Notes under the pieces: generated by a model
Database searches by the model: none
Told to the model about the DNA's origin: nothing
The model's input: the letters and a program-made list of their open reading frames with translations, nothing else
Position numbers and translations under genes: made by a program
Part shown: one piece after another, positions 1 to 64,000 of the stretch
Position numbering within the stretch: position 1 is the stretch's first letter
Layout: the number at the start of each line of letters is the position of its first letter
Assembly: GCA_934101645.1 (NCBI GenBank)
Contig: CAKORX010000001.1
Span: 81,051 to 145,050 of the forward strand
Length of the DNA: 64,000 nt
Source: an uncultured Bacilli bacterium
Lineage (GTDB): Bacteria > Bacillota_I > Bacilli_A > RF39 > UBA660
Reading direction: 5' to 3'

Positions 1-1226
1 TCATAAGAAACATATTTATTAAAATTATCTACGCTAATAACAGGTATTTTTGCTTCAAGATAATTTTTATTTTTTTCAATAAAATAACTATCTTTAACAT
101 TTAAAAGTCCAAATATATTACTAACACTATACATAATAAATGCACCAGATGCAAAAAATCCAAGTAAAAGTAATTTCTTTATAAATGAATAATCAAGAAT
201 TTTTTTAAATCCTAAATGTACTACTTTAAAAATATTAAATATCGAAGAGTATTTATGTTTTTCATTTTTGTTTTCTTTAATATCAAATTCATATTTTTCA
301 TAAATAGATTTATCAATCTGTTTATAATGATCATTTATGAACTCTACACTAGAGTTTTCATCAACAGCAATAATTCTTTCATTGCCTTCGGTTTTTATAT
401 AAATATTATTATTTTTAACTACTAAAGTAATTTTTGATTTTATTTTATCGTCTGCATAAATATTAATACTATTATTTTCTTCCTTAAATTTGAAATCTTT
501 TAAATAAATTTTATTATCAATCTTATAATCTAAAGAATTTTCATGTTTATTTTTATAATCATTTACTATCTTACCATCAGAAAGTTCAATTATTCTATCT
601 GCATAAAATTTAGCAATATCAGTTTCATGAGTAACTAATATAACTAATCTATTTTTTGAAATAGATTTAATAATATTCATTATTTCAATAGTATTTTGAC
701 TATCTAAATTTCCCGTAGGTTCATCTGCTAAAATGATGCTAGGATTTTTTACTAGTGCTCTTGCTATAGCAACTCTTTGCTTTTCACCACCAGAAAGCAT
801 TCCCGCAGGTCTATTTCGATAACGATAAATTTTAAGCGTTTCTAAAATATCATTTACTCTTTTTTGAATTTCATTTTTGTTTTTTATACCAATCATTTTT
901 AGTGATATAGCAACATTTTCAAATACACTTAAGTTTTCTAATAAGTTATAATTTTGAAATATATAACCTATATTTAAATTTCTTTCTTTATCAACATAAT
1001 ATGTACTTTTTCTAGTAACCCTTTTTCCGTTTACAAAAATACTTCCACTCTTTACTTTGTCAAGACCTCCGATAACATTTAAAAGTGTTGTTTTTCCACA
1101 TCCCGAAGGTCCTAAAAGACAAACGAGTCCATTATCTTCGAAAGTAGTCGAAGTATTATCTATAACATGTAATTCATTTTTCTTATGTCTATTAAAATAT
1201 TTATTTACTTTTTCTAACTTTATCAT
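1..1226 (-). CDS. ABC transporter ATP-binding protein fused to a membrane domain (MacB/FtsX-like). The gene is partial and its 3' end lies beyond the window start.
   Basis: Reverse-strand translation from the ATG at 1226..1224 gives [11 protein letters not shown]...[20 protein letters not shown] (Walker A). An LSGGQ-type signature region lies around 700-800 and a hydrophobic TM segment near 100-200. The ATG overlaps the stop codon of the upstream gene. No stop is present in the window. Confidence 0.6.
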
Positions 1227-3448
1227 TATATTTCCTCGTCTCTATATGTTTTCATCGCTGATGATTTAAATAATTTTCTTGAATATCTTAATGAAATAAG
1301 TAAGCTCATTACAAAGCAAACTAAATAAACTATTATATAATCTTTTAAAGTTAAATAATTAATCATATCACTTAAAGTCGGAGAATTTATAATATCTTTT
1401 GAAATTAAAACGATAAATGAAATAACTAAAATGTATGCAATATGATAAACAGTAAATAGTTCAATACTAATCATATTTTTTAACACTTTTTTCGTAGCTC
1501 CTAAAATACGTAAAGTTGCATAATAAACATTTCTAGATTTTTCAATTATTCTAATAACAAAATATGCGACGAAAAATAGTACTATAAATAAAAATGCCAC
1601 TGCAACTACTTTAAATATTTTCAAAACCTCAGAAACGCCATAATTTAAACTTACTTTAACATCTTTTATATATAATGCTTGATATTCACTTTTATCTAAA
1701 TATTTTTTTACACTTTGAATATTTTTTACATCATCTACAAATACGGATACTTGATAATTTCCTTTATTAAATAAACTATTATAATCATCATTTGATATAT
1801 ATATAACAAAGTTATTATTATCATAGTCTTTAATATTTACTAAACCATAAAAATTATTTTTCGTATAAACTTCTGATACATTTAATTTAACTGAATTTTC
1901 ATAATACTGATTTTTTACTTTTATAGAAAGTTCGTTATTAATGCAGTTACCATAATTACAATAATTATTTAATTGATATGGAATATAAGCATTACCTGGT
2001 TTTACATTCTCGTTAGGTCTAAATACTACATATATTTCTTTATTATTAAGTAGCATTTTTATATTACTATAATCAACATTTGCACAAGTTTTTATATTAT
2101 TTAAAAGCTTATCACTTGCATAAAATGTTTCATTTTCTGATAAACTATTTGTCAAAATAAGTCCAGTTACTTTAACATTTTCTACGCATGATGAAGCATT
2201 TTTTGAACTCGTAGAAAATAAATTATAATTAGTATTTAATATATCTTCTTTAGAGTTAGTTACATAGTAATTATTTTTATATATTTTCATTACTACTTCA
2301 TTATCATTTTCAGGCATTTTACCAATTATTTTTTCATTAATATCGCTGGCTTCTTTGAAAAAGCCATAAAACCAATAAGAGTTACTATTGTCTGTTAAAT
2401 AATATTCCTTGTCTAAAATAATATCATTCAAATTAACTTTTTTTACATGCTCTAATTTTTTTAGTTTTTCTATATCACTATCAGAAATATAACTATTATC
2501 TTTCTTTTTTAAAACAATTCTTTCATCAGATAAATCCCTAAAATAATAATTATAGCCTAATTTATTTGCCTCATATTCAGAAACTCTAATAGATGAATAT
2601 TCTCCGAAAAAAGCTAAAGTAATAAGTAAAAATACAATTAAAAGTAAGATAAATTTCATTGGAATGTTAAAAGTATTTCTTACACCAAGTCTAATTTTAT
2701 TAAAAAAGCTAATTCCTTTATACTCGTGAATAGTCAAAGTACTTTTATTATATTCTTTTAAAGTTATATCTTCCCTAACCTTACCATCACTCATCTCTAT
2801 TTTTCTCGTAGCATATTTTTCTACTTCATCATAATTATGAGTAACTATAATAACTAGTTTATCTTTTGCAACCTCAGATAAAATTCTTATAACGCTTTGA
2901 CTAGAACGACTATCAAGATTTCCCGTAGGTTCATCGGCAATAATAATTGGCACATCTTTTGCAAGTGCACGAGCAATAGCAACTCTTTGTTTTTGACCAC
3001 CAGATAAATGGGATACTTTTGTATTACGATATTTATACAAATCAACTTTTTTAATTAAATCTAGAATTTTTTTCTTTACATCTTTTTTCTTAAATCCATT
3101 TAAAAGAAGTACTAATTCAATATTTTGATATACTGTATAACTTGATACTAAATTAAATGATTGAAAGATATTTCCTATATAGCATTTACGATAATTTTCA
3201 ATATCCTCGCTACTATAATGGCTTGTTTCCTTGCCATTAATATACATTTCTCCTTCTTCATAAGTATCAAGGCCAGATAGTACATTTAAAAGTGTAGACT
3301 TTCCAGAACCACTTTCTCCGGTAATAACCACAAACTCTCCTAAAAAAAATTCAAGTGAAACTTTACTAAATCCCGAAGAAACCATTCCTTTGTTATAATA
3401 AAACTTGCTAACTTTATCAAGCTTTAAAATGGGTTTTTCTGTTTTCAT
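1226..3448 (-). CDS. ABC transporter ATP-binding protein with a C-terminal FtsX-like permease domain (MacB-like fusion)
   Basis: 740-aa ORF with Walker A GESGSGKST, signature LSGGQKQR and Walker B IIIADEPT. Its C-terminal half has a TM segment, a long extracytoplasmic domain and 3 further TM segments, typical of FtsX/MacB. Confidence 0.85.
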   Translation of the reverse strand: MKTEKPILKLDKVSKFYYNKGMVSSGFSKVSLEFFLGEFVVITGESGSGKSTLLNVLSGLDTYEEGEMYINGKETSHYSSEDIENYRKCYIGNIFQSFNLVSSYTVYQNIELVLLLNGFKKKDVKKKILDLIKKVDLYKYRNTKVSHLSGGQKQRVAIARALAKDVPIIIADEPTGNLDSRSSQSVIRILSEVAKDKLVIIVTHNYDEVEKYATRKIEMSDGKVREDITLKEYNKSTLTIHEYKGISFFNKIRLGVRNTFNIPMKFILLLIVFLLITLAFFGEYSSIRVSEYEANKLGYNYYFRDLSDERIVLKKKDNSYISDSDIEKLKKLEHVKKVNLNDIILDKEYYLTDNSNSYWFYGFFKEASDINEKIIGKMPENDNEVVMKIYKNNYYVTNSKEDILNTNYNLFSTSSKNASSCVENVKVTGLILTNSLSENETFYASDKLLNNIKTCANVDYSNIKMLLNNKEIYVVFRPNENVKPGNAYIPYQLNNYCNYGNCINNELSIKVKNQYYENSVKLNVSEVYTKNNFYGLVNIKDYDNNNFVIYISNDDYNSLFNKGNYQVSVFVDDVKNIQSVKKYLDKSEYQALYIKDVKVSLNYGVSEVLKIFKVVAVAFLFIVLFFVAYFVIRIIEKSRNVYYATLRILGATKKVLKNMISIELFTVYHIAYILVISFIVLISKDIINSPTLSDMINYLTLKDYIIVYLVCFVMSLLISLRYSRKLFKSSAMKTYRDEEI

Positions 3449-3535
3449 ATTTTACTCTCCTACCAAAATTATATTATAAAATACCATTTTATACAATTCA
3501 TTATACACTTGTTAAGTGACTTATAGATGACTATA

Positions 3536-3544
3536 TGATATAAT
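3536..3544 (+). promoter_or_regulatory. Candidate extended -10 promoter element (TGaTATAAT) for the sortase gene, which may be leaderless or have a very short leader
   Basis: TGATATAAT at 3536..3544 lies 10 nt upstream of the ATG at 3555. No good -35 is present at 17-bp spacing. Confidence 0.3.
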
Positions 3545-3554
3545 TTACTAGGAT

Positions 3555-4370
3555 ATGAAGAAAAGAAAGTTAAATAAAAAAAATTTATTTTTGCTTATAT
3601 TTTTTGTTTTAATGTTTTTTACTTTTATACTTAGTTTAGTAAAAATTTTTATGTGGGTAATAGATAATAAAAAAACTGATAAAATTATAAAAGTTGCTAG
3701 TAATATTACAGAAATTACAGAAACAAAAAGTGATAATGAAGTAATTATAGAAACGAAAAGCAAAACTAATGCTTATTTTGAATATATTAAAATGAATTTA
3801 ATTGATGTAGATCTTGATAAATTAAAAAAATATAACGAAGATACTGTGGGCTGGCTTAAAGTCGAAGGCACCAATATAAACTACCCTTTTGTTCAAACTG
3901 ATAATAATGAGGATTATTTAACTAAATCTTTTGATAAAACATTTAATTATGCTGGATGGATATTTTTAGATTATCGAAATAGTTATCTATCACTTGATAA
4001 AAATACAGTTATTTATGGACACGGAAGAGTAAATGGAACAATGTTTGGTTCTTTAAAAGATACATTAAGACCATCATGGCAAAATAATGAAGAAAACTAC
4101 ATAATAAGAATGTCTACAGAAAAAATTAAGACTATGTGGCAAATATTTAGTACTTATAAAATACCCACTACTAACGATTATATTAAAACAAGCTTTACTA
4201 GTGATGAAGAATTTATAAATTTTTTAGAAACTATAAAAAATCGTTCTGAATTTAATTTTAATGTAGACCTTCAAAGTAATGATAAAATTCTTACTCTTTC
4301 AACTTGTTATAATGATACAGAAAAAATGGTAGTTCATGCAAAATTAATTAAATATGAAATTAAGTCATAA
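3555..4370 (+). CDS. srtB: Class B sortase
   Basis: N-terminal TM. SrtB-type motif VGWLKVEGTNINYPFVQTDNNEDYL...GWIFLDYRN, His in VIYGHG, and active-site TLSTC near the C-terminus. Confidence 0.8.
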   Translation: MKKRKLNKKNLFLLIFFVLMFFTFILSLVKIFMWVIDNKKTDKIIKVASNITEITETKSDNEVIIETKSKTNAYFEYIKMNLIDVDLDKLKKYNEDTVGWLKVEGTNINYPFVQTDNNEDYLTKSFDKTFNYAGWIFLDYRNSYLSLDKNTVIYGHGRVNGTMFGSLKDTLRPSWQNNEENYIIRMSTEKIKTMWQIFSTYKIPTTNDYIKTSFTSDEEFINFLETIKNRSEFNFNVDLQSNDKILTLSTCYNDTEKMVVHAKLIKYEIKS

Positions 4371-4403
4371 AAAAAATGCGTAATATTTTACGCAATTTTT
4401 TTT
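4371..4403. terminator. Bidirectional intrinsic terminator between the convergent sortase and adhesin genes
   Basis: A7-TGCGTAA-tatt-TTACGCA-T9: a 7-bp stem with a 4-nt loop, flanked by an A-run and a T-run. Confidence 0.65.
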
Positions 4404-7400
4404 AGTTTTCTTTTTTTCTTAAAAGTACACTAGCACCTAAAGCATTTACTAAAGTAAGCATAATATAAATGCTTCCATTACTTGTAGTGTGTGGTGGAAG
4501 AGGTTCTTCATCTGGAACAATTACACCTTTTCCATCAGTTTTATAATAAACATTTATAATATTATCTTTTTCAGTAATCTTTAAAGGTAAGTTTTCTACC
4601 ATTTCAAGTACATAGTCAGTAGTAGATTTATCAGTATAACTTTCAATTACATCGCCATAGAAGGCATCAAATGTATCAGTTTTTGTTTCATCTAAAACTC
4701 TATCATAATAATATCTAACTTCGTAAGTATATTTACCTTTTACATAGTAAACATCAATTACATCGCCATCTTCGAAAGTTTCAGAAATAGCACTTGGATT
4801 TGTTTTATCAAATACAAAACCTACATATTTATTTGTTACGTTAATTTTGTTAATATCTACTTTTCCTGTAGTTTCTAATACCTGTACCATTTTAGTTACT
4901 TTTTCTGTATCACTAGTTTGTAAAACACCATCTTTATAGTAATTTACTGTATAGCTAATTTCTTTTGTTTGACTTTCATCAAGAATATAATATACTTTTA
5001 TAACTTCACCTGTTTTAATTTCATCAGGTATAATACTTGGATTAGATTCTTTGAATCTATATCCTACATATTTATCTTTAGTATTAATTTCAAATTTATT
5101 TACTGTTAAATTATCACTTTCTAATACTTGTACTGTTTTTGTTACTACTTGTGTATCTTTTGTTTGAAGTACACCATCTATGTAGTATTCAACTGTATAT
5201 GTTAATTCTTTTACTTTACTTTCATCAGTAACATAATAAACATCTATTACATCTCCATCTTCGAAAACTTCTGGAATAGAACTTGGATTAGTCTTATCAA
5301 ACTTATATCCAAAATATTTATTTGTTACATTGATTTTGCTAGTTTCTACTTTTCCTGTAGTTTCTAGAACTTGTACTGTCTTAGTTACTTTTTCTATATC
5401 ACTAGTTTGTAAAACACCATCTTTATAGTAATTTACTGTATAACTAATTTCTTTTGTTTGACTTTCATCAAGAATGTAATATACTTTTATAACTTCACCT
5501 GTTTTAATTTCATCAGGTATAATACTTGGATTAGATTCTTTGAATCTATATCCTACATATTTATCTTTAGTATTAATTTCAAATTTATTTACTGTTAAAT
5601 TATCACTTTCTAATACTTGTACTGTTTTTGTTACTACTTGTGTATCTTTTGTTTGAAGTACACCATCTATGTAGTATTCAACTGTATATGTTAATTCTTT
5701 TACTTTACTTTCATCAGTAACATAATAAACATCTATTACATCTCCATCTTCGAAAACTTCTGGAATAGAACTTGGATTAGTCTTATCAAACTTATATCCA
5801 AAATATTTATTTGTTACATTGATTTTGCTAGTTTCTACTTTTCCTGTAGTTTCTAGAACTTGTACTGTTTTTGTTATTTTTTCTATATCACTAGTTTGTA
5901 AAACACCATCTTTATAGTAATTTACTGTATAGCTAATTTCCTTTGTTTGACTTTCATCAAGAACATAGTAAACATCAATTACGTCTCCATTTTTGAAAGT
6001 TTCAGGAATAACACTAGGATTAGTTTTATCAAATTTATAACCAACATATTTGTTTGTTACATTAATTTTACTAATGTCTACTTTTCCTGTAGTTTCTAAA
6101 ACTTGTATTGTCTTAGTTACTTTTTCTGTATCACTAGTTTGTAAAACACCATCTTTATAGTAATTTACTGTATAACTAATTTTTTTTGTTTGAGTTTCAT
6201 CTGCAACATAATAAACTTTTATTACGTTTTCTTTTTCAGAACTTATGGCAGAAGTTTTATCTGGAGTAGCTTTATCAAATTTATAACCATATTTTGTATT
6301 AGCTTTAATTTTTTCATCAGTTACACCAAATTCTTTACCTTTTGCAAGTGTGCCTGTTTCTGTTAAATCTGCATCTTTAACATTATTATAATAATATTCG
6401 ATAGTATAATCGTATTTATCTACTTCCCAATATACTTCAGGATTTTCATCACAAGTAATAGTTTTTTCATTACCTTGTGAATCAGTATAACTTAAAGTAA
6501 ATCCAGCATTTGTGGCATACCAACCATCATCAGTAATTTTGTCTTCATCAATTGTAATATCAAATGAGAATACTTTACCTTTTTCTGTAATGTCAAATTT
6601 TTCACTTGTATAAGTTTTGCCTTGAGCGTCTGTCATTACAAATTTTGCACCAATATTATCAGTTAAAGTTGCATTAGTACCAGCATCAGCTTTACCTATT
6701 ATAGTGGCAATATCAGTAAATTTATTTACAATTGTTGTAGGATCTGATAAATATACATGATCTGCACCTGAAGCTACTTCACTTAGTATTGTACCATTGT
6801 AATCATATCCAATAGCAAATACTTCAGCGCTTTTTTGAACTGTTTTAGCCATTTCTTTTGTCTTGGCTTCAGTAGTAGCGTCCATGTATGAGCCTGGACC
6901 TTGTGTATAACCGTCTTCATCATAATATAATGTTGGTTCACCATCACTTATTACAACAACATATTTAATAGCGTCTTTTTTTACATTTGATGCTGTTAAT
7001 AATTTATTTGCTTCATAAAGTCCAGCATGTAAGTTTGTTCCACCCTTTGGTGTTCCAAATTTTACATTAGAGAAATCTTTATTATCGAAATCTCTTAAAA
7101 CTTTAGCATCATTATAGGCATTATCAAATATTCCTAAAAAACCATCTTCATCAGCAAATGTTACAAGAGCAATCTTTGCGTTTGGTAATTTTTTATGTAA
7201 TGTTGAAGCAAATGTTTTTGCACCATTAACAGCGCTTGTCCATTTTTCATCTTTAGAGCAATTATAACTATTACACATAGAATTAGATTTATCAAGAACT
7301 ACAACAGCATAAACATCTTTTTTATTTGAAGTTTCTGTTTTAACACTTTTACCTTTTACTTCAAAGGTAACATTGTATTTACCCTCTACATCAGTTTTAG

Positions 7401-7593
7401 ATACTGTTTTAGTAACTTGCACATCACCATCTTCAGCTAAACTACCTTTAGTTACAGTAACACTTTTATTACTAATTTGATTACCTAATCTTAAATCACC
7501 TTTCTGTTCTTTATATTCTGCAAAAACCATAGTTGAAACTACTACTGCAACAAGAACAATTGCACTAGCAAAAAAATATTTTAGTTTTTTCAT
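4402..7593 (-). CDS. Cell-wall-anchored adhesin with a signal peptide, a vWA domain with MIDAS motif, tandem MucBP-like repeats and a C-terminal sorting signal
   Basis: 1063 aa. Signal peptide MKKLKYFFASAIVLVAVVVSTMVFA. DxSxS MIDAS motif in VVVLDKSNSMC. Eight to nine units of ~81 aa with the pattern YTVxYYxDGVLQT...NKYxGYKF...VYYV. The C-terminus is PLPPHTTSNG followed by a hydrophobic stretch and RKKEN, a noncanonical sortase signal. Confidence 0.8.
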   Translation of the reverse strand: MKKLKYFFASAIVLVAVVVSTMVFAEYKEQKGDLRLGNQISNKSVTVTKGSLAEDGDVQVTKTVSKTDVEGKYNVTFEVKGKSVKTETSNKKDVYAVVVLDKSNSMCNSYNCSKDEKWTSAVNGAKTFASTLHKKLPNAKIALVTFADEDGFLGIFDNAYNDAKVLRDFDNKDFSNVKFGTPKGGTNLHAGLYEANKLLTASNVKKDAIKYVVVISDGEPTLYYDEDGYTQGPGSYMDATTEAKTKEMAKTVQKSAEVFAIGYDYNGTILSEVASGADHVYLSDPTTIVNKFTDIATIIGKADAGTNATLTDNIGAKFVMTDAQGKTYTSEKFDITEKGKVFSFDITIDEDKITDDGWYATNAGFTLSYTDSQGNEKTITCDENPEVYWEVDKYDYTIEYYYNNVKDADLTETGTLAKGKEFGVTDEKIKANTKYGYKFDKATPDKTSAISSEKENVIKVYYVADETQTKKISYTVNYYKDGVLQTSDTEKVTKTIQVLETTGKVDISKINVTNKYVGYKFDKTNPSVIPETFKNGDVIDVYYVLDESQTKEISYTVNYYKDGVLQTSDIEKITKTVQVLETTGKVETSKINVTNKYFGYKFDKTNPSSIPEVFEDGDVIDVYYVTDESKVKELTYTVEYYIDGVLQTKDTQVVTKTVQVLESDNLTVNKFEINTKDKYVGYRFKESNPSIIPDEIKTGEVIKVYYILDESQTKEISYTVNYYKDGVLQTSDIEKVTKTVQVLETTGKVETSKINVTNKYFGYKFDKTNPSSIPEVFEDGDVIDVYYVTDESKVKELTYTVEYYIDGVLQTKDTQVVTKTVQVLESDNLTVNKFEINTKDKYVGYRFKESNPSIIPDEIKTGEVIKVYYILDESQTKEISYTVNYYKDGVLQTSDTEKVTKMVQVLETTGKVDINKINVTNKYVGFVFDKTNPSAISETFEDGDVIDVYYVKGKYTYEVRYYYDRVLDETKTDTFDAFYGDVIESYTDKSTTDYVLEMVENLPLKITEKDNIINVYYKTDGKGVIVPDEEPLPPHTTSNGSIYIMLTLVNALGASVLLRKKEN
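4720..6180. repeat. In-frame tandem repeats of about 243 bp, organised as a 489-bp higher-order unit, inside the adhesin gene
   Basis: 4962..5450 and 5451..5939 are near-identical at nucleotide level. For example, the same 60-mers recur at 5110 and 5598, and at 5221 and 5709. Two further single units lie at 4720..4962 and 5940..6180. Confidence 0.85.
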
Positions 7594-7745
7594 AAACCAA
7601 AACCCTCCCGATGGTTTACTATACTACCATACAAAAATATTATTGTCAATTAACATTTTCCTTTCTCTAGTAGTATAGAAATAATTATTCAAATTTATAC
7701 GAAAAAATAACCAAATTTTGGAAAATTTGATTATTTTTAAATTAT

Positions 7746-8450
7746 TTATTTAATTCTATATGGATTACCTAAACTTCCACTTCCAATAAGTTCAATGCTA
7801 GTATCCAGATTCAAGAGCGGACGGACCGAGCCAAGACTGCCGACGAAGATGTCGCCGCCGCCGTTGCCATCCGAACTGACATCGAAAGCGCTGCTGCCAT
7901 TAAGAGAACCCGGCGAAAGAGTCCATTCGAGTCCAGCCGAATAATCATTGCCAGAAACATTGTCCCAAAATGTTTTATCAAATTTTTTATTATATAACCA
8001 ATTTTGTGTTGAACACTTTTCCGTATTTACATAACTTGGAACTGTATCATCATTTGCCCAGCTTACCACACTTCTATCACAATCGTTTGCCATTACTCCA
8101 TACATATAATCGCTTGGATACATTAATCCTACTTTTGCATATGTATATGTTGGATTCCCCTCATAAACAACGCCATATTTTTCGCTATTATTAAATATTT
8201 GGGCTTGTGGCCAATATTCATTATATTTTCCTGTACTAAGGTCTAGTGAATTTAATGACCATCTTGTACTTAGTACTTTATCAATATGATTATAACTATT
8301 TAAGCTTGTTAAATATGTTCCATTTAATAGAGCCTTAAGTGATGAATTATTCCAATTATTCTTTCTATTTGTATCCCATGCTATACCACTTGATGTGTAA
8401 TTTGTAGATTTAATTATCCTTATTACTGGCTGAAGTTTTGTGTTTGTTTC
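7746..8450. repeat. Roughly 700-bp near-identical direct repeat, copy 1 of 2, covering the 3' halves of the tandem paralog genes
   Basis: 7750..~8450 matches 9563..~10263 at an offset of 1813 bp. Only a few substitutions near the stop codon, and divergence rises beyond ~8450. Confidence 0.85.
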
Positions 8451-9356
8451 GCTTGTTCCAACCTTTTCATCAAATACACCAATTATTCTAAAAGTATTAT
8501 CTTCGGCACATGTACCAGATGAATTATTATCTAAACATATATAATTATCTGGATCTTTGCCTTCATACCTATAACCGTTCTCATTTGCTACTAGATACTT
8601 TGTGGATGAATCTTGACTTGATGTTTTTAATCCTTCATTTGCTATACTTTTTATAAAGTCTTCGGCATCTGGGGTTACTGCTTCACATTTTAAATTCTCA
8701 GCATATATTTTACCAGTAAAGGCTTTACCCGCAAGTTGAGACTGATTTGCATTTAAATTATAATATCTAGCAGTTATTTTAAATGTTTGAGTACTTTGAG
8801 TACCACCATTATTTGTTATTCTTGCACCAGTTGCAAGTTTTATTTTTGCACCAGTTGTACTAGTTTTAGCTATCCATCCTTTTGAAGTATTATAATCAAT
8901 GTTTGCCTCTCCACCAAAAGGATTATTACTTCCTGTCGGGCCCTCAACTTCAAAAGTTATTTCTTTATTTGCATTACTTGTTTTAGTTGTAGGACTTTGT
9001 CCATATACATTTGAACTTGAATTATATTCAAATGCTATATCATATGTACACCTTGTACTTATATTAGTTGTTCCTAATAAAGATACATTAATTGTTGCTG
9101 TATTTTCTGCAACAGCAACTGTATTATTTGAATCAAAATTAGTCATATTTGCTCCAGGTACTTGTAAATTTAATGTTGAACTACTTGTGGTAAATGATGA
9201 ATTACCCGGAGAGACAGCATTAATATTTACTACTACATTGCCATTTAAGTTTGTATTAAATGATCCGAAAAAAGCAAATGTTGCGGATACTACTACAACA
9301 ACTAATATTAATAATGCGATAATTGAATAAATATTTATCTTTATATTATTTTTCAT
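7746..9356 (-). CDS. Secreted or surface protein of unknown function, paralog 1. It has an N-terminal signal/anchor and is Cys-containing.
   Basis: 536-aa ORF. The N-terminal hydrophobic segment is followed by SATFAFFGSFN. The C-terminal ~300 aa are identical to those of the downstream paralog. Confidence 0.7.
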   Translation of the reverse strand: MKNNIKINIYSIIALLILVVVVVSATFAFFGSFNTNLNGNVVVNINAVSPGNSSFTTSSSTLNLQVPGANMTNFDSNNTVAVAENTATINVSLLGTTNISTRCTYDIAFEYNSSSNVYGQSPTTKTSNANKEITFEVEGPTGSNNPFGGEANIDYNTSKGWIAKTSTTGAKIKLATGARITNNGGTQSTQTFKITARYYNLNANQSQLAGKAFTGKIYAENLKCEAVTPDAEDFIKSIANEGLKTSSQDSSTKYLVANENGYRYEGKDPDNYICLDNNSSGTCAEDNTFRIIGVFDEKVGTSETNTKLQPVIRIIKSTNYTSSGIAWDTNRKNNWNNSSLKALLNGTYLTSLNSYNHIDKVLSTRWSLNSLDLSTGKYNEYWPQAQIFNNSEKYGVVYEGNPTYTYAKVGLMYPSDYMYGVMANDCDRSVVSWANDDTVPSYVNTEKCSTQNWLYNKKFDKTFWDNVSGNDYSAGLEWTLSPGSLNGSSAFDVSSDGNGGGDIFVGSLGSVRPLLNLDTSIELIGSGSLGNPYRIK

Positions 9357-9533
9357 ACTACCCTTTTCTCTTTCATAAATACGATATCCATTATTTCAAA
9401 AACTATTACATTTAGAAATAACTCTATCTTATTTTTGTACCATTATAAATATATTTTATCATACTTTCATATTAAATAATATAAATTTTCATTAAATCAC
9501 ATATTTTTTTATAAATGTTTAACTTAATTTTAT

Positions 9534-9558
9534 AAAAAAAGCACATAATGTGCTAAAA
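9534..9558 (-). terminator. Intrinsic terminator downstream of paralog 2
   Basis: The minus strand reads GCACA-tta-TGTGC followed by T7, with an A7 run on the other side. Confidence 0.6.
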
Positions 9559-10263
9559 TTATTTAATTCTATACGGATTGCTTAAACTTCCACTTCCAAT
9601 AAGTTCAATGCTAGTATCCAGATTCAAGAGCGGACGGACCGAGCCAAGACTGCCGACGAAGATGTCGCCGCCGCCGTTGCCATCCGAACTGACATCGAAA
9701 GCGCTGCTGCCATTAAGAGAACCCGGCGAAAGAGTCCATTCGAGTCCAGCCGAATAATCATTGCCAGAAACATTGTCCCAAAATGTTTTATCAAATTTTT
9801 TATTATATAACCAATTTTGTGTTGAACACTTTTCCGTATTTACATAACTTGGAACTGTATCATCATTTGCCCAGCTTACCACACTTCTATCACAATCGTT
9901 TGCCATTACTCCATACATATAATCGCTTGGATACATTAATCCTACTTTTGCATATGTATATGTTGGATTCCCCTCATAAACAACGCCATATTTTTCGCTA
10001 TTATTAAATATTTGGGCTTGTGGCCAATATTCATTATATTTTCCTGTACTAAGGTCTAGTGAATTTAATGACCATCTTGTACTTAGTACTTTATCAATAT
10101 GATTATAACTATTTAAGCTTGTTAAATATGTTCCATTTAATAGAGCCTTAAGTGATGAATTATTCCAATTATTCTTTCTATTTGTATCCCATACTATACC
10201 ACTTGATGTGTAATTTGTAGATTTAATTATCCTTATTACTGGCTGAAGTTTTGCGTTTGTTTC
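9559..10263. repeat. Roughly 700-bp near-identical direct repeat, copy 2 of 2
   Basis: See copy 1. It includes the same GC-rich 150-bp patch at 9614..9763. Confidence 0.85.
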
Positions 10264-11169
10264 GCTTGTTCCAACCTTTTCATCAAATACACCAATTATT
10301 CTAAATGTATTATCTTCAGCACATGTACCAGATGAATTATTATCTAAACATATATAATTATCTGGATCTTTGCCTTCGTATCTATAACCGTTCTCATTTG
10401 CAACAATATATTTTGTAGATGTATCTTGACTTGATGTTTTTTCACCTTCAGCAGCTATATTTTTTATAAAGTCTTCGGCATCTGGTGTTACACCTTCACA
10501 AACTGGATTTTCTGCATAAACTTTTCCAACGAAATTTTTACTATCAAGTTGTGATTGTGACACCTCTAAATTATAGTATCTTGCGGTAATCTTCCAACTT
10601 TGAGTGTTTGGAGTGCTACTATTATTTGTAATTCTTGCACCAGTTGCAAGTTTTATTTTTGCTCCTTTTGTGCTAGTTTTAGCTATCCATCCTTTTGCTA
10701 TGTCATAATCAATATTTGTTTCTGCTCCAAAAGGATTAGTTTCACCGATTGGACCTTCAACTTCAAAAGTTATTTCTTTATCTGCACCACTTGTTTTAAT
10801 TGTTGGACTTTGTCCATATACACTTGAATTTAAATCGTATTCAAAAACTATATCATAAGTACATCTTGTGCTAAGTTCTGATGATCCCGTTAAAGTTACA
10901 TTTAATATTGCACTATTTTCTGCTGCTGCTACCCTATTATTTGCAACAATTTCACTCATATTTCCAGAGCGAACAAACAAATTTAAGATTGAACTATCTG
11001 ATACAAGTGATGAACTTCCTGGTGATGCTGCATTTATATTTACCGCTATATTACCATTTAAATTTTCATTAAATGAACCAAAATATGCAAATGCCGCAGA
11101 TACTACTATAATAAGTAACATTACTATTGCAAAAATTGAATATATATTTACCTTTACTTTATCTTTCAT
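9559..11169 (-). CDS. Secreted or surface protein of unknown function, paralog 2
   Basis: 536-aa ORF. The N-terminal half is ~60% identical to paralog 1 and the C-terminal half is identical. N-terminal motif SAAFAYFGSFN follows the hydrophobic segment. Confidence 0.7.
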   Translation of the reverse strand: MKDKVKVNIYSIFAIVMLLIIVVSAAFAYFGSFNENLNGNIAVNINAASPGSSSLVSDSSILNLFVRSGNMSEIVANNRVAAAENSAILNVTLTGSSELSTRCTYDIVFEYDLNSSVYGQSPTIKTSGADKEITFEVEGPIGETNPFGAETNIDYDIAKGWIAKTSTKGAKIKLATGARITNNSSTPNTQSWKITARYYNLEVSQSQLDSKNFVGKVYAENPVCEGVTPDAEDFIKNIAAEGEKTSSQDTSTKYIVANENGYRYEGKDPDNYICLDNNSSGTCAEDNTFRIIGVFDEKVGTSETNAKLQPVIRIIKSTNYTSSGIVWDTNRKNNWNNSSLKALLNGTYLTSLNSYNHIDKVLSTRWSLNSLDLSTGKYNEYWPQAQIFNNSEKYGVVYEGNPTYTYAKVGLMYPSDYMYGVMANDCDRSVVSWANDDTVPSYVNTEKCSTQNWLYNKKFDKTFWDNVSGNDYSAGLEWTLSPGSLNGSSAFDVSSDGNGGGDIFVGSLGSVRPLLNLDTSIELIGSGSLSNPYRIK

Positions 11170-11207
11170 AGTAATATTTTAACACATTTCAAATTATATA
11201 GGAATAT

Positions 11208-11229
11208 AAAAAAAGCACAAAATGTGCTA
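11208..11229 (-). terminator. Intrinsic terminator after sortase gene 2. It overlaps the sortase TAG stop and lies only ~40 bp upstream of paralog 2.
   Basis: The minus strand reads GCACA-ttt-TGTGC followed by T7. The same stem sequence occurs in the terminator at 9534..9558. Confidence 0.55.
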
Positions 11230-11952
11230 AATAATTTCTTTTGCTATAACAAGCATATATTTATTTTTATATTTACTATATTCTTTTAAGTTACTACATG
11301 TCTGAATTATTAATAAATTATCATTTGCATTTACATTTATACCTGTATCATAAAATGATTTATTTTTAAGTTTTTGATAATGTGCTTCTTTTTCTTCTTT
11401 AGAAGTATAATCTATTTTCATATAATCCCAATCTTTAGTTTCTACGTATGCAGAAAAGATTTGATATTTTCTTACTTTTTTAGTAGTAGAAATGTAAACA
11501 TACTGATGCTCTTTATAATAATCTTCATTTACATAATTTTCGATAATCATTATTGGAAGCATGTAATTCGGAGAACTATGACCAAATATTAAAAGTTTTT
11601 CACTTTCATCAATATCAACTCTATAATCTAAAAAGATTGAACCATTTATATTATATGTTTTATCTGGTAAATGATTTAAATAATAACTATTATCTTTTCC
11701 CTGCATTATAGCGGTATTAAAATCGGTATCATTAATTTGAATGGTTCCTACTACATCATCATTATTATATTCCTTTTTTAATGAAGTAATTTTTTCTTCA
11801 TATACTTCTTCTTTATTATCAGGTAAATCTTTTGTTACTAAAATAAAATTATCATATTTACCAACGTTATAATACTCTAAAACAAAATATACTGATAAAA
11901 CTGTAAGCACTATAACGGGAATTATTACTAATAGTTTATTAATAATTTTCAT
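11227..11952 (-). CDS. srtB: Class B sortase
   Basis: N-terminal TM. Motif VVGTIQINDTDFNTAIMQGKDNSYYLNH...NGSIFLDYR, His in LIFGHS, and active-site LIIQTC. Confidence 0.8.
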   Translation of the reverse strand: MKIINKLLVIIPVIVLTVLSVYFVLEYYNVGKYDNFILVTKDLPDNKEEVYEEKITSLKKEYNNDDVVGTIQINDTDFNTAIMQGKDNSYYLNHLPDKTYNINGSIFLDYRVDIDESEKLLIFGHSSPNYMLPIMIIENYVNEDYYKEHQYVYISTTKKVRKYQIFSAYVETKDWDYMKIDYTSKEEKEAHYQKLKNKSFYDTGINVNANDNLLIIQTCSNLKEYSKYKNKYMLVIAKEII

Positions 11953-12102
11953 AAGTTTTCTTCCTTTTCAAAAAAATTATAGCATCATTATATTATATAT
12001 GTAAACTAAAAATATTATATTTCATAATTCTTATTTTATTAGGTAAACTATATTTATAAAGTTTTTAATTGATGGTAAAATATTAAGGAAAAGGAGATTA
12101 TT

Positions 12103-14052
12103 ATGTTTAAATTAGTTTCTAAATATAAACCTGCGGGAGATCAAAATAATGCAATTGAAAAGCTTACTGAAGGCGTAAATAATAATGAAAAACATCAAGT
12201 TTTATTAGGAGCAACTGGAACTGGAAAAACATTTACAATTGCTAATGTAATTGCTAAAACAGGAAAACCAACTTTAGTTTTGTCTCATAATAAAACTTTG
12301 GCTGGACAACTTTATGCAGAGCTTAAGGAAATGTTTCCTGAAAACCATGTTGAATATTTTGTTTCGTATTATGATTATTATCAGCCCGAAGCATATGTTC
12401 CTTCATCAGATACATATATTGAAAAAGACTCTTCGATAAATGATGAAATTGATGAACTTAGACATAAAGCAACATCTGCATTAATTAATTATAAAGATGT
12501 CATTGTAGTGTCAAGTGTATCATGTATTTACAATATTGGGCAAAAAGAAGATTATGAAAAAAACATGTTTGTTATAAATTTAAATGATAATTTTTCTAGA
12601 AATTACATTATTTCCAAACTCGTAGATATGACATATGAAAGAAATGAAATGGATTTTCATCGTGGTACATTTAGAGTTCGTGGAAATAGTATAGATATTG
12701 TTCCCATAAATGAAAAAAGTGAGGCTATTAAAATTACTTTGGAAGATGACATTGTTTCTTCGATTGTAATATTTGACCCACTTACAGGTAGCGTACTTAA
12801 AAGAAAGCAAACAGTAATTATTTCTCCAGCATCTTTATTTGTCACAAGTAAAGAAACTTTAGAGATTGCTACGAAAAATATTGAAATTGAACTTCAGCAA
12901 AGGCTTAAGGAATTACACGAGCAAAATAAATTAATCGAAGAACAAAGACTTAAAGAAAGAACTAATTATGACATAGAAATGCTAAGAGAAACAGGATTTT
13001 GTAATGGTATTGAAAACTACTCAAGGCATTTATCTTTGAAAAAAGAAGGAGAAACCCCTACGACACTTATGGATTTTTTTCCTAAAGATTATTTACTTGT
13101 TATTGATGAAAGTCATGTTACCCTTCCCCAAGTAAGAGCCATGTATAATGGTGATAGAATGCGTAAACAAACTTTAGTCGATTATGGATTTAGACTTCCA
13201 AGTGCTCTTGATAATAGGCCTTTAAAGTTTGATGAATTTAATGATAAAATAAATGAAGTTATTTATGTATCCGCAACTCCCGGAGACTATGAACTATCAC
13301 TTACTAATAACAAATATGTTGAACAAATAATTAGACCTACAGGTCTTTTAGACCCAACTATCGAAGTAAAGAAAACCGAAGGACAAATTGATGATATTGT
13401 TTCACAAATAAATAAATGTAAAGAAAATAATGAAAGAGTTTTAATTACTACACTTACTATTAAAATGAGTGAAGAATTAACTGATTACTTAAAAAGTTTA
13501 AACATTAAAGTTGCTTATTTACATAATGAAGTAAAAACTTTAGAAAGACTTAAAATCATTCATGATTTAAGAGCTGGTGTATATGATTGTATCGTAGGAA
13601 TTAACCTTTTAAGAGAGGGTCTTGATATTCCCGAGGTAAGTTTAATATGTATACTTGACGCTGATAAACAAGGATTTTTAAGAAGTACAAGAAGTTTAAT
13701 TCAAACTATAGGTAGAGCCGCGAGAAATAAAAATGGTCATGTTATAATGTATGCTGATAATTATAGTGAAGCTATGAATGAAGCCATTAAAGAAACCCAA
13801 AGAAGAAGAAAAATCCAAGAGGAATACAACACTTTACATAATATTACACCACAGACAATTATTAAAAGTATTAAAGAACTTCCTACAACCGATGAAACAA
13901 ATGGCAAAACAAAAACTAAATTAAGTAAAAAAGATAAAGCTGAAATGATTATAAAACTTGAAAATGAAATGAGAGAGGCCGCTAAAAATCTTGATTTTGA
14001 AAAAGCAATGGAACTAAGGGATATTCTTTTTGAAATCAAAGGTTCAAAATAA
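12103..14052 (+). CDS. uvrB: Excinuclease ABC subunit B
   Basis: 649 aa. Helicase motif GATGTGKTF, a helicase C-terminal region, and a C-terminal UVR domain [31 protein letters not shown] lies upstream. Confidence 0.95.
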
Positions 14053-14086
14053 TTTAATATTATGATAAAATATTAGAAAGGTAGAT

Positions 14087-15172
14087 ATGGCAAAAAGAAG
14101 AAAAAAAATTAAAAAAAGTGGAATTTTATTTATATTAATAATAGTTTTTATAATAGGTTTTTTCTTATTTAATAAAAAAGATGATAAACCTAGTAATAAA
14201 ACTATATCAATTATGAAAGAAAATAACATTGATGAAAAGTATTATTCTAAGACTTTAGAATATGTTTTACTTAATGGAATATATGATGAAAAGTATTTAA
14301 ACGAATATAAAGATATAGATTTTAATAACGAAGACAATTTTGAAAGTATTTTAACTACATTTCTTCCTAAAGGATATAAAGGAAAAGAAATAAATTATAT
14401 TTTAAAATTAAGTGACAAAAACATTGATATTTTAAAGAGCAAAGACTACAAAGATATAAGCAATTATTATCAATATAAAAATTTTGATGCAAGTAAAATA
14501 GAAAGATATAATGATTATAAAACTTTAAGTGATGAAAGTTATCAAAACGTTATAACTATGGTAAATATTAATATTGATTTGCCTTATTATAGTGATACTA
14601 AAATGGTTGAAAATGCTGATGATGTACTTGTCCTTGTAAATAAATATAATTATCTTCCTAAAGGATATAAGCCAAGTGATTTAGACTATCTTGATGGAGC
14701 TTATGGTAATAAAGTTCCTATTAGAAAAATTATTAAAGAATCATTTCTAGCTTTACAAGAAAGTGCTAAAAACGAAATTAATATAACATTAATGCCTACG
14801 ACTGCATTTAGGGAAGAAAGTTTCCAAGAAACGCTTTATAATAACTATGTAAAATCTTATGGCAAAAGTGATGCTGATACATTTTCTGCAAGGCCTGGAT
14901 ATTCTGAACATCAAACTGGACTTGCTATAGATCTTAAAAATATTGCTATAAAAGGAAATGTTAGATTAACTGATGAAAACTATGACTGGCTTGAAAATAA
15001 TGCTTATAAATATGGCTTCGTAGTGCGTTTTCCTGAAAATAAAGAAAATATTACAGGTTATCAATTTGAAAACTGGCATATTCGTTATGTAGGCAAAGAA
15101 AATGCTAAAATAATGTACGAAGAAAAACTTTGTCTCGAAGAATATATTGATTTATACATAAAAAATTATTAA
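14087..15172 (+). CDS. Membrane-anchored D-alanyl-D-alanine carboxypeptidase of the M15 VanY family
   Basis: N-terminal TM. VanY-type motifs SEHQTGLAIDL and ENWHIRYVG. Confidence 0.75.
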   Translation: MAKRRKKIKKSGILFILIIVFIIGFFLFNKKDDKPSNKTISIMKENNIDEKYYSKTLEYVLLNGIYDEKYLNEYKDIDFNNEDNFESILTTFLPKGYKGKEINYILKLSDKNIDILKSKDYKDISNYYQYKNFDASKIERYNDYKTLSDESYQNVITMVNINIDLPYYSDTKMVENADDVLVLVNKYNYLPKGYKPSDLDYLDGAYGNKVPIRKIIKESFLALQESAKNEINITLMPTTAFREESFQETLYNNYVKSYGKSDADTFSARPGYSEHQTGLAIDLKNIAIKGNVRLTDENYDWLENNAYKYGFVVRFPENKENITGYQFENWHIRYVGKENAKIMYEEKLCLEEYIDLYIKNY

Positions 15173-15201
15173 TGTAATGGTTTAACTATTACATTTTTTT
15201 T
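15173..15201 (+). terminator. Weak AT-rich hairpin plus T8, a candidate terminator for the M15 peptidase gene
   Basis: TGTAAT-ggtttaact-ATTACA followed by T8. Confidence 0.35.
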
Positions 15202-15208
15202 GTTGCAT

Positions 15209-15232
15209 AAAAAAAGGAAGATAAACTTCCTA
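15209..15232 (-). terminator. Intrinsic terminator for the cluster running from lgt to the Zn-peptidase gene
   Basis: The minus strand reads GGAAG-tttat-CTTCC followed by T7. Confidence 0.6.
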
Positions 15233-15895
15233 ATCTCTATCTTTTGCCATTAAAATAAGTCTAAATATTTGAATTGCACTTGCTAAAACACCTGCTACAT
15301 AAGTTAGTGCTGCACTTACTAATACTTTTTTAACTCCACTTTTTTCTTCTTTATCTGCAAGTTTTAAAGAATCAATTTCTTTTCCAGCTCTTTTGCTTGC
15401 ATTAAACTCAACTGGTAAAGTTATTATTTGAAATAATAATCCAAGTGCTGTTAAAGCAATACCTATATATACTAAATTAAATGCTTCAAATAAAAAGCCA
15501 ATAAGAATAATATAATATGAAATTGATGTTGCAATATTTACTATTGGATAAATAAATGAACGTAGTCTTAAGAAAAAATATCCTTCTTTGTCTTGAAGTG
15601 CATGTCCACATTCGTGAGCTGCAATAGCAATTGAGGCAACACTATCACTTTGATATACATTATGTGAAAGTCTAATTACTTTTCTATTAGGATCATAATG
15701 ATCAGTTAAATACCCATTTGTTTCCACAACATAAATATTTGAAAGACCATTTTTTTCAAGTATCTTTCTTGCTACATCTCCACCATTTAAACCACAATTG
15801 TTTATCTTTTTAGAATATACACCATAATTAATTCTAACAAATATATCTGCCACTAAAGGGACAATTATAATAATTAAAAATAAAATTAAATCCAT
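15230..15895 (-). CDS. Putative membrane-associated neutral zinc metallopeptidase (YugP-like)
   Basis: HExxH motif in AAHECGHALQ and two TM-like segments. Its start overlaps the cysS stop by 1 nt. Confidence 0.7.
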   Translation of the reverse strand: MDLILFLIIIIVPLVADIFVRINYGVYSKKINNCGLNGGDVARKILEKNGLSNIYVVETNGYLTDHYDPNRKVIRLSHNVYQSDSVASIAIAAHECGHALQDKEGYFFLRLRSFIYPIVNIATSISYYIILIGFLFEAFNLVYIGIALTALGLLFQIITLPVEFNASKRAGKEIDSLKLADKEEKSGVKKVLVSAALTYVAGVLASAIQIFRLILMAKDRD

Positions 15896-17283
15896 TACTT
15901 CACCTCATATGTAGTACCTTCTCTAGTATCTTTTAATAAAATACCTTTTGAAAGTAGTTCTTCTCTAATTGAATCAGCTAAAGCAAAATCTTTATTTTCT
16001 TTTGCAATACGTCTTTTTTCAATCATTTCATTTATATAATTTTCATCTAAATTATGAGTTTTTTCTTTTGTTAAATCAAGTGATAACACTTCATCCCACT
16101 TATTAACAAGTTCATATTTTGTAATATCATTTGTATGCTCATCTTTAAGTAAATCATATAATAGTGTGATTGCATTCGCAGTATTTAAATCATCTTTTAA
16201 ATATTCAATAAATTTATTATTATAAAATTCATATGCATCAGAACTTACACTGCCCTCTTTTTTCAAAGATAATACTTTATTTTTTAATTTTTTATATGCA
16301 ATTTCTGCTCCGTCAAGGGAAGCATATGAAAATGTAAGTTGTCTTCGATAATGAGATTGCAAGCACATGAATCTGAATGAAAGTGGATTATAGCCTTTTT
16401 GAATTAATGTTTGAACTGTTAAAATGTCTCCCTTACTTTTACTCATCTTACCAGATTCATCATTTAAATGTTCATTATGAAACCAATAATTACACCATTT
16501 ATGTCCTAAATAACTTTCTGATTGAGCAATTTCATTTGTATGGTGCGGAAAAATATTATCAACTCCTCCGCCATGAATATCTAAATGCTCTCCTAAATAT
16601 TTAATTGATATTCCAGAGCATTCAATATGCCATCCTGGATAACCTGTTCCAAATGGAGAGTCCCATTTAAGTTCTTGGTCATCAAATTTAGATTTAGTAA
16701 ACCATAAAGCAAAGTCAGCTTGATTACGTTTATTTTCATCAAAATCTACTCCATCACGAGCACCAATTACCATTTCATCTTCTTTGTGATTTGTTAAAAC
16801 ATAATAGTCTTTTAATTTAGATACATCAAAATAAACATTACCACCAGCTTTATATGCATATCCAGTATCAAGAAGTTTACTTATAATTTTTATGTATTCA
16901 TCTATATTATCTGTGGCGTTACTTACTATTTCAGGCATTTTACAATTTAGAGCCTCAAAGTCTTTAAAAAATGCATCTTTATAAAAAGCAGCTATATCAA
17001 GTACTGACTTATGTTCTTTTTTAGCACTTTGAACCATTTTGTCATCACCTGAATCACTATCAGATGTTAAGTGTCCTACATCGGTTATATTCATACATCT
17101 TGTAACATCAAAGCCAATAAATCTTAAGGTTTTATCAAGTATATCATGTCCAATATAATTTCTCATATTACCAATATGTGCATAATGATAAACTGTTGGA
17201 CCACATGTATAAAATGTAACCTTTCCTTCTTTCCAAGGAATGAATACTTCTTCTTTATGTGTTAATGTATTATATATTTTCAT
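15895..17283 (-). CDS. cysS: Cysteine--tRNA ligase
   Basis: Class I aaRS HIGH motif (HIGNMRNY), KMSKS, and the Cys-ligase Zn-binding pattern. Confidence 0.95.
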   Translation of the reverse strand: MKIYNTLTHKEEVFIPWKEGKVTFYTCGPTVYHYAHIGNMRNYIGHDILDKTLRFIGFDVTRCMNITDVGHLTSDSDSGDDKMVQSAKKEHKSVLDIAAFYKDAFFKDFEALNCKMPEIVSNATDNIDEYIKIISKLLDTGYAYKAGGNVYFDVSKLKDYYVLTNHKEDEMVIGARDGVDFDENKRNQADFALWFTKSKFDDQELKWDSPFGTGYPGWHIECSGISIKYLGEHLDIHGGGVDNIFPHHTNEIAQSESYLGHKWCNYWFHNEHLNDESGKMSKSKGDILTVQTLIQKGYNPLSFRFMCLQSHYRRQLTFSYASLDGAEIAYKKLKNKVLSLKKEGSVSSDAYEFYNNKFIEYLKDDLNTANAITLLYDLLKDEHTNDITKYELVNKWDEVLSLDLTKEKTHNLDENYINEMIEKRRIAKENKDFALADSIREELLSKGILLKDTREGTTYEVK

Positions 17284-17372
17284 AATCTTTCTCCTTATCA
17301 GTATATTATACTATATTTTAGTAAAAACAAAAAGGTTATAATTCTAATTTTTGTCTATTAAAAAAGAAGGAT

Positions 17373-18794
17373 TTACCTTCTTAAATTTTCAAGAGTTTTT
17401 TCTTTTCCAAGTAGATAAATACAAGCATCTAATTCAGGTCCATGCATAAATCCACTTGCTTTAATCCTAAGAGGCATATATAAAAGTTTGCCTTTTACAT
17501 TTAAGCTATTTTTGGTGTTTTCAATAGCAATATTAATATTATCAGTTGTAAAATCTTCGATAGCTTCGATTTCTCTTGCAAATGTATCAATAACTACTGG
17601 AATAATTTCATCACTTTCTAAAAATGCTTTACACTCATCATCTAACTCATATCCTTCGAAAAAGAAATTTTTAATTACATCATTAATCATTTCTCCACAG
17701 TTTATATGAGTTTTATATGTTAATAATAACTTTCTTACCCACTCTTCAGATTTATTAGAAATATCAAATTTAATAAATGGCTTTATCCATTCTAGATATC
17801 TTTCATCATCCATTTCTTTAATATAATGAGCATTAAACCACTCTAGTTTTTTTATGTCATAACATCCAGGTGCTGAAGATATTCTTGTTATATCAAAATT
17901 TTCCTCAAGTTCTTTTAAAGTAAATATTTCCTTGTTATCTTTTGGAGCCCAGCCAATTAAGGCAATATAATTAATAATTGCTTCAGGTAAAAAGCCACGA
18001 TTAATAAGGTCCATTAAATTATCATCTTTGTTTCTCTTACTAATTTTTGTGCCATCTGCTTTAATTACTAAAGGTTGATGAATATATATTGGACTTTCCC
18101 AACCAAGAGCCTTATATAAAAGTAAATATTTTGGTGTGCTTGATAAATATTCATTACCTCTATTAACATGACTTATTTCCATTAAGTGATCATCAATTAC
18201 ATTGGCAAAGTTATATGTAGGAAAGCCATCACTTTTGATAAGAATTTGATCCTCTAAAGTGGAATTATCAACTTTTATTTCTCCATAAACAGTATCAATA
18301 TATGAAGTTACTCCCGCTTTTGGCATTTTTTGACGAATAACATATTTTTCACCATTTGCAATTCTTTGTTTTGCTTCCTCTAAAGGAATATGAGAGCAAT
18401 GTCCATCATAAGTAAACGGTACTTTTCTTGCACTAGCAATTTCTCTTAGTTTATTAAGTCTTTCTTCATCACAAAAACAATAATAAGCATCACCTTGTTC
18501 AACAAGTTTTTCTGCATACTTTTTATAAATATCTAATCTTTCACTTTGATAATAAGGTCCAAAATCTCCGCCTACTCCAGCGCCTTCATCAGGTTTTAAA
18601 CCCATCATATTAAGTGTGTTTAAAATGAATTCTACTGCTCCTTCAACTTTTCTTTCTTGATCAGTATCCTCGATTCTTAAAATAAATTCTCCACCCATAC
18701 TTTTTGCAGTTAAATAAGCAAATAAGGCACTTCTTAAATTACCTATGTGCATATATCCTGTAGGGGAAGGAGCAAATCTAGTTCTAACTTTCAT
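17373..18794 (-). CDS. gltX: Glutamate--tRNA ligase
   Basis: HIGH motif (MHIGNLRSALF) and KISKR (KMSKS-like). Length and N-terminal MKVRTRFAPSPTGYMHIGN are typical of GluRS. Confidence 0.95.
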   Translation of the reverse strand: MKVRTRFAPSPTGYMHIGNLRSALFAYLTAKSMGGEFILRIEDTDQERKVEGAVEFILNTLNMMGLKPDEGAGVGGDFGPYYQSERLDIYKKYAEKLVEQGDAYYCFCDEERLNKLREIASARKVPFTYDGHCSHIPLEEAKQRIANGEKYVIRQKMPKAGVTSYIDTVYGEIKVDNSTLEDQILIKSDGFPTYNFANVIDDHLMEISHVNRGNEYLSSTPKYLLLYKALGWESPIYIHQPLVIKADGTKISKRNKDDNLMDLINRGFLPEAIINYIALIGWAPKDNKEIFTLKELEENFDITRISSAPGCYDIKKLEWFNAHYIKEMDDERYLEWIKPFIKFDISNKSEEWVRKLLLTYKTHINCGEMINDVIKNFFFEGYELDDECKAFLESDEIIPVVIDTFAREIEAIEDFTTDNINIAIENTKNSLNVKGKLLYMPLRIKASGFMHGPELDACIYLLGKEKTLENLRR

Positions 18795-18802
18795 ACTACC
18801 TC

Positions 18803-19693
18803 CTAAAAATCATTTTTTTCTATATTTGAAACAGCTATACATCCGTCACTTGCGGCTGTAACTAATTGATAAACACCCTTTTTTATACAATCGCCAATTG
18901 CATAAAGTCCATCAATCTGTGTTTCAAAATTTTCATCTACTATAATATCACCATTTATATTAGTTATGTCAAGACTTTTAAACATATCAGTATCAGGTCT
19001 ATACCCAATATAAATAAATATGCCTTTTACATTAATAACATTTCCATTATCAAGTAAAACACTATTAATCTTACCATTTTCTTCATTAATTTTTTCTACA
19101 TTTACTCCACCAATAATTTCAATGTTATTAGTATTTTTTACATTTTCTACTAATGCATCATCGCCTTTAAACTTATTTCCTCGATGAAGTAAATAAACTT
19201 TTTTTGCAAGTTTTGCTAAATAAAGGCTTTCCTGAAGTGCCGAATTACCTGAGCCTACAACTGCAATATCTTCATCTTTATATAAAAAGCCATCACATGT
19301 AGCACACGTACTAATTCCCCTTCCTAAATAGTCTTTTTCATTATCAAGTCCTAAATATTTTGGAATTCTTCCAGTGGCAACAATAATATTTTTTGCTTGA
19401 TAATTACCATTTTTCGTAGTTACTACTTTAACATCACTACTTGTATCAATGCTTATTACCTCTTCCATTTTAAAGGGAATATCTAATTTTTTAACTTGAT
19501 TAAATAAATTCATTGCAAGATCTACGCCTTTTATTTCTTCATATCCAGGATAATTAGAAATTTTTTCAATTTTTGTAAGCGTTCCCCCCGGAGTAGACTT
19601 TTCAAACATTAGAACATTTAAACCCGCTCTTTTAGCATAAATACCCGCAGTTATACCACCAATACCCATGCCAATAATTATTACATCATACAT
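18803..19693 (-). CDS. trxB: Thioredoxin-disulfide reductase
   Basis: FAD-binding GxGxxG at the N-terminus. The redox-active CATCDG motif and an NAD(P)-binding GSGNSA motif are present. Confidence 0.85.
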   Translation of the reverse strand: MYDVIIIGMGIGGITAGIYAKRAGLNVLMFEKSTPGGTLTKIEKISNYPGYEEIKGVDLAMNLFNQVKKLDIPFKMEEVISIDTSSDVKVVTTKNGNYQAKNIIVATGRIPKYLGLDNEKDYLGRGISTCATCDGFLYKDEDIAVVGSGNSALQESLYLAKLAKKVYLLHRGNKFKGDDALVENVKNTNNIEIIGGVNVEKINEENGKINSVLLDNGNVINVKGIFIYIGYRPDTDMFKSLDITNINGDIIVDENFETQIDGLYAIGDCIKKGVYQLVTAASDGCIAVSNIEKNDF

Positions 19694-19708
19694 TTTACTA
19701 TCCCCTTT

Positions 19709-20521
19709 CTAAAATCTCATATCATTTTTATATACATTATTATATAAATCTTCGAATTTTGATTTTCTTGATATCATCATTATCATAATTAGTCCTGTCA
19801 AAAATAATAATATTGATACGATTTGAGCTACTTTAAAGCCTCCGAGCATTAATGAATCAGTACGCATACTTTCAATAAAAAATCTTATTACGGAATAATA
19901 CATTAAATAAAGTGCTGTCTGCATACCTACCTTAATATATTTTCCTCTTCTTACAATTAAAATTATTATAAAACCAACTAAACAAAAAATTGATTCATAT
20001 AAAAATGTTGGTTCATAATATATACCTGAAATATTCATTCCTTTAATAATAAATTCTGGTATATGTAATGATTTTAAATGTGCCAAACTAGTGGCAGCTC
20101 CGTGAGCTTCACCATTAAAGAAGTTTCCCCATCTTCCAAGTGCTTGTGCAAGTAAAAGAGGCGCTATACATAAATCTGAAATTCTTAAAAACTGCATTTT
20201 ATATTTCTTACAATAAAGTGCTATTGTTATAACACCTGCAATTATGCCTCCATGAATTGCAAGACCACCTTCCCAAATTTTAAATATACTAAAAATATCA
20301 TTTTTATAAAGATTAAAATTAAATATTACATAATAAATTCTTGCTCCAATAATTCCAATTACAATTGCCCAAAAAGCTAAATTAAACAAAAAATCTTTAT
20401 TAATATTAAATCTTTGCCCTTCTTTTTCAAGCATACGAATACCGATAATCACTCCAATTAAAATTAAAAGTGAATACCATCTTATACCAAAATTACCTAT
20501 TTTATAAACATATGGATTCAT
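19709..20521 (-). CDS. lgt: Prolipoprotein diacylglyceryl transferase
   Basis: Polytopic membrane protein with the Lgt signature GRWGNFFNGEAHG. Confidence 0.9.
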   Translation of the reverse strand: MNPYVYKIGNFGIRWYSLLILIGVIIGIRMLEKEGQRFNINKDFLFNLAFWAIVIGIIGARIYYVIFNFNLYKNDIFSIFKIWEGGLAIHGGIIAGVITIALYCKKYKMQFLRISDLCIAPLLLAQALGRWGNFFNGEAHGAATSLAHLKSLHIPEFIIKGMNISGIYYEPTFLYESIFCLVGFIIILIVRRGKYIKVGMQTALYLMYYSVIRFFIESMRTDSLMLGGFKVAQIVSILLFLTGLIMIMMISRKSKFEDLYNNVYKNDMRF

Positions 20522-20575
20522 ACTAAATATTATAGCAAAAAATAAGAAAAAAATATATAAAAAAAAAGAAAACGT

Positions 20576-23383
20576 TTATTTTCTTTTCAATATTTCTTTT
20601 AAGTAATAACCTGTATAAGAACCCTTTACTTTAGAAACTTCTTCAGGAGTACCAGTGCAAACGATTTTTCCACCACCATCTCCTCCTTCAGGACCTAAAT
20701 CAATTATATGATCTGCTACCTTGATAACATCTAAATTATGTTCAATAACAACAACTGTATCACCATTATCTACAATATTATTAAGAATCTCTAAAAGTTT
20801 TTTAATATCATCAGTATGAAGTCCGGTTGTAGGTTCATCAAGTATAAATATACTCTTTCCCGTAGCCTTTTTTTGTAATTCTTTAGAAAGTTTAACTCTT
20901 CCTGCTTCTCCTCCAGAAAGTGTTGGAGCACTTTGACCAAGTTTAATATATGAAAGTCCTACATCATTTAATACTTTTAATTTATTATATATTTTAGGAA
21001 CATTTTCGAAAAATGTTAAAGCCTCACTAACACGCATATCTAAAACATCTGCAATATTTTTTCCTTTATATGTAATATTTAAAGTTTCTTTATTATATCT
21101 TTTGCCATGGCAAACATCACAAGTTACATAAACATCCGGTAAAAAATGCATTTCAATCTTTTTAACACCATCACCATAACATGCTTCACATCTTCCACCT
21201 TTTACATTAAATGAAAATTTTCCTTTATCGTAACCTTTGATTTTAGCCTCTTTAGTATTTGTAAATAAATCTCTGATATCATCAAAAACACCTACATATG
21301 TTGAGGGATTACTTCTCGGAGTTCTTCCTATAGCATCTTGCGTAATCATTACAACTTTATCAATATTTTCCATACCTTCGATTTTTTTACATTCTCCAGG
21401 AATAACTTTTGATTTATATACATAGCTCTGAAGATTTTTATAAAGTATTTCGTTTACTAAGGTGCTTTTTCCACTACCAGATACACCGGTTACACAGACA
21501 AATTTTCCAAGAGGTATTTGAACATCAATATTTTTTAAGTTATTTTCTTTTGCACCAATAATATTTAAAAACTTACCATTGCCATTTCTTCTTTTCTTAG
21601 GTACCTCAATTTTCAAAGTACCATTTAAATATTTACCAGTTAAACTATTTGGATTTTTCATAACTTCTTCGGGAGTACCAAAGGCTACAACATTACCACC
21701 ATTTTCACCAGCTCCCGGGCCAATATCTACTAAAAAGTCACATTGTCTCATTGTATCTTCATCATGTTCAACTACAACTAAGGTATTACCTAAATCACGC
21801 ATTTCTTTTAAACTATCAATAAGTCTTTGATTATCTCTTTGATGAAGTCCTATTGATGGTTCATCTAAAACATATAAAACTCCAGAAAGTTTACTACCAA
21901 TTTGTGTTGCAAGCCTAATTCTTTGTGCTTCACCACCTGATAAAGTTTCAGCACTTCTATTCAAAGTTAAATAATTTAAACCAACATTTTCTAAAAATGA
22001 TAATCTATTAATTATTTCTTTTAAAATTAAACTACTAATATTTTTTTCTTCATCAGATAAAGATAAATCTAATAAAAATTTTTTTAATTTAGTAAGATTC
22101 ATTGCGGTTAAATCATAAATATTCTTTTTATTTATATAAATAGATAAAATTTCTTTTTTAAGCCTTGTTCCTTTACACTTTTCACAAGTACTTTCAACCA
22201 TATAATTAGAAAGCCAGTCTCTAATCCATCCCGCAGTTGTTTCTACATATCTTCTTTGTAATAAATTTACAACGCCTTCATAATAATCTGTAACATATCT
22301 AACATTACCAGTTTTAGATTCATATTTAAAATCAATTTTTTCTTTTGTACCATAAAAAATTATATCAAGTTTTGCTCTAGAAAGATTTTTTACCGGAGTA
22401 TCCATATCAATACCATATTTTTCACAAACTTGTTTCAAAGCACTGAAATATAAATTATTTTCATTATTTATTGGAAGTAATGCTCCATGGTTTAAAGTTT
22501 TATCTTTATCAGGCATTATTAAGTCTTCACTGATTTTTAATTTTGTACCAATACCTTTACATTCATCGCAAGCACCATATGGAGAGTTAAAAGAAAAAAT
22601 TCGCGGCTCTAATTCTGGAATTGAATAATTACATTTTGTACAAGCGTATTTTTCACTCATAACAATTTCTTCATCATCTATAATAAATACAACTTTGCCA
22701 TTTGCCATATTACATGATGCTTCAATATCCTCGAAAATTCTACTTCTTTCTTCAGCACTTATGGTTAACTTATCAATAACAATATCAATATTATCCTTAA
22801 TATTTTTTTCTAAAGTAATTTCATCATCAACGTTATAATATATACCATTTACTCTAAGTTTTGTATAGCCACTTTTTTTGGCTTCTTCGATTTCTTCTTC
22901 ATGTCTTCCTTTTTCACCATGAACTATCGGAGCTAATATTTGAACTTTTTTACCTTCATACTCCATTATTTTATTAGTCATTTCCTCAATAGATTGACTT
23001 TTTATAGGAATTTTATGAATTGGACAATAAGGTACACCAATTCTTGCAAAAAGCAAACGTAAATAATCATATATTTCAGTGATTGTTCCTACTGTAGAAC
23101 GAGGATTTTTATTCGTAGATTTTTGATCTATACTTATTGAGGGAGAAAGTCCTTCAATTGAATCAACATCAGGTTTATCCATGTTTCCAATAAACTGACG
23201 TGCATAAGCAGATAAACTTTCAACATATCTTCTTTGACCTTCCGCAAAAATAGTATCAAAAGCTAAACTACTTTTACCACTACCAGAAACACCTGTCATA
23301 ACTATTAATTTATTTTTAGGAAGAGTTAAATCTATATTTTTTAAATTATTCTCTCTTGCACCTTTTATAACAATATTATCCAT
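20576..23383 (-). CDS. uvrA: Excinuclease ABC subunit A
   Basis: 935 aa. Two ABC ATPase modules (GVSGSGKSSLAF and GVSGSGKSTL, each with an LSGGE signature) and Zn-finger Cys clusters. Confidence 0.95.
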   Translation of the reverse strand: MDNIVIKGARENNLKNIDLTLPKNKLIVMTGVSGSGKSSLAFDTIFAEGQRRYVESLSAYARQFIGNMDKPDVDSIEGLSPSISIDQKSTNKNPRSTVGTITEIYDYLRLLFARIGVPYCPIHKIPIKSQSIEEMTNKIMEYEGKKVQILAPIVHGEKGRHEEEIEEAKKSGYTKLRVNGIYYNVDDEITLEKNIKDNIDIVIDKLTISAEERSRIFEDIEASCNMANGKVVFIIDDEEIVMSEKYACTKCNYSIPELEPRIFSFNSPYGACDECKGIGTKLKISEDLIMPDKDKTLNHGALLPINNENNLYFSALKQVCEKYGIDMDTPVKNLSRAKLDIIFYGTKEKIDFKYESKTGNVRYVTDYYEGVVNLLQRRYVETTAGWIRDWLSNYMVESTCEKCKGTRLKKEILSIYINKKNIYDLTAMNLTKLKKFLLDLSLSDEEKNISSLILKEIINRLSFLENVGLNYLTLNRSAETLSGGEAQRIRLATQIGSKLSGVLYVLDEPSIGLHQRDNQRLIDSLKEMRDLGNTLVVVEHDEDTMRQCDFLVDIGPGAGENGGNVVAFGTPEEVMKNPNSLTGKYLNGTLKIEVPKKRRNGNGKFLNIIGAKENNLKNIDVQIPLGKFVCVTGVSGSGKSTLVNEILYKNLQSYVYKSKVIPGECKKIEGMENIDKVVMITQDAIGRTPRSNPSTYVGVFDDIRDLFTNTKEAKIKGYDKGKFSFNVKGGRCEACYGDGVKKIEMHFLPDVYVTCDVCHGKRYNKETLNITYKGKNIADVLDMRVSEALTFFENVPKIYNKLKVLNDVGLSYIKLGQSAPTLSGGEAGRVKLSKELQKKATGKSIFILDEPTTGLHTDDIKKLLEILNNIVDNGDTVVVIEHNLDVIKVADHIIDLGPEGGDGGGKIVCTGTPEEVSKVKGSYTGYYLKEILKRK

Positions 23384-23509
23384 TAATATACATCCTCCAA
23401 GCCTTATTATTTTACCACAAAAATAAATTTTTTTGCATATTTACTATAACATATTTTCATTCATAAATCAAATACAATTGTTCGTGTATAAACTATAAAA
23501 AAATAATGG

Positions 23510-23884
23510 TTAATTTTCATTATTCATATTGTATTTTTCTACTCTTTTAATGCATTTTGAACTTTTTGGTTTAGTAAAACATTCCATACAAACATCATAA
23601 TCATTTTTTACAGCATCAAAACCAGTTATCAAAGGATATATTCCATTCATAATACTAGGCAAAAAGAATATTACTACTGCAATAATAAATTTATTTATAA
23701 GTGATTTAATACCCTTTTTTATTTCTTTATCATCATCAGAAATAACTGCTTTTCCTAAAGTTAAAATACCCATTACAATTAACACTATTGGAAGTAAAAT
23801 TTTAACAATTATAAGTATATATCCTAAATTTTGCCATACAGTAATTGTACTTTGGCAAAAACCATTTTCAGTCCCAAGTCCCAT
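23510..23884 (-). CDS. Small 2-TM membrane protein with a Cys-rich C-terminal tail, paralog of the next gene. Function unknown.
   Basis: 124 aa. Two hydrophobic helices are separated by the charged loop SDDDKEIKKG. The C-terminus carries the motif CMECFTKPKSSKC. Confidence 0.55.
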   Translation of the reverse strand: MGLGTENGFCQSTITVWQNLGYILIIVKILLPIVLIVMGILTLGKAVISDDDKEIKKGIKSLINKFIIAVVIFFLPSIMNGIYPLITGFDAVKNDYDVCMECFTKPKSSKCIKRVEKYNMNNEN

Positions 23885-23983
23885 ACAAATCTCCCCTTCA
23901 TTAAAAATATATCACTAACTATACCACATATTCAAAAAAAATACAAATAAAAAACCATTATCACTTAAGATAATGGTTAATTA

Positions 23984-24367
23984 TTAATTTCCTCCAGATA
24001 CAGGACATTTAGATTGTGGACTACCAATACATTCAACACAAACCATGTAATCAGGTTTAACGTCATTAAATCCATTTACTAAATTAAAACATGCAGTAAC
24101 GATATTTGGTAAAAAGAATATTACAACTGCCGCAATAAACTTAGTTATTAATCTATTAACTTGCGTTTTAATTTCCTTATCATCATCTGCAAGAACTGCC
24201 TTTCCAAGTCCAATAATTCCTAAAACGATTAAAACAACTGGAATAACAATTTTTAAAACTAAAACAATTCTTCCAACAAATTGCCAAACGTCAGCTGTTT
24301 GTGAGCAAAATCCGTCAGCACCGCCTAAAGTAGATGGATCAAAATCATCAAATAATCTCATATACAA
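23984..24367 (-). CDS. Small 2-TM membrane protein with a Cys-rich C-terminal tail. Function unknown, possibly a pilin-like accessory.
   Basis: 127 aa with the same architecture as the previous gene (loop LADDDKEIKTQ, C-terminal motif CVECIGSPQSKC). Its topology only superficially resembles VirB2/TrbC. Confidence 0.55.
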   Translation of the reverse strand: MYMRLFDDFDPSTLGGADGFCSQTADVWQFVGRIVLVLKIVIPVVLIVLGIIGLGKAVLADDDKEIKTQVNRLITKFIAAVVIFFLPNIVTACFNLVNGFNDVKPDYMVCVECIGSPQSKCPVSGGN

Positions 24368-24439
24368 CTCTCCTTTACATACCTATATTTTACCTTTTTT
24401 ATATATTTATGTCAATATTTACTACAAATAGTTTACAAG

Positions 24440-25438
24440 CTATCTAAAGATACTAAATCCAAAAGATTCTTTATCAGAAATTCTTGTAAAACCTAATTCT
24501 TTAAGTAACTTATTAATTATCTTGTTATCGTCAATTTTATCATCAACATTTGGTAAATTGAAAAATACTTTACTACCACTTTCTTTTTCAAAATCACTTA
24601 CATCGTTATCGTTTAATACACTACGATTTAAGATAATCTTTTTGCCTTTTAACTTTTCAAAAGCCTTATGATCTGTTTTAATTAATTTATTAAGCTGAAT
24701 AAGGCCAGGCTCAATTAAATAAATTATATCCGTACAATAAGAACTTGCATCAGCATTATTCATATCAATTATAATAACTTCAGCATCTTTATTACTTGCA
24801 TCATCTAAATATTTTTCTATATCAAAACTATTTACATTGCTTTTTAAATTACTATCATTAAAATAAACAAAATCGCTTTTATCTAGTTCTGCAGCTTTAA
24901 CTTTATATTCCTTTTCTAGATGTTTTTTTAATAAATAAGCAAGTGTAGTAGCACCAGCATGTTCAGTAACATTTTTAATACCTAAAACTCTTCTTCCAAT
25001 AAAACCAACACTTTTATCAACTGCTTTATCATTAAGTTTTCTTTCTTCAGCTGCCATATTCAAATTATGATAATTGGCAACATCTTTGTATGTATTTGGG
25101 TTATCTATTAAAAAAGGTATAGAATCTACATTTTTTGTAAAATTGTAAATACCCATTGATACAAGACTTGACAAATACATTGGTGAGTTTACCTTCGGAG
25201 AATCATCTAAAAGTAAAATTACTTTACTCATGTCAAGAGCTACTGACAAATCTTGAATTGTGTTAATATCCTCGTAATTTTCAAGTGCTGTAATATCTAA
25301 AATCATTCTATTGTAATAAAAATTTTTGAATTGAGATGCTAAATCATTTACCTCAAAAACCCCGTTTAAAGTTTTAATTACATCTATGCCTAAACCAGCA
25401 AGTAATGCTTCATTTTTATTTGAAATAATAACGTTCAT
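24440..25438 (-). CDS. TadZ/CpaE-like pilus-assembly protein with a MinD/ParA-type ATPase fold and a degenerate P-loop
   Basis: The N-terminus is a receiver-like domain. The central segment GIKNVTEHAGATTLAYLL aligns to the MinD P-loop region but lacks the Lys. The gene lies immediately downstream of the pilin genes, as in Tad loci. Confidence 0.5.
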   Translation of the reverse strand: MNVIISNKNEALLAGLGIDVIKTLNGVFEVNDLASQFKNFYYNRMILDITALENYEDINTIQDLSVALDMSKVILLLDDSPKVNSPMYLSSLVSMGIYNFTKNVDSIPFLIDNPNTYKDVANYHNLNMAAEERKLNDKAVDKSVGFIGRRVLGIKNVTEHAGATTLAYLLKKHLEKEYKVKAAELDKSDFVYFNDSNLKSNVNSFDIEKYLDDASNKDAEVIIIDMNNADASSYCTDIIYLIEPGLIQLNKLIKTDHKAFEKLKGKKIILNRSVLNDNDVSDFEKESGSKVFFNLPNVDDKIDDNKIINKLLKELGFTRISDKESFGFSIFR

Positions 25439-25449
25439 AAAAAACCTCC

Positions 25450-25968
25450 TTAACTATATAATAATTTTGTTTCACCAATTGCTCTAAAATTAAATATGGC
25501 ATGTAAAACTGGAATATCTAACTGATAAAAAACATATACACGATAATAATAACCTTTTAGTGTATCCTCAGATTTATTACTATCTATCTTCGCAATGCAA
25601 AAAGAACTTTTTTTACCACTTAAAGTTTTATCGCCATTTCTCTGATAACCAACCATATCTACGACAACACTGCCGTTTTCATTAAATGGTATATCTTCAC
25701 AACTTCCTTGTTGACGATAAGAATTACTTTCTAATGAATCAACAATATTTTGTAAAGTGGCTTGATCTTTATTATCCATATTACAATTTCCTAAGAAACA
25801 TTGAGCGCTTGTATCAAATCCTCCAGCAGTTTCGATTATTGAAACTATTTGGTCCTTTACAGCAAAAGCATTAGCCTGATTTAATGTAAGAGACATTACT
25901 CCTGCAAAAATAAGTACCATTACAACAACAATTAAAAATAATTGTATTCCGCCTATTCCTTCTCTCAT
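25450..25968 (-). CDS. Pseudopilin-like protein, TadE-like. It has an N-terminal hydrophobic segment after a short charged leader.
   Basis: The N-terminus reads MREGIGG|IQLFLIVVVMVLIFAG followed by an extracellular domain. Its position in the Tad-like operon supports the call. Confidence 0.4.
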   Translation of the reverse strand: MREGIGGIQLFLIVVVMVLIFAGVMSLTLNQANAFAVKDQIVSIIETAGGFDTSAQCFLGNCNMDNKDQATLQNIVDSLESNSYRQQGSCEDIPFNENGSVVVDMVGYQRNGDKTLSGKKSSFCIAKIDSNKSEDTLKGYYYRVYVFYQLDIPVLHAIFNFRAIGETKLLYS

Positions 25969-25974
25969 AACTTA

Positions 25975-26196
25975 CTACCCCTTAAACATACATTGGAAAC
26001 TTTTACCATCTAAGGTGCAATTTACCATACCATTTTCATCAGGATACACTGAACAACTTGCTTTTTCACAACTTGTTTGCGCAACAAAATTAGTTTTAAT
26101 TATTGGCCATATTGTAAAGTAAAAAAAGGCTACGAGAATAGCCACACAAACACATACAACAACAAGATTTGCTAGACTTCCCGTAGCATTTTTCAT
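25975..26196 (-). CDS. Flp-type pilin-like small protein with a Cys-rich C-terminus
   Basis: 73 aa. The N-terminus MKNATGSLANLVVVCVCVAILVAF is a short polar leader ending in G plus a hydrophobic helix. It shares the K-x-A-T-G-[ES]-L-x-N motif with the next gene. Confidence 0.55.
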   Translation of the reverse strand: MKNATGSLANLVVVCVCVAILVAFFYFTIWPIIKTNFVAQTSCEKASCSVYPDENGMVNCTLDGKSFQCMFKG

Positions 26197-26220
26197 TTTT
26201 TCTTACTCCTTTTTGATTAA

Positions 26221-26481
26221 TTATTGACCTACTGTACAATCACATTGAATAGTGTCTTCGCTAATATTCATACCAGCAGCACTATCAGCATCTGTGTAAT
26301 AATGGCATTCTTGAGTACCATTATCACATGCAGTACATTGTACTGCAGCATGACAATAAGTTCTTGCTCTAATAGCGTTTCTTAAAGCGGGATATAAGAA
26401 TACTGTGAATAATGTTAGTATAGCAGCAATTGCAACTACAGTTATAACAGTGTTACTTAATTCACCTGTAGCTTCCTTCAT
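26221..26481 (-). CDS. Flp-type pilin-like small protein with a Cys-rich C-terminus
   Basis: 86 aa. The N-terminus MKEATGELSNTVITVVAIAAILTLF is followed by 8 Cys in the C-terminal 50 aa. Confidence 0.55.
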   Translation of the reverse strand: MKEATGELSNTVITVVAIAAILTLFTVFLYPALRNAIRARTYCHAAVQCTACDNGTQECHYYTDADSAAGMNISEDTIQCDCTVGQ

Positions 26482-26551
26482 ATATTTAATCCTCCTTTAT
26501 TGTATATTTTTATTATAACAACATTTTATTTAATTATCAATATATTTTACA

Positions 26552-27343
26552 TTATAGATTAATCATTTCAAGTACAGCAAGTATCAAGATAATCATTACA
26601 CCTACACCTGTTGTAACAAGCATTCTCATGGTCATACTTTCCATTTTATCAAGACGATTTTTATATCTTGTTTCTCTAGCCTTTTGCTGTAAAGATGAAA
26701 TTGATTTTGAAAATGTTAATAATTGTTCTTGTTTTCTTTCCTGTCTTCCTAAACTTAAACGATATAGTAGTCTCATCATTCTCATACTATCTCTAACAGG
26801 ATATTCTTTTGCAAATTCCATATAGGGAGTAATTGTATCATCACCAGAGTTAATTGCATTTATTAGTTCCTCAAGACCTGGTTTAAATATCTCTGGTGCA
26901 TCATTTATAGATTTACCTATTGCAACTGGAACTGTATAGTGTTGAATTAATATTTCAATACTTTTTAAATAGTGTGGAAGCAAAGAATCTATTTGAGCAA
27001 TATGCTTTTTATAGTAGTTTTTTATTTCCATATAAGTTATTTTAAATACACCATAACCTACAGCCACTGCAATAACCATTTTTATCGCAGAAAAGCCTGT
27101 CATCATTACGTAAAATACTGCTAAAATTGTACCAATTAAACCATTTCTAACACGTTTATTAAAAAGAATATCGGGATTTACGGCATTACCATATTTTGCT
27201 TTAACATAAAAATCCCAATCACTTTCTTTTAATTTTCTAAAAATAACTTCATTATCACTAATTAATTTACTAAAACTAATTTGTCCCGTAGTGAACATTA
27301 TTAAATAAATAATGGCCCCTAAAATAAATATTTCATAATACAT
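26552..27343 (-). CDS. tadC: Tad pilus assembly inner-membrane protein of the TadC/GspF-domain family
   Basis: 263 aa. An N-terminal TM, a cytoplasmic domain and C-terminal TMs. Adjacent to the TadB-like gene and the ATPase. Confidence 0.55.
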   Translation of the reverse strand: MYYEIFILGAIIYLIMFTTGQISFSKLISDNEVIFRKLKESDWDFYVKAKYGNAVNPDILFNKRVRNGLIGTILAVFYVMMTGFSAIKMVIAVAVGYGVFKITYMEIKNYYKKHIAQIDSLLPHYLKSIEILIQHYTVPVAIGKSINDAPEIFKPGLEELINAINSGDDTITPYMEFAKEYPVRDSMRMMRLLYRLSLGRQERKQEQLLTFSKSISSLQQKARETRYKNRLDKMESMTMRMLVTTGVGVMIILILAVLEMINL

Positions 27344-27344
27344 A

Positions 27345-28247
27345 TTATTCTACCCCCACATCTTCATTATAATATTTTTCACCTTTTAATAGGAACAAAG
27401 CATTTATAATAATAATTGCATGAAGTATAATTTGCACATACCATATATCTAAAAGGTCCATATATCTTTCAGTACCATACATGTATTGTACAGCTAAAAT
27501 CAAGAAAAATAATGCTAAACCAAATTTAATAAATCTTCCATGGAAATTTTTACGATCCATTTGGTCCCTATAAACGCCTTCAACAAGAGCATCTATATCC
27601 ATTGACATGTTCTCTAAACTTTGTCCAGCATCCCTTGCACCTTCTTTAGTTATTTGATAGAAAAGTTGGTGCATATTTTTAACCATATAATATGGATATT
27701 TTTTATTAAAATAATCAATTGATTCATCTATCGTACCATTTTGATAAGACATATCAATCATCTTTTTAAGGTCACCTAATACAGGTTCTTCAATAATACC
27801 AGAATCCCTAACACCCTCTAATGATTTAACAAAACTTTGAGTTGTATTAAACTCCATTATTACATTGGTTGTGTAAGTTTCAATTTGTTCAAATATAAAT
27901 TCTGAATATATTCTTTGGCATCTTAAATATGCTAGATAAGGAATTACAGATATTGCCACCACAGCATAAACAATTGATATCAAAACATTATAAAAATATA
28001 AATACGCTACGATACCAGCAAAACCAGCAAATAAAACTATTTGTGAAATATATTGTCTCGTAGTAAACTCTTGACCAAGTTCTTTAGCTTTTGCTCTTAC
28101 TGTCTTAAATGAATACGGAGCATATTTTTCATAAGCATTTGATGCAGTGGTAACAAAAAACTTATAAACATTTTCTCCAGGATTTCTACGATACAAAATG
28201 ATAAAAATTCCCAGTAACAAAAGTATAATAAGTTCTAACACATACAT
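27345..28247 (-). CDS. tadB: Tad pilus assembly inner-membrane protein of the TadB/GspF-domain family
   Basis: 300 aa with polytopic topology typical of the T2SS F domain. The ORF start is only about 10 nt downstream of the ATPase ORF end (stop not checked), and the ORF end is 2 nt from the TadC-like ORF start. Confidence 0.55.
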   Translation of the reverse strand: MYVLELIILLLLGIFIILYRRNPGENVYKFFVTTASNAYEKYAPYSFKTVRAKAKELGQEFTTRQYISQIVLFAGFAGIVAYLYFYNVLISIVYAVVAISVIPYLAYLRCQRIYSEFIFEQIETYTTNVIMEFNTTQSFVKSLEGVRDSGIIEEPVLGDLKKMIDMSYQNGTIDESIDYFNKKYPYYMVKNMHQLFYQITKEGARDAGQSLENMSMDIDALVEGVYRDQMDRKNFHGRFIKFGLALFFLILAVQYMYGTERYMDLLDIWYVQIILHAIIIINALFLLKGEKYYNEDVGVE

Positions 28248-28259
28248 ATAAACTCCTTT

Positions 28260-29402
28260 CTATAATGAATCAATAGCTTCCATTTTTGGCATTTCTAATT
28301 CTACATCTTCATTATTTGTTTCTTTTTTTACTTCATCGGTGTTATTAACTTCATCAAATAAAGTTTCATCAAGTTTCTTTCCTTGTGCTCCAAAATAATC
28401 CTTTAAATATTTCGTAGGTTTATTAAATGAAATAGTTCCATCCAAGCTCTTAGAAAATATTTTATTTACACCAGCTTCATTATTTTCATCTACATAAAAT
28501 TCCGCAACCTCAACTATTTCACGTTGAAATCTTTGAAGTTCTGCACTCATGTATCCTTTAACATGGATACCAATTTGTACATATCTATGAATTGATTTTA
28601 AAAATTGTTCAATATCTTGATTGCTTTCAAGAAGTGAATACATACGCATTGGAATATGACTTGCACTATCTGAGTGAATTGTAGAAATAATATTATGTCC
28701 TGATGAAATAGAGTTACGTACAGCAGTAACAGCTTCGGCAGAACGAACTTCGGAAAGTAGTATCCATTTAGGATTCTGTCTCATACATGTTACAAGTACA
28801 TCAGAATACGATGCAATATTATTGGTTTTCATTGCAACAATATCTCTATGTGGAAAAATTCTATCTAAATGTAATTCCAAAGTATCTTCGATTGTAATAA
28901 TTTTTTCGTTTTCCTCAGTATTTGAAGCTAAATATTTAGCAAGTTCAGTTTTACCTGAACCAGTTTCACCGGAAATAATAATATTGCAGTGTGCTTTAAC
29001 ACATGATATTAAAAAATTATGTACATTTTCAGTAACATATTTTTCATTAAGTAATTTTTCTTTATTAAGTCTTATCTTTGCAGGTGTTTTTCTTATAACA
29101 CATGCAATTCCATTTGTAGCAATACTTTCATGAACAAAGTTAAGACGAAGTTCTGTACTTTCGGCATCCAGAAATGGATGAGCCATGTTAAATGTAGTTC
29201 CCATAACATTTGAACATTGAAAAGCAAGTTTTTCCATTAAAGCATTATTTATTTCAGGTCTATTGACCATATATATACCTTTATCCAAAGTTTTTAGCCA
29301 AACATTTCCACCATTTGAGTACGAAATATCGGTAATATTATCATCATTTAAAAACTCAGTTATTGGTCCAAAATCTAATTGTGAAAATATTGATTCTTTC
29401 AC
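28260..29402 (-). CDS. tadA: Secretion ATPase of the CpaF/TadA/VirB11 family
   Basis: Walker A in IIISGETGSGKTE. His-box-like SSGHNIISTIHSDSA. GTG start with a GGAG RBS. Confidence 0.8.
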   Translation of the reverse strand: MKESIFSQLDFGPITEFLNDDNITDISYSNGGNVWLKTLDKGIYMVNRPEINNALMEKLAFQCSNVMGTTFNMAHPFLDAESTELRLNFVHESIATNGIACVIRKTPAKIRLNKEKLLNEKYVTENVHNFLISCVKAHCNIIISGETGSGKTELAKYLASNTEENEKIITIEDTLELHLDRIFPHRDIVAMKTNNIASYSDVLVTCMRQNPKWILLSEVRSAEAVTAVRNSISSGHNIISTIHSDSASHIPMRMYSLLESNQDIEQFLKSIHRYVQIGIHVKGYMSAELQRFQREIVEVAEFYVDENNEAGVNKIFSKSLDGTISFNKPTKYLKDYFGAQGKKLDETLFDEVNNTDEVKKETNNEDVELEMPKMEAIDSL

Positions 29403-29424
29403 AAATAATCACTCCCTTTTATTT

Positions 29425-30195
29425 TTATTCTTCTGGTAATGGTGAAGTCTTAGCTAATATAAAGTTCTTTAGATATTCTACAGTAACAGTACTAGCATTT
29501 TTTTCTGTATATGCTTTATTACGAGGTACAGGTACTAAAGTAATACCTGAAATATATCCAGCATACATTAATAATTTATACATGTCATTTGGTACGGCAA
29601 ATAAAAGTTCAGCAGGTGTTCTTGTCTCAGTAGAGCCAAATACATCTTTACCACTTGCATCACGTACACCTAAAACTGTGATACTTTCAATAAAGTTACC
29701 AAACATAATTTTTCCACTATCATCAGTAGCTTTTAAATAAAGGTCAATTTTATCACCAGGATAAATTGAATTACCAAATGTTGTATGATTATTAACAGAC
29801 ATACTATAAATTGTATGCTTATCTGGAATATTATCAAATACTGAGTTTGGTAGTTCAGCTTTTGTAACTACTTGAGTTTTATAGAAAAGTCCTCCTTTAG
29901 GAATAGATGTACCAGTAGTAACATAATAACCAATTAAAGCTCCTTGACTTTGAATAATATCTGCAGTTTTTAAGAGTTTATTATTAACCTCTACAAACCC
30001 AATCTTATCTTCAGTAATTTCTTCTGTAGCTTTAATCTCTTCCTTTGCATAAGGTACTCTTATCGGTGTTGTTGCCTCTTTTACTCTTGCTGAGTAAAAA
30101 GCCCAAAGTACAACAATACCTGCAAGTACAAGTAAAATAGTAACTGTATTTTTATTTGCAACAGTCTTTCTAATAAATTCTTTTATATTTCCCAT
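29425..30195 (-). CDS. cpaB: Flp pilus assembly protein CpaB/RcpC-like (N-terminal TM plus a SAF-like domain)
   Basis: The likely start is ATG at 30195 (MGNIKEF...) with a GGAGGA RBS. The ORF is open further upstream to 30270. TM is TVTILLVLAGIVVLWAF, and the SAF-like region is ADIIQSQGALIGYYVTTGTSIP. Confidence 0.5.
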   Translation of the reverse strand: MGNIKEFIRKTVANKNTVTILLVLAGIVVLWAFYSARVKEATTPIRVPYAKEEIKATEEITEDKIGFVEVNNKLLKTADIIQSQGALIGYYVTTGTSIPKGGLFYKTQVVTKAELPNSVFDNIPDKHTIYSMSVNNHTTFGNSIYPGDKIDLYLKATDDSGKIMFGNFIESITVLGVRDASGKDVFGSTETRTPAELLFAVPNDMYKLLMYAGYISGITLVPVPRNKAYTEKNASTVTVEYLKNFILAKTSPLPEE

Positions 30196-30314
30196 TTTTA
30201 TCCTCCATATTGATAATCTTCTACTATCAATTAAAATTATAGCAATTTTTAAAAATATTTTCAATAACATATCATAAAAAAAGACACATTTTTATTCTCG
30301 TGTCTTTTTGGTTT

Positions 30315-31463
30315 TTATTTGAATGCTATATATTCAGTAAATGCACTATTTACATTATCATACTTTTCACAAGATTGTCCTACCATCGGATTATAAACTT
30401 TAAAACAATTGTTAGTTGCATCATAACCATAAATAGTGTAATAATGTCCACTTTTTGTACTTTTCAAAGTTGAATCACTTCGTGCAGAAAAACCTGGTGC
30501 TAAAGATGCAACGACTACCTGACCACTTGCTAATGCATCATATATTGCCTTTGCATGACCGGATGGACCTTCGCCAAATTTTCCTCCAGACCCAGCAACA
30601 CTGATTCCGATTGAATTATAAAAACTATTACTTTGATTATAGTCATTAACTCTTCCACAGAATAAACTGCTTGAGGCATCAGTAGTATTACTTGTCGGAT
30701 CTCCATTTAATCCTACTTTATTCATTCCAACATAAGCAGCTGCTGCAAGTTTGTTATAATCACTGCCATTATAACCTGTTGCACTCTTCAAATTATTTAC
30801 TTTACCTAGAAAATATGCAGCTTCAGTAATAGCAATTGGTCCACATGCACAGCCAAAGTTTACATTGTAATCACCCCATGTAGTAGACACATTTTCACGT
30901 CTACTAGACTGATATATATTCGCAGGATTAATATTAAATCCAACGTCATGTAATTCTTCATCGCTTGGTGTTTCTTCATCAGGATTTGTAGGTGTATCTG
31001 GATTAGTCGGTGTTGTTTGATCTGGCTCTTTAACATTTTCTCCAGTTCCTTGACTATCTTTAGTCTTTGTTTCAAGAATTGCATCAATTCTATTAACAAT
31101 ATCAAATGTTGTTGAATCACCGCTTACATTAAATGCTGCAGATTTACTTGAAACTTGAACACCAACTTTTGGTGGAGCCTCGTAAATCTCAGTAAATTCG
31201 ATAGTATAAACAGTTGAAAGCGAAGCTTCTTCAGCAAATCTTCTTAAAAAAACTTCATAAAACTTTTCTTTGTTAATTTTTATCTCACCGTATTGACGGT
31301 AATAAGCATAATCTACTGCATCAACCATAGCTGACTCAGTAATTTCTTTTACTAAATAATAATCTTGTGTATTAGTTGAAGTATAGCTTTGGACAAGAAG
31401 GAGTACTACTATGATAAATACTCCTAAAACCATTAGCCAATAGCCCCAATAGGATTCCTTCAT
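30315..31463 (-). CDS. Membrane-anchored protein with a C-terminal papain-like cysteine peptidase domain (C39-like / BtrH-like)
   Basis: N-terminal TM. A Pro/Thr-rich linker (TPTNPDTPTNPDEETP). Catalytic-type Cys in NFGCACGPIAITEAAYF and His in SGHYYTIYGYD. Confidence 0.6.
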   Translation of the reverse strand: MKESYWGYWLMVLGVFIIVVLLLVQSYTSTNTQDYYLVKEITESAMVDAVDYAYYRQYGEIKINKEKFYEVFLRRFAEEASLSTVYTIEFTEIYEAPPKVGVQVSSKSAAFNVSGDSTTFDIVNRIDAILETKTKDSQGTGENVKEPDQTTPTNPDTPTNPDEETPSDEELHDVGFNINPANIYQSSRRENVSTTWGDYNVNFGCACGPIAITEAAYFLGKVNNLKSATGYNGSDYNKLAAAAYVGMNKVGLNGDPTSNTTDASSSLFCGRVNDYNQSNSFYNSIGISVAGSGGKFGEGPSGHAKAIYDALASGQVVVASLAPGFSARSDSTLKSTKSGHYYTIYGYDATNNCFKVYNPMVGQSCEKYDNVNSAFTEYIAFK

Positions 31464-31475
31464 TTCATACCCTCC

Positions 31476-34400
31476 TTACTTCCATGATGGTCCAACATCT
31501 GGTATACCATCACCATTTGTATCTAGTGAACTGAATTTATATATTGTCCAGTAATCATTTGTTACAACATCGCTCATTGTTCCAGCAGGACCTGTATAAA
31601 TTGTACTAAAGTTCTCTTTATTTTTTGTTCTGCCATCTTTATTTGCCATTTCTACTTTACCACCAAAATCATCGTTTAAAAGTTTATCAACAAATGTACT
31701 GTAGCAGAAAATGTTACTCATTCGACAAGTTTTGTCAGTATCATTAAATGAATAGCCATTCTTTTTACAACGATTTTCATCATAACCAGTTAGAACATAA
31801 TCTTCACATTTTAAAGTATCATTATTATATGTGCCTTGTTCTTTATTATATTCTCTAATTTTTGTTATCATATCTGTATCCATTGTAACTTTTAATGTAT
31901 ATTTTTCTACAGTTGGTACTCCTGAAGAACCACCACTTCCTTGACCAGTTTCTCCAGTCGCACGTTTAGTTATTTCTGTTCTTGTATCGCCAGCTTTTCT
32001 TGCAACTAATTTATTACCATATACATTAGCATTAGTTTCCCAGTTGAATCCAACAACACGGTCAGTTGGGAATAGGTTTCCTGGACTTACAGGTCTAAAA
32101 TCGTAAGATGGCTTTGATGGTGTATTAGGATCTTCTCTAGTTACAACACAGTCAATACACTCTACTACACAATTTGGACAACAATTATAATTTCTTTCAC
32201 ATTGTTCACCAGGAGTGCAGCCAACTGCAGCAAGTGCTTCTTGTCTAGAATTCATCTTCTGACAAGTTGAATCAAAATAGTTATTATCACAAACATAATA
32301 TCCTTTTGATTCCATTACACAATACCTTGCTTCACTAGATGCAGGGCAAAGTCTTTCTTTACATGTATCCCAATCCTCATCTTTGTTACATTCAGTTTTA
32401 TAATGTGATTTTCCAGAACTATCAACACATTCACTTTGTGATACTTCATAAGTACATGCATATTGATTTCCATCAAGTGTTATTCCAGAATTATCATTTG
32501 TTGTTGTAGTTTCTGATTTTCTAATTCCTTTATCAATATAATAGTTTGACATACTATCGCTTGATGTTCCAAATATACGTCCAAGTGTTGGACTTGTTGA
32601 ATAGAATGTACCAATATTATCAAGAGTTAAAATATAATAATATACTCCTTTTGCGGTATTAATTCCAACAGGTAAACCATCAACTCTATCATAGTTTTCC
32701 ATTTCAGTTTGGTTAGCTATTTTTATATTACCATCATCATGGCCTGAGAAATAAACTCTTGCTGTATTATATGTTCCTATAGAAGAAGCAATTTTATGAA
32801 CATATTTTATCTTTGTTACTGGGAACTCAGAATCATTTGATGTATTAGAACATGTGATTTCTCCCTCATCACTTTCAGGTACATCACATACAAAGTAATG
32901 TTCCTTATCATAAGATATTTCAGTACTTCCATCACATGTATCATAAGCATTATTTACTTCACCATCACAACGCCATGTAGTATCATGAATATTTCCATCT
33001 ATATCTTCTACTTGAGTAGCTTGTTCACAGTTAGCACTACCAGATGCACAAACCTCTGCTTGAACTTTTTCATCAGGACTTATCATTATATCGCAAGTAC
33101 CTTTTTCACAAGACAATCCTTGAACTTCATTTATCCATTTTGAAACAGAATTGTTGCCAGGTTCAGGTTCTTGATAACTATATTTTACATATGGATCATA
33201 AACATAAACCATATCCCAATTTAATTTTTTAGTAGTATCTCCAGACACACTTGTATAATCTTTGTCATCACCACATGAATTATATTTATCAACTATTTCT
33301 TTTAATTCTTCAATAGCCTTTGTAATTTTTGCTTTTGCAGCATTTCTCTTTTCTTCGAAACCACTCTTTTGACTTTCCCAATCACTTTTTGCAGATATGC
33401 ACATTGGGTCTTTGCTTGAATCTTCTTTACCAAAGTAAGATTTATTTCCCATATTAGTATCACTGAATACATCACTTGGATTACCTTTACTAAATGTTAT
33501 TTTCTTTCCATCATCTTCGACAGTATATTTAATGAATTTATTGCTATGGTTAATATAATATTTATACTCTACATCAGCACCTTCATCATCACTACATTTA
33601 ATTTCTTGGCTAGTATCTTTTATCCAAGTTTCAGTCTTATCTACAAATGTTAAATTTTCATAATAATATAGCCATTCATTATATGCATCAACTATTTCTT
33701 TTTGTTTTTCAACAACATCTTTGCTATATTGGTCTTTATCAATCTTAGTTGTATAGCAATCTTGTTGGCCCTTAATTTTAACACTTATTTGGAAATATCT
33801 TCCAGCTTCGGCTGTCTTTTTATAAGGTACACCAAATTTATAATCTTCTTTACATCTTACCTCACAATAAGGGTTATCTTGAACAGCTTGAGCATTAGTT
33901 GCATCAACATATTTATAAGAATTATCTGCAATATCTTTGCTGTCCTTTTTTAATAAACACTTTTTAATATTATAAGTTTTTGTATCAGGATTGTATGCTT
34001 CTCTAAACTCATAATCTAAATATTCTTCTATATCATTTTCATCGTATTTTACTAAATTATCACTATCACCAGGTTCACAAATTGTAGGTATTGTTACTGT
34101 TGGTTGGCATTTAGTATCACTACATAATTGTGTATTTAAAGTAAAATCGCCATTTACTGGTTCTGTGCTTGAAACTAAGAATCTTTGAATTTTGCTATCT
34201 TTACTAGTTTCTCCTTTTGGAGAAATTCTCGCTCCAGAAAAAGCTGATGTATATTCATATTCAATTTTTATACTAACAGAACAATCTTCCTCTGAATCCT
34301 CTTCATCGGCATCATCGTATTTATCTTCTTTTGTAAGTGTTAAAGAAAATCCTAAATAAAGTGTGCCTTTTCTATCACTATCACTTAATTTTTGTGACAA

Positions 34401-35261
34401 ATCCTCATTACTACTTACTGGGTCCCAACCTTCCACACTGTCATTAAAAGTTTTAGAAACCCCAAGGAATTTAACAGTAGCTCCATTTTTGGCTATTATT
34501 TCTGGTTCCTTAGTTAATTTAAAATATTCATCTGTACTTGTACCAGTTATATTGTTAATATCTAACTTGATTGAAACTATTTTTGTATAAGTAATTGTAC
34601 CATTCTCGGTAACTTTATTAATTTGACCTTCTTCGCCTTTTTCTACTTTAGTAGCCTTATTATCTTTAGAGTATTCTGCAGCATAATTTAAAGCTTTAGT
34701 TAAAATTTCTTTTACAGGAGAAGCTGCACTTGCATTACCAGCATACGCAGCAGTTGTAGTGACTTTCGCGCCGCCGTAAGCATTATAGGCTTTACTAAAC
34801 TCTTCGTCCTTCAAAAATTCTTTAACAAGAGCTCCTTCTTGGCTTACAAAGGCAGGATCATTAGAATTTTCAAATCCAGGTTGAATAACATCAGTAAGAA
34901 TTCTTAGTGCATAATGTTTAACATTATATTGGTTTGAATTATTCATTATGTACAAAGCCGCATAATCATATTTTGCAACAGTCGAACTTGTTGATGAAGG
35001 TAAAAGCCTTCCAACAACAAAATTTGAACCGTTAGGTGAATTTCCTCTGTCTATACAAAATGCCTCAAAGCTTTTTCCTGTTGAACTCTGAGTTGCCTTT
35101 GATATAGAATAACCCATATTACTAGGAAAGCCAAGGCCAGAATCATGTGAATTATGATCGTTACTAATTGTAAATGATTCACCCATTTTAAAGGCATAAA
35201 CATTTGGAACAAATATTAAAGTGAAAATAAATATAAATAATAATTTTGATATTTTTTTCAT
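31476..35261 (-). CDS. Very large secreted Cys-rich protein (1261 aa) of unknown function, a candidate pilus-associated adhesin or substrate
   Basis: Signal peptide MKKISKLLFIFIFTLIFVPNVYA. No C-terminal TM or sorting motif. Contains about 70 Cys. Only 1 nt separates it from the upstream gene, so it is operonic. Confidence 0.7.
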   Translation of the reverse strand: MKKISKLLFIFIFTLIFVPNVYAFKMGESFTISNDHNSHDSGLGFPSNMGYSISKATQSSTGKSFEAFCIDRGNSPNGSNFVVGRLLPSSTSSTVAKYDYAALYIMNNSNQYNVKHYALRILTDVIQPGFENSNDPAFVSQEGALVKEFLKDEEFSKAYNAYGGAKVTTTAAYAGNASAASPVKEILTKALNYAAEYSKDNKATKVEKGEEGQINKVTENGTITYTKIVSIKLDINNITGTSTDEYFKLTKEPEIIAKNGATVKFLGVSKTFNDSVEGWDPVSSNEDLSQKLSDSDRKGTLYLGFSLTLTKEDKYDDADEEDSEEDCSVSIKIEYEYTSAFSGARISPKGETSKDSKIQRFLVSSTEPVNGDFTLNTQLCSDTKCQPTVTIPTICEPGDSDNLVKYDENDIEEYLDYEFREAYNPDTKTYNIKKCLLKKDSKDIADNSYKYVDATNAQAVQDNPYCEVRCKEDYKFGVPYKKTAEAGRYFQISVKIKGQQDCYTTKIDKDQYSKDVVEKQKEIVDAYNEWLYYYENLTFVDKTETWIKDTSQEIKCSDDEGADVEYKYYINHSNKFIKYTVEDDGKKITFSKGNPSDVFSDTNMGNKSYFGKEDSSKDPMCISAKSDWESQKSGFEEKRNAAKAKITKAIEELKEIVDKYNSCGDDKDYTSVSGDTTKKLNWDMVYVYDPYVKYSYQEPEPGNNSVSKWINEVQGLSCEKGTCDIMISPDEKVQAEVCASGSANCEQATQVEDIDGNIHDTTWRCDGEVNNAYDTCDGSTEISYDKEHYFVCDVPESDEGEITCSNTSNDSEFPVTKIKYVHKIASSIGTYNTARVYFSGHDDGNIKIANQTEMENYDRVDGLPVGINTAKGVYYYILTLDNIGTFYSTSPTLGRIFGTSSDSMSNYYIDKGIRKSETTTTNDNSGITLDGNQYACTYEVSQSECVDSSGKSHYKTECNKDEDWDTCKERLCPASSEARYCVMESKGYYVCDNNYFDSTCQKMNSRQEALAAVGCTPGEQCERNYNCCPNCVVECIDCVVTREDPNTPSKPSYDFRPVSPGNLFPTDRVVGFNWETNANVYGNKLVARKAGDTRTEITKRATGETGQGSGGSSGVPTVEKYTLKVTMDTDMITKIREYNKEQGTYNNDTLKCEDYVLTGYDENRCKKNGYSFNDTDKTCRMSNIFCYSTFVDKLLNDDFGGKVEMANKDGRTKNKENFSTIYTGPAGTMSDVVTNDYWTIYKFSSLDTNGDGIPDVGPSWK

Positions 35262-35262
35262 A

Positions 35263-35988
35263 TTATATTATGTCCTTTCTTTTTTTCTTGCTAATTATTA
35301 TATAACCAGTTGCTCCAGCAATGATTACACAAGTTCCAATTATAAATATAGTTTTATTTTTCTTAACAAATTCCCATAATTTTTGAAAAAAAGTCTTATT
35401 TTTTTCTTCTTCTTGTCTTTCTTTATCCTCTTTATAATCCTCAATTTTATTTACAAAATCTTCAAATCCAGAATCAGTATATGATACATATTTATTGCAC
35501 ATATAAAACTCAGGATTCTCTTTGCAATAACCATAAGAAGAATATAAATTATATCTTGGTGTTGTTAAATAAAATGTTCTATTAAGTGTACCCTTACAAT
35601 CTGTTTTATCAGAATTGTATACATTAAAAGTAAATGTATGTATTGTCATTATATCTTCAAGATCAAAAGATATTATTCCATTTACAGCATTTTTACTTGT
35701 GAAAGTTTTATTAAATCCATTATCACCTTTTACAACTACATAAAAGTTTTCGCTTACATTTAATAATGATATTTTGAAGTAACTATACGATAAATCGCAA
35801 TCATTTTGTCCATCTGCACAAGTATATTTACTACGATCAAGTTCTGCAATTTGTTCTTCATATATTGCTTTAATCGTTGCAGCCTCACTATTAAGTTGTG
35901 CCTGCTGTTCATACGAGCACGCCGCATCTACATTGAAGCTAAAAAGTAGCATCAATAACATAAGAAAAAAATATTTTGTTTTTTTCAT
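35263..35988 (-). CDS. Secreted protein with a C-terminal TM anchor. It is the first gene of the Tad-like operon.
   Basis: Signal peptide ending NVDAA, a Cys-containing ectodomain, and a C-terminal TM with a KKKRK tail. Confidence 0.6.
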   Translation of the reverse strand: MKKTKYFFLMLLMLLFSFNVDAACSYEQQAQLNSEAATIKAIYEEQIAELDRSKYTCADGQNDCDLSYSYFKISLLNVSENFYVVVKGDNGFNKTFTSKNAVNGIISFDLEDIMTIHTFTFNVYNSDKTDCKGTLNRTFYLTTPRYNLYSSYGYCKENPEFYMCNKYVSYTDSGFEDFVNKIEDYKEDKERQEEEKNKTFFQKLWEFVKKNKTIFIIGTCVIIAGATGYIIISKKKRKDII

Positions 35989-36096
35989 TTTTTCGCACCA
36001 TCCCTACTATTAAAATAGTAACATATTGACAATTTTTTTTCAATAAAAATTGATTGAATTTAAAAGATATGTTATATTTTTATATAGGATGGTTTT

Positions 36097-36753
36097 ATGA
36101 AAATAAAGAAATTTTTTAAAAATTTATTCAAAGATATTGGTATAATCATAGGATTTATTCTTATTATAGTTTTACTATCTAATACATTTAGAAAATATGT
36201 TAGTAAAAATTCTATGTTATGGCAAATAATTATTTTTTCTATAGCAAGTTTATACTTATTAATTATTTATAGAAAAGAATTTAAAAATTACTTTTTAGAT
36301 TTTAAAAAAAATTATAAAAAGCATTTATCAAAAGGATTTAAAATTTACATAATATGTTTATTTTTTATGTATGTAAGTAACATATTAATTTATTATCTAA
36401 CTAAATCTTTAGCCACTAACGAAACAATGAATCGTGCATCTGTTTCTCAAAATTTAATACTTTCAGTTATTGATATGTGCATTCTTGCTCCCTTTTATGA
36501 AGAAACTTTATCTAGATTAAACTTCAAAAATTTATTTTCAAATAAATGGACATTTTCCATAATAACGGGACTTGCTTTTGGTTCATTACATCTTTTAGTG
36601 GCTGAGTCTTTAGTAGAATGTTTATATTTAATACCTTACTCAATTATGGGTTTTTCCCTAGGATATATGTATTATGATACAAATAATATATTTACTTCAA
36701 TGAGTTTCCATTTTTTGAATAATTTCGTAAGTATATTATTACTTGTTTTATAG
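36097..36753 (+). CDS. CPBP-family intramembrane metalloprotease (CAAX protease / Abi-like)
   Basis: Polytopic. Motifs EETLSR (EExxxR) and FGSLHLL (FxxxH). Confidence 0.7.
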   Translation: MKIKKFFKNLFKDIGIIIGFILIIVLLSNTFRKYVSKNSMLWQIIIFSIASLYLLIIYRKEFKNYFLDFKKNYKKHLSKGFKIYIICLFFMYVSNILIYYLTKSLATNETMNRASVSQNLILSVIDMCILAPFYEETLSRLNFKNLFSNKWTFSIITGLAFGSLHLLVAESLVECLYLIPYSIMGFSLGYMYYDTNNIFTSMSFHFLNNFVSILLLVL

Positions 36754-36762
36754 GAGTAATTA

Positions 36763-37554
36763 ATGAAAAGATTTATATGTATTGTGATTTTGATATTAGT
36801 TTCCATATTTTTATATGCAAACTATATTAATGTTAAAGGTTATAAAATATATGAGTATGAAATAGCGTCAAATAAAATCACTAAAGGATTTGATGGATTT
36901 AAAATAGTTCATTTTTCTGATTTATTATATGATAAAGATGAAGATATTGAGGAAATAAAATTAATTATAAATAATTTAAATAAGCAAAATGCTAATATGA
37001 TAATTTTTACTGGTGACGTTGCAAAATCAAGTATAGCATCTGAAAAACTAAATGAAATTGGTACTTTATTTAAAAGTATAAATGCAGACTACAAATTTGC
37101 TATTATGGGAGACCACGACGATGAAAACACTAAAAATATGCTTAAAAATAGTGGCTTTGAAGTCTTAGAAAATAATTATGTATATGTCTATAATAAAGAT
37201 ATATCACCAATAAAAATAATGGCTTTAAATAATTTTAATGTTGATATTTTAAACAATGAAGATGAAATTAATCCAAGTTTTGTAATTGGGCTTTTGCATA
37301 AGCCAGATGAATTTAAAAATATTAAAGAATATAATATTGATGTAGTTTTCGCTGGACACTCTCTTGGTGGTCAAATTAGATTGCCCTTCTGGGGTGCTTT
37401 AATTAAAAAAGATGGTGCCAAAATATATACAAATAATTATTATGAAGAAAATGATACTATGATGTATGTAAGCTACGGAGTTGGCGTTGAAAAAACTCCA
37501 TTTAGAACTCTAAATAAGCCTTCATTTAATGTGTACAGATTAAAAAGCTTATAA
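36763..37554 (+). CDS. Membrane-anchored metallophosphoesterase of the calcineurin-like family
   Basis: N-terminal TM. Motifs GDVAK, IMGDHDDE and FAGHSLGGQ (GD / GDxxD / GH). Confidence 0.7.
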   Translation: MKRFICIVILILVSIFLYANYINVKGYKIYEYEIASNKITKGFDGFKIVHFSDLLYDKDEDIEEIKLIINNLNKQNANMIIFTGDVAKSSIASEKLNEIGTLFKSINADYKFAIMGDHDDENTKNMLKNSGFEVLENNYVYVYNKDISPIKIMALNNFNVDILNNEDEINPSFVIGLLHKPDEFKNIKEYNIDVVFAGHSLGGQIRLPFWGALIKKDGAKIYTNNYYEENDTMMYVSYGVGVEKTPFRTLNKPSFNVYRLKSL

Positions 37555-37586
37555 GAGTTTTTTTGTGACATAAAAAAACATAGCAA

Positions 37587-37874
37587 TTATAAAAATTCCA
37601 CTATGTTAATATTTTTCTTTAATTTTTCAATTAAATCAGCTTTTTCATATTTAGCAAATATTGATTTAAAATTACTACTATCCATTAAGAACATATCATA
37701 ATACTTTATAAATATATCTTGATAGTTTGTTACTCCTAAATCTTTTAGAAATGAAAGATTCTCGGTAACTAATTTTCTTTGTTCTTTAATAAGTTCAATG
37801 AATTTTTCTGGTGTATTTTCTTCAAAATATGCAACATCATCTTTACTAAATCCTATTTTTTCTAAAAATTTCAT
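37587..37874 (-). CDS. Hypothetical 95-aa protein sharing a helical module with the two upstream genes
   Basis: Its ATG overlaps the stop of the upstream ORF (ATGCTGCA). It resembles the C-terminal region of the 412-aa protein (K-LLE-LGY...EKL). Confidence 0.5.
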   Translation of the reverse strand: MKFLEKIGFSKDDVAYFEENTPEKFIELIKEQRKLVTENLSFLKDLGVTNYQDIFIKYYDMFLMDSSNFKSIFAKYEKADLIEKLKKNINIVEFL

Positions 37875-38749
37875 GCTGCACTCCTTACATTATTCATACT
37901 TTCTTCTTGAACTAATTTTAATTCAGTATCAATTGCTTTGTATATCTTAACTTTTTCTTCATCAGTTAAATTCTTTTTAAATGTTAAAGTATAATAAATT
38001 ATTTCTCTTTCATCAGTAATACCACTAGCAAGTAATTTAATCATATTATCTGATTTAGTTCCATCAATTTCACTTCCATAATTAAGTGCCTCTAATACAT
38101 GTCTTAAGTGAAGTGATAAATCTTCATATTTAGCAAGCATTTCATCAGTTAGACGAATTGTTTGATCTTTTAATAATGCTAATAAATATGGATTAGTTTC
38201 AGCTTCAACATTTTTTTCCGTTTCATTACTTACAGGCTCAGTTTTAGTACTAATCTCAGTATTTACACTAGGACTAGGTACATTATTTACTTCTTGAGTT
38301 TTTTGAACATTACTCTCTTTTACTGAAGGCTCTACTTTTTTTACTCCTTCACCAAATTTTCTTTCAAAATCCCTTTTATTAAAAATCAATTTATTATATT
38401 TACCACTTTCAGATCTTACTGGAATACCATTTTTTAAACAATATTCAAGTCTTATAGTGCACTCTTTAGAATTAATGCGTGTTGGATCTTCTACAAAAGC
38501 TTGTAAATGACCAAGTGATTCCATTTTACTAACCTGAGATTTAATAAAATCAAATGGATTTGCAAAAATCTTAAATTCAGATGGTTTAGTTATATTAATA
38601 CCCTTACTCTTCAAGTAATTTACTATAGTAGTTAAATCTTCATAAGATACTACATCGTCAGTTATACTAGCGTAAAATTTAAATAAAGTTTTATAATTTT
38701 CTGGAGTTAGTGATAAAACTTTAATTTTTTCTACAAGACTACTACTCAT
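37871..38749 (-). CDS. Hypothetical 292-aa protein
   Basis: Long ORF with no TM. A Ser/Thr/Glu-rich central linker separates two helical regions. Confidence 0.55.
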   Translation of the reverse strand: MSSSLVEKIKVLSLTPENYKTLFKFYASITDDVVSYEDLTTIVNYLKSKGINITKPSEFKIFANPFDFIKSQVSKMESLGHLQAFVEDPTRINSKECTIRLEYCLKNGIPVRSESGKYNKLIFNKRDFERKFGEGVKKVEPSVKESNVQKTQEVNNVPSPSVNTEISTKTEPVSNETEKNVEAETNPYLLALLKDQTIRLTDEMLAKYEDLSLHLRHVLEALNYGSEIDGTKSDNMIKLLASGITDEREIIYYTLTFKKNLTDEEKVKIYKAIDTELKLVQEESMNNVRSAA

Positions 38750-38761
38750 AAATTCTCCTTT

Positions 38762-40000
38762 CTAATAAGCAATTAATGGAACATTTTTAGGTTCTAAACC
38801 ACTTTGATTTAATAAATTAATTGCATCACTTAAACCCTTTAAATCGTATTTAGTTAATACTGCAGGATTTAAATATATATCTTGTGGCATTTTTCCAATG
38901 CTTGTTAATTTTTCTATTTTATTTGGCATTTCTTTGTCATAAAGAAGTTCTACATTATCAGCAAAGAAATCCAAAGTTATTTTTAATGATTTAATATATT
39001 CTGTATTTTTTCTAATTGTATCTTCATCATAATTTGCAAGCAATTTTTCAAAATCATTACTTGTAAAATCTAAATAATCATATCCAAGTGACTCTAATAA
39101 TTTAATTAATGATTCTTTAGTAGGTTCATCTTTGGATTTTTCTTTAGAAGGTTCTACACTATTAGTATTAATTTCAGATATAACTGGTGTTTCTGTTTTT
39201 GTTGCATCTTCAATATCTTTCATAAAATCAAACTTAAATGTATCAATTGATTCTGGTTTAACTACAGGTTCTACGTCAATTACTGGAGTTTTAGTTTCTT
39301 TTGCTTCCTTAAAAACATCACTAATTGATTTTCCTGATTGACGATTTTTATAACTGCTTTCATATTCGAATAATCCATCTTCTGGGAACATCAATAGTTT
39401 AGCGGCTTCTCTTTGTTCTTCTTCAGAAAAATTAAATTTTTCTAATAATGAAGTAATTTCATCTCTTGTAATATTTATATTACCTTCTAAAGCAAGTTCA
39501 AAATATTTATTTAATCTTTCTTGATTTGATAAAGCTTCATCTTTCCTAATTCCAAGTTCTTCAATCTTAGTTGTTGCTTTATTCATTTCATCTTCAACTA
39601 AAACAAGTTCTTTTTCTGCTTTATCTTTTTCAGATGCAAATTCTTCTAAAGTTTTAGGTAATTTTACATCTAACTCTTTTTTTAATTCATTTGGGTCAAA
39701 AGCAATACTAAGTTCCTTTAAAACGTTAACGAAATCATCTCTTCGAATAGTTTCTAAAGCATTTTTAAAACTCTCGCCCTCTTTTGCAAGTACTTCTTTT
39801 TCGCTAGTAAGTTTTTCAATTTGTTCTTGAAGTTCTGTAGTTCTTTTACTAGTTCTTTCTTTTGTTTTTACTGCTTCATCTTTTTCCTTAGCCATTGATA
39901 CTAGGATAACACTATCTTCTCCTCGTAAGTTATATAACTTATCAAGAAGCATTCTCATCTCTGTATTCAAATTTCTCATTGTCTTCACACCCTTTATCAT
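38762..40000 (-). CDS. Hypothetical 412-aa coiled-coil protein
   Basis: Long ORF whose N-terminal ~200 aa are strongly coiled-coil (E/K-rich heptads). It is the first gene of a three-gene block. Confidence 0.55.
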   Translation of the reverse strand: MIKGVKTMRNLNTEMRMLLDKLYNLRGEDSVILVSMAKEKDEAVKTKERTSKRTTELQEQIEKLTSEKEVLAKEGESFKNALETIRRDDFVNVLKELSIAFDPNELKKELDVKLPKTLEEFASEKDKAEKELVLVEDEMNKATTKIEELGIRKDEALSNQERLNKYFELALEGNINITRDEITSLLEKFNFSEEEQREAAKLLMFPEDGLFEYESSYKNRQSGKSISDVFKEAKETKTPVIDVEPVVKPESIDTFKFDFMKDIEDATKTETPVISEINTNSVEPSKEKSKDEPTKESLIKLLESLGYDYLDFTSNDFEKLLANYDEDTIRKNTEYIKSLKITLDFFADNVELLYDKEMPNKIEKLTSIGKMPQDIYLNPAVLTKYDLKGLSDAINLLNQSGLEPKNVPLIAY

Positions 40001-40043
40001 ATAAAAATTATAGCATAAAAAAAAGGCATATGTAAACTACCTT

Positions 40044-41699
40044 TTAATTATTTTTTCTTAATTTAGTAATTATATAGCCTATTGCCAAAATGCTTAACGT
40101 AAATGTTGTAAAGTATACAGTTATATTATCAAGTGTATTTGGATTACTTAAATTATCGCTTGCCAAAATGTAATTACTAAAATGATTTGTTTTAAATGAA
40201 AGATATTTAACTCCATCAACATTCGTCTGTTCAACCTTATATTTTTCAATACTTCCATCATCATTAATGTAAAGCATTACTAGTCCATCAGAACTTTTAT
40301 CATATGGAATTAATACTTCAGTAACATCATTAAAATTACTAATAATTTTATCTAAAATGTCTGAATATAATTTTAAACTATATCCATCTACTGTTTTATA
40401 ACCTTTTTTAGTAAGAATATTAATTTCTTCATCAGAAAGTTTATAATTATCACTTATTAATTTAGCATCTAAAGGAACATTACTAGCTTTTGTTTTTAAA
40501 ATTATTCCTGTTTTAGTATCTACTGATGAAATAACTCCAAATTTACTAGAGTACTCTTCAGGCATTTGTAAAATACCAATACAATATTTTTTATCATTAA
40601 CTGTAAGAACATAAGGAAGTGTTGTAATAAGTTCATCCTTATCTTTATAGTAATTAATTATGCTCTCATTACTACTACCAGATTTTAATTTTTCATATTC
40701 TTTTTCAAAATTAGTATTTACAAGTTCATAGTATTTCTTTGTATTAATTCCCATTGTAAGAAATAATACTTCTTCAACAGGAAGTGCTTCATTTTCCCAT
40801 TCTTCAATACTAAAATCACTTTCAACTTTAACATTAATATCTGGATTATTTATATATTTTTTTAAACTATCTTCTAAAACTTTTGCATAATCTTTTACAT
40901 CAGTTCCAACTGGTACATAAAACATATTTGATTGATAAAAGCCATTAAATGTAAAGCCATAGTAAATTCCATTATATTTTACAAATGTAAAACCATCAGC
41001 AATACCAGTAAGTGAAATACCTCTTCTTGTTTCTTCAAATGAAATTGAAAAATCAAAATCAGGATTTTTTTCAACAACATTTTTTACTTGAGCAAATTCT
41101 TTAAGTGATCTTTTCGGAGAAAAAAACGTAGTTGTATCACTTTCATAATTAATTAAATGATTTATCATATCTTTGTCTGCAACATTAAATGTTCCAAATA
41201 ATTCATTTGTTATTAAATCAACCTTTTTTGTAATATTTTCATTACCACTTACTTCTTCATAAGTTACATCTAATGTATATTTATCATGTACTTCATTTTC
41301 AAAGCTAGTGCCATAGTAAACCATTACTTCACAAAAATCTTTATCTGCAATCTGCATTGTATTACCATAATAATAATTATCACCTTTTCTATAACATGCA
41401 GTATCCATACCTAATACATTTTCAAAATCAACTATGTTATATAAGTCATCACGAAATAAGTATTCAAAAAATTTATTATTTAAAAATTCTTTTTCATAAT
41501 TACTGCCATCATATTCATTTGCCTTTAACCAATTATAATTTTTTTCAACCATTGAATCCAAATTTGTATACTTAAATGAAAATACATGGTTTTCCAAAAT
41601 ATTTTTATTTTCTCGCCTGCTTTCCTCAATTGTTTTTGCGTTAACACTAGTTATTAAAAACAAACTTACAAATAAAACTCTTAAAATTTTTTTCATCAC
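40044..41699 (-). CDS. Secreted surface protein with a candidate sortase-B-type sorting signal (NPNTL plus TM plus KLRKNN)
   Basis: Signal peptide MMKKILRVLFVSLFLITSVNA. The C-terminus reads LSNPNTLDNITVY, then a hydrophobic stretch, then KLRKNN. Confidence 0.55.
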   Translation of the reverse strand: MMKKILRVLFVSLFLITSVNAKTIEESRRENKNILENHVFSFKYTNLDSMVEKNYNWLKANEYDGSNYEKEFLNNKFFEYLFRDDLYNIVDFENVLGMDTACYRKGDNYYYGNTMQIADKDFCEVMVYYGTSFENEVHDKYTLDVTYEEVSGNENITKKVDLITNELFGTFNVADKDMINHLINYESDTTTFFSPKRSLKEFAQVKNVVEKNPDFDFSISFEETRRGISLTGIADGFTFVKYNGIYYGFTFNGFYQSNMFYVPVGTDVKDYAKVLEDSLKKYINNPDINVKVESDFSIEEWENEALPVEEVLFLTMGINTKKYYELVNTNFEKEYEKLKSGSSNESIINYYKDKDELITTLPYVLTVNDKKYCIGILQMPEEYSSKFGVISSVDTKTGIILKTKASNVPLDAKLISDNYKLSDEEINILTKKGYKTVDGYSLKLYSDILDKIISNFNDVTEVLIPYDKSSDGLVMLYINDDGSIEKYKVEQTNVDGVKYLSFKTNHFSNYILASDNLSNPNTLDNITVYFTTFTLSILAIGYIITKLRKNN

Positions 41700-41811
41700 T
41701 CTCTCCTACTATTACAATTATTATAAGTGATTAAATTTATTTATTCAACATCAAAAATCACAAATTTAAAAAAACCGAATATAATACAAAGAAATACTAA
41801 GGAGGAAAATT

Positions 41812-42786
41812 TTGAAAAAAGTATTTTATAGTTTTTTAACTTTATTAATTATCATCATTTGCTTATTAATATTTTTGCCTAAAAAAGAAAATAAAAATAT
41901 TAAAACAATTAAACTTGCAGAAGTTACACATTCAGTTTTTTATGCTCCAATGTATGTTGCTATTGAAAATGGTTATTTTGAAGAAGAAAATGTAAAAATT
42001 GATTTAATATTAACACCTGGTGCTGATAAAGTAAGCTCGGCTGTACTTTCTGGTGATGTAAATATAGGTTTTGCTGGAGCTGAAAGTGCTATATATATCT
42101 ACGAAAAAAATGAAAAAGATTATTTACAGATTTTTGCAGGACTTACAAAAAGAGATGGTCAATTTATTATTTCTAAAAATAAAAATGACAATTTTAAATT
42201 AACTGACCTTTATGGTAAACAAATTTTAGTAGGAAGATCATCTGGCATGCCGGCATTAAACTTTTTAAACGCACTTAAAAAAGAAGGTATTGATGAAAGC
42301 AAAATAAATATTAATTACAGCGTAGACTTTGCTTCATTATCCGGAGCATTTATTGGTTCTAAAGAATATCACTATGTTAACTTATTTGAGCCAAATGCCT
42401 TAAAACTTGAAAATGGGGGTTATGGACACGTTGTGGCAAGTATTGGTCTTCTTTCTGGAGAAATGCCATATACAACGTTTTATGCTAAAAAAAGTTATAT
42501 TGAAAATAATAGCGACATAATAAATAGTTTTAGAAATGCTATTAATAAGGGACTAAAGTTTGTAAAAGAAAATGATGAACAAACAATTGCCAAAAGTATT
42601 CTTAAACAATTTCCAGATACTTCATTAAATGATTTAACAAAAATTGTAAAAAGATATAAAGATGCCGATTCATTTTTAGAAAGTACTTATATAAGTGAAA
42701 ACTTACTTGAAAATCTCGAAGATATTATGATTGATAACAATCTTTTAAAAGATTACGTTCCTTACGATAAATTAATTATAAATTAA
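41812..42786 (+). CDS. ABC transporter substrate-binding lipoprotein (NMT1/THI5 / SsuA-like family)
   Basis: N-terminal signal/TM. Overall similarity to the periplasmic-binding fold of NitT/TauT-family SBPs (GADKVSSAVLSGDVNIGFAG...). No permease or ATPase lies adjacent. Confidence 0.55.
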   Translation: MKKVFYSFLTLLIIIICLLIFLPKKENKNIKTIKLAEVTHSVFYAPMYVAIENGYFEEENVKIDLILTPGADKVSSAVLSGDVNIGFAGAESAIYIYEKNEKDYLQIFAGLTKRDGQFIISKNKNDNFKLTDLYGKQILVGRSSGMPALNFLNALKKEGIDESKININYSVDFASLSGAFIGSKEYHYVNLFEPNALKLENGGYGHVVASIGLLSGEMPYTTFYAKKSYIENNSDIINSFRNAINKGLKFVKENDEQTIAKSILKQFPDTSLNDLTKIVKRYKDADSFLESTYISENLLENLEDIMIDNNLLKDYVPYDKLIIN

Positions 42787-42814
42787 AAAAACACTAAAAT
42801 TTAGTGATTTTTTT
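42785..42814. terminator. Bidirectional intrinsic terminator
   Basis: A7-CACTAAAaTTTAGTG-T7. It overlaps the stop of the minus-strand gene. Confidence 0.6.
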
Positions 42815-44633
42815 ATTTTGACATAGATAAATCATTCTTGCTTAAAAATAAATTCAAATAATCGTTGTTAAGAATTAAAGAAAGATCTAGTTTATCTAAA
42901 TATGAATCAAAACAATTTAAATAAATAGTTAAAGGCACTTCTTTTTCACTACTCAAATTTTCATCAGTAAAAAAAATAACTTCATTATCTTTAAAAAGTT
43001 TTGCTCCGACTTTTCCCTCTTCATTATATCCTATCGATATAGTTATAAAACTGTCAATCATAACATCATTTATATATTTTCCTTGATAAAATATTGGTAT
43101 AGGTTTATATAAATGTGGGCTTACTTCCTTTGTATCCGCAATAATTTGGCTCATAAATCCATCTTCATTATATGAATGTATATTCATAAATGCATATACT
43201 ATAAAGTTATCAGAATCAAAATTAATTTTAAGAGTAAAATAATCTTCCAACGAAATTTCTTTATTTCCCGAAGGAGCACTTACAAACTCATTACCATTTT
43301 CATTATGTGCAGGACAAAATAATCCATTAAAATAGCAAAATTTACTTTCCCCCTTAAAGTTATTTACTTTACCGGCTATATCATTATATGAAATAACGTT
43401 TTCATAACCTAAACTGGCTAAATATTCATTGTAATCTTTTAAATATTTTGTTAATGAAGAATTGTCATTTAAATATAAAAATATTTGTGAAAAACTTTCA
43501 AAAGGTTCATATACGTTATCGGAATTTATATTCACACTTTGTTTAACAATTTTAAATAACTCTTCCATTAAGCTTGGAGCTTTATCAAATGTCATATTTA
43601 CACCAAAGTCTCTTTTTGTTGTATATAAACTATCCAAAACATTTGCAATAAACTCAATATCAATTGTTGGATATGCTTTTTTTAATGAAGATAAAAGTCC
43701 ATCAATTCCATTAATGCTGTAATCACTAATACTATAACCTACTCTTGAGCATAGAAAATCAAGAACAGATTGATAATCTTTATAACTATTATCCCTTACA
43801 ATAAGGTTTGTAATTTTAGCATTCATAGCTTCGCCTAAAGCTTCACATGAATATGGAAAACGATAATAATTTGCTTTATCCGTTTTATAATAAATATTTT
43901 GAGTAGAATGTAAAAGTTCATGATACCTAGTATTTTCACTAGCATTAATTGGATAACATATCTTATTTTCTTTTACACCATAATAACCTAATACAACCTT
44001 ACCAATCGAAGATAAAAATTCTTTATCACTTAATTTTTCAATTTTTATACTTTTAAGGTTCTCATAAAATACTCTAAAATCATAATCTGGACAATTATTA
44101 TATAAAGTGTTAACTAAAGTTATGGCTCTTGCTTTATCATCAATATCAAAACTTTCACAAGCATTTATCGCCTCAATAAGGTTTTCATAAGAAATACTTT
44201 CATAACCCAAAACATTAGTTAACTCTGCGTTACTTGTAATTTTCTTTTCTTCGGGAATATTTAATTCTTCAGTGTAAAATGGAGCTATACTATGAGTTGG
44301 TTCTTCTTCAACTAAAGCTGGTTTTTCTTCATTAACTTTCTCTGGTTTTTTTACTATATCTTTTGTAATCGAAGCAGTAACTGTTGCAAGAAGTGCAACT
44401 GCTACAGCAGTATTTTTTAATAAGGCTTTTTCTTCAAAATTTAACTTATGAATTTCATATGATATAAAACTTTTCTTTTTATTATAAACATTATTTAATA
44501 ATAGGTAATCTTTATATTCAGGATAAAATAATTTAGTATTTTTTACCTCTAAAAAAGCTTTGTGTCCATCATCACAAAGAAAGATTGCAAAGCATTTATT
44601 ATTTAGTTTAATATTAAACATATATTTAAACAT
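42813..44633 (-). CDS. RsgI-like anti-sigma factor: an N-terminal RsgI_N-like cytoplasmic domain, one TM and a large extracellular domain
   Basis: The N-terminus MFNIKLNNKCFAIFLCDDGHKAFLEVK matches the RsgI N-domain pattern (xIxxNKAIVLTxDGEFLxV). TM is AVAVALLATVTASI at ~aa 75-95, followed by a 500-aa ectodomain. Confidence 0.5.
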   Translation of the reverse strand: MFKYMFNIKLNNKCFAIFLCDDGHKAFLEVKNTKLFYPEYKDYLLLNNVYNKKKSFISYEIHKLNFEEKALLKNTAVAVALLATVTASITKDIVKKPEKVNEEKPALVEEEPTHSIAPFYTEELNIPEEKKITSNAELTNVLGYESISYENLIEAINACESFDIDDKARAITLVNTLYNNCPDYDFRVFYENLKSIKIEKLSDKEFLSSIGKVVLGYYGVKENKICYPINASENTRYHELLHSTQNIYYKTDKANYYRFPYSCEALGEAMNAKITNLIVRDNSYKDYQSVLDFLCSRVGYSISDYSINGIDGLLSSLKKAYPTIDIEFIANVLDSLYTTKRDFGVNMTFDKAPSLMEELFKIVKQSVNINSDNVYEPFESFSQIFLYLNDNSSLTKYLKDYNEYLASLGYENVISYNDIAGKVNNFKGESKFCYFNGLFCPAHNENGNEFVSAPSGNKEISLEDYFTLKINFDSDNFIVYAFMNIHSYNEDGFMSQIIADTKEVSPHLYKPIPIFYQGKYINDVMIDSFITISIGYNEEGKVGAKLFKDNEVIFFTDENLSSEKEVPLTIYLNCFDSYLDKLDLSLILNNDYLNLFLSKNDLSMSK

Positions 44634-44711
44634 TTCTTATCACCTTTATTATATATAATATATCAAAAATATTTGCCATTGTATAGTTTACAAATTAAAA
44701 AAACTTAAGAA

Positions 44712-46118
44712 TTACTTTTTCTTAAGTTTTTTTGCTTTTTTATCATCATCAAATATATTAAATATATCCTCTTCATCTTCGAGTTTATCTTTAATTTCAT
44801 TTATTTGATTATCAATATGTTTTTCTGTTATATTACTTTTTACTGGATTTTTCTTACTTTTCTTTTTGGAACTTAATCCTATAATAGCAATCACAGAAAG
44901 CGCAGTTGAAGCAATAAATGCAATTGTTGAATATGTTAAAGATTTATTTTTAGTTTCTAAAGATTTTACATAACTATCATCATATTTAATAGCATTATGA
45001 TCTTTGGTATCATATAAATAAAGACCCTTTTCATTTGTTTCAACATTAATTGCCTTAATTATCTTATATCTATTTTGAGCATCAAGTTCCAAACACTCAA
45101 TTTTGTTTTCTCCTACTAAAACTTCACTTTTCTTGTAATCTTTAATACTTTCATCCATTTTAAGAGGATATAAAGTAAGACTTCCAAAAGTAAGTTCTAC
45201 GTATTTAGTATATTTTCCATCTTCATAAATAAATAAAGAAATATTTGCTTTTTCATCTTTTAAACCAACTAAAGTAAAGTCAGTAACTTCGCTATAAAAA
45301 CCAGGAACTTCCATTTCATTAATTGTTAATTTTTTTTCAATATAACTATTTGGTTTTGATAATAAACTTGCAACTTTTACAACAGTGTATTTTTCATTAT
45401 CAACCATTACTTCTATAGGATTTTTATCAACAACCTCGACATTTAATTTATAAGTTTTTTCACTACCATTTTCGGCAACCACAACTATATTAAAGGAATT
45501 TGTACCAGCACTAACTTCATGCTCTCCATCGCCATTTACACTTGCTTTAGCATCCTCTTTTTCTGCAATAACTTTAATCTTTGTTTCATCTTCATTAACT
45601 TTAACAGTATATTCAGTTGTATCTTTATTAAATGTAGGGCTTATTTCATAACCCTCAACAGTTAAGTTTTTTAAATTATTATTATTTGATAAACTTGCTT
45701 GATATTCAGCATAAGTTATTACTTTAACATTTCTTTTGCCATTACTAACATCGAAAATACTTTCATCCCAACCAAGAACTGCAGAAGCATCTATATAAAA
45801 TGATGCATTACCACTTTTATTTGCTTTAAAAACATATCTATGTGATTTAGATTTAGTATTAGCATTTGGTGCAGCCTCAGCGTAATGCAATTCGACATCA
45901 CTTGATACTAGAGTAAATAAATTTTTATCATAGTTTAAATTGTATTCCCAAGAACCAAGAGCAGATGCTGATGACACGGTTACAGTTACGGTTACATTAT
46001 TTCCTACTATTATTTGTGAAGCGTTAGTACTAACACTTATTGTTGCACTTGCAGCATATACATTACTTGCGCAAAATAAACACATTATTACAATTAAATA
46101 ACTTATTATTTTTTTCAT
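44712..46118 (-). CDS. Membrane-anchored surface protein with an N-terminal cohesin-like domain and a cadherin-like beta-sandwich domain
   Basis: Signal peptide. Cohesin-like region ATISVSTNASQIIVGNNVTVTVTVSSASALGSWEYNLNYDKNLFTLVS. Cadherin-like motif LKNLTVEGYEISPTFNKDTTEYTVKV. C-terminal TM with a K-rich cytoplasmic tail. Confidence 0.55.
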   Translation of the reverse strand: MKKIISYLIVIMCLFCASNVYAASATISVSTNASQIIVGNNVTVTVTVSSASALGSWEYNLNYDKNLFTLVSSDVELHYAEAAPNANTKSKSHRYVFKANKSGNASFYIDASAVLGWDESIFDVSNGKRNVKVITYAEYQASLSNNNNLKNLTVEGYEISPTFNKDTTEYTVKVNEDETKIKVIAEKEDAKASVNGDGEHEVSAGTNSFNIVVVAENGSEKTYKLNVEVVDKNPIEVMVDNEKYTVVKVASLLSKPNSYIEKKLTINEMEVPGFYSEVTDFTLVGLKDEKANISLFIYEDGKYTKYVELTFGSLTLYPLKMDESIKDYKKSEVLVGENKIECLELDAQNRYKIIKAINVETNEKGLYLYDTKDHNAIKYDDSYVKSLETKNKSLTYSTIAFIASTALSVIAIIGLSSKKKSKKNPVKSNITEKHIDNQINEIKDKLEDEEDIFNIFDDDKKAKKLKKK

Positions 46119-46130
46119 TTAAATTCCTTT

Positions 46131-48086
46131 CTAACTAATTGTTGCATATCCTAAAATATGTTTCTGAACTTTTAGTAAATCTTTTATATCTACTACGCCA
46201 TCGCTATTAACATCGGCGGCTTTAGCATAACTTCCCACTAAATTTAAGTATCCTAAAATATGTTTTTGAATTTTTAGTAAGTCTTGAATATTTATATTTC
46301 CATCGCCACTAGGGTCGCCTTTAATAGCTATTATATAAGTTTTAGAATCATTGCCATTTACTAAAGTAAGTTCATCTCCAGTACAAAGTTTACCACTTGC
46401 TCTATTTGCAAAATTTACGGTAACTGTTGATGAAGACTTTTTAAATAGCTCTGTTAAAGATTCCACTGTATAACCAGCACTTAACATAAAAATATTATCA
46501 CTAAGTGGAATTCCACTACTAGCAACTATATCGCTAACAGATGCACTTTCTCCTTCAGTTTTAATAATATTTATAACATATTCTTGAACTTTTTGATTTT
46601 CAGCGGTTACTTTTAATGTTACAGTTGTCTTATCACTATTTAAATTTACTTCTCCAAGACCAGATATTGTTGCTTTACTATTTATTGTTTCAGCTGTAAT
46701 ATTTACTTTGTTAATTCCTTTACCAGTATAATAATTATATGTATAGTTATCATGGCTAAAGCCAATTACATCATTATTATTTATTTTTATATTTTTCAAA
46801 TGATTATTAGGATTTCCACCATTTGGAAGTGCTGCAATTGTTGATGGCATATTATCGTAAACTGGAATTACAAATTTATAAGCTACGCTTCCTATTAAAT
46901 CCATCTCTTTATACCCACTATAAGTAATTGATGCTTCTGTAGCAGCACCCCTTATATTAGTCATATATTGATGTGCATAAGGAGCATAAGCTGAATATGA
47001 ACTAACGTTAAATTTTTGAAAATATGAAGTATCTTGTCCTTTTGAAATATAATTATTTGTAATATAATTTGCTCCACCTTTTATAGCGTTATCAAGATTT
47101 GTCCATGGTCTTAAATAACTTGTACCACTTACGGCCCATACAAGTCCATCATAAACTCCTGTAAAAGCACCTATATTATAAGGATTATATACAGGATAAT
47201 ACTCTTTATTATCATAAATAATTTTAGTTCCTTTTAAAGAGTTTCCTGTATAATTTCCTCCAGTTTCTTGTTTAATTCTACTTGCTAAATATATTGCACT
47301 TGCATTAAAACTTTTTCCAGCCTCATAAATAACGCTTGCTTTTTCTTTAATATCTTTACCCTCTAAAATAGCTTCAACACTACTTATTGTTTGATAGCTT
47401 TCATCAAAGGATAATTTTTCAAACATAAATATAGTTCTTTCATCTAAAAAGTTTCGTGGGTCCATATAGTATGCCACGACTTCTTTGTTTGCAGCATACC
47501 AATCTTTTCCTTCTTTTACTTTAAATGTATCAGTTAAATAATCATAGCTTCCACTTTCAGTTGAAAAGTATCCTTCATAATTAGATTGAATAAAACTTTT
47601 ACCAACAACGCTTTCTTTTTCGGTAGCTATATCAAATGGTAATCCATTTTTATCAGCTGTAAAAGTCCAATTTGGATATTTTTCTTTAAGTGAGCAAAGC
47701 ATTGGCCAGTAAGAATTTGGAAAACCGTTTTGCTCCATTTCTTTTTCACAATCTGTAGTTGCCGAAACTGGTGTATCTTTTACCGTATAAATAGTTACAT
47801 AACTTGCACACACATAGCCAACATCTTTATTTGAATAATATATTTTATACCAACCATCGGAGCAACCTTTTTCATTCGGATACAAATTTTCATCCGCTAA
47901 ATCAAAATTTGCGCTTACACCGAGTTTTTTTATCGAAGAATAATTTGTTCCAGGGCCAGTTCTTAAATTAACATCATTATAATCCACTCTAAGTTTTTTT
48001 GTATCCGCTAAAACGTTACTTGTAAAGGTAAATAAACAAATAATAAATAATAAAATTTTATTTATTTTATTTATTTTATACTTCAT
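46131..48086 (-). CDS. Secreted dockerin-containing protein carrying SH3b, a GH73-like N-acetylglucosaminidase domain, a cadherin-like domain and a C-terminal type-I dockerin
   Basis: Signal peptide. SH3b region LRTGPGTNYSSIKKLG...GWYKIYY. Glucosaminidase-like segment AIYLASRIKQETGGN. Two dockerin Ca-binding repeats, DPSGDGNINIQDLLKIQKHILG and DVNSDGVVDIKDLLKVQKHILG. Confidence 0.7.
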   Translation of the reverse strand: MKYKINKINKILLFIICLFTFTSNVLADTKKLRVDYNDVNLRTGPGTNYSSIKKLGVSANFDLADENLYPNEKGCSDGWYKIYYSNKDVGYVCASYVTIYTVKDTPVSATTDCEKEMEQNGFPNSYWPMLCSLKEKYPNWTFTADKNGLPFDIATEKESVVGKSFIQSNYEGYFSTESGSYDYLTDTFKVKEGKDWYAANKEVVAYYMDPRNFLDERTIFMFEKLSFDESYQTISSVEAILEGKDIKEKASVIYEAGKSFNASAIYLASRIKQETGGNYTGNSLKGTKIIYDNKEYYPVYNPYNIGAFTGVYDGLVWAVSGTSYLRPWTNLDNAIKGGANYITNNYISKGQDTSYFQKFNVSSYSAYAPYAHQYMTNIRGAATEASITYSGYKEMDLIGSVAYKFVIPVYDNMPSTIAALPNGGNPNNHLKNIKINNNDVIGFSHDNYTYNYYTGKGINKVNITAETINSKATISGLGEVNLNSDKTTVTLKVTAENQKVQEYVINIIKTEGESASVSDIVASSGIPLSDNIFMLSAGYTVESLTELFKKSSSTVTVNFANRASGKLCTGDELTLVNGNDSKTYIIAIKGDPSGDGNINIQDLLKIQKHILGYLNLVGSYAKAADVNSDGVVDIKDLLKVQKHILGYATIS

Positions 48087-48162
48087 TACTTCTTACCTAC
48101 CTTTCTACTCATAATACATTATAACATATCTTTCAATAAAAAAAATACTATAAAAGTATTTT

Positions 48163-48954
48163 TTAGCCTAAAGCAACATCTAAAATCATCATTACTGTAA
48201 AACCAATTATTGTAAAAAGTGCCATCAAATCCTTGCATTTATTTGTCTGACTTTCAGGAATAAGTTCTTCGACTACAACATAAATCATTGCTCCTGCAGC
48301 AAAAGACAATAAAAATGGTAATATCATTTGAACTTTTAATACTAAAAGTGCACCAATAACACTAGCAATTGGCTCAACAACGCCTGTAAGAGCACCAATA
48401 ATAAATGATTTCAATGGGCTCATTCCCTCCCGTCTTAAGGGAAGTGATACTGCCGTTCCTTCGGGAAAATTTTGAAGGCCAATACCTAAAGCTAATACTA
48501 AAGATGAAATAAGAGTAGCACCTTCAATGTTATATCTTAATGAACCAAAGGCAACACCTACTGCTAAGCCCTCAGGAATGTTATGTAAAGTAATTGAAAG
48601 TACAAGCATAAATGTTCTTTTTACTTTATTATTACCAGAACTTTTAATTAATTTCGAGGAAACTTTATCACCTATAAAAAGTAGTATTCCCCCGCAAATA
48701 AATCCAAAAGCTACTATAAGTGGTGCATTAAGTTTTAAACTTTCTGCCATCGATAATGCTGGAGAAATAAGTGAGAAAAAAGATGCTGATATCATTACTC
48801 CTGCAGCAAAACCAAGCATTGCATCTAAAACTGTTTTGTTTACTTTTTTAAATAAAAATACTATCGAAGCACCCATAACGGTTATAAGGAATGTAAACAT
48901 GCAGGCAATGAAAGCAAGTAACACATAATTCATATTGGAAAAAAAAGTAATCAT
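48163..48954 (-). CDS. zupT: ZIP-family zinc transporter
   Basis: Polytopic. Signature HNIPEGLAVGVAF and a second FPEGTAVS motif. Confidence 0.85.
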   Translation of the reverse strand: MITFFSNMNYVLLAFIACMFTFLITVMGASIVFLFKKVNKTVLDAMLGFAAGVMISASFFSLISPALSMAESLKLNAPLIVAFGFICGGILLFIGDKVSSKLIKSSGNNKVKRTFMLVLSITLHNIPEGLAVGVAFGSLRYNIEGATLISSLVLALGIGLQNFPEGTAVSLPLRREGMSPLKSFIIGALTGVVEPIASVIGALLVLKVQMILPFLLSFAAGAMIYVVVEELIPESQTNKCKDLMALFTIIGFTVMMILDVALG

Positions 48955-49002
48955 AAATTAAAACAACTCCCTATTTTAATATATAATTACTTTTTAAAAT
49001 TG

Positions 49003-49722
49003 CTACTTTTTCTTTGATTCTTTTATAATTGTTGATAATATACCAATACCTAAAAAAACATACAATAAAATTCTTTCAAATTTACCATTATTTTCCTCTA
49101 AAACGCTTGTTATTTTATTATCAATTTTTTCAAATTTTTCTAAGTTTTTATTAAGTTTTTCTTCGTTAATAATTGTATTTTCAATGTCATCATAATTAAT
49201 ATTATCAGTAACATTATCATAACTAATTGTACTACAGTATCCTTCTTCATATCCATCTTGGGACCAAACATTTAACTTATTTTCTAAAGCATTTTTTTGA
49301 ATTAAGCAAAGACTATTTGTATATCTATATTTTCCGTAAATATAGGCAACTTTTCCTAAACCATTTTCAATTAATTCTTTTTGCAAAAGAGTACCATCTA
49401 CCCATATCCATGCAAGGCTTCTACCATATTTATCAGTTTTATTACTATCTTCATATTCTAAAACGATTTCTTTTGCATTAGTTAATTTTTCACAAGTATA
49501 ATCACTTGCCTCTTTTCCATATGGTTCAACTTTTTTCGTTGTACTTACAGATTCAGGGGTATCTATTGCCAAAAATCTAAATTTTACTTCTTCATCATCA
49601 ATTATAAAATAAGCAGTATCACCATCAACACATTTTGAAAACTCTGCCTTTTTTATGGATGTTTTAGCACTAACATCTATAAGAATAAATAAACTCAATA
49701 AAAATACACTAATTTTTTTCAT
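49003..49722 (-). CDS. Secreted, membrane-anchored thermonuclease (SNase / micrococcal nuclease-like)
   Basis: Signal peptide. SNase motifs CVDGDTAYF and FRFLAIDTPE. C-terminal TM. Confidence 0.8.
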   Translation of the reverse strand: MKKISVFLLSLFILIDVSAKTSIKKAEFSKCVDGDTAYFIIDDEEVKFRFLAIDTPESVSTTKKVEPYGKEASDYTCEKLTNAKEIVLEYEDSNKTDKYGRSLAWIWVDGTLLQKELIENGLGKVAYIYGKYRYTNSLCLIQKNALENKLNVWSQDGYEEGYCSTISYDNVTDNINYDDIENTIINEEKLNKNLEKFEKIDNKITSVLEENNGKFERILLYVFLGIGILSTIIKESKKK

Positions 49723-49734
49723 ACTTCACCTTTT

Positions 49735-49992
49735 CTATTTATTTTGGTTATTATAATAATTAAACTCGTCAATATCCATTGCTAATGATTCAAGTTCTTC
49801 ATCATCTTCAGTAAGCTCATTTAATTTAAAAATTAAACTAGATAAATCGTTATAGTCATTATAGTTAACATGATATTTTTGTAATAGTTTGACTTGATTA
49901 TTTGAAAGAAACATTCCATTTTCTCTTTCAACTTTTAAATCATTTGGATCGAATTCAAATTCACTAATTTCTTTTTTACATTCTTTCTTCAT
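49735..49992 (-). CDS. Small acidic hypothetical protein (85 aa)
   Basis: ORF overlapping the ABC exporter gene by 17 nt. No recognisable motif. Confidence 0.4.
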   Translation of the reverse strand: MKKECKKEISEFEFDPNDLKVERENGMFLSNNQVKLLQKYHVNYNDYNDLSSLIFKLNELTEDDEELESLAMDIDEFNYYNNQNK

Positions 49993-51718
49993 TTTTATAT
50001 AGTCCTTTATATATTTTAGATTTATTTAATAACTCTTTATGAGTTCCTTTCATTGATAATTTTCCTTTTTCTATCACAAGAATCTCATCAGCATCGATGA
50101 TTGTTGAAAGTCTGTGAGCTACAATAATGATCGTATGATCTTTTGCAAGAGCATCAATAGTTTTTTTAATATATTCTTGACTTTCATTATCAAGTGCAGA
50201 AGTTGCTTCATCAAATAAAATTATTTTTGTATTTAAAAGAAGCGTTCTTGCAATTGCAAGTCTTTGTTTTTGACCACCAGAAAGGTTTATTCCACCTTCA
50301 CCAATTATTGTATTATATTTTTTTGGTAAACTTTCAATATATTCATCAATATATGCTCTTTTGCAAACTTCTTTTATTTCTTTTAAAGTTATATCAGGCT
50401 TAACAATTTTAAAATTGTCCAAAATAGACATATTAAATAAGAATGGACTTTGTCTTACACATGATATTGTACTTCGAAGAGAATTTTCAGTTAAATCTTT
50501 AATATTTGTTTCATCAATTAAAACTTCTCCTGAGGTCGCATCAAAATATCGAAGTAACAAATTAAATATTGTAGATTTACCATTTCCACTTCTTCCTACA
50601 ATAGCGGTTTTTTGATTTGGCTTAATTACAAATGATAAATTATCTAAAGTTAAACTTTCCTTCTTTGTATATTTAAATGATACATTTTTAAACTTTACAT
50701 TACCGGTAACATTTTCTAAATTCACATTTCCGAATTCTTCATCTTTAAATACCCTGTTATTTACTACATCATCAATTCTTGATAAAGATACTTTAACTTT
50801 ATTATAATTAACTCCGAAAGAGGAAAGTGTTTCTGCTACCTCATCAATACGCCAAATATAATTATTAATCATCATAAATACACTATATACAATATGTCCT
50901 TTTATAAATAAATAACCACATGTTAGTAAAATAATAAATTGCAAAACATAATAAATAATGTTATTTAGGCCATTATACCAAGATTCATATTTAGAAATTT
51001 TAAGTGATTCTTCGCAATAATTATCAATATCTTCATTAATTAATCTAGCCATGTTTTCTTTTATACCTAAAGATTTAATTTCTCTAATTCCTGTTATGTT
51101 TTCTGTAGCTCTTTTAATAAGTTTATCACTTTCATTTTTTATTTTCTTTTGAGTTGTTTTGATTACTGGGAAAAATTTAGCAGAGATAAGTCCCATTATA
51201 ATAGCAAATATAGTTATCTCAATACCAATAAATATTGATATTTTAAATGAAATAACCACTATAATTAAAGCCATTATAATTTTTAAAATCATTTTTACCA
51301 ATTGGTTTAATAAATCGAGTACTCTATCTGGATCAGTTGAAAGTCTATTAATAAGTTCTCCAACTCCTGCTTTTTCAAAAGCAATTGCAGGTAAATTTTG
51401 ATATTTTTTATACATGTCTTTACATACATTATTTACAAATGTCATTTGAAGTTTATTATATAAAATCATTTTAGGTATAAGTAAGGCTCCATATATAATG
51501 GCATAACCCGAAATATAAAAAACTAAGTACTTTACAAATAATGCATAATTTTTTAAAAGTAAGCACTCTAATGCTTTGCCTACAAAAATCGGGCAACATA
51601 AATCAGGAATATAATTAAAAAACATCAAAATAATAAGTAAAATCATACTTACTTTCTCATGTTTTAAATAATGAAATATGAGTCCAAATGAATTTTCCTT
51701 TTTCTTACTACTTTTCAT
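49976..51718 (-). CDS. ABC exporter with fused permease and ATPase (MsbA/LmrA-like type I exporter)
   Basis: 580 aa. An N-terminal 6-TM domain precedes Walker A GRSGNGKST, signature LSGGQKQR and Walker B ILFDEATSALD. Confidence 0.85.
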   Translation of the reverse strand: MKSSKKKENSFGLIFHYLKHEKVSMILLIILMFFNYIPDLCCPIFVGKALECLLLKNYALFVKYLVFYISGYAIIYGALLIPKMILYNKLQMTFVNNVCKDMYKKYQNLPAIAFEKAGVGELINRLSTDPDRVLDLLNQLVKMILKIIMALIIVVISFKISIFIGIEITIFAIIMGLISAKFFPVIKTTQKKIKNESDKLIKRATENITGIREIKSLGIKENMARLINEDIDNYCEESLKISKYESWYNGLNNIIYYVLQFIILLTCGYLFIKGHIVYSVFMMINNYIWRIDEVAETLSSFGVNYNKVKVSLSRIDDVVNNRVFKDEEFGNVNLENVTGNVKFKNVSFKYTKKESLTLDNLSFVIKPNQKTAIVGRSGNGKSTIFNLLLRYFDATSGEVLIDETNIKDLTENSLRSTISCVRQSPFLFNMSILDNFKIVKPDITLKEIKEVCKRAYIDEYIESLPKKYNTIIGEGGINLSGGQKQRLAIARTLLLNTKIILFDEATSALDNESQEYIKKTIDALAKDHTIIIVAHRLSTIIDADEILVIEKGKLSMKGTHKELLNKSKIYKGLYKNEERM

Positions 51719-51762
51719 ATAAAATATTATATACTATTTACTAAAATTTTTAAACAAAAAAA

Positions 51763-51790
51763 ATAAGGCTTCAAAACCTTATTTTATATC
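51763..51790 (-). terminator. Intrinsic terminator after the Hsp20 gene
   Basis: The minus strand reads ATAAGG-ttttgaag-CCTTAT followed by T8. The hairpin overlaps the stop codon. Confidence 0.45.
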
Positions 51791-52180
51791 AATCAATTTC
51801 TTAGTATTTGTATTTTCTTCTTTAGGAACAACAATCTTTAATGTGCCATCATTAAATTCAGCGGAAATTTTGCTTTCATCTACATCGCCTAAATAAAATG
51901 ATCTTTCACATTTTTCATAGAATTTTCTTTCACGATGAATATATTTCTTTTTATTGTGTTCTTCTTTCTCAATGTGTTTTTCTGCAACAATTTTAAGATT
52001 TCCTTTATCACACTCTATTTTAATATCTTCCTTTTTAAATCCAGGAACATCTACTTCAATAAAGTATTTTCCATCTTGTTCATAAATATCACAAACCATT
52101 TTATTATTGTGCTCCTTATTTGAACTCAAATCATCTAAAAAATCATCTAAAAATATTCTACTTGGTAACATTGTTATCAT
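51779..52180 (-). CDS. Hsp20/alpha-crystallin family small heat-shock protein
   Basis: 133 aa. Alpha-crystallin domain: FKKEDIKIECDKGNLKIVAEK ... SFYLGDVDESKISAEFNDGTLKIVVPK. Confidence 0.85.
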   Translation of the reverse strand: MITMLPSRIFLDDFLDDLSSNKEHNNKMVCDIYEQDGKYFIEVDVPGFKKEDIKIECDKGNLKIVAEKHIEKEEHNKKKYIHRERKFYEKCERSFYLGDVDESKISAEFNDGTLKIVVPKEENTNTKKLIDIK

Positions 52181-52212
52181 CTTCCTTTCATGCTTCCATT
52201 ATATTACTATAG

Positions 52213-52239
52213 TTGGCACTTGTCAATAGTAACTGCTAA
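52213..52239. promoter_or_regulatory. CIRCE-like imperfect inverted repeat (9-N9-9) upstream of the Hsp20 gene
   Basis: TTGGCACTT-gtcaatagt-AACTGCTAA compared with the CIRCE consensus TTAGCACTC-N9-GAGTGCTAA: 7/9 match in each half with the correct spacing. It lies 33-60 bp upstream of the hsp20 start. Confidence 0.35.
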
Positions 52240-52317
52240 TTATTTTAAAAAAATATTTTATATTTGATATTATAAGCATAATATGTTAGAATATACTTAC
52301 TTTTTTTTGGGGGTATT

Positions 52318-53178
52318 ATGGAAAGTTTTATAACTATAGGAACAAAATCTATTAACCAAGAACTATTTCGTAAAGTAGTTCCATTTCCAAATAACTATGT
52401 AACTAAGCCGTATGGTGGACTATGGCTTTCTCCTTATTATGGAATAAATGCTAATGAATGGCTTGGCTATTTAGAATATAAAAGAAGTTTATTTTATATG
52501 AAATTTAACGGGTGTGGTGCTTTAGTAAATGTAAAAGATGAAGCAAATATTCTTAGGATTAATTCTGTTCAAGATTTTGAAAAAGCCTATCTTAAATACC
52601 CTAGCCCATTTTTTGAATTACGTGTTTTAGATTATATGAAAATATCAAAAGACTATGACGGTATTTTTATTAGTCGCCATGTTCTTGATAAAATTGGCTA
52701 TAATGATTGGTGTATATCAAGTTTAGTTATTTTTGATTTAGGATGTATTAGTACTTACGTACCACTAGATATTGACTATACTTGTGAACCTTATTCAATC
52801 GAATTTAATATTGCAAAAACTCATGATGAGCGAAGTATTGCTCCAATAAATAATGCCTATCAAACCTTATATAGAATTTTAAAGGAAGCATTCGAAGGTG
52901 AAATGTCAAAAACCGATTTTGCATGTTTACCATATGATGAATACTATCACAATTTATTTGTGTTAATTGAGGACTATGTCAAGGGTTTTTGCTTTAATTT
53001 CAACGATATGATAGATCTTATTTTAAGAGATCCTAATTTAAATTTTGGTAAAAAGACTCGCGATGATATTGTTTATAGTCTTATGTACAGACTATTCGAA
53101 GAAGAGTTTACAAAATTTATGCCAAATGAATTAACATTTAATCGAAGCCTTAGTAATAAAAAAGTTAGTTATATTTAA
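52318..53178 (+). CDS. Hypothetical cytoplasmic protein (286 aa)
   Basis: Long ORF with a GGGGG RBS. No recognisable motif. Confidence 0.5.
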   Translation: MESFITIGTKSINQELFRKVVPFPNNYVTKPYGGLWLSPYYGINANEWLGYLEYKRSLFYMKFNGCGALVNVKDEANILRINSVQDFEKAYLKYPSPFFELRVLDYMKISKDYDGIFISRHVLDKIGYNDWCISSLVIFDLGCISTYVPLDIDYTCEPYSIEFNIAKTHDERSIAPINNAYQTLYRILKEAFEGEMSKTDFACLPYDEYYHNLFVLIEDYVKGFCFNFNDMIDLILRDPNLNFGKKTRDDIVYSLMYRLFEEEFTKFMPNELTFNRSLSNKKVSYI

Positions 53179-53256
53179 AAAATCTTCATAAAAAGTGAAG
53201 TTTTTTTTTGAAAAATATGTTATCATTATATTACATAAAATAGAAAGGGTTTAATT

Positions 53257-54720
53257 ATGAATAGTGATAATAATAACAATAATGCAAATAATCAAGTTGA
53301 TTCTTTAGATTTTACTCCCCCACTTGTGCCTGAACAAAATATAACTAAATACGAACCTCCAGCTCCTCCGAAGAAAAATGTTTTTGCCATTATATTTTCT
53401 GTGATTGGTATTCTTATAGTTCTTGCACTACTATCTGCTTCACTTTATTATTTATTTGTATTTAATAAAAATGGTGAAGAGTCACTAAAAATGGCCATAA
53501 ATGGAGTAACAAGATATGTTGACCTAATTTATAATAAACAAAATGAATATACAAATATTAATTTTTCAAACAACAATGTTAGTGTAATTGGTAATATTAA
53601 TGTTAATAATCCAGATAGTTCAAAAAAATACCTAGCCAATTTTGAATTTGATTTAGATTATCCAAATGAAAAAATAGTTTTCGCTGGATCTTTATTTGAA
53701 AATGCAAATGAACTTATAAATCTCATATATAATTACGATGAAGAAGTATCCTATGTACTTATGAAAAAAGTTTTTAATAAGCCTTTAATCTTGAGCAAAC
53801 AAAATTTATTTACTACATCAAGTAAACAAGTTGTAACAATAAATGATTATTACTTACTTTTTAATAAAACCAAAAACTATGTAATTAATAATTTAAAAAA
53901 TGAAGATTTTGATGTAATATTTGATATTAGCAAAAAAAATGGTTCTTATGTATTTCAAAAAAAAGTTGTTTATCTACTTCAAAATACAGTATTTGATACT
54001 CTTTTAGAGGATACTTTAAATAATATTGAAAATGATGAAGTATATATGGAAAAATTATTTTATATTTTAGAGCAAAAAAATGGCTATCCAAAAGGATATA
54101 ACATGGATAATGTAAAAGAATATTTAAATGAGTTAAAAAATAATTTAATTAGAAATTATGATGGAAATATTGGTATTAATGTGTATACTGACCTATTAGG
54201 AAAAAAGATAAATAAAATTGAACTTGCTCATGCTGGTAAAAAATTATTTTATTATGATAATGGCAACTTTGAAATAAATCTTGATGATGAAAAAAAGATT
54301 AGTTACAATAATAGGACACTTACTTTATTGCAAAAAGATAAAGTTATAGCAACCATTATAGTTAATACTTTTAGTGAAAACTTAATAGACCTTGAGATAA
54401 CTAATCCAGATAACACTCAAAATATTAAAATTAAAATTGATAATAATATTAGTTTTTCTTACGAGCAAACAAATCAGAATATTTTATTAAACATAAATAA
54501 AAAAGAAAAAAACAATTACGAATATAAAATAACTATTAATGATGGTGTTAGTCCTTATGAAATATATGGTGAAATAATTATTAGTGATGAAGGAAAATAC
54601 ACACTATTTGATAAAAAAGATGCGGTAGAATATGACTCACTTACTTATGATGAAAAAATGCAAATTCAAGAAGCTCTTAAACAGCTCGGAGAATTATTAA
54701 ATTTTAAAGCTTTAACCTAA
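53257..54720 (+). CDS. Hypothetical membrane-anchored protein (487 aa) with an Asn-rich N-terminus
   Basis: Poly-Asn N-terminus, a single TM (FAIIFSVIGILIVLALLSASLYYLFVF) and a large extracytoplasmic domain. Confidence 0.5.
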   Translation: MNSDNNNNNANNQVDSLDFTPPLVPEQNITKYEPPAPPKKNVFAIIFSVIGILIVLALLSASLYYLFVFNKNGEESLKMAINGVTRYVDLIYNKQNEYTNINFSNNNVSVIGNINVNNPDSSKKYLANFEFDLDYPNEKIVFAGSLFENANELINLIYNYDEEVSYVLMKKVFNKPLILSKQNLFTTSSKQVVTINDYYLLFNKTKNYVINNLKNEDFDVIFDISKKNGSYVFQKKVVYLLQNTVFDTLLEDTLNNIENDEVYMEKLFYILEQKNGYPKGYNMDNVKEYLNELKNNLIRNYDGNIGINVYTDLLGKKINKIELAHAGKKLFYYDNGNFEINLDDEKKISYNNRTLTLLQKDKVIATIIVNTFSENLIDLEITNPDNTQNIKIKIDNNISFSYEQTNQNILLNINKKEKNNYEYKITINDGVSPYEIYGEIIISDEGKYTLFDKKDAVEYDSLTYDEKMQIQEALKQLGELLNFKALT

Positions 54721-54805
54721 AAAATATGATATTAAAATCATATTTTTATTTTGCACACTAGAAAAATGTAAATTACCTTATTAAAGTTATAAATGAGGTG
54801 ATATA

Positions 54806-55882
54806 ATGGGTCGTAAAGGCGAAAGCATTTACAAAAGAAGTGATGGAAGATATGAAGGAAGATATATTAAGGGAAAATATAAAAATAAAGTCATATATGG
54901 ATATATATATGGAACATCTTATTCAGAAATAAAAGAAAAACTTAGAAACTATGGTAATGTGGAATTTGAAATCGAAGAAATAGATACTTTTAATGAAAGA
55001 ATAGACAACTGGCTTGAATATAAAAAAAGCACTGTTAAGGAATCAACGTATTCAACTTATTATGCGGTTGCAATAAATAAAATAAAACCGATTCTTGGTC
55101 ACTATAAGGTAGTTAATCTAAATAATGAAATAATCGATAAGTTTATCAATAAATTATTAGATAATGAACATTTAAGTATTAATACGATACATGATGTAGC
55201 AAATATTTTAAAACAGATATTTAAATATAATAAAATAACTAATATTGATGTAAAAGCACCCTCAAAAGAGTATAAAAGTATTTCCGTTTTCACTCCTAAA
55301 GATATTAAAAAACTTGAAAGATTTGCTTTAACTTATGATAATAGATTTGTTTTTGGAATTATTTTAAGTTTATATACTGGTATTAGAATCGGGGAACTAT
55401 GTGCCTTAAAAAAAAGTGATTTTGATATAAACCTAATGACTCTTTCTGTAAACCGCACAATAATAAGAGTTAAAAATACAAATAGTCAAAGAAAGACTAA
55501 AGTTATATGTTCAGCTCCAAAAAGTAAAAAATCAATTAGAACAATTCCTATTCCTGATGTTTTGCAAAGTTATTTAATTCATTATTTAAGTGAAATGAAT
55601 GCAGATTACTATTTCCTTACTAACAAAATTAATGCAATTGAACCAAGAAGTTATACAAATAAATATAAAAAGTATTTAAATTATTGGGGTATTAATCATA
55701 AAAAATTTCACACAACAAGACATACATTTGCCACCAAAGCTGACGAAACAAAAATGAGTACTAAAGCTTTATCTGAAATATTAGGTCACTCAAATGCCTC
55801 AATTACTCAAAATTTATATATACACCCATCACTAAAATATAAAAGAGAATGCATAAATACGATTTACACAAAAAAAAGCTGA
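54806..55882 (+). CDS. Tyrosine site-specific recombinase/integrase (Tn916 Int-like N-terminal arm-binding motif)
   Basis: N-terminal GRKGESIYKRSDGRYEGRY. The catalytic region has R...HTTRHTFAT...LGHSNASITQNLYIH (R-H-R-H-Y pattern). Confidence 0.8.
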   Translation: MGRKGESIYKRSDGRYEGRYIKGKYKNKVIYGYIYGTSYSEIKEKLRNYGNVEFEIEEIDTFNERIDNWLEYKKSTVKESTYSTYYAVAINKIKPILGHYKVVNLNNEIIDKFINKLLDNEHLSINTIHDVANILKQIFKYNKITNIDVKAPSKEYKSISVFTPKDIKKLERFALTYDNRFVFGIILSLYTGIRIGELCALKKSDFDINLMTLSVNRTIIRVKNTNSQRKTKVICSAPKSKKSIRTIPIPDVLQSYLIHYLSEMNADYYFLTNKINAIEPRSYTNKYKKYLNYWGINHKKFHTTRHTFATKADETKMSTKALSEILGHSNASITQNLYIHPSLKYKRECINTIYTKKS

Positions 55883-55907
55883 TAATTCTAAATTTAATCA
55901 GCTTTTA
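55870..55907. terminator. Bidirectional intrinsic terminator between the convergent integrase and valS genes
   Basis: A7-AGCTGAT-(13-nt loop)-ATCAGCT-TTTT. The stem overlaps both stop codons. Confidence 0.5.
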
Positions 55908-58395
55908 AAATGGAAAGTTTTTCTTTTTCTTCTTTTAATTTATTTTGTTCTTCTTCAACTATATTTTTCGGAGCTCTACTTACAAATCCTTCATTACTAA
56001 GTAATTTTTCTCTTTTAGCAATCGACATTTCTAAAAATTCAATTTCTTTTTGCTTATTTTCACTGTTTTTTGCGTTATCTATTTTAAATAACAATTTAGC
56101 AAAGTTTGAATTATATTCGACACCTTCTGATAAACCTAAATTAACATTTTTTAACTTAAGCATATTTTTGTAAAATTCTTCATCATATAGATACTTAATG
56201 TTTACTTCATCATTGTTAGTAATTTTATTTTCTGCTTTAAAATTACGGATTGCAACTATATCACTTAAAATATCATTTACAAGTTTAATGTTAAAAACTT
56301 CACTCTTATTATATTTTGGATAAGAACTATTCATTATAGATTTACTTTCTTTTATATTAAGATTTTGATATATTTCCTCAGTTACAAACGGAATAAATGG
56401 ATGAAGCATTTTGATTATACCAGTTAAAACTTTAACTAATATACTTTTTGATGTAGTATTTAAGAAAATTTTGCTTATTTCAATATACCAAGAACAATAA
56501 TCATCCCAAATAAATGTATAAAGTTCATTAAATGCATTATGAAATTCATATTTATCCATATATTTAGTGACTTCTTTAATAGTTTTATTATATTTAGTTA
56601 AAATCCATTTATCATATATATTATATTCCTCAAAAGAAAGCTCATTTAAATCTTGAGTGTTAAGAATAACAAATCTTGAAGCATTCCATAACTTATTAAT
56701 AAAATTCCAAGATGATGCAACTTTTTCTTCATCATATCTGAGGTCCATTCCTGGAGCACTATTAGTAGTTAAAAATAGTCTTAATGAATCACAACCAAAT
56801 TTATCAATTACCTCAATTGGATTTACTCCATTTCCTAGACTTTTACTCATTTTTCTGCCTTGTTTATCTCTAATAAGTCCATGAATTAAGCAATCCTTAA
56901 AAGGTCTTTCTCCCATGAATTCTAGTGATTGAAAAGTCATCCTATTTACCCAAAATGGAATAATGTCATATCCTGTAACTAGTACATCATTTGGAAAATA
57001 TCTTTCTAAATCTGAAGTTTTTTCTGGCCAACCTAATGTTGAAAAAGGCCATAATGCAGAAGAAAACCAAGTATCTAAAACATCTTTATCTTGAACCCAG
57101 CCTTCACCAGCAGGAGCACTCTCGCCAACATAAATTTCATCACCTTTATACCAAGCTGGAATTCTATGACCCCACCAAAGCTGTCTTGAAATGCACCAAT
57201 CATAAGTTATTTCCATCCAATGATTCATAGTCTTTTCATATCTTCTTGGAACAAAATTAACCTTTTTGTTTTTATCTTTTTGATTTTCAAGTACTCTATC
57301 AGCTAAAGGGCGCATTTTTACAAACCATTGGCTTGATAAGTAAGGTTCAATCATTACCCCTGTACGTTCTGAATGACCAACATTATGTGTTATTTCTTCT
57401 TTTTTTATTAATAAACCTAATTTTTCTAAATCTTCAGTTATTTTTTCTCTTGCAACTTCACGAGTAAGTCCTTCATATTTACCTGCTTTATCGTTCATTG
57501 TAGCATCAGGATTAATACATATAATTTGCTCTAAATTGTGTCTAAGTCCTACCTCATAATCGTTAGGGTCATGTGCTGGAGTAATTTTAACACAACCAGT
57601 TCCGAATTCAGGATCTGCATGCATATCTGCAATAATTGGTATCTTTCTTGATGTAAGTGGTAATAAAACATTTTTACCAATTAGATCTTTGTATCTTTCA
57701 TCGCTAGGATTAACCGCTACTGCTGTATCTCCGAAAAGTGTCTCAGGTCTTGTAGTAGCAACATCTAAATATTTATCTTCTCCATCAATATAATATTTTA
57801 TATGATAAAAATAGCCTTTAACGTCTTTATAAATTACTTCTTCATTTGAAAGTGCTGTTTGTGCCTTAGGATCCCAATTTATTATTCTATATCCCCTATA
57901 AATAAGGCCTTTATTATATAAATCAATAAATACTTTATTTACAGCCTTACTAAGTCCTTCGTCTAAAGTAAATCTTTCTCTAGTATAATCTAAAGCAAGA
58001 CCTAACTTTGCCCATTGTTTATGAATATTTTCAGCATATTCATCTTTCCATGCCCAAGCATATTTAAGCCAATCTTCCCTATCTAAACTACGAGGATTAA
58101 TTCCCATATTAGTTAATTTTTCATCAACTTTTGCTTGTGTTGCAATACCGGCATGATCCATTCCAGGAACCCATAATGTATCAAATCCACTTAACTTTTT
58201 ATATCTTATAATTATATCTTGAAGTGTAGTATCCCATGCATGTCCTATATGTAAATTACCCGTTACATTAGGGGGAGGTATAACTATTGAAAATGGTTTC
58301 TTGTCTTTATCATTGCTTGCTAAAAATGTTTTATTGTTTAACCAATAATCATACTTTCCTTCCTCAACTTTTTTAAAATCATATTTTGTTTCCAT
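55894..58395 (-). CDS. valS: Valine--tRNA ligase
   Basis: HIGH motif (NLHIGHAWD) and KMSKS. The C-terminus is coiled-coil. The likely true start is ATG at 58395 (METKYDF) with a GGAGGAA RBS. The ORF-track start at 58449 is a GTG inside the T-box. Confidence 0.9.
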
Positions 58396-58650
58396 ATTTC
58401 CTCCAACAAAAAAAGGTAGTACAAAAGGGTGCAAAGTGCACGGTACCACCTTTATATTTAACTCTTTATCCTTAATGCGGAATTACAGCCTATCCTATTT
58501 ACTTAGATAAGCAACTTGCAAGCTACTTCATTTAACCAGTGTTTAAGAAAAGCTTTCAGCTAATAACTTTTCCTCTCTAATAAAATAGTTAAATTACTCC
58601 TCTTGTTCTTCGTTTTTATGTTCATAGTATAACAAATTCTTTTCTTTATT
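58396..58650 (-). ncRNA. T-box riboswitch leader of valS
   Basis: The minus-strand RNA carries the T-box sequence AAAGGUGGUACCGUG (template 58436..58450). A terminator follows: GGUGGUAC...GUACUACC then U7, directly before the RBS. Confidence 0.65.
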
Positions 58651-58658
58651 TCAAGACT

Positions 58659-59078
58659 TTAATATTTTTCTAAAACTTCTAGAATGCCACGATAAGGAAG
58701 CGTTGCACAAGTCTTTCTACTTTGCTGTTTATAAATATCTTCATAAACAAGTGCTTCATTTAAAATATTATTATCATATTCTTTTTCATTAACCATATTT
58801 AAAAAACTATTTACATATTTTTTAGCTTCCTCAATGGTTTTACCAATCAAGTTTTTTATCATTATTGAAGTTGATGAAATACTTATTGCACAAGCTTCAC
58901 CTGTGAAAGCAATATCTAAAACTTTACCATCTTTAATCAAAATATATAAATCTAAATTATCTATGCAAGATTGATTTGCGGTATTAACCTTTTCATATCC
59001 ATCATTAATTATCTTATCTCTATTAAGTGGATTTTGATAATGTTCCATTATAATTTCTCTTTTTACTTCAGGATCCAT
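58659..59078 (-). CDS. sufU: SUF system Fe-S cluster assembly scaffold, NifU-like SufU
   Basis: 139 aa with conserved Cys in NQSCIDNL, GEACAIS and TCATLPY. Confidence 0.8.
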   Translation of the reverse strand: MDPEVKREIIMEHYQNPLNRDKIINDGYEKVNTANQSCIDNLDLYILIKDGKVLDIAFTGEACAISISSTSIMIKNLIGKTIEEAKKYVNSFLNMVNEKEYDNNILNEALVYEDIYKQQSRKTCATLPYRGILEVLEKY

Positions 59079-60274
59079 TAAAACATCTCCTTTAAGATTT
59101 TATCTTTATTTTGTAATAGTTCTACAAACATATCAATTTCTTTTTCTGTATTATAAAATGATAAGCTCACTCTAATTGTATTATTTACTTTTGTGGCATT
59201 TTTTAAAATTTTAGCGCAGTGGTTTCCTGCTCTTACACATATTTTATATTTATTTAGGTAAAAAGCTACATCTTGAGCAAATATATCATCAACATTAAAA
59301 GCCACTACTGCACTATCGCATTCTAAATTTATAATATCTATAAATGGTATTTTAATTAATTTATCTATTAAATAATTTTTTAATTTAGTTTCTCTTTCGT
59401 GAATTTTTTCAATACCTATATTATTTATATATTTGATAGCTTCACCAAAACCAATTACTCCCGCAATATTTGGAGTTCCAGCTTCAAGTCTAAATGGTAA
59501 ATCCTTTAAATATATTTCATTTGGATTATCAAAAGATTCATTCATACCTCCGCCTAAATTAATTGGTTTAAGTTCTTCTAACAATTCCTTTTTTCCATAT
59601 AAAACACCAACACCAGTAGGTCCCAACATTTTATGAGCTGAAAATGCTAAAAAATCAACATCTAAATCTTGAACATCAATTTTTATATGTGGAGCACTTT
59701 GTGCAGCGTCTACAACTACAAAAATATTATTCTCATGAGCTAGTTTACATATTTCCTTTATTGGTCTTACATCACCAACAACATTTGTTATTTGAGCAAG
59801 AGCAATTACTTTAGTTTTTGGAGTAATTGCTTTTTTTACATTTTCTAAAGTAACATGTAATGACGAATCAAGTTCAATTAACTTAGTAACTGTTTTAATT
59901 TCATTTTCACATTTAAACCATGGAAGAACGTTTGATGCATGCTCAGATGTTGTAATTAAAACTTCATCTCCAGGTTCAAGAAGCGGTGCAAAAAAACCAT
60001 TTGCAATATAATTTAAACTTTGAGTCGTTCCTGATGTAAAAATTATTTCTTCATTATATCTAGCATTAATGAACTGTTTCACAAGTTCTCTTGTTTCTTC
60101 ATATTCATTTGAAGCTTTAAAAGATATATCATAGTCGCCTCGATGTGCATTTGCAGAATAATTGCTATAATAATCAACAACTTTATCAATAACACATTTT
60201 GGTTTTAAACTTGTGGCTCCATTATCAAAGTAAATCAAATCATTATTTAGCATTGGAAAATCTTCTCTATTCAT
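59078..60274 (-). CDS. sufS: Cysteine desulfurase SufS (class V aminotransferase)
   Basis: 398 aa. PLP-Lys in FSAHKMLGPTGVGVLYG and a C-terminal catalytic Cys in RAGNHCA. Confidence 0.9.
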   Translation of the reverse strand: MNREDFPMLNNDLIYFDNGATSLKPKCVIDKVVDYYSNYSANAHRGDYDISFKASNEYEETRELVKQFINARYNEEIIFTSGTTQSLNYIANGFFAPLLEPGDEVLITTSEHASNVLPWFKCENEIKTVTKLIELDSSLHVTLENVKKAITPKTKVIALAQITNVVGDVRPIKEICKLAHENNIFVVVDAAQSAPHIKIDVQDLDVDFLAFSAHKMLGPTGVGVLYGKKELLEELKPINLGGGMNESFDNPNEIYLKDLPFRLEAGTPNIAGVIGFGEAIKYINNIGIEKIHERETKLKNYLIDKLIKIPFIDIINLECDSAVVAFNVDDIFAQDVAFYLNKYKICVRAGNHCAKILKNATKVNNTIRVSLSFYNTEKEIDMFVELLQNKDKILKEMF

Positions 60275-60857
60275 TATTTTCCTCCTTAAAATTTAATAAA
60301 TTTAAAAATTCATCATTAAATATACTATATTTAAAACTCTTTTTTAGTAAATTATAAGTATTTTCTTTACTAATTCCAAGTGACTTCAAATAATTAATGC
60401 TTTCTTCATTAAATGGACCGACAGTTACAAAATGTGACGCTTCTACTTCATTTGTGTCAATCTCTAAAATCGGTTTAATCAAAATCTGGCCACCATCACA
60501 TAAACCTTTTAAATTTTCAACAATAATATTTTCTTTTGTATTTTCTTCTGCCTTTACGATAACATTAACGCTACATAAGTCTTTTCCTGCAAGTCCTCTA
60601 AAATTTAAAATGCATTTATTATTGTCACCTAAAATTTTAACATTAATATTAATATTAGAATTTTCAAAGCTTTCATTAGTAAAATTTACTACTAATAAAG
60701 AGTTTTCTTTTTGAATAATGTTAATATTAATATTTTCACTTTTATCATTATATATATTTAATAAAAGTTTTTTCTCAACTTTAAAATCAAATGTTCCATC
60801 TTTATTTATTAAACTAACATTATTCATTAGTAATATATTCTCCTTTTCATTATTCAC
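60267..60857 (-). CDS. sufD: Short SufB/SufD-family Fe-S assembly protein
   Basis: 196 aa. The C-terminal SufBD signature KPILEIDTNEVEASHFVTVGPFNEESINYLKSLGISKENTYNLL. 8-nt overlaps with both neighbouring genes. Confidence 0.65.
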   Translation of the reverse strand: MNNEKENILLMNNVSLINKDGTFDFKVEKKLLLNIYNDKSENININIIQKENSLLVVNFTNESFENSNININVKILGDNNKCILNFRGLAGKDLCSVNVIVKAEENTKENIIVENLKGLCDGGQILIKPILEIDTNEVEASHFVTVGPFNEESINYLKSLGISKENTYNLLKKSFKYSIFNDEFLNLLNFKEENNE

Positions 60858-61587
60858 TTATATCACTTGCCTTATTAAATCCCTCATTTTCAATATTTTC
60901 CGCTAAATGATAATCTCCAGTTTTAGTAATCTTCCCATCAGATAAAATATGAACATAATTTGGTTTAATATATTGCAAAATATTTTTATGATGTGTAATA
61001 AGTAAAATACTCGGTTTATTCTCATGATAATATTCATTAATAAAGTCAGCTACAACTTTTAATGCATCAACATCTAGTCCAGAATCAAGTTCATCTAAAA
61101 TAATAAAACTTGGTTTTAATACGCCTAAATGTAATAACTCGATCTTCTTTCTTTCTCCACCTGAAGCTCCAACATTTATATCTTTATGAATAAAGCTTTT
61201 ATCTAATTTAAGTTTTTCACAAATTTCTTCCATTTGTTTATTAAATTTAAAAATATCAATATTTTGGTTTTCTCTTTCTCTTAAAGCACTTCGTAAAGCT
61301 TCTGCATTGGTAACTCCCTCAATTTCCGGAGGATTTTGGCCTATTAACATAACACCATTCTTAGCAATATCATATGTATCAAGCTTAGTTAGTTCAACAC
61401 CATTATATACAATACTGCCACTTACCTTGTAGTTTGGGTAACCCATGATTATCTTACATAAGGTACTTTTTCCTATTCCATTTTTTCCCATAATCGCATG
61501 GATTTCTCCATCATTTATTGTCATTGAAAAATCATCAAGAATTTTTCTATCATCTATATAAGCATTTAAATTACTAATTTTAAACAT
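60850..61587 (-). CDS. sufC: Fe-S cluster assembly ATPase SufC
   Basis: ABC ATPase with Walker A GKNGIGKST and an LSGGE-like signature (ASGGERKK). The likely start is ATG at 61587 with a GGAGGAA RBS. The ORF is open further upstream. Confidence 0.85.
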   Translation of the reverse strand: MFKISNLNAYIDDRKILDDFSMTINDGEIHAIMGKNGIGKSTLCKIIMGYPNYKVSGSIVYNGVELTKLDTYDIAKNGVMLIGQNPPEIEGVTNAEALRSALRERENQNIDIFKFNKQMEEICEKLKLDKSFIHKDINVGASGGERKKIELLHLGVLKPSFIILDELDSGLDVDALKVVADFINEYYHENKPSILLITHHKNILQYIKPNYVHILSDGKITKTGDYHLAENIENEGFNKASDISE

Positions 61588-61694
61588 ATTTCCTCCACAC
61601 ATATTGTAAAACATTTTTCTTATAAATAAAAGCAAAAGTTTTCTTAAAATATGCCTTTATATTTTACTAAAATTATAATATAATTTATTTAGGG

Positions 61695-62090
61695 ATGTTT
61701 ATGAATAGAATTTTTGATCCAATTGATATAGTTTTTATTGTACTAATTTCTGCATATTTAGTTGTACTTGTTTTAATTGTACTTATTTTATGGCATCAAA
61801 AAGAAAAAAGAATGGCTTTAGAAAAGAAATCATTAAATATTGAAAATAAAGTAGTTAATAAAACAAAGACTTCTAAAGAATCTAACAAAACAAATAAAAA
61901 AGATAATACTAAAATTAGCAAAAATAACATCGCTAAGAATAAAAATGTTACAAATAATAAGAAAAAGAAAAATAAGAAAAAGAATGACAATAATGTCGTA
62001 AGATATAAAGGTAAAGGACCTACAAAGAAGAAGAATACTTCAAGGAAAAGAAAGCCGAAAACAAATGGTAAGAATAAAAAGAGGAAATAA
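61695..62090 (+). CDS. Small membrane-anchored protein with an extremely Lys/Asn-rich basic tail
   Basis: 131-aa ORF with an N-terminal TM (IVFIVLISAYLVVLVLIVLILW) and a tail over 50% K/N/R. It may be a chance ORF in AT-rich DNA, but it is open for 393 nt. Confidence 0.4.
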   Translation: MFMNRIFDPIDIVFIVLISAYLVVLVLIVLILWHQKEKRMALEKKSLNIENKVVNKTKTSKESNKTNKKDNTKISKNNIAKNKNVTNNKKKKNKKKNDNNVVRYKGKGPTKKKNTSRKRKPKTNGKNKKRK

Positions 62091-62093
62091 TTC

Positions 62094-62348
62094 ATGGAAA
62101 ATGAGAAAATATTTGAATTGGTCGATGACAATAATAATAAAAAAGAATATCGCATTTTAGCAGATTTTAATATTGATGATGTTTTTTATTTAATTTATAC
62201 TGATGACAGTATTAATAATGATGGTGAAATAGAAACATATGCTAATGAATACGAAGTAATAAAAGGAAAAATAATTTTAAAGGAAATTAATAAAGAAAAA
62301 TTGCCTTTAGTGTATAAAAAGTGGGATGAACTATGTCAAGAAGCATAA
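62094..62348 (+). CDS. Small acidic protein, DUF1292-like
   Basis: 84 aa. The pattern ...EYRILADFNIDDVFYLIYTDD...EIE... is typical of Firmicute DUF1292 proteins. It overlaps the next gene by 16 nt. Confidence 0.45.
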   Translation: MENEKIFELVDDNNNKKEYRILADFNIDDVFYLIYTDDSINNDGEIETYANEYEVIKGKIILKEINKEKLPLVYKKWDELCQEA

Positions 62349-63526
62349 TAATTAAATTGGATAATACTGGTGCTTTATCTGATGCATATTATCTACATGG
62401 AAATCAAACTGATAGTTTAAATAATTATCTAATTAGGGTTAATCGTATTTTAAATGAATTTGAAAATGTTAAACATAAAAAAATCAGTTACAATGAAATT
62501 GAAATTACAGATAGCGCTGTTATTAAAAAACTTTTAAATAGACTTCCAAATAATAGCGTTAGTAAGGATAACGCTGGAAAAAAAGTAATTGCTAGTGTTA
62601 TGGTAGTTGCAACAATGCTCGGAGCATCAAGAATGATTAAAAATACTATCAAAAATAATGATAAAGCTGATGACCTATCTAAAAAAGTTACAACTGAAAG
62701 TACAATAAATTTAGAAGATAATAAAATTCAAGATAGTTTTGATAATGAGAAAAAACCAGTCACATTAGAAAATGACGCTACTTCTTATTCTATAGGAAAA
62801 TTAGAAACACCAAAACAAGATGGTACATCATATTTTGTAGAAAGTACTGAAGAAGAAAAAGAACCCACTATAATAATTGAAACGCCTTACACATTTGATG
62901 AAGATATACCTGTATATGAATTTAATTACGAGGATCGTTCGAATAGTGAAAAAAGTAATTTTGCTAAAGAAAATTATAACGATATTGTAAATAAGTACTC
63001 TACTATGTATGGACTCGATAGTAAACTTGTTCTAGCTATGCTTACGCAAGAAAATGCTTATAATGAAGTTAATTATTCAAACGTTGGTGCAAATGGAGTT
63101 ATGCAAATAGAATCAATTTGGTATGGTCAAAATATTTGTGCATATAATTATGAAAGTAATTCTTATGAAACTGTAACTATAGAAAAAGATAAATTAACTA
63201 ATCCAGAATATTCAATTAAAATTGGTTGCATGATTTTAAATAACTATTATACTAGTTTATATAATAACTATGTTACTACTGGGGTTATTTCAAAAAGTGA
63301 TTCTATCTTAGCTACTATTATTGCATACAATAAAGGCATTACTGCTATTTGCAATTTAATCAATACCTACGGTTCTGATTTTACTTCTCACATTTCCGAA
63401 ACAAGAGGTGGAGACAATGATTATATAAATCATGTTTCAAGTTACATGGAAGATATGTCTCTTGTAGAATTACAAAATAAAGATGACTCTACTTCTCAAC
63501 TTGTATTTGATAATTTAAGCAGATAA
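62333..63526 (+). CDS. Membrane-anchored lytic transglycosylase (SLT domain)
   Basis: TM KVIASVMVVATMLGA. SLT motif GANGVMQIES and an AYNKG motif. Confidence 0.65.
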   Translation: MSRSIIIKLDNTGALSDAYYLHGNQTDSLNNYLIRVNRILNEFENVKHKKISYNEIEITDSAVIKKLLNRLPNNSVSKDNAGKKVIASVMVVATMLGASRMIKNTIKNNDKADDLSKKVTTESTINLEDNKIQDSFDNEKKPVTLENDATSYSIGKLETPKQDGTSYFVESTEEEKEPTIIIETPYTFDEDIPVYEFNYEDRSNSEKSNFAKENYNDIVNKYSTMYGLDSKLVLAMLTQENAYNEVNYSNVGANGVMQIESIWYGQNICAYNYESNSYETVTIEKDKLTNPEYSIKIGCMILNNYYTSLYNNYVTTGVISKSDSILATIIAYNKGITAICNLINTYGSDFTSHISETRGGDNDYINHVSSYMEDMSLVELQNKDDSTSQLVFDNLSR

Positions 63527-63560
63527 AAAGGCTCATATCTTAATTGATATGAACCTTTTT

Positions 63561-64000
63561 TTAATCATCTAAAGACGCTGCACCATTAATATAGAAATTT
63601 ATTGAACTAATATTTCTTAACAAAGTTCCAGCATTTACATCTTGATGAGCGATTAAATCTATACCTACTTCCTCATTATAAAACCCACTGTGATTATCTA
63701 TATATGTAAATTTACAATTTATATCATTTTGATTACAATAGTCTCTCGCATCATCCTTACTTTTCCCAATAAAATTTGGTAGTGTACTATTCGTTGCTCC
63801 ACTTCTTAAGCCTTTTCCTGCTATATAAGGCTCATAAGTATCATTGATTGAGTAACTAAATGTTTTTTCTATAGTAGGATTTTCTTTACCCAAATTTATA
63901 TTCATTACTTTAATGATGTCCTGTAAACTTGAATCATAATATCCAAGTGCTGAGGATACTCTGCCTGATGAAATATATACATTTAAATTATAAACCTCTA
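63561..64000 (-). CDS. C-terminal fragment of a protein ending in a PASTA domain. Its 5' end lies beyond the window.
   Basis: The ORF is open to the window end on the minus strand. The C-terminal LPNFIGKSKDDARDYCNQNDINCKFTYIDN...IDLIAHQDVNAG fits the PASTA pattern. Confidence 0.5.
   Translation of the reverse strand, partial: EVYNLNVYISSGRVSSALGYYDSSLQDIIKVMNINLGKENPTIEKTFSYSINDTYEPYIAGKGLRSGATNSTLPNFIGKSKDDARDYCNQNDINCKFTYIDNHSGFYNEEVGIDLIAHQDVNAGTLLRNISSINFYINGAASLDD

Follow-up and report, generated by a model that had tools for sequence, protein, structure and literature searches.

Two class B-type sortases flanking a vWA adhesin with a PPHTT sorting signal in an uncultured human gut bacterium

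Gene content of the locus

Verified coordinates place a vWA adhesin gene (1063 aa), two genes for sortase-B-like enzymes, and two for 536-aa paralogs at positions 3555-11952 of the 64-kb stretch of DNA analysed here (the window), which comes from an uncultured bacterium of the human gut. The sortases, Srt1 (271 aa; 3555..4370, + strand) and Srt2 (241 aa; 11227..11952, - strand), are only 31% identical; their active sites read ...ILTLSTC... and ...LLIIQTC..., and they flank the adhesin gene, as a first-pass annotation of this DNA had described. That annotation also called both enzymes class B, and HMM classification agrees: for each, the best family is the NCBIfam "class B sortase" equivalog TIGR03064 (curated cut-off 153.75 bits), and every one of the 15 solved structures that it matches belongs to a class-B or SrtB-family enzyme, not to class A or C. 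Srt1, which has a membrane anchor at its N-terminus, passes the cut-off with 170.6 bits; its top structural match is S. aureus SrtB (E=1.4e-38), with residues 87-266 aligned to residues 32-213 of that enzyme. TIGR03064 is the best family for Srt2, yet its 120.4 bits fall below the cut-off; its top structural match is B. anthracis SrtB (E=3.6e-21), and its homologues are annotated as "class B sortase" by NCBI. The core alignments of both enzymes take in the SrtB N-terminal motif (pattern GW..NYP..Q..N..YL), which had been attributed to both: in Srt1, DTVGWLKVEGTNINYPFVQTDNNEDYL pairs with S. aureus DIVGWIKLSGTSLNYPVLQGKTNHDYL, but in Srt2 the motif is degenerate. Srt2 is best described, judging by sequence, as a divergent SrtB-like subfamily; its family of 173 proteins conserves QTCS and K-[Y/F].

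The adhesin gene (4402..7593, - strand) encodes a signal peptide (7519-7593), a VWA_2 domain at residues 97-219 (6937-7305; PF13519, 38.8 bits against a cut-off of 27), eight tandem repeats of 76-82 aa each at residues 394-1028 (4510-6414), and a sorting signal (4405-4503), all on that strand. A MIDAS-type motif, DKSNS (DxSxS), occurs in VVLDKSNSM, with GGTNL and ISDGEPT further downstream. The protein is 900 or 1063 aa long depending on the strain, owing to differing repeat number, and has no sequence relative in the PDB. It had been described as a vWA+MucBP-repeat adhesin, and the first half of that description stands. However, neither the whole adhesin nor three single repeats matched Pfam MucBP (PF06458), even at E<=10. 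The predicted structure of the repeat (pLDDT 74) has a MucBP domain (3q69), an InlB B-repeat, and Mub repeats as its top fold matches, at E=0.06-0.4 and with 0 matches at or below E 0.001, which would make the repeats MucBP-like in fold at best.

Paralog a (7746..9356, - strand) combines a hydrophobic N-terminal helix, whose end carries the conserved motif SATFAFFGSF, with a beta-sandwich domain and a lectin-like domain at the C-terminus. Paralog b (9559..11169, - strand), ~85% identical to a (about 84-86%) and nearly identical in its C-terminal half, is probably a tandem duplicate. Both end in ...NPYRIK, without a hydrophobic or basic tail, in keeping with their earlier reading as secreted proteins that lack a C-terminal sorting signal. 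The N-terminus presumably resembles a SipW/TasA-type signal peptide; the model for that type, TIGR04088, gave no HMM match to it. DUF6273 (PF19789, gathering score 23.5 bits) matched neither window paralog, and P0001, which is 94% identical to a window 536-aa protein, scored 22.2 bits, just under the threshold; resemblance to this family is therefore marginal.

Srt1 and the adhesin gene converge on a bidirectional terminator-like hairpin (4377..4394; 7-bp stem, T-runs on both strands), and the terminator scan placed another hairpin, shared by the two sites, after both Srt2 (11228-11214) and paralog b (9554-9540). A promoter scan found a strong promoter-like site for Srt2 (12005-11976) and another belonging to the adhesin gene; given this site and the hairpin after Srt2, co-transcription of Srt2 and the adhesin gene is putative. 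On the other side of Srt1 lies a gene for a 740-aa fused ABC ATPase and FtsX-type permease (MacB-like; Pfam ABC_tran and FtsX; 1226..3448, - strand), whose position beside the module is conserved in related loci (L007, L013, L010-L032). It is a neighbour by position, and any functional tie to the module is putative.

None of the six proteins encoded between 1226 and 11952 matched a NEAT or heme-transport family of Pfam or NCBIfam, no recognisable pilin gene is present at the locus, and exactly one gene in 3555-11952 carries a sorting signal. The locus is therefore neither an Isd-type heme-uptake SrtB locus nor a sortase-C pilus locus, as the first-pass annotation had concluded; the latter is also ruled out by the SrtB-only model matches of both sortases.

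Conservation of the module and its sorting signals

We compared the locus with about 100 related loci, the material covered being the 64-kb window and 10-kb flanks; the genome may encode further sortases beyond these limits. The conserved core consists of Srt2, the vWA gene immediately downstream of it, and Srt1 close by. A distance of 133-265 bp separates Srt2 from the vWA gene, on the same strand, in L013, the locus of a sister species, and in loci of another genus (L010, L024, L026, L027, L030-L032), and several samples of the window species (L104-L107) share the window arrangement. Srt1 lies 31 bp from the adhesin 3' end in the window and in L013, and 3.9-6 kb from it in L010 and L015; a sortase pair flanking one substrate is found in at least two genera. 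The two 536-aa genes had been presented as members of the locus and are present in the window, but they are variable cargo, not core: the sister species and the majority of L010-genus loci lack them, copy number per locus is 0, 1, or 2, and family members occupy three different positions around the module (window, L007, L030), while most lie elsewhere in genomes, usually far from any sortase.

The adhesin ends in PLPPHTTSNGSIYIMLTLVNALGASVLLRKKEN, that is, PLPPHTT, a hydrophobic stretch, and RKKEN, as had been read from the C-terminus before. The PPHTT pentapeptide (residues 1033-1037; 4483..4497, - strand) is followed by SNGSIY and the hydrophobic stretch, so that together with the N-terminal signal peptide the protein has a full cell-wall sorting signal: PPHTT, SNGSIYIMLTLVNALGASVLL, and RKKEN. 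A 551-aa secreted protein encoded at 40044..41699 (- strand), a candidate substrate of Srt1, ends in SNPNTLDNITVYFTTFTLSILAIGYIITKLRKNN and likewise has a full signal: NPNTL (40131-40145) with the following D, the hydrophobic segment DNITVYFTTFTLSILAIGYIIT, and KLRKNN. NCBIfam sorting-signal models matched neither tail. Adhesin orthologues in the other genus, 73-85% identical over the N-terminal 400 residues, keep PPHT[T/S] at the same expected spacing to the hydrophobic segment. Relative to [S/P]-P-x-T-G, the adhesin motif P-P-H-T-T and the P-P-H-T-S of its orthologues have Gly replaced.

Distant members of the Srt2 family (43-52% identity) adjoin secreted proteins with LPPQTG (L020, vWA; L021, Cna_B), VPPQTG (L113), or NPPYTG (L114), proteins whose domains (vWA, Cna_B, and others) are unrelated. 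The exception is a member in L023 (38% identity) that adjoins an NPTTS protein. A PPxT[G/T/S] neighbour was found in 6/7 Srt2-family lineages versus 0/8 lineages in which an Srt1-like gene stands alone (Fisher p=0.0014, for lineages that are not fully independent). Lone Srt1-like genes (49-67% identity, no Srt2 nearby) instead have an xPxTx-D protein within 1 kb, with the motifs NPKTY-D, NPPTY-D, NPNTL-D, VPQTF-D, TPDTY-D, VPNTY-D, NPQTS-D, and NPTTS-D. The NPNTL-D protein of the window and an NPNTG protein in L007 fit this class, and in L097, L015, and L050 Srt1-like genes have homologues of the former, with NPNTL, NPNTI, or NPNTG, beside or near them. We infer from gene neighbourhood only that PPxT probably belongs to Srt2 and NPxTx-D to Srt1. 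Thus both motifs that the first-pass annotation put forward as candidates, PPHTT and NPNTL, hold up, but probably as signals for different sortases and not as alternatives. It called the substrate motif of these sortases undefined; motifs of both kinds have precedents. C. difficile SrtB acts on PPKTG and SPKTG, cutting between T and G (PMC4155245), and NPQTN and NPXTG are the typical signals of classical SrtB enzymes, with flanking residues also important (PMC11987632).

Catalytic residues of Srt1 and Srt2

The catalytic His and Thr-Cys are present in Srt1 (His156, 4020-4022; TLSTC with Cys251, 4293-4307) and in Srt2 (His125, 11578-11580; IIQTC with Cys219, 11296-11310). Family alignments show these residues to be invariant or nearly so across both families (for Srt2, His125, Gln-Thr-Cys-Ser, and Lys231 in an alignment of 32 of the 173 members) and the remaining SrtB core to be conserved, which argues for both enzymes being active. 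The canonical catalytic Arg of the last strand (R233 of S. aureus SrtB) is absent from both. In Srt1 its column holds Lys257 (4323-4325; E-K-MVVHAK versus K-R(233)-IVVVAK in S. aureus), and this column is Lys in 120/120 of the closest Srt1 homologues, in 30 of 150 representatives of 50%-identity clusters (114 have Arg), and in 62 of 78 distinct locus ORFs (the other 16 have Arg). Replacement of the catalytic Arg by Lys is thus recurrent in the Srt1 clade. In Srt2, phmmer and hhalign, the latter against the Arg of the Srt1 clade, align Tyr232 (Lys231-Tyr232, 11257-11262) with the Arg; across the family this residue is Tyr or Phe, and it follows a nearly invariant Lys, replaced by Arg in P0446. 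Presumably Lys takes over the role of Arg in both enzymes; the substitution could also mean reduced or altered activity.

Reviews describe the Arg as a triad residue of every sortase (PMC8225981, with "all sortases contain His-Cys-Arg"; PMC11987632). The locus varies known systems in other respects, but its two sortases lack this residue. The first-pass annotation does not mention the absence.

A possible division of labour and its alternatives

We favour, with a probability of roughly 0.6, a reading in which the locus is a module that anchors one large adhesin to the cell wall and lies next to a second, more general sortase, with a division of labour between the two enzymes. The adhesin would be exported through its signal peptide and kept in the membrane by the C-terminal hydrophobic segment and RKKEN tail, and Srt2, as a dedicated sortase encoded just upstream on the same strand, would cut it after the Thr of PPHT|T (predicted substrate peptide EEPLPPHTTSNGS) and join it to peptidoglycan. 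The vWA head, which the eight beta-grasp-like repeats would hold out as a stalk, may then bind a ligand in a metal-dependent manner. The two 536-aa genes that separate Srt2 from the adhesin gene in the window species would be an insertion. Srt1, whose gene converges with that of the adhesin, is likeliest an NPxTx-type sortase B of general role that would anchor, for example, the NPNTL protein encoded at 40044-41699.

The Srt2-adhesin pairing would be comparable to C. difficile SrtB with its (S/P)PxTG substrates or to the streptococcal AbpA-SrtB pair. The C. difficile system (PMC4155245, PMC8225981) likewise joins a class B sortase to adhesin-type substrates outside heme uptake, and its motif begins with Pro-Pro or Ser-Pro (PPKTG), not Leu-Pro or Asn-Pro, as do PPQTG and PPYTG beside Srt2-family genes and PPHTT in the window. 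However, the SrtB of C. difficile is its only one, a housekeeping enzyme with a canonical His-Cys-Arg triad and dispersed substrates, whereas the window has two SrtB-like enzymes without the Arg, a PPxT substrate beside its putative sortase, and Thr or Ser in place of Gly at position 5. In oral streptococci, a dedicated class B sortase is encoded beside one non-LPXTG adhesin, AbpA, and cleaves between Thr and a non-Gly residue (LPKT|S; PMC4974636), but the AbpA signal, LPKTSAVK, has no hydrophobic segment or charged tail, unlike the full tripartite signal of the window adhesin. Membership in the AbpA-type SrtB family was rejected: against NF040525 ("LPKTxAVK-specific", cut-off 200 bits) Srt1 scores 76.7 and Srt2 43 bits, and the locus has no LPKTxAVK protein. 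Srt1 shares the TIGR03064 equivalog and its closest solved relative with Isd-type SrtB (S. aureus, B. anthracis, Listeria; NPQTN or NPKTG), and its clade shares NPxTx signals in neighbouring genes and the frequent placement of the sortase beside its substrate; it differs in the absence of NEAT-domain and heme-transport genes, in large substrates of uncharacterised function, in a position 5 that is often bulky (Tyr, Phe, Leu), and in Lys for Arg. The S. pyogenes pilus sortase Spy0129/SrtC (PMC3019223) is also a class B sortase at an adhesin locus, but the locus here encodes neither a backbone nor a base pilin that carries a sorting signal, and Spy0129 (3psq) is more distant from Srt1 (E=1.5e-22) and Srt2 (E=8.8e-11) than classical SrtBs are.

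Srt1 is physically linked to the adhesin gene and could therefore be its sortase, or a second one. That Srt1 anchors both the adhesin and NPNTx proteins while Srt2, having lost the catalytic Arg, is a weak, regulatory, or non-catalytic paralog seems unlikely to us, even though Srt1 adjoins the adhesin 3' end and reaches the curated SrtB threshold that Srt2 misses, Tyr occupies the Arg-aligned position of Srt2, and Cys-less pseudo-sortases occur among SrtB-like clusters (P0315, P0344, P0376, P0390). Srt1 likewise has no Arg, the Srt2 family keeps the other catalytic residues nearly invariant, and its members consistently lie beside a sorting-signal protein, as one would expect if the enzyme is active and dedicated. 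Pilus tip adhesins typically carry vWA domains, and vWA adhesins with a repeat stalk resemble the tip proteins of sortase-assembled pili. A pilus-like two-step process, with one sortase joining PPHT-Thr to a Lys of the adhesin or of a 536-aa protein and the other anchoring the product, would suit the placement of one substrate between two sortases and the three positions of 536-family genes around the module, and it has parallels in the S. pyogenes class B sortase that polymerises pilins (PMC3019223) and the AbpA ladders made by streptococcal SrtB (PMC4974636). We consider it improbable nonetheless: a single protein at the locus has a sorting signal and none is a recognisable pilin, L013 and most L010-genus loci lack the 536-aa genes, which are usually distant from sortases, and lone Srt1 relatives have different substrates of their own.

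It is more doubtful still that the neighbourhood is functionally meaningless, the interval between uvrB and the ABC transporter being a hot spot for surface genes and the adhesin being held by its C-terminal membrane segment. The varying content (0, 1, or 2 536-aa genes; differing repeat numbers), the promoter-like or terminator-like signals for each gene, and the other surface genes found at the same place in relatives would all be expected of such a hot spot. The division of labour between Srt2 and Srt1 accounts better for the conservation, in another genus, of PPHT[T/S] with the expected spacing to the hydrophobic segment, and for Srt2-family genes recurring beside PPxT proteins of unrelated domain content.

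The sortase-adhesin module and its conservation

The open reading frames that the first-pass annotation placed between positions 3555 and 11952 are present as described, namely Srt1 (3555-4370, + strand, 271 aa) and, on the - strand, a vWA adhesin (4402-7593, 1063 aa), two 536-aa paralogs designated a and b (7746-9356 and 9559-11169), and Srt2 (11227-11952, 241 aa). The locus is bordered by uvrB past Srt2 and by a fused ABC/FtsX transporter past Srt1. The G+C content of the window is ~27%, and its closest public relatives are the human-gut MAGs CAKOMR01 and CAKONC01, labelled "uncultured Bacilli bacterium." Two antisense ORFs opposite the 536-aa genes, at 8899-9330 (+, 143 aa) and 10868-11182 (+, 104 aa), are almost certainly not genes, because each lies entirely within longer ORFs and is of low complexity.

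Comparison of gene orders in a sister species, in another genus, and in samples of the same species identifies a conserved core of Srt2 and the adhesin gene behind it, with Srt1 close by, and shows the 536-aa genes to be variable insertions. In the sister species (locus L013), whose Srt1 and Srt2 are 93% and 97% identical to the window enzymes, the order is ABC-ABC-Srt1-adhesin-Srt2-uvrB and the 536-aa genes are wholly absent. The other genus (loci L010 and L024-L032; ~62% identity for Srt1, ~70% for Srt2) has the order Srt2-adhesin-ABC-FtsX-...-Srt1, with the adhesin 133 bp downstream from Srt2 on the same strand. Most of these loci also lack the 536-aa genes, and the idea that the latter are a fixed part of the module was rejected on these grounds. 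The order Srt2-536-536-adhesin-Srt1 recurs in several samples of the window's species, with a single 536-type gene on one contig. Another same-species locus, L007, seemingly lacks Srt2 and one 536-aa copy; upstream of its single 538-aa gene comes another region, which encodes an NPNTG protein plus RecD2. Either the paralog pair breaks or misjoins assemblies, or the region is truly rearranged in some strains; because several same-species metagenome contigs (L109-L112) stop within the second 536-aa gene, L007 was treated as possibly misjoined or rearranged and was not counted as evidence against the module.

MacB-like ABC/FtsX transporters (558-1226 and 1226-3448 in the window), often in at least two copies, persistently adjoin the module (L007, L013, L010). 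FtsX-type transporters also neighbor distant Srt2-family genes, and one such locus, L023, has four FtsX genes.

The architecture of the locus is ordinary for specialists and resembles the dedicated SrtB-adhesin pair AbpA-SrtB (PMC4974636). As had been proposed, it is not an Isd/heme-uptake locus, since NEAT and heme genes are absent, nor is it a sortase-C pilus locus, since class C sortases are absent and just one protein bears a sorting signal.

Active sites without arginine

His-Cys-Arg is given as the triad of all sortases in reviews and recent primary work (PMC8225981, PMC11987632, PMC4155245). A bolder reading, to which we assign a probability of roughly 0.45, is that both enzymes are active transpeptidases that manage without the catalytic Arg, by two natural solutions and with distinct specificities. 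The absence of this Arg is an unreported feature, and Arg-less sites with candidate substrates adjacent to them are unexpected.

Both enzymes had been assigned to class B, and the analysis placed neither in class A nor in class C. With 170.6 bits against the NCBIfam class B sortase model TIGR03064 (curated cut-off 153.75 bits), Srt1 is, Arg aside, a class B sortase by curated threshold. Srt2 scores 120.4 bits, under the cut-off, with TIGR03064 still its best family; falling short in both score and Arg, it represents a divergent SrtB-like subfamily. The solved structures that match Srt1 and Srt2 are of SrtB-type enzymes only, the best being S. aureus SrtB for Srt1 (E=1.4e-38) and B. anthracis SrtB for Srt2 (E=3.6e-21), and both enzymes score below the cut-off of the AbpA-type "LPKTxAVK-specific" SrtB model. 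The two are 31% identical and therefore old paralogs, not the products of a recent duplication.

Lys257 of Srt1 occupies the Arg column, where T-K-R233-I-V-V-V-A-K of S. aureus SrtB aligns with T-E-K257-M-V-V-H-A-K. This is not a sequencing oddity, because Lys recurs there in 120/120 of the closest homologues, in 30 of 150 representatives of 50%-identity clusters (114 have Arg, and the Cys is kept in all of these), and in 62 of 78 distinct Srt1-like ORFs from the loci retrieved, the other 16 having Arg. Lys and Arg alternate among close relatives of Srt1. Arg158 (GHGR), considered as a compensating residue, is nearly invariant in the clade, yet it is carried by Lys and Arg variants alike and is thus not a specific compensation. 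In the eight available adjacent pairs involving Srt1 relatives, the residue after the scissile Thr is Tyr, Phe, or Leu where the enzyme is Lys-type and Ser where it is Arg-type (6/0 versus 0/2, p=0.036), which at this number of pairs is only a hint of coupling between Lys/Arg and that residue (xPxT[Y/F/L]D versus NPxT[S/G]D).

Srt2 has Tyr232 opposite the Arg, behind a 6-residue insertion, by phmmer and by profile-profile hhalign (probability 100%), and its family consensus is QTCS-x5-Y-x2-Y-x-K-K-[Y/F]-L-L. The likeliest functional stand-in for Arg is Lys231, because it is nearly invariant in the family and is Arg in one member, P0446. At least 173 Srt2-family proteins are without the Arg, and in the sister clade Lys replaces Arg in one-fifth to four-fifths, depending on the sample. 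We infer that Srt1 and Srt2 are active enzymes, since both families keep His, Thr-Cys, and the remaining core and cognate-looking substrates adjoin. If the bolder reading is true, the His-Cys-Arg rule for sortases needs amending, and the two enzymes become candidate orthogonal "sortagging" tools; natural variants such as these make the role of the sortase Arg directly testable.

Four other SrtB relatives are pseudo-sortase-like, without catalytic Cys and without Arg (P0315, LTLITSY; P0344, LTISSNY; P0376, LTISTKV; P0390, LTLSTNF), and in many other SrtB-like representatives the sortase domain is preceded by an extra 100-340 aa at the N-terminus.

The adhesin and two sorting signals

The adhesin has a VWA_2 domain (Pfam, residues 97-219) carrying DKSNS, a DxSxS MIDAS motif, followed at residues 394-1028 by eight repeats of 76-82 aa each, encoded in a 243/489-bp tandem array. 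Its length differs among same-species strains (900 or 1063 aa). The repeats had been annotated as MucBP, a family assignment that did not hold: Pfam, run on the complete adhesin and on individual repeats with a threshold as loose as E<=10, matched neither MucBP nor any other family for the repeats, and the best Foldseek matches to an AlphaFold model of one repeat (pLDDT 74), namely a MucBP domain, the InlB B-repeat, and Mub repeats, reached only E=0.06-0.4. For both reasons we call the repeats beta-grasp or MucBP-like in predicted fold, not MucBP family members. Relatives of the adhesin with solved structures were not found by sequence. The source Bacilli turn up repeatedly in human gut metagenomes (Hadza and other cohorts), where dozens of contigs encode identical proteins. 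For such bacteria, a vWA adhesin that has its own sortase and a stalk differing among strains could plausibly act as a colonisation factor.

The C-terminus of the adhesin is a complete tripartite sorting signal, as the first-pass annotation had recognized: PLPPHTT, then SNGSIYIMLTLVNALGASVLL, then RKKEN. Its counterpart in the L010 genus ends EPPHTSANNSIY...KKREN, which reduces the element conserved across both genera to PPHT[T/S]. Within the 64-kb window, xPxTx signals occur only in the adhesin and in a secreted 551-aa NPNTL protein (40044-41699, -), and the only sortases are Srt1 and Srt2. An NCBIfam scan of both C-terminal tails matched no relevant sorting-signal model.

Neighbors were collected for relatives of each enzyme, those of Srt1 being drawn from genome loci and from 80 metagenome loci (49-62% identity). 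Srt2-family members at 43-52% identity directly adjoin secreted proteins ending LPPQTG (a 921-aa vWA protein in L020, a Cna_B protein in L021), VPPQTG (L113), or NPPYTG (L114); the neighbor of a member at 38% identity (L023) is an NPTTS protein. Srt1 relatives without Srt2 have a signal protein within 1 kb ending NPKTY, NPPTY, NPNTL, VPQTF, TPDTY, VPNTY, NPQTS, or NPTTS, with Asp directly after every motif. A PPxT neighbor accompanies 6/7 Srt2-family lineages versus 0/8 lone Srt1-like ones (Fisher p=0.0014), a small count in which lineages are not fully independent. Homologues of the NPNTL protein are encoded adjacent or close to Srt1-like genes in L097 (NPNTL), L015 (NPNTI), and L050 (NPNTG), and in the same-species L007 an NPNTG protein lies ~4.6 kb from Srt1.

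Because neighbor motifs differ between Srt2-family and lone Srt1-like genes, the survey points to two specificities, in which Srt2 would read PPxT[G/T/S] and Srt1 NPxTx-D. PPHTT and NPNTL, earlier named as candidate motifs for the sortases jointly, both stand but are apparently split, PPxT with Srt2 and NPxTx-D with Srt1. The adhesin and Srt2 would then have a signal like that of C. difficile, whose SrtB cleaves PPKTG and SPKTG (PMC4155245), and Srt1 beside them would be an SrtB of the classical NPxTx signal type (PMC11987632). Each enzyme has a defined candidate recognition sequence amenable to assay with peptides such as DEEPLPPHTTSNGS, LSNPNTLDNIT, and KKNPNTGAFY.

In L021, the large Cna_B protein with the LPPQTG end adjoins the Srt2-like gene, and there is a second, Arg-containing sortase (211 aa, ...TCYP...HRFVVYAEK) and a vWA-like 672-aa protein; the contig has a masked/N stretch. 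This may be a true pilus-type locus using an Srt2-family enzyme.

The 536-aa proteins and other surface genes

The 536-aa family comprises at least 2730 proteins at E<=0.001, with a conserved N-terminal hydrophobic helix ending A(S/T)FAYFG(S/T)F, and the paralogs matched no Pfam or NCBIfam family above threshold. In their AlphaFold model (pLDDT 70.7), a helix (3-29) precedes a beta-sandwich (41-226) and a C-terminal domain. The proteins probably have a binding role, either tethered to the membrane or secreted. They carry no C-terminal sorting signal, in agreement with the earlier annotation, and were rejected on that basis as sortase substrates in the usual sense. To the eye their N-termini resemble a SipW/TasA-type signal, a candidate dropped for want of a TIGR04088 match. 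Near-identical terminator-like hairpins at 11228-11214 and 9554-9540 (-), AGCACATT[T/A]TGTGCT followed by a T-run, lie directly 3' of Srt2 and paralog b; they are consistent with tandem duplication of an inserted gene and with being the borders of a ~1.8 kb duplication unit.

Genes of this family turn up repeatedly near the module (window, L007, L030, L022), and members at 34-39% identity lie away from any sortase, beside rpsB/tsf or a T2SSE ATPase. The member from a more distant genus (L004-L006) belongs to a small cluster of unannotated genes (69, 334, 174, and 65 aa) beside a T2SSE-type ATPase, a context that may point to an association with type IV-pilus-like or Com-like export.

Elsewhere in the window, a Tad/Flp-like pilus cluster (23510-35988, all -) encodes two small T4SS_pilin-like proteins (23510-23884, 23984-24367), a CpaF-like T2SSE ATPase (28260-29402), an RcpC/CpaB-like protein (29425-30270), a DUF5411 plus Peptidase_C39_2 protein (30315-31463), a 1261-aa secreted protein with no family match (31476-35261), and a C-terminally anchored 241-aa protein (35263-35988). 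A DUF5411/C39 homologue directly adjoins Srt2 in L010. Two secreted proteins with cadherin-like beta-sandwich domains are encoded at 44712-48086 (-), and in one of these (46131-48086, -) they are accompanied by SH3_3 and, at the C-terminus, by a type I dockerin, a domain that is unusual outside cellulosome-type systems.

Follow-up and report, generated by a model that had tools for sequence, protein, structure and literature searches.

Two adjacent genes of equal length that differ along their 5' halves and nearly coincide along their 3' halves raise the question of which half is the variable one, and by what process the 3' halves came to be shared. The window, i.e., the whole 64-kb stretch of DNA that was analyzed, carries such a pair:

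7746-9356, minus strand: gene A, the downstream paralog; ORF of 536 aa with the same architecture as B
9559-11169, minus strand: gene B, the upstream paralog; ORF of 536 aa with a predicted signal/anchor, a beta-sandwich head and a C-type-lectin-fold tail that includes a variable region

Divergent heads and homogenized tails

The direct repeat described in the first-pass annotation is borne out: the offset between A and B is exactly 1813 bp, the two ORFs are free of indels relative to each other, and the flanks outside the repeat are unrelated (24-48% identity). The near-identity of the 3' ends is likewise real, but its length had been set too low, at about 700 bp; it extends over 819 nt with 7 mismatches (99% identity), around a core without any mismatch:

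7746-8564, minus strand: homogenized tract of A (partner in B, 9559-10377; 819 nt, 7 mismatches)
7770-8379, minus strand: core of the tract in A (partner in B, 9583-10192; 610 nt, 0 mismatches)

In the coordinates of A, the mismatches are located at 7761, 7767, 7769, 8380, 8441, 8493 and 8505. Those at 7761-7769 represent orthologous A/B differences (Gly/Ser530), which are retained in other strains and therefore mark the 3' end of the homogenized tract. Starting at 8565, identity drops to 60-90% per 50 nt, and the 5' halves as a whole are 76% identical at the DNA level. At the protein level, A and B share 68% of residues 1-250 and 98.6% of residues 251-536; the earlier figure of about 60% for the N-terminal halves was slightly low. 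Synonymous divergence amounts to 0.79 in the heads and 0.036 in the tails, which rules out both chance and uniform divergence, including the equal divergence along the full gene length that had been named as potential counter-evidence.

Gene conversion between A and B, as proposed originally, is well supported by the identity profile at offset 1813, by this dS contrast and by the comparison of strains, in which the tails of paralogs within one genome are more alike than those of orthologs between strains. Head identity amounts to 97.5-100% for orthologs of different strains, as opposed to 76% for the two paralogs, with the B heads of the L080, L081 and L085 orthologs being 99-100% identical. 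The head paralogs are old and under purifying selection (dN/dS 0.27). Positive selection on the heads is rejected on the basis of this ratio, and a recent duplication followed by fast head divergence is rejected on the basis of the head dS and of the conservation of head orthologs between strains. In a set of 30 population alleles, hardly any variation is seen within either head, and the tail is the polymorphic, mosaic part, so that the initial description of a variable head on a constant tail has to be reversed.

Copy number varies, with one to two copies of the family gene at this locus, and chimeric variants exist: the B head of P0011 is joined to a strongly deviating tail, the head of P0002 is itself a chimera, and a third head type occurs in P0004 and P0006. 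Both exact proteins are present in public collections, in clusters of 14 (A) and 23 (B) members. It should be noted that near-identical repeats of 800 nt are hard for short-read assemblers, and repeat collapse or mis-joining might in principle produce identical tails. However, the same arrangement and spacing recur in at least four independent assemblies, some of them with differing tail variable regions; the tandem pair is found in L080, L081/L082, L085 and partly L096. The pair is therefore not an assembly artefact, and we regard identical tails arising in this way as extremely improbable.

Variable regions, their template and the retroelement cassette

Entropy along the gene, calculated for the 30 sequences, is highest at the following stretch:

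7819-7919, minus strand: variable region (VR) of A, homologous to the template repeat (TR) of a diversity-generating retroelement (DGR); variable codons 483-507 at 7836-7910
9632-9732, minus strand: VR of B; variable codons at 9649-9723; identical to the VR of A in the window genome

These are the sole stretches with a GC content of at least 0.5 in the 64-kb window (0.61, vs a window mean of 0.27), and their third codon positions (C15, T9, G1, A0) conform to NNC/NNT codons. The VRs align to a TR at L090:1919-2016, on a contig from a close relative, with the flanks CTTTCGCCG and CTTGGCTCGGTCCGTCC identical. Adenine occupies 28 of the 98 TR positions, and 16 of the 18 mismatches between the window VRs and the TR fall at these adenines (P=1.6e-7); this TR comes from another sample, is one codon shorter and leaves two mismatches at other bases. 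Other alleles display the same bias, with 17/19 (L80_up), 18/19 (L80_dn), 19/20 (L85_dn), 17/17 (L91) and 21/21 (L84) mismatches at TR adenines, and P ranges from 1e-7 to 4e-12 across the window and other alleles. The L087 allele differs from the window VR at three positions, all of which are first or second codon positions. The 17-nt, IMH-like 3' boundary CTTGGCTCGGTCCGTCC is the same in the VRs and the TR, after which the VR runs on as GCTCTTGAA and the TR as TGCCTGGTG. The exact match of the flanks together with the concentration of mismatches at TR adenines indicates, at the level of sequence, that both A and B carry DGR variable regions.

Seven VR alleles were counted in the 30 sequences; both head types share three of these alleles, and identical VRs are common to different strains. 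The small number of alleles and their sharing by strains suggest that diversification is infrequent or currently off. Between the two tails of L080, no differences occur over nt 801-1400, and identity is 77-82% over nt 1401-1600, the stretch that holds the VR. In several alleles, the VR length is off that of the TR by one to five codons, even in the TR-adjacent target L089; such length changes are not a product of classic DGR homing.

The location of the cassette itself is a separate matter. A DGR cassette inside the 64-kb window is rejected: TR, reverse transcriptase (RT) and Avd are missing, the 3' end of the tail has no copy beyond those of A and B, none of the ORFs resembles an RT, and tblastn of the window with RTs and Avds from related loci returned nothing. 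TR, RT and Avd are absent from the syntenic loci L080-L083 as well. A degenerate TR pattern found a single metagenome match in public collections, L084, which is another VR allele and not a TR, and had 0 matches on viral contigs. Cassettes are present in related genomes. The L090 TR directly follows a 354-aa RT (RVT_1 85.6 bits; motifs IGNxxSQ and YMDD) and an Avd-like gene; in seven related MAG loci (L006, L010, L017, L026, L040, L049 and L059), all of which include Avd and RT, the corresponding site of the family genes likewise shows TR/VR pairs with adenine-specific mismatches, and L033 and L057 contain Avd and RT only.

In very close relatives, a third full-length paralog directly adjoins the cassette, which is found directly after P0009 (72% identical to A) and P0007 (80%). 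L094 represents the start of a cassette, and the 55 nt that precede it are identical to the 3' end of B. L094 originates from the same metagenome as L085 (coverage 5.05 vs 5.82), a syntenic two-copy locus whose identity to the window, the mosaic paralog gene excepted, is 97-98%. The window's genome probably carries a cassette elsewhere. The absence of TR, RT and Avd from the window implies that A and B either are remote targets or acquire diversified tails from the third, DGR-adjacent paralog.

Hairpins may bear on this choice, as a downstream hairpin or cruciform is a requirement in the DGR system of Bordetella phage. No hairpin was found downstream of the A and B VRs, and the 105 nt between the VR and the stop codon of A fold like shuffled sequences (z +0.39); a strong hairpin follows the stop codon of the DGR-adjacent paralog only (z -4.0).

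Domain architecture and genomic neighborhood

The predicted protein would consist of four parts: an N-terminal signal/anchor with the motif F-A-Y/F-F-G; a head with a beta-sandwich fold; a short linker; and, at the C-terminus, a DUF6273-type domain with the C-type-lectin fold.

9258-9356, minus strand: N-terminal element comprising residues 1-33 of A; a basic N-terminus leads into a stretch of about 19 hydrophobic residues, which is followed by S-A-T-F-A-F-F-G-S-F
11071-11169, minus strand: the same element of B, equivalent of A residues 1-33
8673-9215, minus strand: head of A, residues ~48-228; predicted beta-sandwich domain, paralog-specific, old and stable
10486-11028, minus strand: head of B, counterpart of the A head; predicted beta-sandwich domain
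7749-8588, minus strand: tail of A, residues 257-536; predicted enlarged C-type-lectin-like (DUF6273-type) domain
9562-10401, minus strand: tail of B; predicted enlarged C-type-lectin-like (DUF6273-type) domain

AlphaFold models were made for A, and the VR sits at the C-terminal end of the C-type-lectin-type fold. A and B do not match Pfam DUF6273 (PF19789) at E up to 1; P0001, a 94%-identical allele, scores 22.2 bits, under the Pfam cut-off of 23.5, and a sequence-profile search of solved structures yielded nothing at E up to 1. The relationship of the A and B tails to DUF6273 is nevertheless supported, on grounds of modeled structure only. In phage tentaclins, DUF6273 is established as a fold targeted by DGRs. 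A and B appear to be tandem paralogs in a large modular family of probably exported or surface proteins of uncultured gut Bacilli, with hosts related to 'Mycoplasma sp. CAG:472'. The family includes at least 2730 relatives. A contig scan with a single protein detected 0 loci and the alignment-based scan detected 79, and a protein search with the head only added just 9 sequences.

The N-terminal motif pointed out in the first-pass annotation is real and conserved: Phe27, Ala28 and Gly31 do not vary among 88 relatives, the most distant of which are about 33% identical. The element is unlike the ordinary signal peptides of the other secreted proteins encoded in the window, and in the AlphaFold model of A it forms a helix followed by a low-confidence stretch. 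It does not correspond to a type IV pilin or archaellin class III signal (TIGR02537 12.3-14.4 bits, cut-off 20), and no conserved Gly precedes the hydrophobic stretch in the family N-termini. Its likeness to SipW-dependent signal peptides lies in a hydrophobic segment that ends in (S/T)-F-A-(Y/F)-F, near T-(F/W)-A-(Y/A)-F.

This likeness raises the possibility that A and B are fiber subunits similar to TasA and camelysin, in which SipW-type cleavage after Ala28 would release a new N-terminal strand for donor-strand polymerization, so that lectin domains would be displayed along the fiber. Consistent with such fibers, the F-A-Y/F-F motif terminates the hydrophobic segment as does T-F-A-Y-F-S-D of camelysin; the segment after the motif is modeled at low confidence; five of eight distant family N-termini match TIGR04088 below threshold (10.6-17.2 bits); and a family gene of L036 is followed, after 650 nt, by the gene of a SipW-type peptidase (TIGR02228 68 bits, cut-off 51.85), which recurs only in L023 (93% identical). 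However, A, B and the L036 protein have no match to TIGR04088, for which more than 19 bits are required (positive controls: TasA, 41.9 bits; camelysin, 54 bits), the mature domain of A and B is by structure not TasA-like (TasA/camelysin, peptidase M73 fold), and cleavage of A and B is only putative. Within the 64-kb window, no SipW or LepB-type peptidase was detected. On balance, we consider fibers of this type unlikely.

The pair is flanked by a sortase gene and a VWA gene:

11227-11952, minus strand: class-B-like sortase gene, directly upstream of B (Pfam Sortase 29.8 bits; TIGR03064 120 bits, under the cut-off of 153.75)
4402-7593, minus strand: downstream neighbor; VWA-domain protein of 1063 aa that contains tandem repeats of 81 aa and ends in LPPHTT, a hydrophobic segment and RKKEN
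9540-9554, minus strand: terminator-like hairpin and T-run just past the B stop codon; near-identical copy after the sortase stop codon at 11214-11228

The C-terminal tail of the VWA protein looks like a sorting signal, and its gene is kept beside the family gene in L080, L081, L083 and L085. A and B have no LPXTG-type sorting signal; they end in ...GSGSL(G/S)NPYRIK without a hydrophobic tail. The position between the sortase and VWA genes hints that A and B may be adhesin-like ligand binders. Terminator-like hairpins behind the sortase gene and behind B make it uncertain whether these two genes form a single operon with A and B.

Spread of tail diversity and relation to known systems

We consider it likely that A and B are modular surface-protein paralogs that carry a DGR variable region at the end of tails homogenized by gene conversion. 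According to this model, the last ~25 variable codons of the C-type-lectin-fold domain serve as the VR; the reverse transcriptase would copy the TR, misreading adenines, and the cDNA would overwrite the VR, randomizing the predicted ligand-binding loops. In the window's genome, homologous recombination over a tract of 610-819 nt has made the A and B tails, including the VR, identical. New VRs could reach A and B either by direct homing in trans or by recombination with the DGR-adjacent paralog, which would spread retroelement-made diversity to differently headed proteins.

These two routes, and one reading without any retroelement, have to be weighed. If homing in trans were the only route, A and B would be active remote targets, and their identical VRs would reflect a very recent conversion with no homing since. 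The VR flanks, which equal those of the TR up to the 17-nt 3' boundary, and the L080 tails, whose differences set in only at the VR-containing stretch, agree with this explanation, and remote DGR targets are known (PMC8144416); A and B lack the downstream hairpin, though, the cassette is absent from the window and from L080-L083, and VR alleles unchanged across strains and on both head types fit recombination better. We view exclusive homing in trans as a real possibility rather than a probability. Under the indirect alternative, only the DGR-adjacent paralog is mutagenized, and recombination transfers its diversified 3' end to A and B and likewise copies tails within the pair, the tails involved being 92-100% identical. 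Conversion tracts of 610-819 nt are far longer than the VR, tail patches upstream of the VR are mosaic too, VR alleles are combined with the heads of A and B as well as with others, and the strong hairpin is located solely behind the DGR-adjacent copy, all of which argues for this route. It would, however, require very short conversion tracts to explain the VR-limited differences in L080, and no cassette-adjacent donor with the VR allele of the window was found; in our opinion, it is plausible but falls short of likely.

In a variable-surface-antigen system free of retroelements, recombination would combine a constant tail with shuffled, variable heads. Head/tail chimeras (P0011, P0002, P0004/P0006) and a copy number of one to two are compatible with it, but the heads are invariant within each paralog and under purifying selection, and the hypervariable element resides in the tail and bears the adenine-specific DGR signature, which makes this reading very unlikely. 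More tentatively, and as a possibility only, the preferred model of DGR variable regions on converted tails may comprise coupled layers: the DGR would write loops into one tail, gene conversion among paralogs would spread or homogenize these loops across stable heads, the conserved mid-gene segment would act as a crossover anchor, and RT slippage on the (AAC)n part of the TR would introduce differences in VR length. In that case, concerted evolution would constitute an inherent route by which retroelement-made diversity reaches remote genes without target-recognition elements of their own.

Metagenome surveys of DGRs count RT-adjacent targets only and explicitly miss remote ones, and head/tail modular recombination was merely postulated in such a survey (PMC8144416); the A/B locus would be a concrete case of it. 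The results also suggest that hidden DGR targets can be recognized from sequence, as a GC-rich island of NNC codons that ends a lectin-fold domain in an AT-rich genome, and point to a large unannotated surface-protein family in reduced-genome gut Bacilli, which probably mediates host, particle or cell contact.

DGR variable proteins with the C-type-lectin fold include Mtd of Bordetella phage, TvpA of Treponema denticola and phage tentaclins with DUF6273. Unlike these, A and B have no cassette nearby (being remote or orphan targets), are chromosomal, tandem and homogenized by gene conversion, belong to a family whose VR length differs from that of the TR by one to five codons, and have an N-terminal module predicted to combine a membrane signal/anchor with a beta-sandwich, instead of a phage tail or lipoprotein module. 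In the IgA protease of Thomasclavelia ramosa (PDB 9qa6), the DUF6273 domain is N-terminal to the M64 metallopeptidase with which it is fused; catalysis does not depend on it, and it is not known to undergo diversification. The corresponding domain of A and B is C-terminal and carries the VR; there is no significant sequence match between the two. The function-unknown domain of the protease would thereby be tied to a family that uses this fold as a programmable binding module.

Concerted evolution by gene conversion is known for tandem surface-protein genes in general. The A/B locus resembles such systems in that paralog segments within a genome are closer than orthologs between strains, alleles are mosaic and one or two copies are present. 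It differs in that the converted segment holds a retroelement-written hypervariable cassette, so that DGR output, rather than the diversity of silent cassettes, would be redistributed.

Conserved heads and polymorphic tails

The tandem paralogs, here termed A and B, are both located on the minus strand:

7746-9356, minus strand: A (downstream), open reading frame of 536 codons
9559-11169, minus strand: B (upstream), open reading frame of 536 codons

The offset between them is exactly 1813 nt, with zero indels. At this offset, ungapped identity per 50 nt is 94-100% from 7750 to about 8550 and 60-92% from about 8550 to 9350, compared with 22-48% in the flanks of the pair. Only seven mismatches separate A from B in 7746-8564, and none falls in 7770-8379. 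The proteins are 68% identical over residues 1-250 and 98.6% identical over residues 251-536. Nei-Gojobori estimates are likewise uneven along the gene, with dS of 0.79 and dN of 0.22 in the heads (N-terminal halves) against dS of 0.036 in the tails (C-terminal halves). Chance cannot account for this pattern; the observation is real, and the figures of the first-pass annotation, which had described near-identical 3' parts, were slightly conservative. Two antisense open reading frames inside A and B (8899-9330, plus strand, 143 aa; 10868-11182, plus strand, 104 aa) would translate into hydrophobic, low-complexity sequence and most probably do not represent genes.

Syntenic loci in independent assemblies were found by exact-protein look-ups, and they hold one or two copies of the gene.

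Loci from other assemblies: relation to the window and copy number
L080: 98.6% identity over 19 kb; two copies
L081/L082: 99.7% identity; two copies
L085: 97-98% identity in segments on either side of a mosaic break in the upstream paralog; two copies
L083: downstream flank 97%, gene region 93%, upstream context different; one copy
L087/L088: one copy
L096: tandem, downstream gene different; two copies (partial)

In the heads, the pattern is orthologous: each type is 97.5-100% identical from strain to strain, and the A type and B type share 76% identity. In the tails it is inverted: the two copies in the window genome share 99% identity, and those of the window and L080 share 92-94%, which is a signature of concerted evolution. 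Three mismatches at 7761-7769 are A/B-specific (Gly/Ser530) and are kept in other strains; the conversion tract thus has its 3' boundary there. In a set of 30 population alleles, both heads show per-column entropies of about 0, and entropy climbs in the tail, reaching a maximum of 0.9-1.0 bit over a patch of 25-29 codons. Tail patches are found in every combination, and several alleles are clear mosaics:

P0001: A head with a patch otherwise on B
P0008: B head with a patch otherwise on A
P0011: B head, with a tail that is very different from about residue 318
P0002: chimeric head

Together, the strain comparison and the mosaic alleles confirm the recombination or gene conversion proposed earlier. 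The direction of variability is, in fact, the reverse of the "variable head on constant tail" that had been proposed.

Variable regions of a diversity-generating retroelement

The key feature of the pair, overlooked in the first-pass annotation, is the presence in both tails of variable regions (VRs) of a diversity-generating retroelement (DGR). In the window, where GC averages about 0.27 (sd 0.06), the two tail patches (0.61-0.63) are the only sites with GC of 0.5 or more in 64 kb. Third codon positions of the patch are C15, T9, G1 and A0, those of the remainder of the gene T208, A204, G39 and C31, and differences between patch alleles lie at codon positions one and two. The DUF6273 fold, which the tail resembles in structure, is listed as a DGR target in phages (PMC10743442).

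All fetched loci were scanned for repeat pairs with mismatches confined to one base. Seven loci (L006, L010, L017, L026, L040, L049 and L059) have canonical pairs of a template repeat (TR) and a VR at the homologous position in family genes, and in 7/7 of these the targets enclose or adjoin an Avd-like accessory gene and a reverse transcriptase (RT); at two other loci, L033 and L057, just Avd and RT are present. The link is borne out in closer relatives: behind the family protein P0009 (72% identity to A) come a 127-aa protein, Avd and RT, and behind P0007 (80% identity to A, with its own head) comes the same cassette. On L090 and L093, contigs of relatives with complete cassettes, the TR directly follows the RT, which matches RVT_1 at 85.6 bits and carries IGNxxSQ and YMDD motifs. 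The RT of L059 is without the YxDD motif. The different cassette types share two conserved small extra genes, one (127-145 aa) preceding Avd and the other (86-96 aa) following the TR (L090:116-499 and 2182-2442; L059:12954-13235; L091:666-1103); the L059 copy has a faint match to MutS domain I (E 0.096).

Codons 483-507 and the L090 template repeat
Codons 483-507: GGT TCT CTT AAT GGC AGC AGC GCT TTC GAT GTC AGT TCG GAT GGC AAC GGC GGC GGC GAC ATC TTC GTC GGC AGT
L090 TR: CTTTCGCCG AAT TCT GAT AAT GAC AAC AAC GCT TTC AAT GTC AAT TCG GAT GGC AAC GTC AAC AAC AAC AAC GTC GAC AAT CTTGGCTCGGTCCGTCC

The window VRs match this TR exactly in the flanks and the invariant codons. Adenine occupies 28/98 positions of the L090 TR, itself on a relative's contig, and mismatches are enriched at these positions across VR alleles (P 1.6e-7 to 4e-12).

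Mismatches at L090 TR adenines, by VR allele
Window A and B: 16/18
L80_up: 17/19
L80_dn: 18/19
L85_dn: 19/20
L87: 16/17
L91: 17/17
L84: 21/21

Judged against the TRs of relatives' contigs, the tail patch of A and B is thus a DGR variable region. A tail without a VR is exemplified by L85_up (P0011), a divergent allele whose codons at the patch site are of the ordinary AT-rich kind. VR lengths are off the TR by 1-5 codons, always in the (AAC)n/GTC part (L089, L090, L093, L080, L085), even in a cassette-adjacent target (L089 compared with the TR of L093, a contig 98.7% identical to it). Such differences are unusual for DGR homing, and its standard form gives no explanation for them; slippage or recombination would be our guesses.

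Location of the retroelement and possible origin of new variable regions

A third copy of the tail end, an RT homolog and an Avd homolog were looked for in the 64 kb of the window, and none was found; L080-L083 are also without the retroelement. Three observations concern a possible presence of cassette and pair in one genome. The first 55 nt of the cassette contig L094 match the 3' end of B exactly, and a cassette 99% identical to that of L090/L091 follows. L094 and the syntenic two-copy locus L085 derive from one metagenome sample, with similar coverage (5.05 vs 5.82). At DNA level, the window tails share 92-96% identity with that of the DGR-adjacent paralog. We infer that genomes of this lineage hold at least three family genes, two as the tandem pair in the vicinity of uvrB and another next to the DGR.

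New VRs could reach A and B through direct homing in trans; VR flanks that are exactly of TR type speak for this, as do the L080 tails, identical upstream and different from the VR-containing stretch onward. The DGR-adjacent copy could also pass them on by recombination. This route is favoured by the length of the conversion tracts (610-819 nt), by mosaic patches that lie upstream of the VR and by identical VR alleles on different heads and in several strains, as well as by a strong hairpin found only behind the DGR-adjacent copy and absent behind A and B. This GC-rich hairpin (L094:65-115; -17.7 kcal/mol, z -4.0) lies just past the paralog's stop codon and may serve as a terminator or as an element for DGR target recognition. 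Under either route, conversion later than the last homing event must have made the A and B VRs fully identical, with 16 adenine-site substitutions in common.

Protein family, gene neighbourhood and predicted function

Neither A nor B has a family match in Pfam or NCBIfam. Relatives number at least 2730 at E up to 1e-3, almost all of them from metagenomic Bacilli; the window GltX falls into a cluster (90% identity or more) that includes the GltX of "Mycoplasma sp. CAG:472". The full-length AlphaFold model (pLDDT 70; without Met1, so that its residue numbers are true numbering minus 1) runs from an N-terminal helix through a low-confidence stretch, a beta-sandwich (about 50-226) and a linker helix to a C-terminal alpha/beta domain. 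Heads and tails also occur separately (36 head-only, 64 tail-only and 10 with both, among open reading frames in 83 related loci); thus, the family is modular. It is also massively expanded in these small genomes. Tandem arrays are frequent in related MAGs (five tail genes in L021, three head genes in L005), and CAKOIF alone supplies more than ten family loci. In L079, an open reading frame starting at 9077 fuses the lectin-fold tail to a classic prepilin-type N-terminus (MNKKGLTLVELV...), which suggests that type IV pilin-like proteins may display the domain as well.

The N-terminal motif S/A-x-F-A-Y/F-F-G has three positions invariant across the family, and (G/A)(A/S)(T/S)(F/Y)A(Y/F)F-like motifs close the hydrophobic segment in many differently headed relatives; the remaining secreted proteins of the window have ordinary signal peptides. 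The suggested likeness to SipW-cognate signals holds for the motif itself, which really resembles TFAYFSD of camelysin, but not for the TIGR04088 profile: A and B are unmatched, distant relatives score 10.6-17.2 bits (cut-off 19), and TasA and camelysin controls score 42-54 bits. A SipW/archaeal-type signal peptidase of 169 aa (L036:6894-7403; TIGR02228, 68 bits, passing the cut-off) is encoded 650 nt past a family gene and shortly before priA. It has a 93%-identical copy in another MAG (L023:15062-15568), and no further one was found in the DNA examined. Cleavage of the A and B N-termini by such an enzyme is a lead; an uncleaved signal-anchor is equally possible.

On the minus strand, the order is SrtB-like sortase, B, A and a VWA protein, and two class-B-type sortase genes flank the cluster:

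3555-4370, plus strand: second SrtB gene, passing TIGR03064 (170.6 bits)
4402-7593, minus strand: VWA-domain gene, 1063 aa, with repeats at 4742-6225
11227-11952, minus strand: divergent class-B-type sortase, TIGR03064 120.4 bits, under the 153.75 cut-off

L083, with its different upstream context, lacks the 11227-11952-type sortase. Within the VWA gene, a unit of 243 nt (81 aa) is repeated in tandem about six times, with some 94% identity at a period of 489 nt, and the number of repeats varies by strain (1063 aa in the window and L080, 900 aa in L081 and L083). The VWA product has weak matches to DUF4183 ('F-ENAs') and a C-terminus (LPPHTTSNG, a hydrophobic stretch and RKKEN) resembling a sortase sorting signal; such a signal is absent from A and B. 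The association with the VWA gene is kept within the species and is not general across the family. The same hairpin (AGCACAtnnTGTGCT) with a T-run follows the stops of B (9540-9554) and the sortase gene (11214-11228) on the minus strand, both sites lying within a 27-nt repeat, 96% identical between them. These look like intrinsic terminators; therefore, a single operon is not assured, and the cluster may form more than one transcript. Elsewhere in the window, a Tad-like pilus or secretion locus (~24440-35988, minus strand) includes two polytopic membrane proteins, small pilin-like proteins and the following:

28260-29402, minus strand: T2SSE-family ATPase
29425-30270, minus strand: CpaB/RcpC-like protein
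30315-31463, minus strand: DUF5411 + Peptidase_C39_2 protein
31476-35261, minus strand: secreted protein of 1261 aa without a family match

Our best reading is that A and B are predicted exposed ligand-binding proteins, in which the head would form the stalk and the programmable, putative binding site would lie in the lectin-fold tail. Lectin-fold DGR targets, remote targets and concerted evolution are each already known in kind; A and B are a new, unannotated family member and an instructive joining of a DGR with concerted evolution.

Follow-up and report, generated by a model that had tools for sequence, protein, structure and literature searches.

GC-rich patches in two tandem genes of an uncultured low-GC Bacilli bacterium as probable variable regions of a diversity-generating retroelement

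Two short GC-rich patches close to the ends of tandem paralogous genes in an uncultured gut bacterium are, with a probability that we put at nearly nine in ten, variable regions (VRs) of diversity-generating retroelement (DGR) target genes. In a DGR, a dedicated reverse transcriptase (RT), assisted by Avd, makes cDNA from the RNA of a template repeat (TR) and misincorporates only opposite template adenines. This cDNA then takes the place of the VR, which lies at the 3' end of a gene encoding a C-type-lectin-fold binding domain. In the genes studied here, variation among strains at codon positions 1 and 2, invariant sites without adenine, and a repertoire limited to NNY codons together form the signature of DGR adenine mutagenesis. 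We infer that the cognate TR-Avd-RT cassette lies, or lay, elsewhere in the genome, from where it would act in trans on both genes as well as a third paralog outside this locus. DGRs as such are already known, and the present case comes from a gut bacterium that is uncultured and low in GC; our literature search found no paper that joined the term "diversity-generating retroelement" with "RF39", the order inferred for the lineage.

Composition and allelic variation of the patches

The window, by which we mean the whole 64-kb stretch of DNA that was analyzed, contains the two patches at positions 7801-7950 and 9614-9763. They are 100% identical, with a GC content of 56%, and lie on the minus strand about 60-210 nt ahead of the stop codons of two 536-aa open reading frames (ORFs). 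Across the 64 kb, 150-bp windows had a mean GC content of 27.2% (standard deviation 5.2) and reached a maximum of 45% elsewhere, which places the patch at z = 5.5. With 100-bp windows, only 7759-7970 and 9571-9783 exceeded 48% GC, with a peak of 63%. The first-pass annotation, which had described a GC-rich island repeated without change in both paralogs, encoding SSDGNGGGDIFVGSLGSVRPLLNLDT with aberrant codon usage, was thus borne out on each of these points. Not one of the 37 codons in the VR core ends in A, compared with 199 of 457 in the remainder of the gene, and adenine on the coding strand falls to 11.7% in the 111-nt core from 40.8% in the gene remainder.

From composition and allele comparisons we placed the VR core of paralog A at 7815..7925 on the minus strand (gene nt 1432-1542, from TGGACTCTTTCGCCG to TCGGTCCGTCCGCTC), inside the patch 7801-7950; the same sequence occupies 9628..9738 on the minus strand in paralog B. 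Within the core, allele comparisons delimit 25 diversified codons, GGT through AGT, at 7836..7910 (minus strand) in paralog A and at 9649..9723 (minus strand) in paralog B. In paralog A these read GGT TCT CTT AAT GGC AGC AGC GCT TTC GAT GTC AGT TCG GAT GGC AAC GGC GGC GGC GAC ATC TTC ... AGT, with NNY codons alternating with adenine-free scaffold codons. The VR ends in a GC-rich 3' boundary element, GGCTCGGTCCGTCCGCTC (7815..7832, minus strand), which is invariant in all aligned alleles. By analogy with the elements described by Wu et al. (2018, PMC5758913), this boundary sits where the GC-rich start of the IMH lies in known DGRs, and it may play that role. No significant hairpin was found downstream of the VR (DNA fold of the 3' end, z = +0.39); inverted repeats follow the VR in only 34% of DGRs (PMC5758913).

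Alignment of the closest homologs showed that the flanks, YSAGLEWTLSP on one side and LGSVRPLLNLDTSIELI on the other, are identical and that the segment between them is wholly different. Among proteins at least 90% identical to those of the window (members of the 90%-identity clusters plus fetched loci), we counted at least 13 VR alleles, 8 of which fit the template xSxxxxxAFxVxSxGxVxxxxVxxL. At the nucleotide level we compared five aligned 24-codon alleles, from loci L006, L085, L092, L093, and L094. Their pairwise divergence was 17-36% in gene nt 1432-1539 and 0-5% in the surrounding 700 nt. Of the 72 sites compared, 32 were variable and were distributed over codon positions 1, 2, and 3 as 14, 17, and 1, so that 31 fell at the first two positions; G was the commonest base at the variable sites. 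The 40 invariant sites consisted of 16 T, 16 C, 8 G, and no A. The residues K, E, Q, M, and W, which are exactly those beyond NNY coding, filled none of the 144 variable cells, as against a share of 15% in the remainder of the protein (P ~4e-11). A few allele differences lie outside A-derived sites, for example one third-position T/C. Read from the VR alleles alone, the adenine signature fits NNY codons derived from AAY.

The codons that had seemed foreign are then explained as adenine-free scaffold codons, NNY codons from AAY, and GC-rich boundary segments. Constant residues would need codons free of adenine in the TR, a demand that, at a genomic GC content of 27%, would produce the unusual TCT/TCG, GCT, TTC, GTC, GGC, CTT, CGT, CCG, CTC, and CTG. 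Diversified residues would be encoded by AAY in the TR and would appear as NNY in the VR (GGC, AGC, GAC, ATC, TTC, GTC, AAC), and the GC-rich constant segments would border the mutagenized stretch, as in other DGRs. It had also been proposed at first pass that orthologs with AT-rich codons for the same peptide would mark the patch as recent and neutral. Copies with AT-rich codons do exist (L008 10790-11107, L094 8176-9798), but they encode another, non-diversified peptide containing K, E, and Q, so they point not to neutrality but to a GC-rich form that is specific to diversified, DGR-written alleles.

The L008 copy comes from the closest GTDB representative genome, whose syntenic locus (UvrB-sortase-...; L008 10001-11107, CAKONC010000003.1) has a UvrB nearly identical to that of the window and a single broken copy of the gene. 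This copy is split into a 228-aa N-terminal ORF and a 105-aa C-terminal fragment, and its homologous segment is AT-rich and non-diversified.

The window allele, GSLNGSSAFDVSSDGNGGGDIFVGSL, is the commonest, accounting for 21 of 51 sequences (the two window proteins and 49 database proteins), and does not differ between the two paralogs or among five assemblies of different samples (that of the window and four others). It appears to be fixed, and the element may therefore be lost or inactive in this strain. Other strains pair different alleles in their two paralogs. The recurrence of the same alleles across paralogs and many samples is unlike a highly active DGR. The VR also varies in length between its anchors, from 25 to 30 codons depending on the allele, and since one TR cannot yield differing lengths, a single TR leaves this variation unexplained.

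A third paralog with the same VR type was seen at another chromosomal locus (L092 10001-11602; L007 280-1887). It adjoins a small Flg_new-domain gene and a phosphoglucomutase gene, with T2SSF and prepilin-peptidase genes about 8-10 kb away.

The cognate retroelement and cassettes in relatives

We searched for the TR by several routes. In the 64-kb window, blastn at word size 7 and an FFT scan that tolerated mismatches at template adenines recovered only the VRs themselves, with no TR or third copy. The adenine-tolerant FFT scan likewise found no TR matching the window VR in about 100 related loci, and an adenine-tolerant scan found none over 22 kb of left-hand flank. Pattern searches were extended to public collections. 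A 3' anchor pattern gave one chance match in IMG/VR, to a high-GC phage, and a longer 3' pattern gave no match in IMG/VR or the GTDB representatives, although this pattern fixes a variable TTC codon and misses a 25-codon TR. The 5' anchor recovered no TR from JGI metagenomes, only one extra VR allele (L085) and two chance matches; in IMG/VR, the 5' anchor and two mid-VR skeleton patterns gave chance matches only.

Neither RT nor Avd was found in the window, by a scan for IGNxxSQ and YxDD motifs and by tblastn with the RT, Avd, enolase, and PFOR of L028, and neither was found in the 22 kb to its left. That flank holds ABC transporters, a tRNA-Glu, and the start of a prophage. With the window and the 22 kb to its left free of a cassette, the cognate cassette would be either elsewhere in the genome, remote and trans-acting, or lost. 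A remote, trans-acting DGR is a documented arrangement (PMC5758913).

The prophage can be recognized by a tRNA-Glu(ctc) followed by a phage integrase, HTH repressors, DnaB_2, SSB, and AAA_24 (L002 15916-22223), an order that points to an integrated prophage about 2.5 kb left of window position 1.

Homologs of the window genes in other gut Bacilli do adjoin DGR cassettes. Imperfect repeats whose mismatches favor adenine were sought all-against-all, and TR/VR pairs came up next to homologs in L028, L031, L036, and L044; the pairs are 120-133 bp long with 21-26 mismatches, 81-95% of which fall at TR adenines. L089 has the same target-Avd-TR-RT arrangement as these four. Avd in the cassettes of relatives matches NF033474, PF22296, and phrog_3206, and the 440-aa RT has an RVT_1 domain with the motifs IGNVCSQ (IGNxxSQ) and YMDD. 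The VRs in these pairs have a GC content of 41-48%, compared with 32-36% for the TRs, and half the adenine of the TR. The higher GC of VR than of TR indicates that adenine mutagenesis itself raises GC in an AT-rich host. A GC island at the same 3' position also occurs in many family members, distant ones included, some of them with a TR alongside.

The cassette most closely linked to the window genes is in L096 (Logan contig SRR29133971_134245), whose homolog is 72% identical and shares the VR flanks and the VR type, with a VR of 61% GC. This VR is immediately succeeded by a GC hairpin and a small ORF; next comes Avd, and the contig breaks off 140 residues into an RT. The RTs closely related to that of L096 are all fragmentary (103-242 aa).

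Two of these RT fragments belong to disrupted cassettes. L097 (8032-8942) contains a decayed DGR, in which Avd precedes an RT ORF that is cut to 187 aa and joined to a 3' TR remnant that reads AAC CTC AAC AAC AAC AAC GCG AAC AAC GGC TAT GCG GCC AGA. Its targets (6081-7421 and 9302-10861) flank the cassette and carry identical VRs, a parallel to the window pair. In L099 (1831-4744; GCA_949296535.1, CASFPM010000037.1), where the cassette is ordered target-TR(~840-960)-orf116-Avd-RT, the DGR RT gene is split by a group II intron exactly in YMDD. Rfam matches for the intron are RF02005 (2565-2789) and RF00029 (4375-4448), between which lies its own RT ORF (3043-4362).

Alternative explanations and paralog homogenization

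The similarity between the two window paralogs extends well past the VR. A near-identical 3' tract of about 0.8 kb, at 7767..8576 on the minus strand and paired with 9580-10389, covers the whole C-terminal domain and includes a perfect 610-bp tract (7770-8379 and its partner); the 5' halves are only about 75-85% identical. This pairing marks concerted evolution, through gene conversion or recent segmental duplication, and gene conversion of the 0.8-kb 3' halves most simply explains the identical VR copies. Identical VR alleles also turn up in paralogs from separate loci: allele 1 was seen in three types of cluster, and alleles 2 and 4 in two or three. Together with the homogenized 3' halves, the recurrence of alleles in different paralogs suggests that gene conversion probably moves DGR-made alleles between copies.

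Such homogenization, the sharing of alleles between loci, and the differing allele lengths would also fit recombinational antigenic variation without a retroelement, in the style of mycoplasmas or Neisseria, with GC-richness as a by-product of, for example, GC-biased gene conversion. We nevertheless give this account only a slight chance. GC-biased gene conversion was rejected on the ground that the converted tract is otherwise AT-rich, and biased conversion would thus leave the island unexplained. Moreover, conversion only moves alleles and does not create an adenine-free scaffold or an NNY pattern, and the 64 kb contain no silent cassettes. Gene conversion is probably an addition to DGR diversification and not a substitute for it. 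Horizontal import, in which recombination brought 150 bp of a homologous gene of some higher-GC organism into the paralogs, with copying between them afterwards, is very improbable. It would account for the sharp compositional boundary and the two identical copies, and L008 and L094 gene 1 are AT-rich at the same place, which makes the locus mosaic between strains. However, one event cannot give at least 13 alleles that differ at codon positions 1 and 2, with invariant sites devoid of adenine and an NNY-only repertoire, so that the allele pattern largely refutes import. Against it stand also the GC islands at the same position in many distant family members, some with adjacent TRs. The higher-GC donor that the first-pass annotation had anticipated did not appear: blastn of the patch against GenBank phages gave no match, and none was found in pattern scans of IMG/VR, JGI metagenomes, or GTDB genomes. 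Its description of a mosaic segment stands insofar as this is a short tract whose sequence is set at the nucleic-acid level and not by host codon preference, but foreign import as the mechanism is not supported, given that no donor was found and that the allele pattern is unlike recombination with a foreign gene.

A nucleic-acid-level element (a structured RNA, a regulatory element, or a site-specific recombination site) that constrains the coding sequence would be consistent with the odd composition and with the invariant segment GGCTCGGTCCGTCCGC. Because the IMH of a DGR is itself a nucleic-acid-level element, this idea is in part contained in the DGR reading; as an explanation in its own right, we consider it to have next to no chance. 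The structured RNA suggested earlier was rejected, as the minus-strand transcript folds no better than dinucleotide shuffles (z = -0.27) and the DNA fold of the 3' end is equally unexceptional. There was no Rfam match in the patch region, and neither covariation-supported pairing across alleles nor a conserved transcript structure was seen. The patch is instead the least conserved part of the gene and the most variable among strains, the opposite of what a conserved structure would show.

The DGR reading can be extended to the sharing, fixation, and lengths of alleles, but only tentatively. Possibly, in this gut lineage with its reduced genome, a single trans-acting DGR, perhaps mobile or often lost, writes the dispersed paralogs; gene conversion of the 0.8-kb 3' halves spreads each new allele among them; decay of the cassette, of the sort seen in L097 and L099, leaves orphan, frozen VRs like the window pair; and the lengths of 25-30 codons come from several TR variants across the population or from non-canonical retrohoming indels. 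We regard this combination as one doubtful but conceivable history among others.

A second, smaller peak of divergence was observed at gene nt 901-930 (window ~8427-8456 and ~10240-10269), with 25% in one 30-nt bin. It occurs both between strains and between paralogs and is not GC-rich; the rest of the 3' half is conserved.

Target proteins, their locus, and known systems

Paralogs A (7746..9356) and B (9559..11169) are arranged in tandem, both on the minus strand, according to the ORF list. Each encodes a 536-aa protein with an N-terminal membrane anchor, a conserved beta-rich N-domain common to a large family, and a C-terminal C-type-lectin-like (DUF6273-like) domain with the VR at its end. 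Neither protein matched Pfam or NCBIfam at default thresholds. A sub-threshold match to DUF6273 (PF19789) scored 17.6 bits against a cut-off of 23.5 (E = 0.0038) and spanned profile positions 24-171 of 172; with a score under the Pfam gathering threshold, the domain is likely a remote relative and no formal member. Published work describes DUF6273 domains as DGR targets of C-lectin fold (PMC10743442). The family to which the paralogs belong has more than 2,700 members, nearly all of them encoded, with many paralogs per genome, in MAGs of uncultured low-GC gut organisms of the "Bacilli bacterium" or "Mycoplasma sp. CAG:472" type.

An earlier full-length structure model was poor (pLDDT 61) and its Foldseek search uninformative, so a model of the C-terminal residues 243-536 was used instead (104 homologs in the alignment, pLDDT 80, pTM 0.83). 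In this model, the domain with the VR is predicted to adopt a C-type-lectin-like fold resembling solved DGR variable proteins, and the VR is predicted to make exposed surface beta-hairpins of that domain.

Several known systems share features with the window genes. Wu et al. (2018, PMC5758913) described a Treponema denticola DGR with TvpA and several remote targets, and lineage-4 cellular DGRs whose targets are likewise non-adjacent or remote. As in those remote-target DGRs, the target gene encodes a C-type-lectin/FGE-like fold and has its VR 3'-terminal, NNY codons stand between adenine-free scaffold codons, the constant ends are GC-rich, and each genome has several paralogous targets with no cassette beside them. 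In contrast to them, the searches turned up no TR or RT of this lineage, the window VR lies about 30 GC points above its genome, its alleles are common to paralogs and differ in length, and the host is a very low-GC uncultured "Bacilli bacterium" with relatives named "Mycoplasma sp. CAG:472".

The canonical cassettes in related gut Bacilli (L028, L044, L036, L031, L089, and L099) serve targets of the same N-terminal domain family, with 44-48% identity to the window proteins, and share with them the C-terminal motif logic W-x-x-S-P ... G-x-R-P and a VR that is more GC-rich than the genome (and there also than its own TR). These targets differ from the window genes in having an adjacent Avd-TR-RT; their TRs mainly employ AAT codons and do not match the window VR. 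The prototype DGR, Mtd/Brt/Avd of Bordetella phage BPP-1, is similar in its adenine-specific rewriting of a C-terminal C-type-lectin-fold surface and in the GC-rich element at the 3' end of its VR, but it is phage-borne, its target is adjacent, and a GC-rich inverted repeat follows the IMH, whereas the window VR has no hairpin. The C-lectin-like DUF6273 DGR targets of gut phages, the tentaclins (PMC10743442), share the DUF6273-like domain and the C-lectin-like fold. They are phage tail proteins, in contrast to the window proteins, which are chromosomal and membrane-anchored, lie in a sortase/VWA surface locus, and carry the VR at the C terminus.

If the patches are DGR VRs, then in very AT-rich genomes the 3' end of a gene may reveal such a region as a short island rich in GC and poor in adenine, even when the retroelement is distant or gone. 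Because they stand out compositionally, DGR targets could be found by composition alone. By the same reading, a large family of membrane-anchored, lectin-fold proteins that lacks annotation would supply the diversified surface molecules of uncultured low-GC gut Bacilli; each genome has several such targets, and the proteins probably take part in interactions with the host or with phages. The sharing of alleles between paralogs, combined with decayed cassettes, may also offer a natural system in which to study the fate of targets after the loss of their element.

A sortase-family gene with a Pfam Sortase match (11227..11952, minus strand) lies upstream of the paralogs. Downstream of them are a gene for a 1063-aa VWA-domain repeat protein (4402..7593, minus strand) and a second sortase-family gene (3555-4370, plus strand). 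The presence of two sortase-family genes and a VWA-domain repeat protein beside the paralogs indicates a cell-surface or pilus-like locus. Tandem repeats of 243 and 489 bp (6.1 and 2.5 copies, at most 94% matches) at 4742-6225 in the VWA gene code for the repeated domains of its product, and since this protein has 900 aa in other strains (L003, L005, and L094), the repeat copy number appears to be polymorphic. Farther along the window, a T-box leader (RF00230, 95.8 bits) was found at 58422-58619 on the minus strand, upstream of an 851-aa ORF at 55894..58449.

Follow-up and report, generated by a model that had tools for sequence, protein, structure and literature searches.

A conserved operon of uncultured gut Bacilli most likely encoding a Tad-type surface filament with a large adhesin

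The 13-gene operon described here, located in a 64-kb stretch of DNA (the window) from an uncultured Bacilli bacterium, most likely produces a Tad-type surface filament that carries a large adhesin. In our judgment, it is probably a monoderm machine of the type IV filament superfamily that has no secretin and is nearest to Tad (type IVc), and its likely role is the attachment of small-genome gut Bacilli to their host, to mucus, to particles, or to other cells. A sequence-only reading of this DNA had proposed a divergent Tad/type IVc-like pilus that might display a giant protein. The assignments of g5, g6, g7, and g4 bear this out, whereas the supposedly unexpected nature of several parts, and the Flp and TadE membership of the pilin-like proteins, did not hold.

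Locus architecture and conservation

An ORF check of the window returned 13 same-strand ORFs between positions 23510 and 35988, here named g1 to g13, all intact and all on the minus strand. The intergenic gaps are 1, 12, 44, 22, 12, 1, 70, 24, 6, 11, 72, and 99 nt, and 126 nt separate the end of the operon from uvrA, so the co-directional array directly upstream of uvrA was recovered as first reported and at the same coordinates, with gaps of 1-99 nt. Promoter-like sites were found at 30264-30236, in the g4 region, and at 26540-26512, just 5' of g8 (11/12, with an extended TG). The extracytoplasmic parts of the encoded proteins are rich in cysteine (2.3-8.2%, against a background of 0.87%).

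Hundreds of uncultured gut Bacilli share this conserved operon. For comparison we used 78 loci from different GTDB species, and the whole array, in unchanged order, was found again in most of them. Among the 72 loci with both g3 and g5, g6 was present in 69, g7 in 66, and g1 in 65; genes are absent from related loci mostly because the contigs end there. The recurrence of array and order across species therefore indicates that the operon is real and under selection, and not a chance arrangement. A DUF5411 relative is encoded by 363 GTDB species, g6 forms >8000 distinct clusters at 90% identity, and the core proteins are 59-92% identical between species. MAGs of many species also share the chromosomal site, with a metallophosphoesterase gene upstream and uvrA downstream.

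The divergent neighbor (36097..36753, plus strand) encodes a CPBP/Rce1-like intramembrane protease (PF02517, 1.8e-15). A homologue lies upstream in 34 of the 78 loci, and the next gene, for the metallophosphoesterase, in 55 of the 78; a CPBP gene is found upstream of the module on plasmid pZB18 as well. The protease may be merely syntenic, and its candidacy as leader peptidase is speculative. Motif scans and phmmer searches with two queries of the TadV type revealed no A24 prepilin peptidase in the 64-kb window, and none of the fetched loci contained a prepilin peptidase either, which extends the earlier statement that the locus has no aspartic prepilin peptidase (TadV/PilD). The scanned flanking ORFs are housekeeping or surface-protein genes that are syntenic between species. 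Conjugative T4SS genes in the flanks, which had been named as evidence that would speak against a pilus operon, were not found there, and no VirB4, VirD4, or relaxase was detected among the scanned ORFs of the window. The window encodes sortases and VanY, which indicates that the organism has a cell wall. It also contains genes for a secreted SNase-type nuclease (49003-49722) and a tyrosine integrase (54806-55882), the latter ~19 kb away from the operon, past housekeeping genes.

Motor, platform, and pilin-like proteins

The motor is g5 (28260..29402), a 380-aa secretion ATPase of the CpaF/TadA-VirB11 clade. As noticed in the sequence-only reading, its translation shows a Walker A motif (GETGSGKT) and a His box (STIHSDSA), and the Pfam match to T2SSE is strong (8.8e-29). 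Matches to NCBIfam equivalog models are all far under the cut-offs: VirB11, which scores best, TrbB, and TadA range from 1e-32 to 4e-28, and the ComGA model (3.6e-23) gives 82 bits where its cut-off is 300. The nearest solved structures are CpaF (1.6e-18), followed by VirB11 (1e-14) and then archaeal GspE and FlaI. Its nearest plasmid relatives are annotated as 'CpaF/VirB11 family' in Firmicutes (E 4e-45 to 2e-28), compared to 6e-15 for proteobacterial CpaF.

The ATPase gene is followed by genes for two polytopic membrane proteins of 300 aa (g6, 27345..28247) and 263 aa (g7, 26552..27343). These had been read as T2SS-F-domain proteins, but neither Pfam nor NCBIfam models detected T2SSF in either of them, and g6 has no direct Pfam or PDB match. 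Both nevertheless emerged as TadB/TadC-like from profile-profile comparison and from a confidently modeled fold. For g6, which has a single T2SSF-like domain, the link runs over a Priestia 'T2SS F family' protein (phmmer, 1.3e-10) that itself matches Pfam T2SSF (3.4e-5). With hhalign, the g6 family aligned to this plasmid bridge set (97%, E=4e-11) and, together with the bridge, to canonical TadB/C (95.9%, E=5e-9, 199 columns). By homology and modeled fold, g6 and g7 can thus be assigned as two half-size TadB/TadC-type platform proteins, presumably the partners of the g5 ATPase. Upstream of g5, g4 (29425..30270) encodes an N-terminal TM helix followed by SAF and RcpC regions; translation probably begins at the ATG at 30195, for a protein of 256 aa, the length used by gene callers. 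Its resemblance to RcpC (5.4e-6; 26.7 bits, cut-off 28.8), SAF (9.5e-4), and TIGR03177 (1e-6, under the model cut-off) stays short of the curated thresholds, but the hhalign match between the g4 family and canonical CpaB (67%, E=5e-5, 156 columns) agrees with the earlier description as a CpaB-like TM+SAF protein. Homology thus identifies g4 as a CpaB-like scaffold on the periplasm side.

The candidate major subunit, g8 (26221..26481), is an 86-aa pilin-like protein; in its alignment, the leader MKEATGEL hardly varies and precedes a hydrophobic helix and a tail rich in cysteine (6 Cys). Its 73-aa paralogue g9 (25975..26196) ends in a conserved C.[YFW]KG and contains 8.2% Cys. The next gene product, g10 (25450..25968; 172 aa), has a MREGIGG leader, a TM helix, and a globular domain, and is a candidate minor pilin that is duplicated in many relatives. 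In g8, g9, g10, and g3 alike, a short leader (M[KR]E..G) leads into a TM helix, and hhalign found N-terminal similarity between these families (E 5e-4 to 1e-3). The N-terminal architecture thus fits the earlier view of two Flp-like pilins and a TadE-like pseudopilin, but family membership does not: g8 has no Flp or other family match, no pilin family matches g8 or g9, both of which lack the Flp G/XXXXEY motif and a Glu at +5, and g10 did not match canonical TadE in hhalign. Instead, g10 is DUF4320-like; the Pfam signal in its family is 0.08 at best (2 of 46 members), and hhalign matched it to a DUF4320-like set from Priestia, pXO1, pLS20 (p40), and pZB18 (75%, E=2.6e-5).

The 332-aa cytoplasmic protein g11 (24440..25438) has a receiver-like N-domain and a MinD/ParA-like domain with a degenerate P-loop (KNVTEHAGATT), and is possibly TadZ-like. 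Members of its family are 47-78% identical. It has no Pfam, NCBIfam, or PDB match, even with a profile, and hhalign aligned it to TadZ-like and ParA sets in the P-loop region only (E about 0.01-0.03, probability <4%), a non-significant match.

Secreted giant, wall-hydrolase fusion, and proposed mechanism

Three genes precede this core. The signal-peptide protein with a C-terminal TM anchor noticed before is g1 (35263..35988), whose 241-aa translation shows a Sec signal peptide, with cleavage predicted after VDA, a C-terminal TM helix with a basic tail, and 7 Cys (2.9% versus 0.87% background); it matches no Pfam or NCBIfam family. The 1261-aa Cys-rich secreted protein is g2 (31476..35261), with 39 Cys (3.1% versus 0.87% background) and a Sec signal peptide; its N-terminus is not pilin-like, and its translation lacks a wall- or membrane-anchoring signal. 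No Pfam, NCBIfam, or PDB match was found for g2. Comparison with the pLS20 Tie adhesin revealed a YC[IM]DPG-type, degenerate thioester-adhesin-like motif in its N-terminal region, and 1 of 15 orthologues matches the TED thioester domain (7.6e-5). Conservation is seen in the C-terminal ~450 aa, which finish with an invariant GPSWK. Orthologues measure 914-1842 aa and are a mere 22-47% identical; g1, g2, and g3 are duplicated together in two loci (L021 and L078), and g1 and g2 in a third (L047). The divergence of g2 against the conserved core, together with the duplicated g1-g2 cassette, fits an exposed adhesin. We propose that g2 is an adhesin or displayed cargo, with g1 as its membrane-anchored partner.

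The membrane protein with a C39-like Cys peptidase domain proved to be a fusion. The 382-aa g3 (30315..31463) starts with a pilin-like MKESYWG and TM helix and consists of DUF5411 (residues 1-133; PF17424, 3.7e-54), a Pro/Thr-rich linker, and a C-terminal Peptidase_C39_2 domain (PF13529, 1.2e-7), of which the CGP and GH motifs look intact by eye. In DUF5411 relatives, C39_2 is swapped for cell-wall hydrolase domains (M15, VanY, or M23) or for SH3 domains, or is missing. The N-domain aligns with pLS20 p36-like proteins (hhalign, 92%, E=8e-7), and we propose that g3 is a minor-pilin-like subunit bearing a cell-wall hydrolase.

In the Tad-type filament that we favor, the g5 motor would pull g8 and g9 out of the membrane and polymerize both into a pilus or short pseudopilus, with g10 and the DUF5411 domain of g3 as putative minor or priming subunits. 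Leader removal would fall to a prepilin-type peptidase with its gene at another place in the genome, and the C-terminal cysteine-peptidase domain of g3 may open the peptidoglycan locally. Sec would export g2, a fast-evolving adhesin that the machine may display or position with the membrane-anchored g1 as partner. The fixed members g12 and g13 could form a second filament or sheath component, or act as membrane-embedded assembly factors. The bacteria that carry these genes are uncultured.

Related machines and alternative readings

Tad/Flp systems (Caulobacter Cpa, Aggregatibacter Tad, Bifidobacterium breve Tad) share with the operon a CpaF-clade ATPase, two half-size T2SSF platform proteins, a CpaB-like SAF/RcpC protein, and small pilin-like and larger pseudopilin-like proteins with short leaders. 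As in the operon, a secretin is missing in monoderm Tad systems (PMC6668835). The operon differs in its pilins, which are non-Flp, lack the G/XXXXEY motif, and have Cys-rich heads, in the lack of a TadE-family match, a demonstrable TadZ, and, in the window, a detectable TadV, and in the addition of the DUF5411-wall hydrolase fusion, VirB2-like hairpins, and the Sec-dependent giant with its TM partner. Furthermore, the putative TadZ-like gene lies after the pilin genes and not before the ATPase gene.

The closest relatives of the operon form a poorly understood gene block of Gram-positive conjugative plasmids: the operon is homologous to the pLS20-type 'adhesin-p36-VirB11-p38-p39-p40-p41...p45' block. 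This 'VirB11' block (pLS20 genes 34-45; pLS20-family, pXO1, pZB18 [Enterococcus], and Priestia plasmids) has the same gene order, starting with a large adhesin, a DUF5411-type small protein, SAF/CpaB and MinD-like proteins in Priestia and pXO1, and a CpaF/VirB11 ATPase, followed by two platform proteins, a DUF4320-type protein, tiny hydrophobic pilin-like proteins, and a 2-TM VirB2-like protein. Homology is supported for g5 (E 1e-32 to 1e-54), g6, g7, the g3 N-domain, and g10, whereas the pilin-like proteins show no detectable sequence similarity. On the plasmids, VirD4, VirB6-like, and other T4SS genes follow and the block serves conjugation; in contrast, the operon is chromosomal and flanked by housekeeping genes, and its surroundings yielded no T4SS genes. 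The modules of pLS20, pZB18, pXO1, and Priestia carry a TED or SpaA-like adhesin, while g2 lacks the thioester Gln, and the Priestia copy has its own TadV-like peptidase, while none was detected in the window. In liquid culture, pLS20 mating depends on this adhesin (PMC8557374).

The two paralogous 2-TM proteins with Cys-rich tails, correctly noticed before, are g12 (23984..24367), a 127-aa hairpin with one Cys before TM1 and a C..C...C tail after TM2, and the 124-aa g13 (23510..23884), with 4 invariant Cys in their alignment. Their identity had been missed: judged by profile matches, they belong to the T4SS_pilin (VirB2-like) family, and no Tad precedent explains their role. The two proteins themselves score under the PF18895 cut-off (8e-4 and 5.3e-5), 27 of 42 family members match (best 1.6e-7), and g13 gave 0.007 with the NCBIfam Mbov_0395 pilin-like model. 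Conceivably, the machine is a Tad/T4SS hybrid in which g12/g13 make up the actual filament, assembled or co-assembled by the CpaF/VirB11-type motor with the TadB/C platform, and g8, g9, and g10 are accessories; the equivalent pLS20, pZB18, and pXO1 genes would then build the Gram-positive conjugative pilus. We consider this unlikely. The family matches speak for it, as does the g12 or g13 homologue that follows g11 in 43 of 45 loci, yet with no VirB4, VirB6, or VirD4 nearby, and the VirB11 model is the best NCBIfam match of g5. Directly after the same ATPase/platform/small-protein block, moreover, come an annotated TrbC/VirB2 gene on pZB18 and p45, a 76-aa 2-TM protein, on pLS20. The invariant Cys could, going by the alignment, link the N- and C-termini of g12/g13, reminiscent of cyclized T-pilins. 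On the other hand, characterized T4SS pili need VirB4 and VirB6, neither of which was found here, and we know of no system that polymerizes VirB2-type pilins via a T2SSF-type platform. The sub-cut-off scores of the window proteins also count against a hybrid, as do the non-significant hhalign comparison of their family with two plasmid VirB2-like proteins (E=0.13) and a terminator-like hairpin and separate promoter-like site around g12, which hint at a separate transcription unit.

The competence (ComG) pseudopilus of Gram-positive bacteria is likewise a type IV filament machine of monoderms that has one ATPase and lacks a secretin. In ComGB, T2SSF is doubled, whereas the operon platform consists of two half-size proteins of the Tad type, and ComGC-type pilins carry a G/FTLxE motif. 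It is quite improbable that the operon encodes a short piston-like pseudopilus and not an adhesive pilus, one that would drive g2 or further Sec-exported proteins across the wall (T2SS-like) or pull in DNA (competence-like). The superfamily does include T2SS and Com pseudopili (PMC6668835), g5 matches the ComGA model, g2 has no anchoring signal, a secreted nuclease is encoded in the window, and Tad pili are reportedly required for DNA uptake in Liberibacter (PMC8513845). However, the ComGA score is far below its cut-off, the platform is not a ComGB/GspF-type double-domain protein, no ComEA, ComEC, or DprA-type genes and no DNA-receptor or channel genes were found in the operon or the scanned window ORFs, and the homologous pLS20 block adjoins a proven adhesin and no secretion substrates. 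That the operon is left over from an integrated conjugative element, decaying or domesticated, with a mating-pair part kept without current machine function, is very unlikely: outside the lineage the nearest g5, g6, g7, g3 N-domain, and g10 relatives are on conjugative or mobilizable Gram-positive plasmids and the window has an integrase, but that gene is distant, relaxase, VirD4, and VirB4 were not detected in the window, all 13 ORFs are intact, and core identity, gene order, chromosomal neighbors, and the number of g6 clusters point to maintenance.

The Tad-type filament module that we favor also resembles, by description, a 'secretion-related system' predicted in 2022 in Clostridia (Roseburia, Ruminococcus, Eubacterium), with CpaF, PilC/GspF, and DUF5411 (Miller, Stern & Burstein, PMC9523054). 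Both are gut Firmicutes operons with the trio of CpaF ATPase, PilC/GspF-like membrane protein, and DUF5411, and a large surface or invasion-type protein. The clostridial system has 8-9 genes, compared to 13 in the uncultured Bacilli, and its description does not mention VirB2-like proteins, wall-hydrolase fusions, or plasmid homology. The components that had seemed unexpected (DUF5411, large adhesin, DUF4320-like, and VirB2-like proteins) are recurrent ATPase/platform partners in Firmicutes, and such 'non-standard' parts are regular parts of the Firmicutes version of the Tad-type module.

Layout and conservation of the operon

The operon consists of 13 ORFs, all on the minus strand at positions 23510-35988 of the window, which run from g1 (35263-35988), coding for a predicted membrane-anchored surface protein, to g13 (23510-23884), coding for a small VirB2-like protein. 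The intergenic gaps from g1 to g13 measure 1, 12, 44, 22, 12, 1, 70, 24, 6, 11, 72 and 99 nt, and a further 126 nt separate g13 from uvrA. The G+C content of the window is ~27%. Most operon proteins have exact copies on many human-gut metagenome contigs, from Hadza and other cohorts, and these contigs carry genes for a metallophosphoesterase and a CPBP/Rce1-like protease upstream, and uvrA, lgt, a thioredoxin-reductase-like (trxB-like) gene and gltX downstream, a set of flanking genes that is syntenic across species. The three best promoter-like matches (11/12 each) are located just upstream of the 256-aa start of the CpaB-like gene g4 (30195-30270), of the pilin-like gene g8 (26512-26540) and of g12, the other VirB2-like gene (24387-24415), and a terminator-like hairpin lies between g12 and g13 (23953-23978). 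Since the operon region holds 98 promoter-like sites against 84±12 expected from shuffled sequence, and 4 terminator-like sites against 3.2, thus no excess, these sites only hint at a sub-structure of the operon. A phage or defence origin was dropped, as the family scans gave no such signal.

To follow the operon across species, the DUF5411 domain of g3 was used as marker. At least 363 GTDB species encode a relative of this domain, and the best 78 of these loci were fetched. The source MAGs carry labels such as uncultured Bacilli, Tenericutes, 'Mycoplasma sp. CAG:472' and 'Clostridium sp. CAG:609', which suggest gut lineages of the RF39 type. The order g1-g2-g3-g4-g5-g6-g7-g8-g9-g10-g11-g12/g13 was preserved in nearly all sufficiently long loci, often next to uvrA. 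Duplications of g4 and g10 were frequent, the g1-g2(-g3) cassette occurred as a tandem duplicate in several species (loci L021, L047 and L078), and g1 alone was triplicated in L040; these duplications, noted among L021, L031, L040, L047 and L078, suggest a modular exchange of adhesin genes. Identity across species amounted to 64-92% for g6, 59-88% for g7 and 47-78% for g11, and only 22-47% for the giant protein g2, whose orthologs range in length from 914 to 1842 aa. The g6 family comprises more than 8000 clusters at 90% identity, and the matches listed in a homology search with the g6 profile were near-identical orthologs only. Given the preserved gene order and the conserved core, the operon is a vertically inherited chromosomal system under selection, and it is among the most conserved surface-machine loci of a large branch of uncultured, small-genome gut Bacilli.

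The sequence-only reading had proposed a pilus-like operon at this position, and the recurrence of its gene order in related loci confirms that the operon is real. It had also considered that the genes might belong to a conjugative type IV secretion system (T4SS). No VirB4-type ATPase, VirD4 coupling protein or relaxase was found among the Pfam-scanned ORFs of the window, and the flanks show housekeeping synteny.

The Tad-like core and the pilin-like proteins

The translation of g5 shows a Walker A motif (GETGSGKT) and a His box (STIHSDSA), and the protein matched Pfam T2SSE at 8.8e-29, above the cut-off. Its best relative in the PDB is Caulobacter CpaF (1.6e-18), followed by VirB11 (~1e-14) and then archaeal GspE and FlaI. 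The NCBIfam models for VirB11, TrbB and TadA gave values of 1e-32 to 4e-28, with all equivalog models far below their cut-offs. The nearest proteins in the plasmid collection were annotated as Firmicutes 'CpaF/VirB11 family' (E 4e-45 to 2e-28), with proteobacterial CpaF at ~1e-14 and VirB11/TrbB at ~1e-11 to 1e-6. Thus, g5 is a CpaF/TadA-type secretion ATPase, as had been proposed.

The next two genes, g6 and g7, had been described as T2SSF-domain membrane proteins, for which Pfam, NCBIfam and PDB sequence searches gave no T2SSF match, ortholog profiles included. A protein of the F family on a Priestia koreensis plasmid matched both Pfam T2SSF (3.4e-5) and g6 (1.3e-10), and its downstream neighbour matched g7 (5.6e-14). 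In profile-profile comparisons with canonical TadB/TadC proteins from Ralstonia, Rhizobium and Sphingobium Tad loci, the g7 family aligned with 89% probability (E=2e-6) and the g6 family together with bridge sequences with 95.9% (E=5e-9, 199 columns), while the g6 family aligned with the bridge set at 97% (E=4e-11). Shallow alignments of orthologs only gave 1% for g6 against g7 and 0.1% for g6 alone against TadB/TadC, and both hhalign matches of g6 appeared only once divergent or bridge sequences were added. Three independent routes, including the bridge sequence and the profile-profile comparison, show g6 and g7 to be the two separate half-size platform proteins of the TadB/TadC type, with one T2SSF-type domain each, so that the platform assignment stands whereas the direct domain match does not. 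Of note, ten distant g7 homologs found in a search of a representative library gave no T2SSF match either. In five distant g7 homologs (P0388, P0389, P0397, P0402 and P0435) the similarity covers the C-terminal half of 450-780-aa proteins, which may be fused TadB-TadC-like platforms; P0435 has additional weak matches to DUF1430 and the PrgI family.

The protein encoded by g4, the true start of which is probably the ATG giving 256 aa, scored 26.7 bits with RcpC (cut-off 28.8), 20.1 with SAF (21) and 28 with TIGR03177 (71), matches that agree with each other and are each sub-threshold. The g4 family aligned with canonical CpaB by hhalign (67%, E=5e-5), and g4 matched the Priestia SAF protein at 1e-15. 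We read g4 as CpaB-like. By homology or fold, g5, g6/g7 and the putative CpaB-like g4 make up the minimal core of a filament machine of the Tad type, and the central interpretation of the sequence-only reading holds.

For g11, the proposed TadZ-like label was over-confident. A pattern RVLGIKNVTEHAGATTL...KVKAAELD, resembling the beta-strand, P-loop and helix of MinD/ParA proteins with the Lys lost, is visible, and the first 130 residues might form a receiver-like domain of the kind that TadZ has, while the g11 profile had no match in Pfam, NCBIfam or the PDB. Alignment to TadZ/ParA-type sets by hhalign covered only ~35 columns of the P-loop region (E=0.01-0.03), a test of little power since the positive control, a plasmid TadZ-like protein against canonical TadZ, failed as well.

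The small proteins g8 and g9 are paralogous: their common N-terminus, MKEATGELNMTVVTVVAIAA..FF..WP, hardly varies, and the small head of each contains 4-6 Cys. The N-terminus of g10 reads M[RK]E.IG.TW followed by a hydrophobic helix, and that of g3 reads MKE.YWGYW, also followed by a helix. By profile comparison these N-termini are alike (E 5e-4 to 1e-3), and, with a leader of 6-7 residues, they are built like class III (prepilin) signal peptides. Direct scans of g6 to g11 with Pfam and NCBIfam yielded no usable match. The more specific family names given earlier did not hold. For g8/g9, labelled Flp-like pilins, there was no match to Flp_Fap or another pilin family, the sequence after Gly6 is ELNMTV and lacks the EY of the Flp pattern G/XXXXEY, and hhalign against Flp-like proteins was not significant. 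The TadE-like pseudopilin label of g10 fared no better: there was no TadE match, the TadE/TadF test gave PF13400 in one of 46 family members at 0.08 and 0.8% by hhalign against canonical TadE, and the sole link found was to a DUF4320-like set (75%, E=2.6e-5).

As had been noted, the locus has no TadV/PilD gene: motif scans and phmmer with two TadV-type queries found no A24 prepilin peptidase (TadV/CpaA) in the 64-kb window or in any of the 78 related loci. Systems commonly share such a peptidase, the gene of which lies elsewhere (PMC6668835). On the Priestia koreensis plasmid (locus L084, 2461-2979), a polytopic protein of 172 aa, which has no Pfam match and is listed as hypothetical, contains both prepilin-peptidase Asp motifs (TDVKELKTYN and PGDTK, compare SDLRSRRVPN and AGDVK in Ralstonia TadV). 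Judged by these motifs, it is probably a TadV-type peptidase of this module that has escaped recognition. The gene for the CPBP/Rce1-like intramembrane protease (36097-36753, plus strand) lies upstream of the operon in divergent orientation and has a homolog in 34 of the 78 loci. A CPBP protease gene is also found directly upstream of the homologous module on the Enterococcus plasmid pZB18 (locus L083, 5641-6087). The neighbour was rejected as an integral part of the operon, because it is present in only those 34 loci and general synteny accounts for its position; its position may reflect plain synteny or, in the absence of an A24 enzyme, mark it as a candidate for leader cleavage.

Surface proteins, VirB2-like hairpins and the cell wall

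The 1261-aa protein encoded by g2 carries a Sec signal peptide and 39 Cys, and neither family scans nor a profile search of PDB sequences gave a match. Its N-terminal region has [FY]C[IM]D[PR]G as a conserved motif, with A[LIV]R further downstream. The two are similar to the Cys motif and the TQxAIW motif that thioester adhesin domains carry, except that the Gln is mostly replaced, and one of 15 g2 orthologs matched the TED family (7.6e-5). In pLS20, the corresponding place is taken by Tie, a thioester adhesin required for conjugation in liquid (PMC8557374). The C-terminus of g2 is an invariant ...NDYWTIY...D.NGDG.PD.GPSWK (31476-31490), with the terminal W-K in all 15 aligned orthologs, and the GPSWK end may serve as a docking or sorting signal. 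In g1, a signal peptide is combined with a TM anchor at the C-terminus, and the co-duplication of g1 with g2 suggests that the two are partners.

The g12 and g13 proteins are 2-TM hairpins in which four Cys are invariant, one ahead of TM1 and three beyond TM2. The family is of the VirB2/TrbC pilin type, with 27 of 42 members matching Pfam T4SS_pilin (PF18895; best 1.6e-7), whereas the window copies themselves stayed below the cut-off (g12 8e-4, g13 5e-5). In 43 of 45 loci, g11 is followed by a homolog of g12 or g13. In nine loci (L027, L030, L038, L051, L064, L065, L073, L076 and L077) the short copies are followed by long proteins of 370-514 aa with an N-terminus like the g12/g13 hairpin, which, as far as this resemblance goes, would be VirB2-like anchors fused to large extracellular domains.

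All predicted extracytoplasmic parts (g1, g2, g8, g9, g10, g12 and g13) contain 2.3-8.2% Cys, compared to 0.87% in the other proteins of the window. Invariant Cys residues number four in g12/g13, at least three in g8/g9 and many in the C-terminal region of g2, including CCPNC.V.C..C. Cys-rich surface proteins are unusual for an anaerobe, and the Cys residues may form disulfides or bind metal.

The g3 protein matched DUF5411 at 3.7e-54. Among the DUF5411 proteins in the protein database, the closest relatives of g3 have a C-terminal C39_2 domain, and others have Peptidase_M15, VanY, M23, SH3_3, Big_2 or nothing recognisable at this position. The swapping of peptidoglycan peptidases on DUF5411 argues that the C39-like domain of g3, which retains the CGP and GH motifs, is a putative wall hydrolase. 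The organism does have a cell wall; the window also encodes sortases with a sortase-type pilus locus, VanY and an SLT-domain protein.

Relation to plasmid modules and proposed function

The operon has a DUF5411 protein, a CpaF-type ATPase and PilC/GspF-like proteins downstream of a large surface protein, in the order found in three plasmid modules of Firmicutes. The Priestia koreensis plasmid encodes successively an Ig-like giant, DUF5411, SAF/RcpC, MinD-like and CpaF/VirB11 proteins, a 'T2SS F family protein', a membrane protein and DUF4320. In pLS20-family plasmids (genes 34 Tie, 36, 37 'VirB11', 38, 39, 40, 41 ... 45), in pZB18 and in pXO1 the homologous module opens the conjugation operon. 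In pZB18 it comes with a SpaA-like adhesin and the CPBP protease, with an annotated TrbC/VirB2 gene after the block. Profile comparisons linked g7 to the pLS20 gene products p39 (6e-16) and p38 (5e-8), g6 to p38 (1.6e-4), the g3 N-domain to p36-like proteins (8e-7), and g10 to p40-like proteins (2.6e-5). The parts that had been called non-standard are thus regular accessories of a Firmicutes-specific Tad-like module.

Tad systems have been reported in Bacilli and Clostridia (Denise et al. 2019, PMC6668835), and a 'secretion-related system' of CpaF, PilC/GspF, DUF5411 and an internalin-like protein was predicted in Roseburia, Ruminococcus and Eubacterium (Miller et al. 2022, PMC9523054). A literature search for a pilus or Tad system in RF39, or for a pilus of pLS20, found nothing on this system. 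In view of the plasmid modules and these two reports, the operon belongs to a known superfamily of which a close analogue has been predicted before, and the 13-gene chromosomal form in uncultured Bacilli is a new version of it, set apart by the fixed VirB2-like gene pair, the lack of a detected T4SS gene, the wall-hydrolase fusions and the Cys-rich pilins.

We consider it fairly probable that the operon encodes a Tad-type filament machine that displays g2. In this mechanism, g8 and g9 would be polymerised after leader removal at Gly6, g10 and the N-domain of g3 would act as minor or priming subunits, and the C-domain of g3 would open the wall for the machine, by analogy with VirB1-type enzymes of T4SSs. 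The g2 protein, together with g1, would form the displayed adhesin, and g12/g13 would be an extra filament or membrane component. The first-ranked alternative, a true Tad/T4SS hybrid that polymerises the VirB2-like proteins, would give the g12/g13 pair the central role; it is improbable. Ranked second, and slightly less probable, is a secretion or DNA-uptake pseudopilus. The ComG competence pseudopilus differs in having a double-domain ComGB instead of two half-size platform proteins, the ComGA model gave g5 82 bits against a cut-off of 300, and the g8/g9 alignment contains no ComGC-like motif. That the operon is an inert ICE remnant, the third-ranked alternative, is very unlikely for a locus under selection, despite its relatives in conjugation operons.

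The occurrence of VirB2-like hairpins beside a Tad-type motor and platform in nearly all loci, yet with no T4SS gene detected, leads to a more far-reaching idea, to which we give a low probability: the VirB2-like proteins and the Gram-positive 'VirB11' ATPase would be parts of one Tad-derived filament machine, pLS20, pXO1 and pZB18 would make a pilus-like organelle, and this lineage of gut Bacilli would have domesticated this organelle for adhesion. A variant of this idea, which follows from the missing A24 peptidase, is that the neighbouring CPBP protease would remove the MKEATG leaders. If true, the idea contradicts the textbook view that Gram-positive conjugation involves no pili; the pLS20 literature (including PMC8557374) describes Gram-positive elements as making no conjugative pili, and marks genes 36 and 38-45 of pLS20 as 'unknown'. 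The operon is a chromosomal, conjugation-free copy of a block of unknown function on Gram-positive conjugative and virulence plasmids (pLS20 genes 36-45; pXO1), which raises the question whether Gram-positive conjugation systems build a Tad-like filament. Nearly every operon gene is currently annotated as 'hypothetical', and placing the operon in the Tad/type IV filament superfamily offers a concrete hypothesis on the attachment of these organisms in the gut.

The window contains a separate sortase-dependent pilus-like locus at 3555-11952, with sortase genes at 3555-4370 (plus strand) and 11227-11952 (minus strand), a 1063-aa VWA and DUF4183 protein (4402-7593), and a pair of 536-aa paralogs (7746-9356 and 9559-11169) that have TM segments at the N-terminus and gave no Pfam match. 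With this locus beside the Tad-like operon, two pilus systems that are unrelated to each other appear to be encoded within 35 kb. On the plus strand at 52318-55882, two unknown ORFs of 286 and 487 aa precede a tyrosine integrase gene (54806-55882). The GC skew changes sign in this stretch, which may represent a small integrated element with no apparent relation to the operon. Finally, the minus-strand region 44712-48086 encodes two secreted proteins, one of 468 aa with a cadherin-like domain and one of 651 aa with SH3_3 and type I dockerin domains, and a dockerin is unexpected in a small-genome gut Bacilli lineage.
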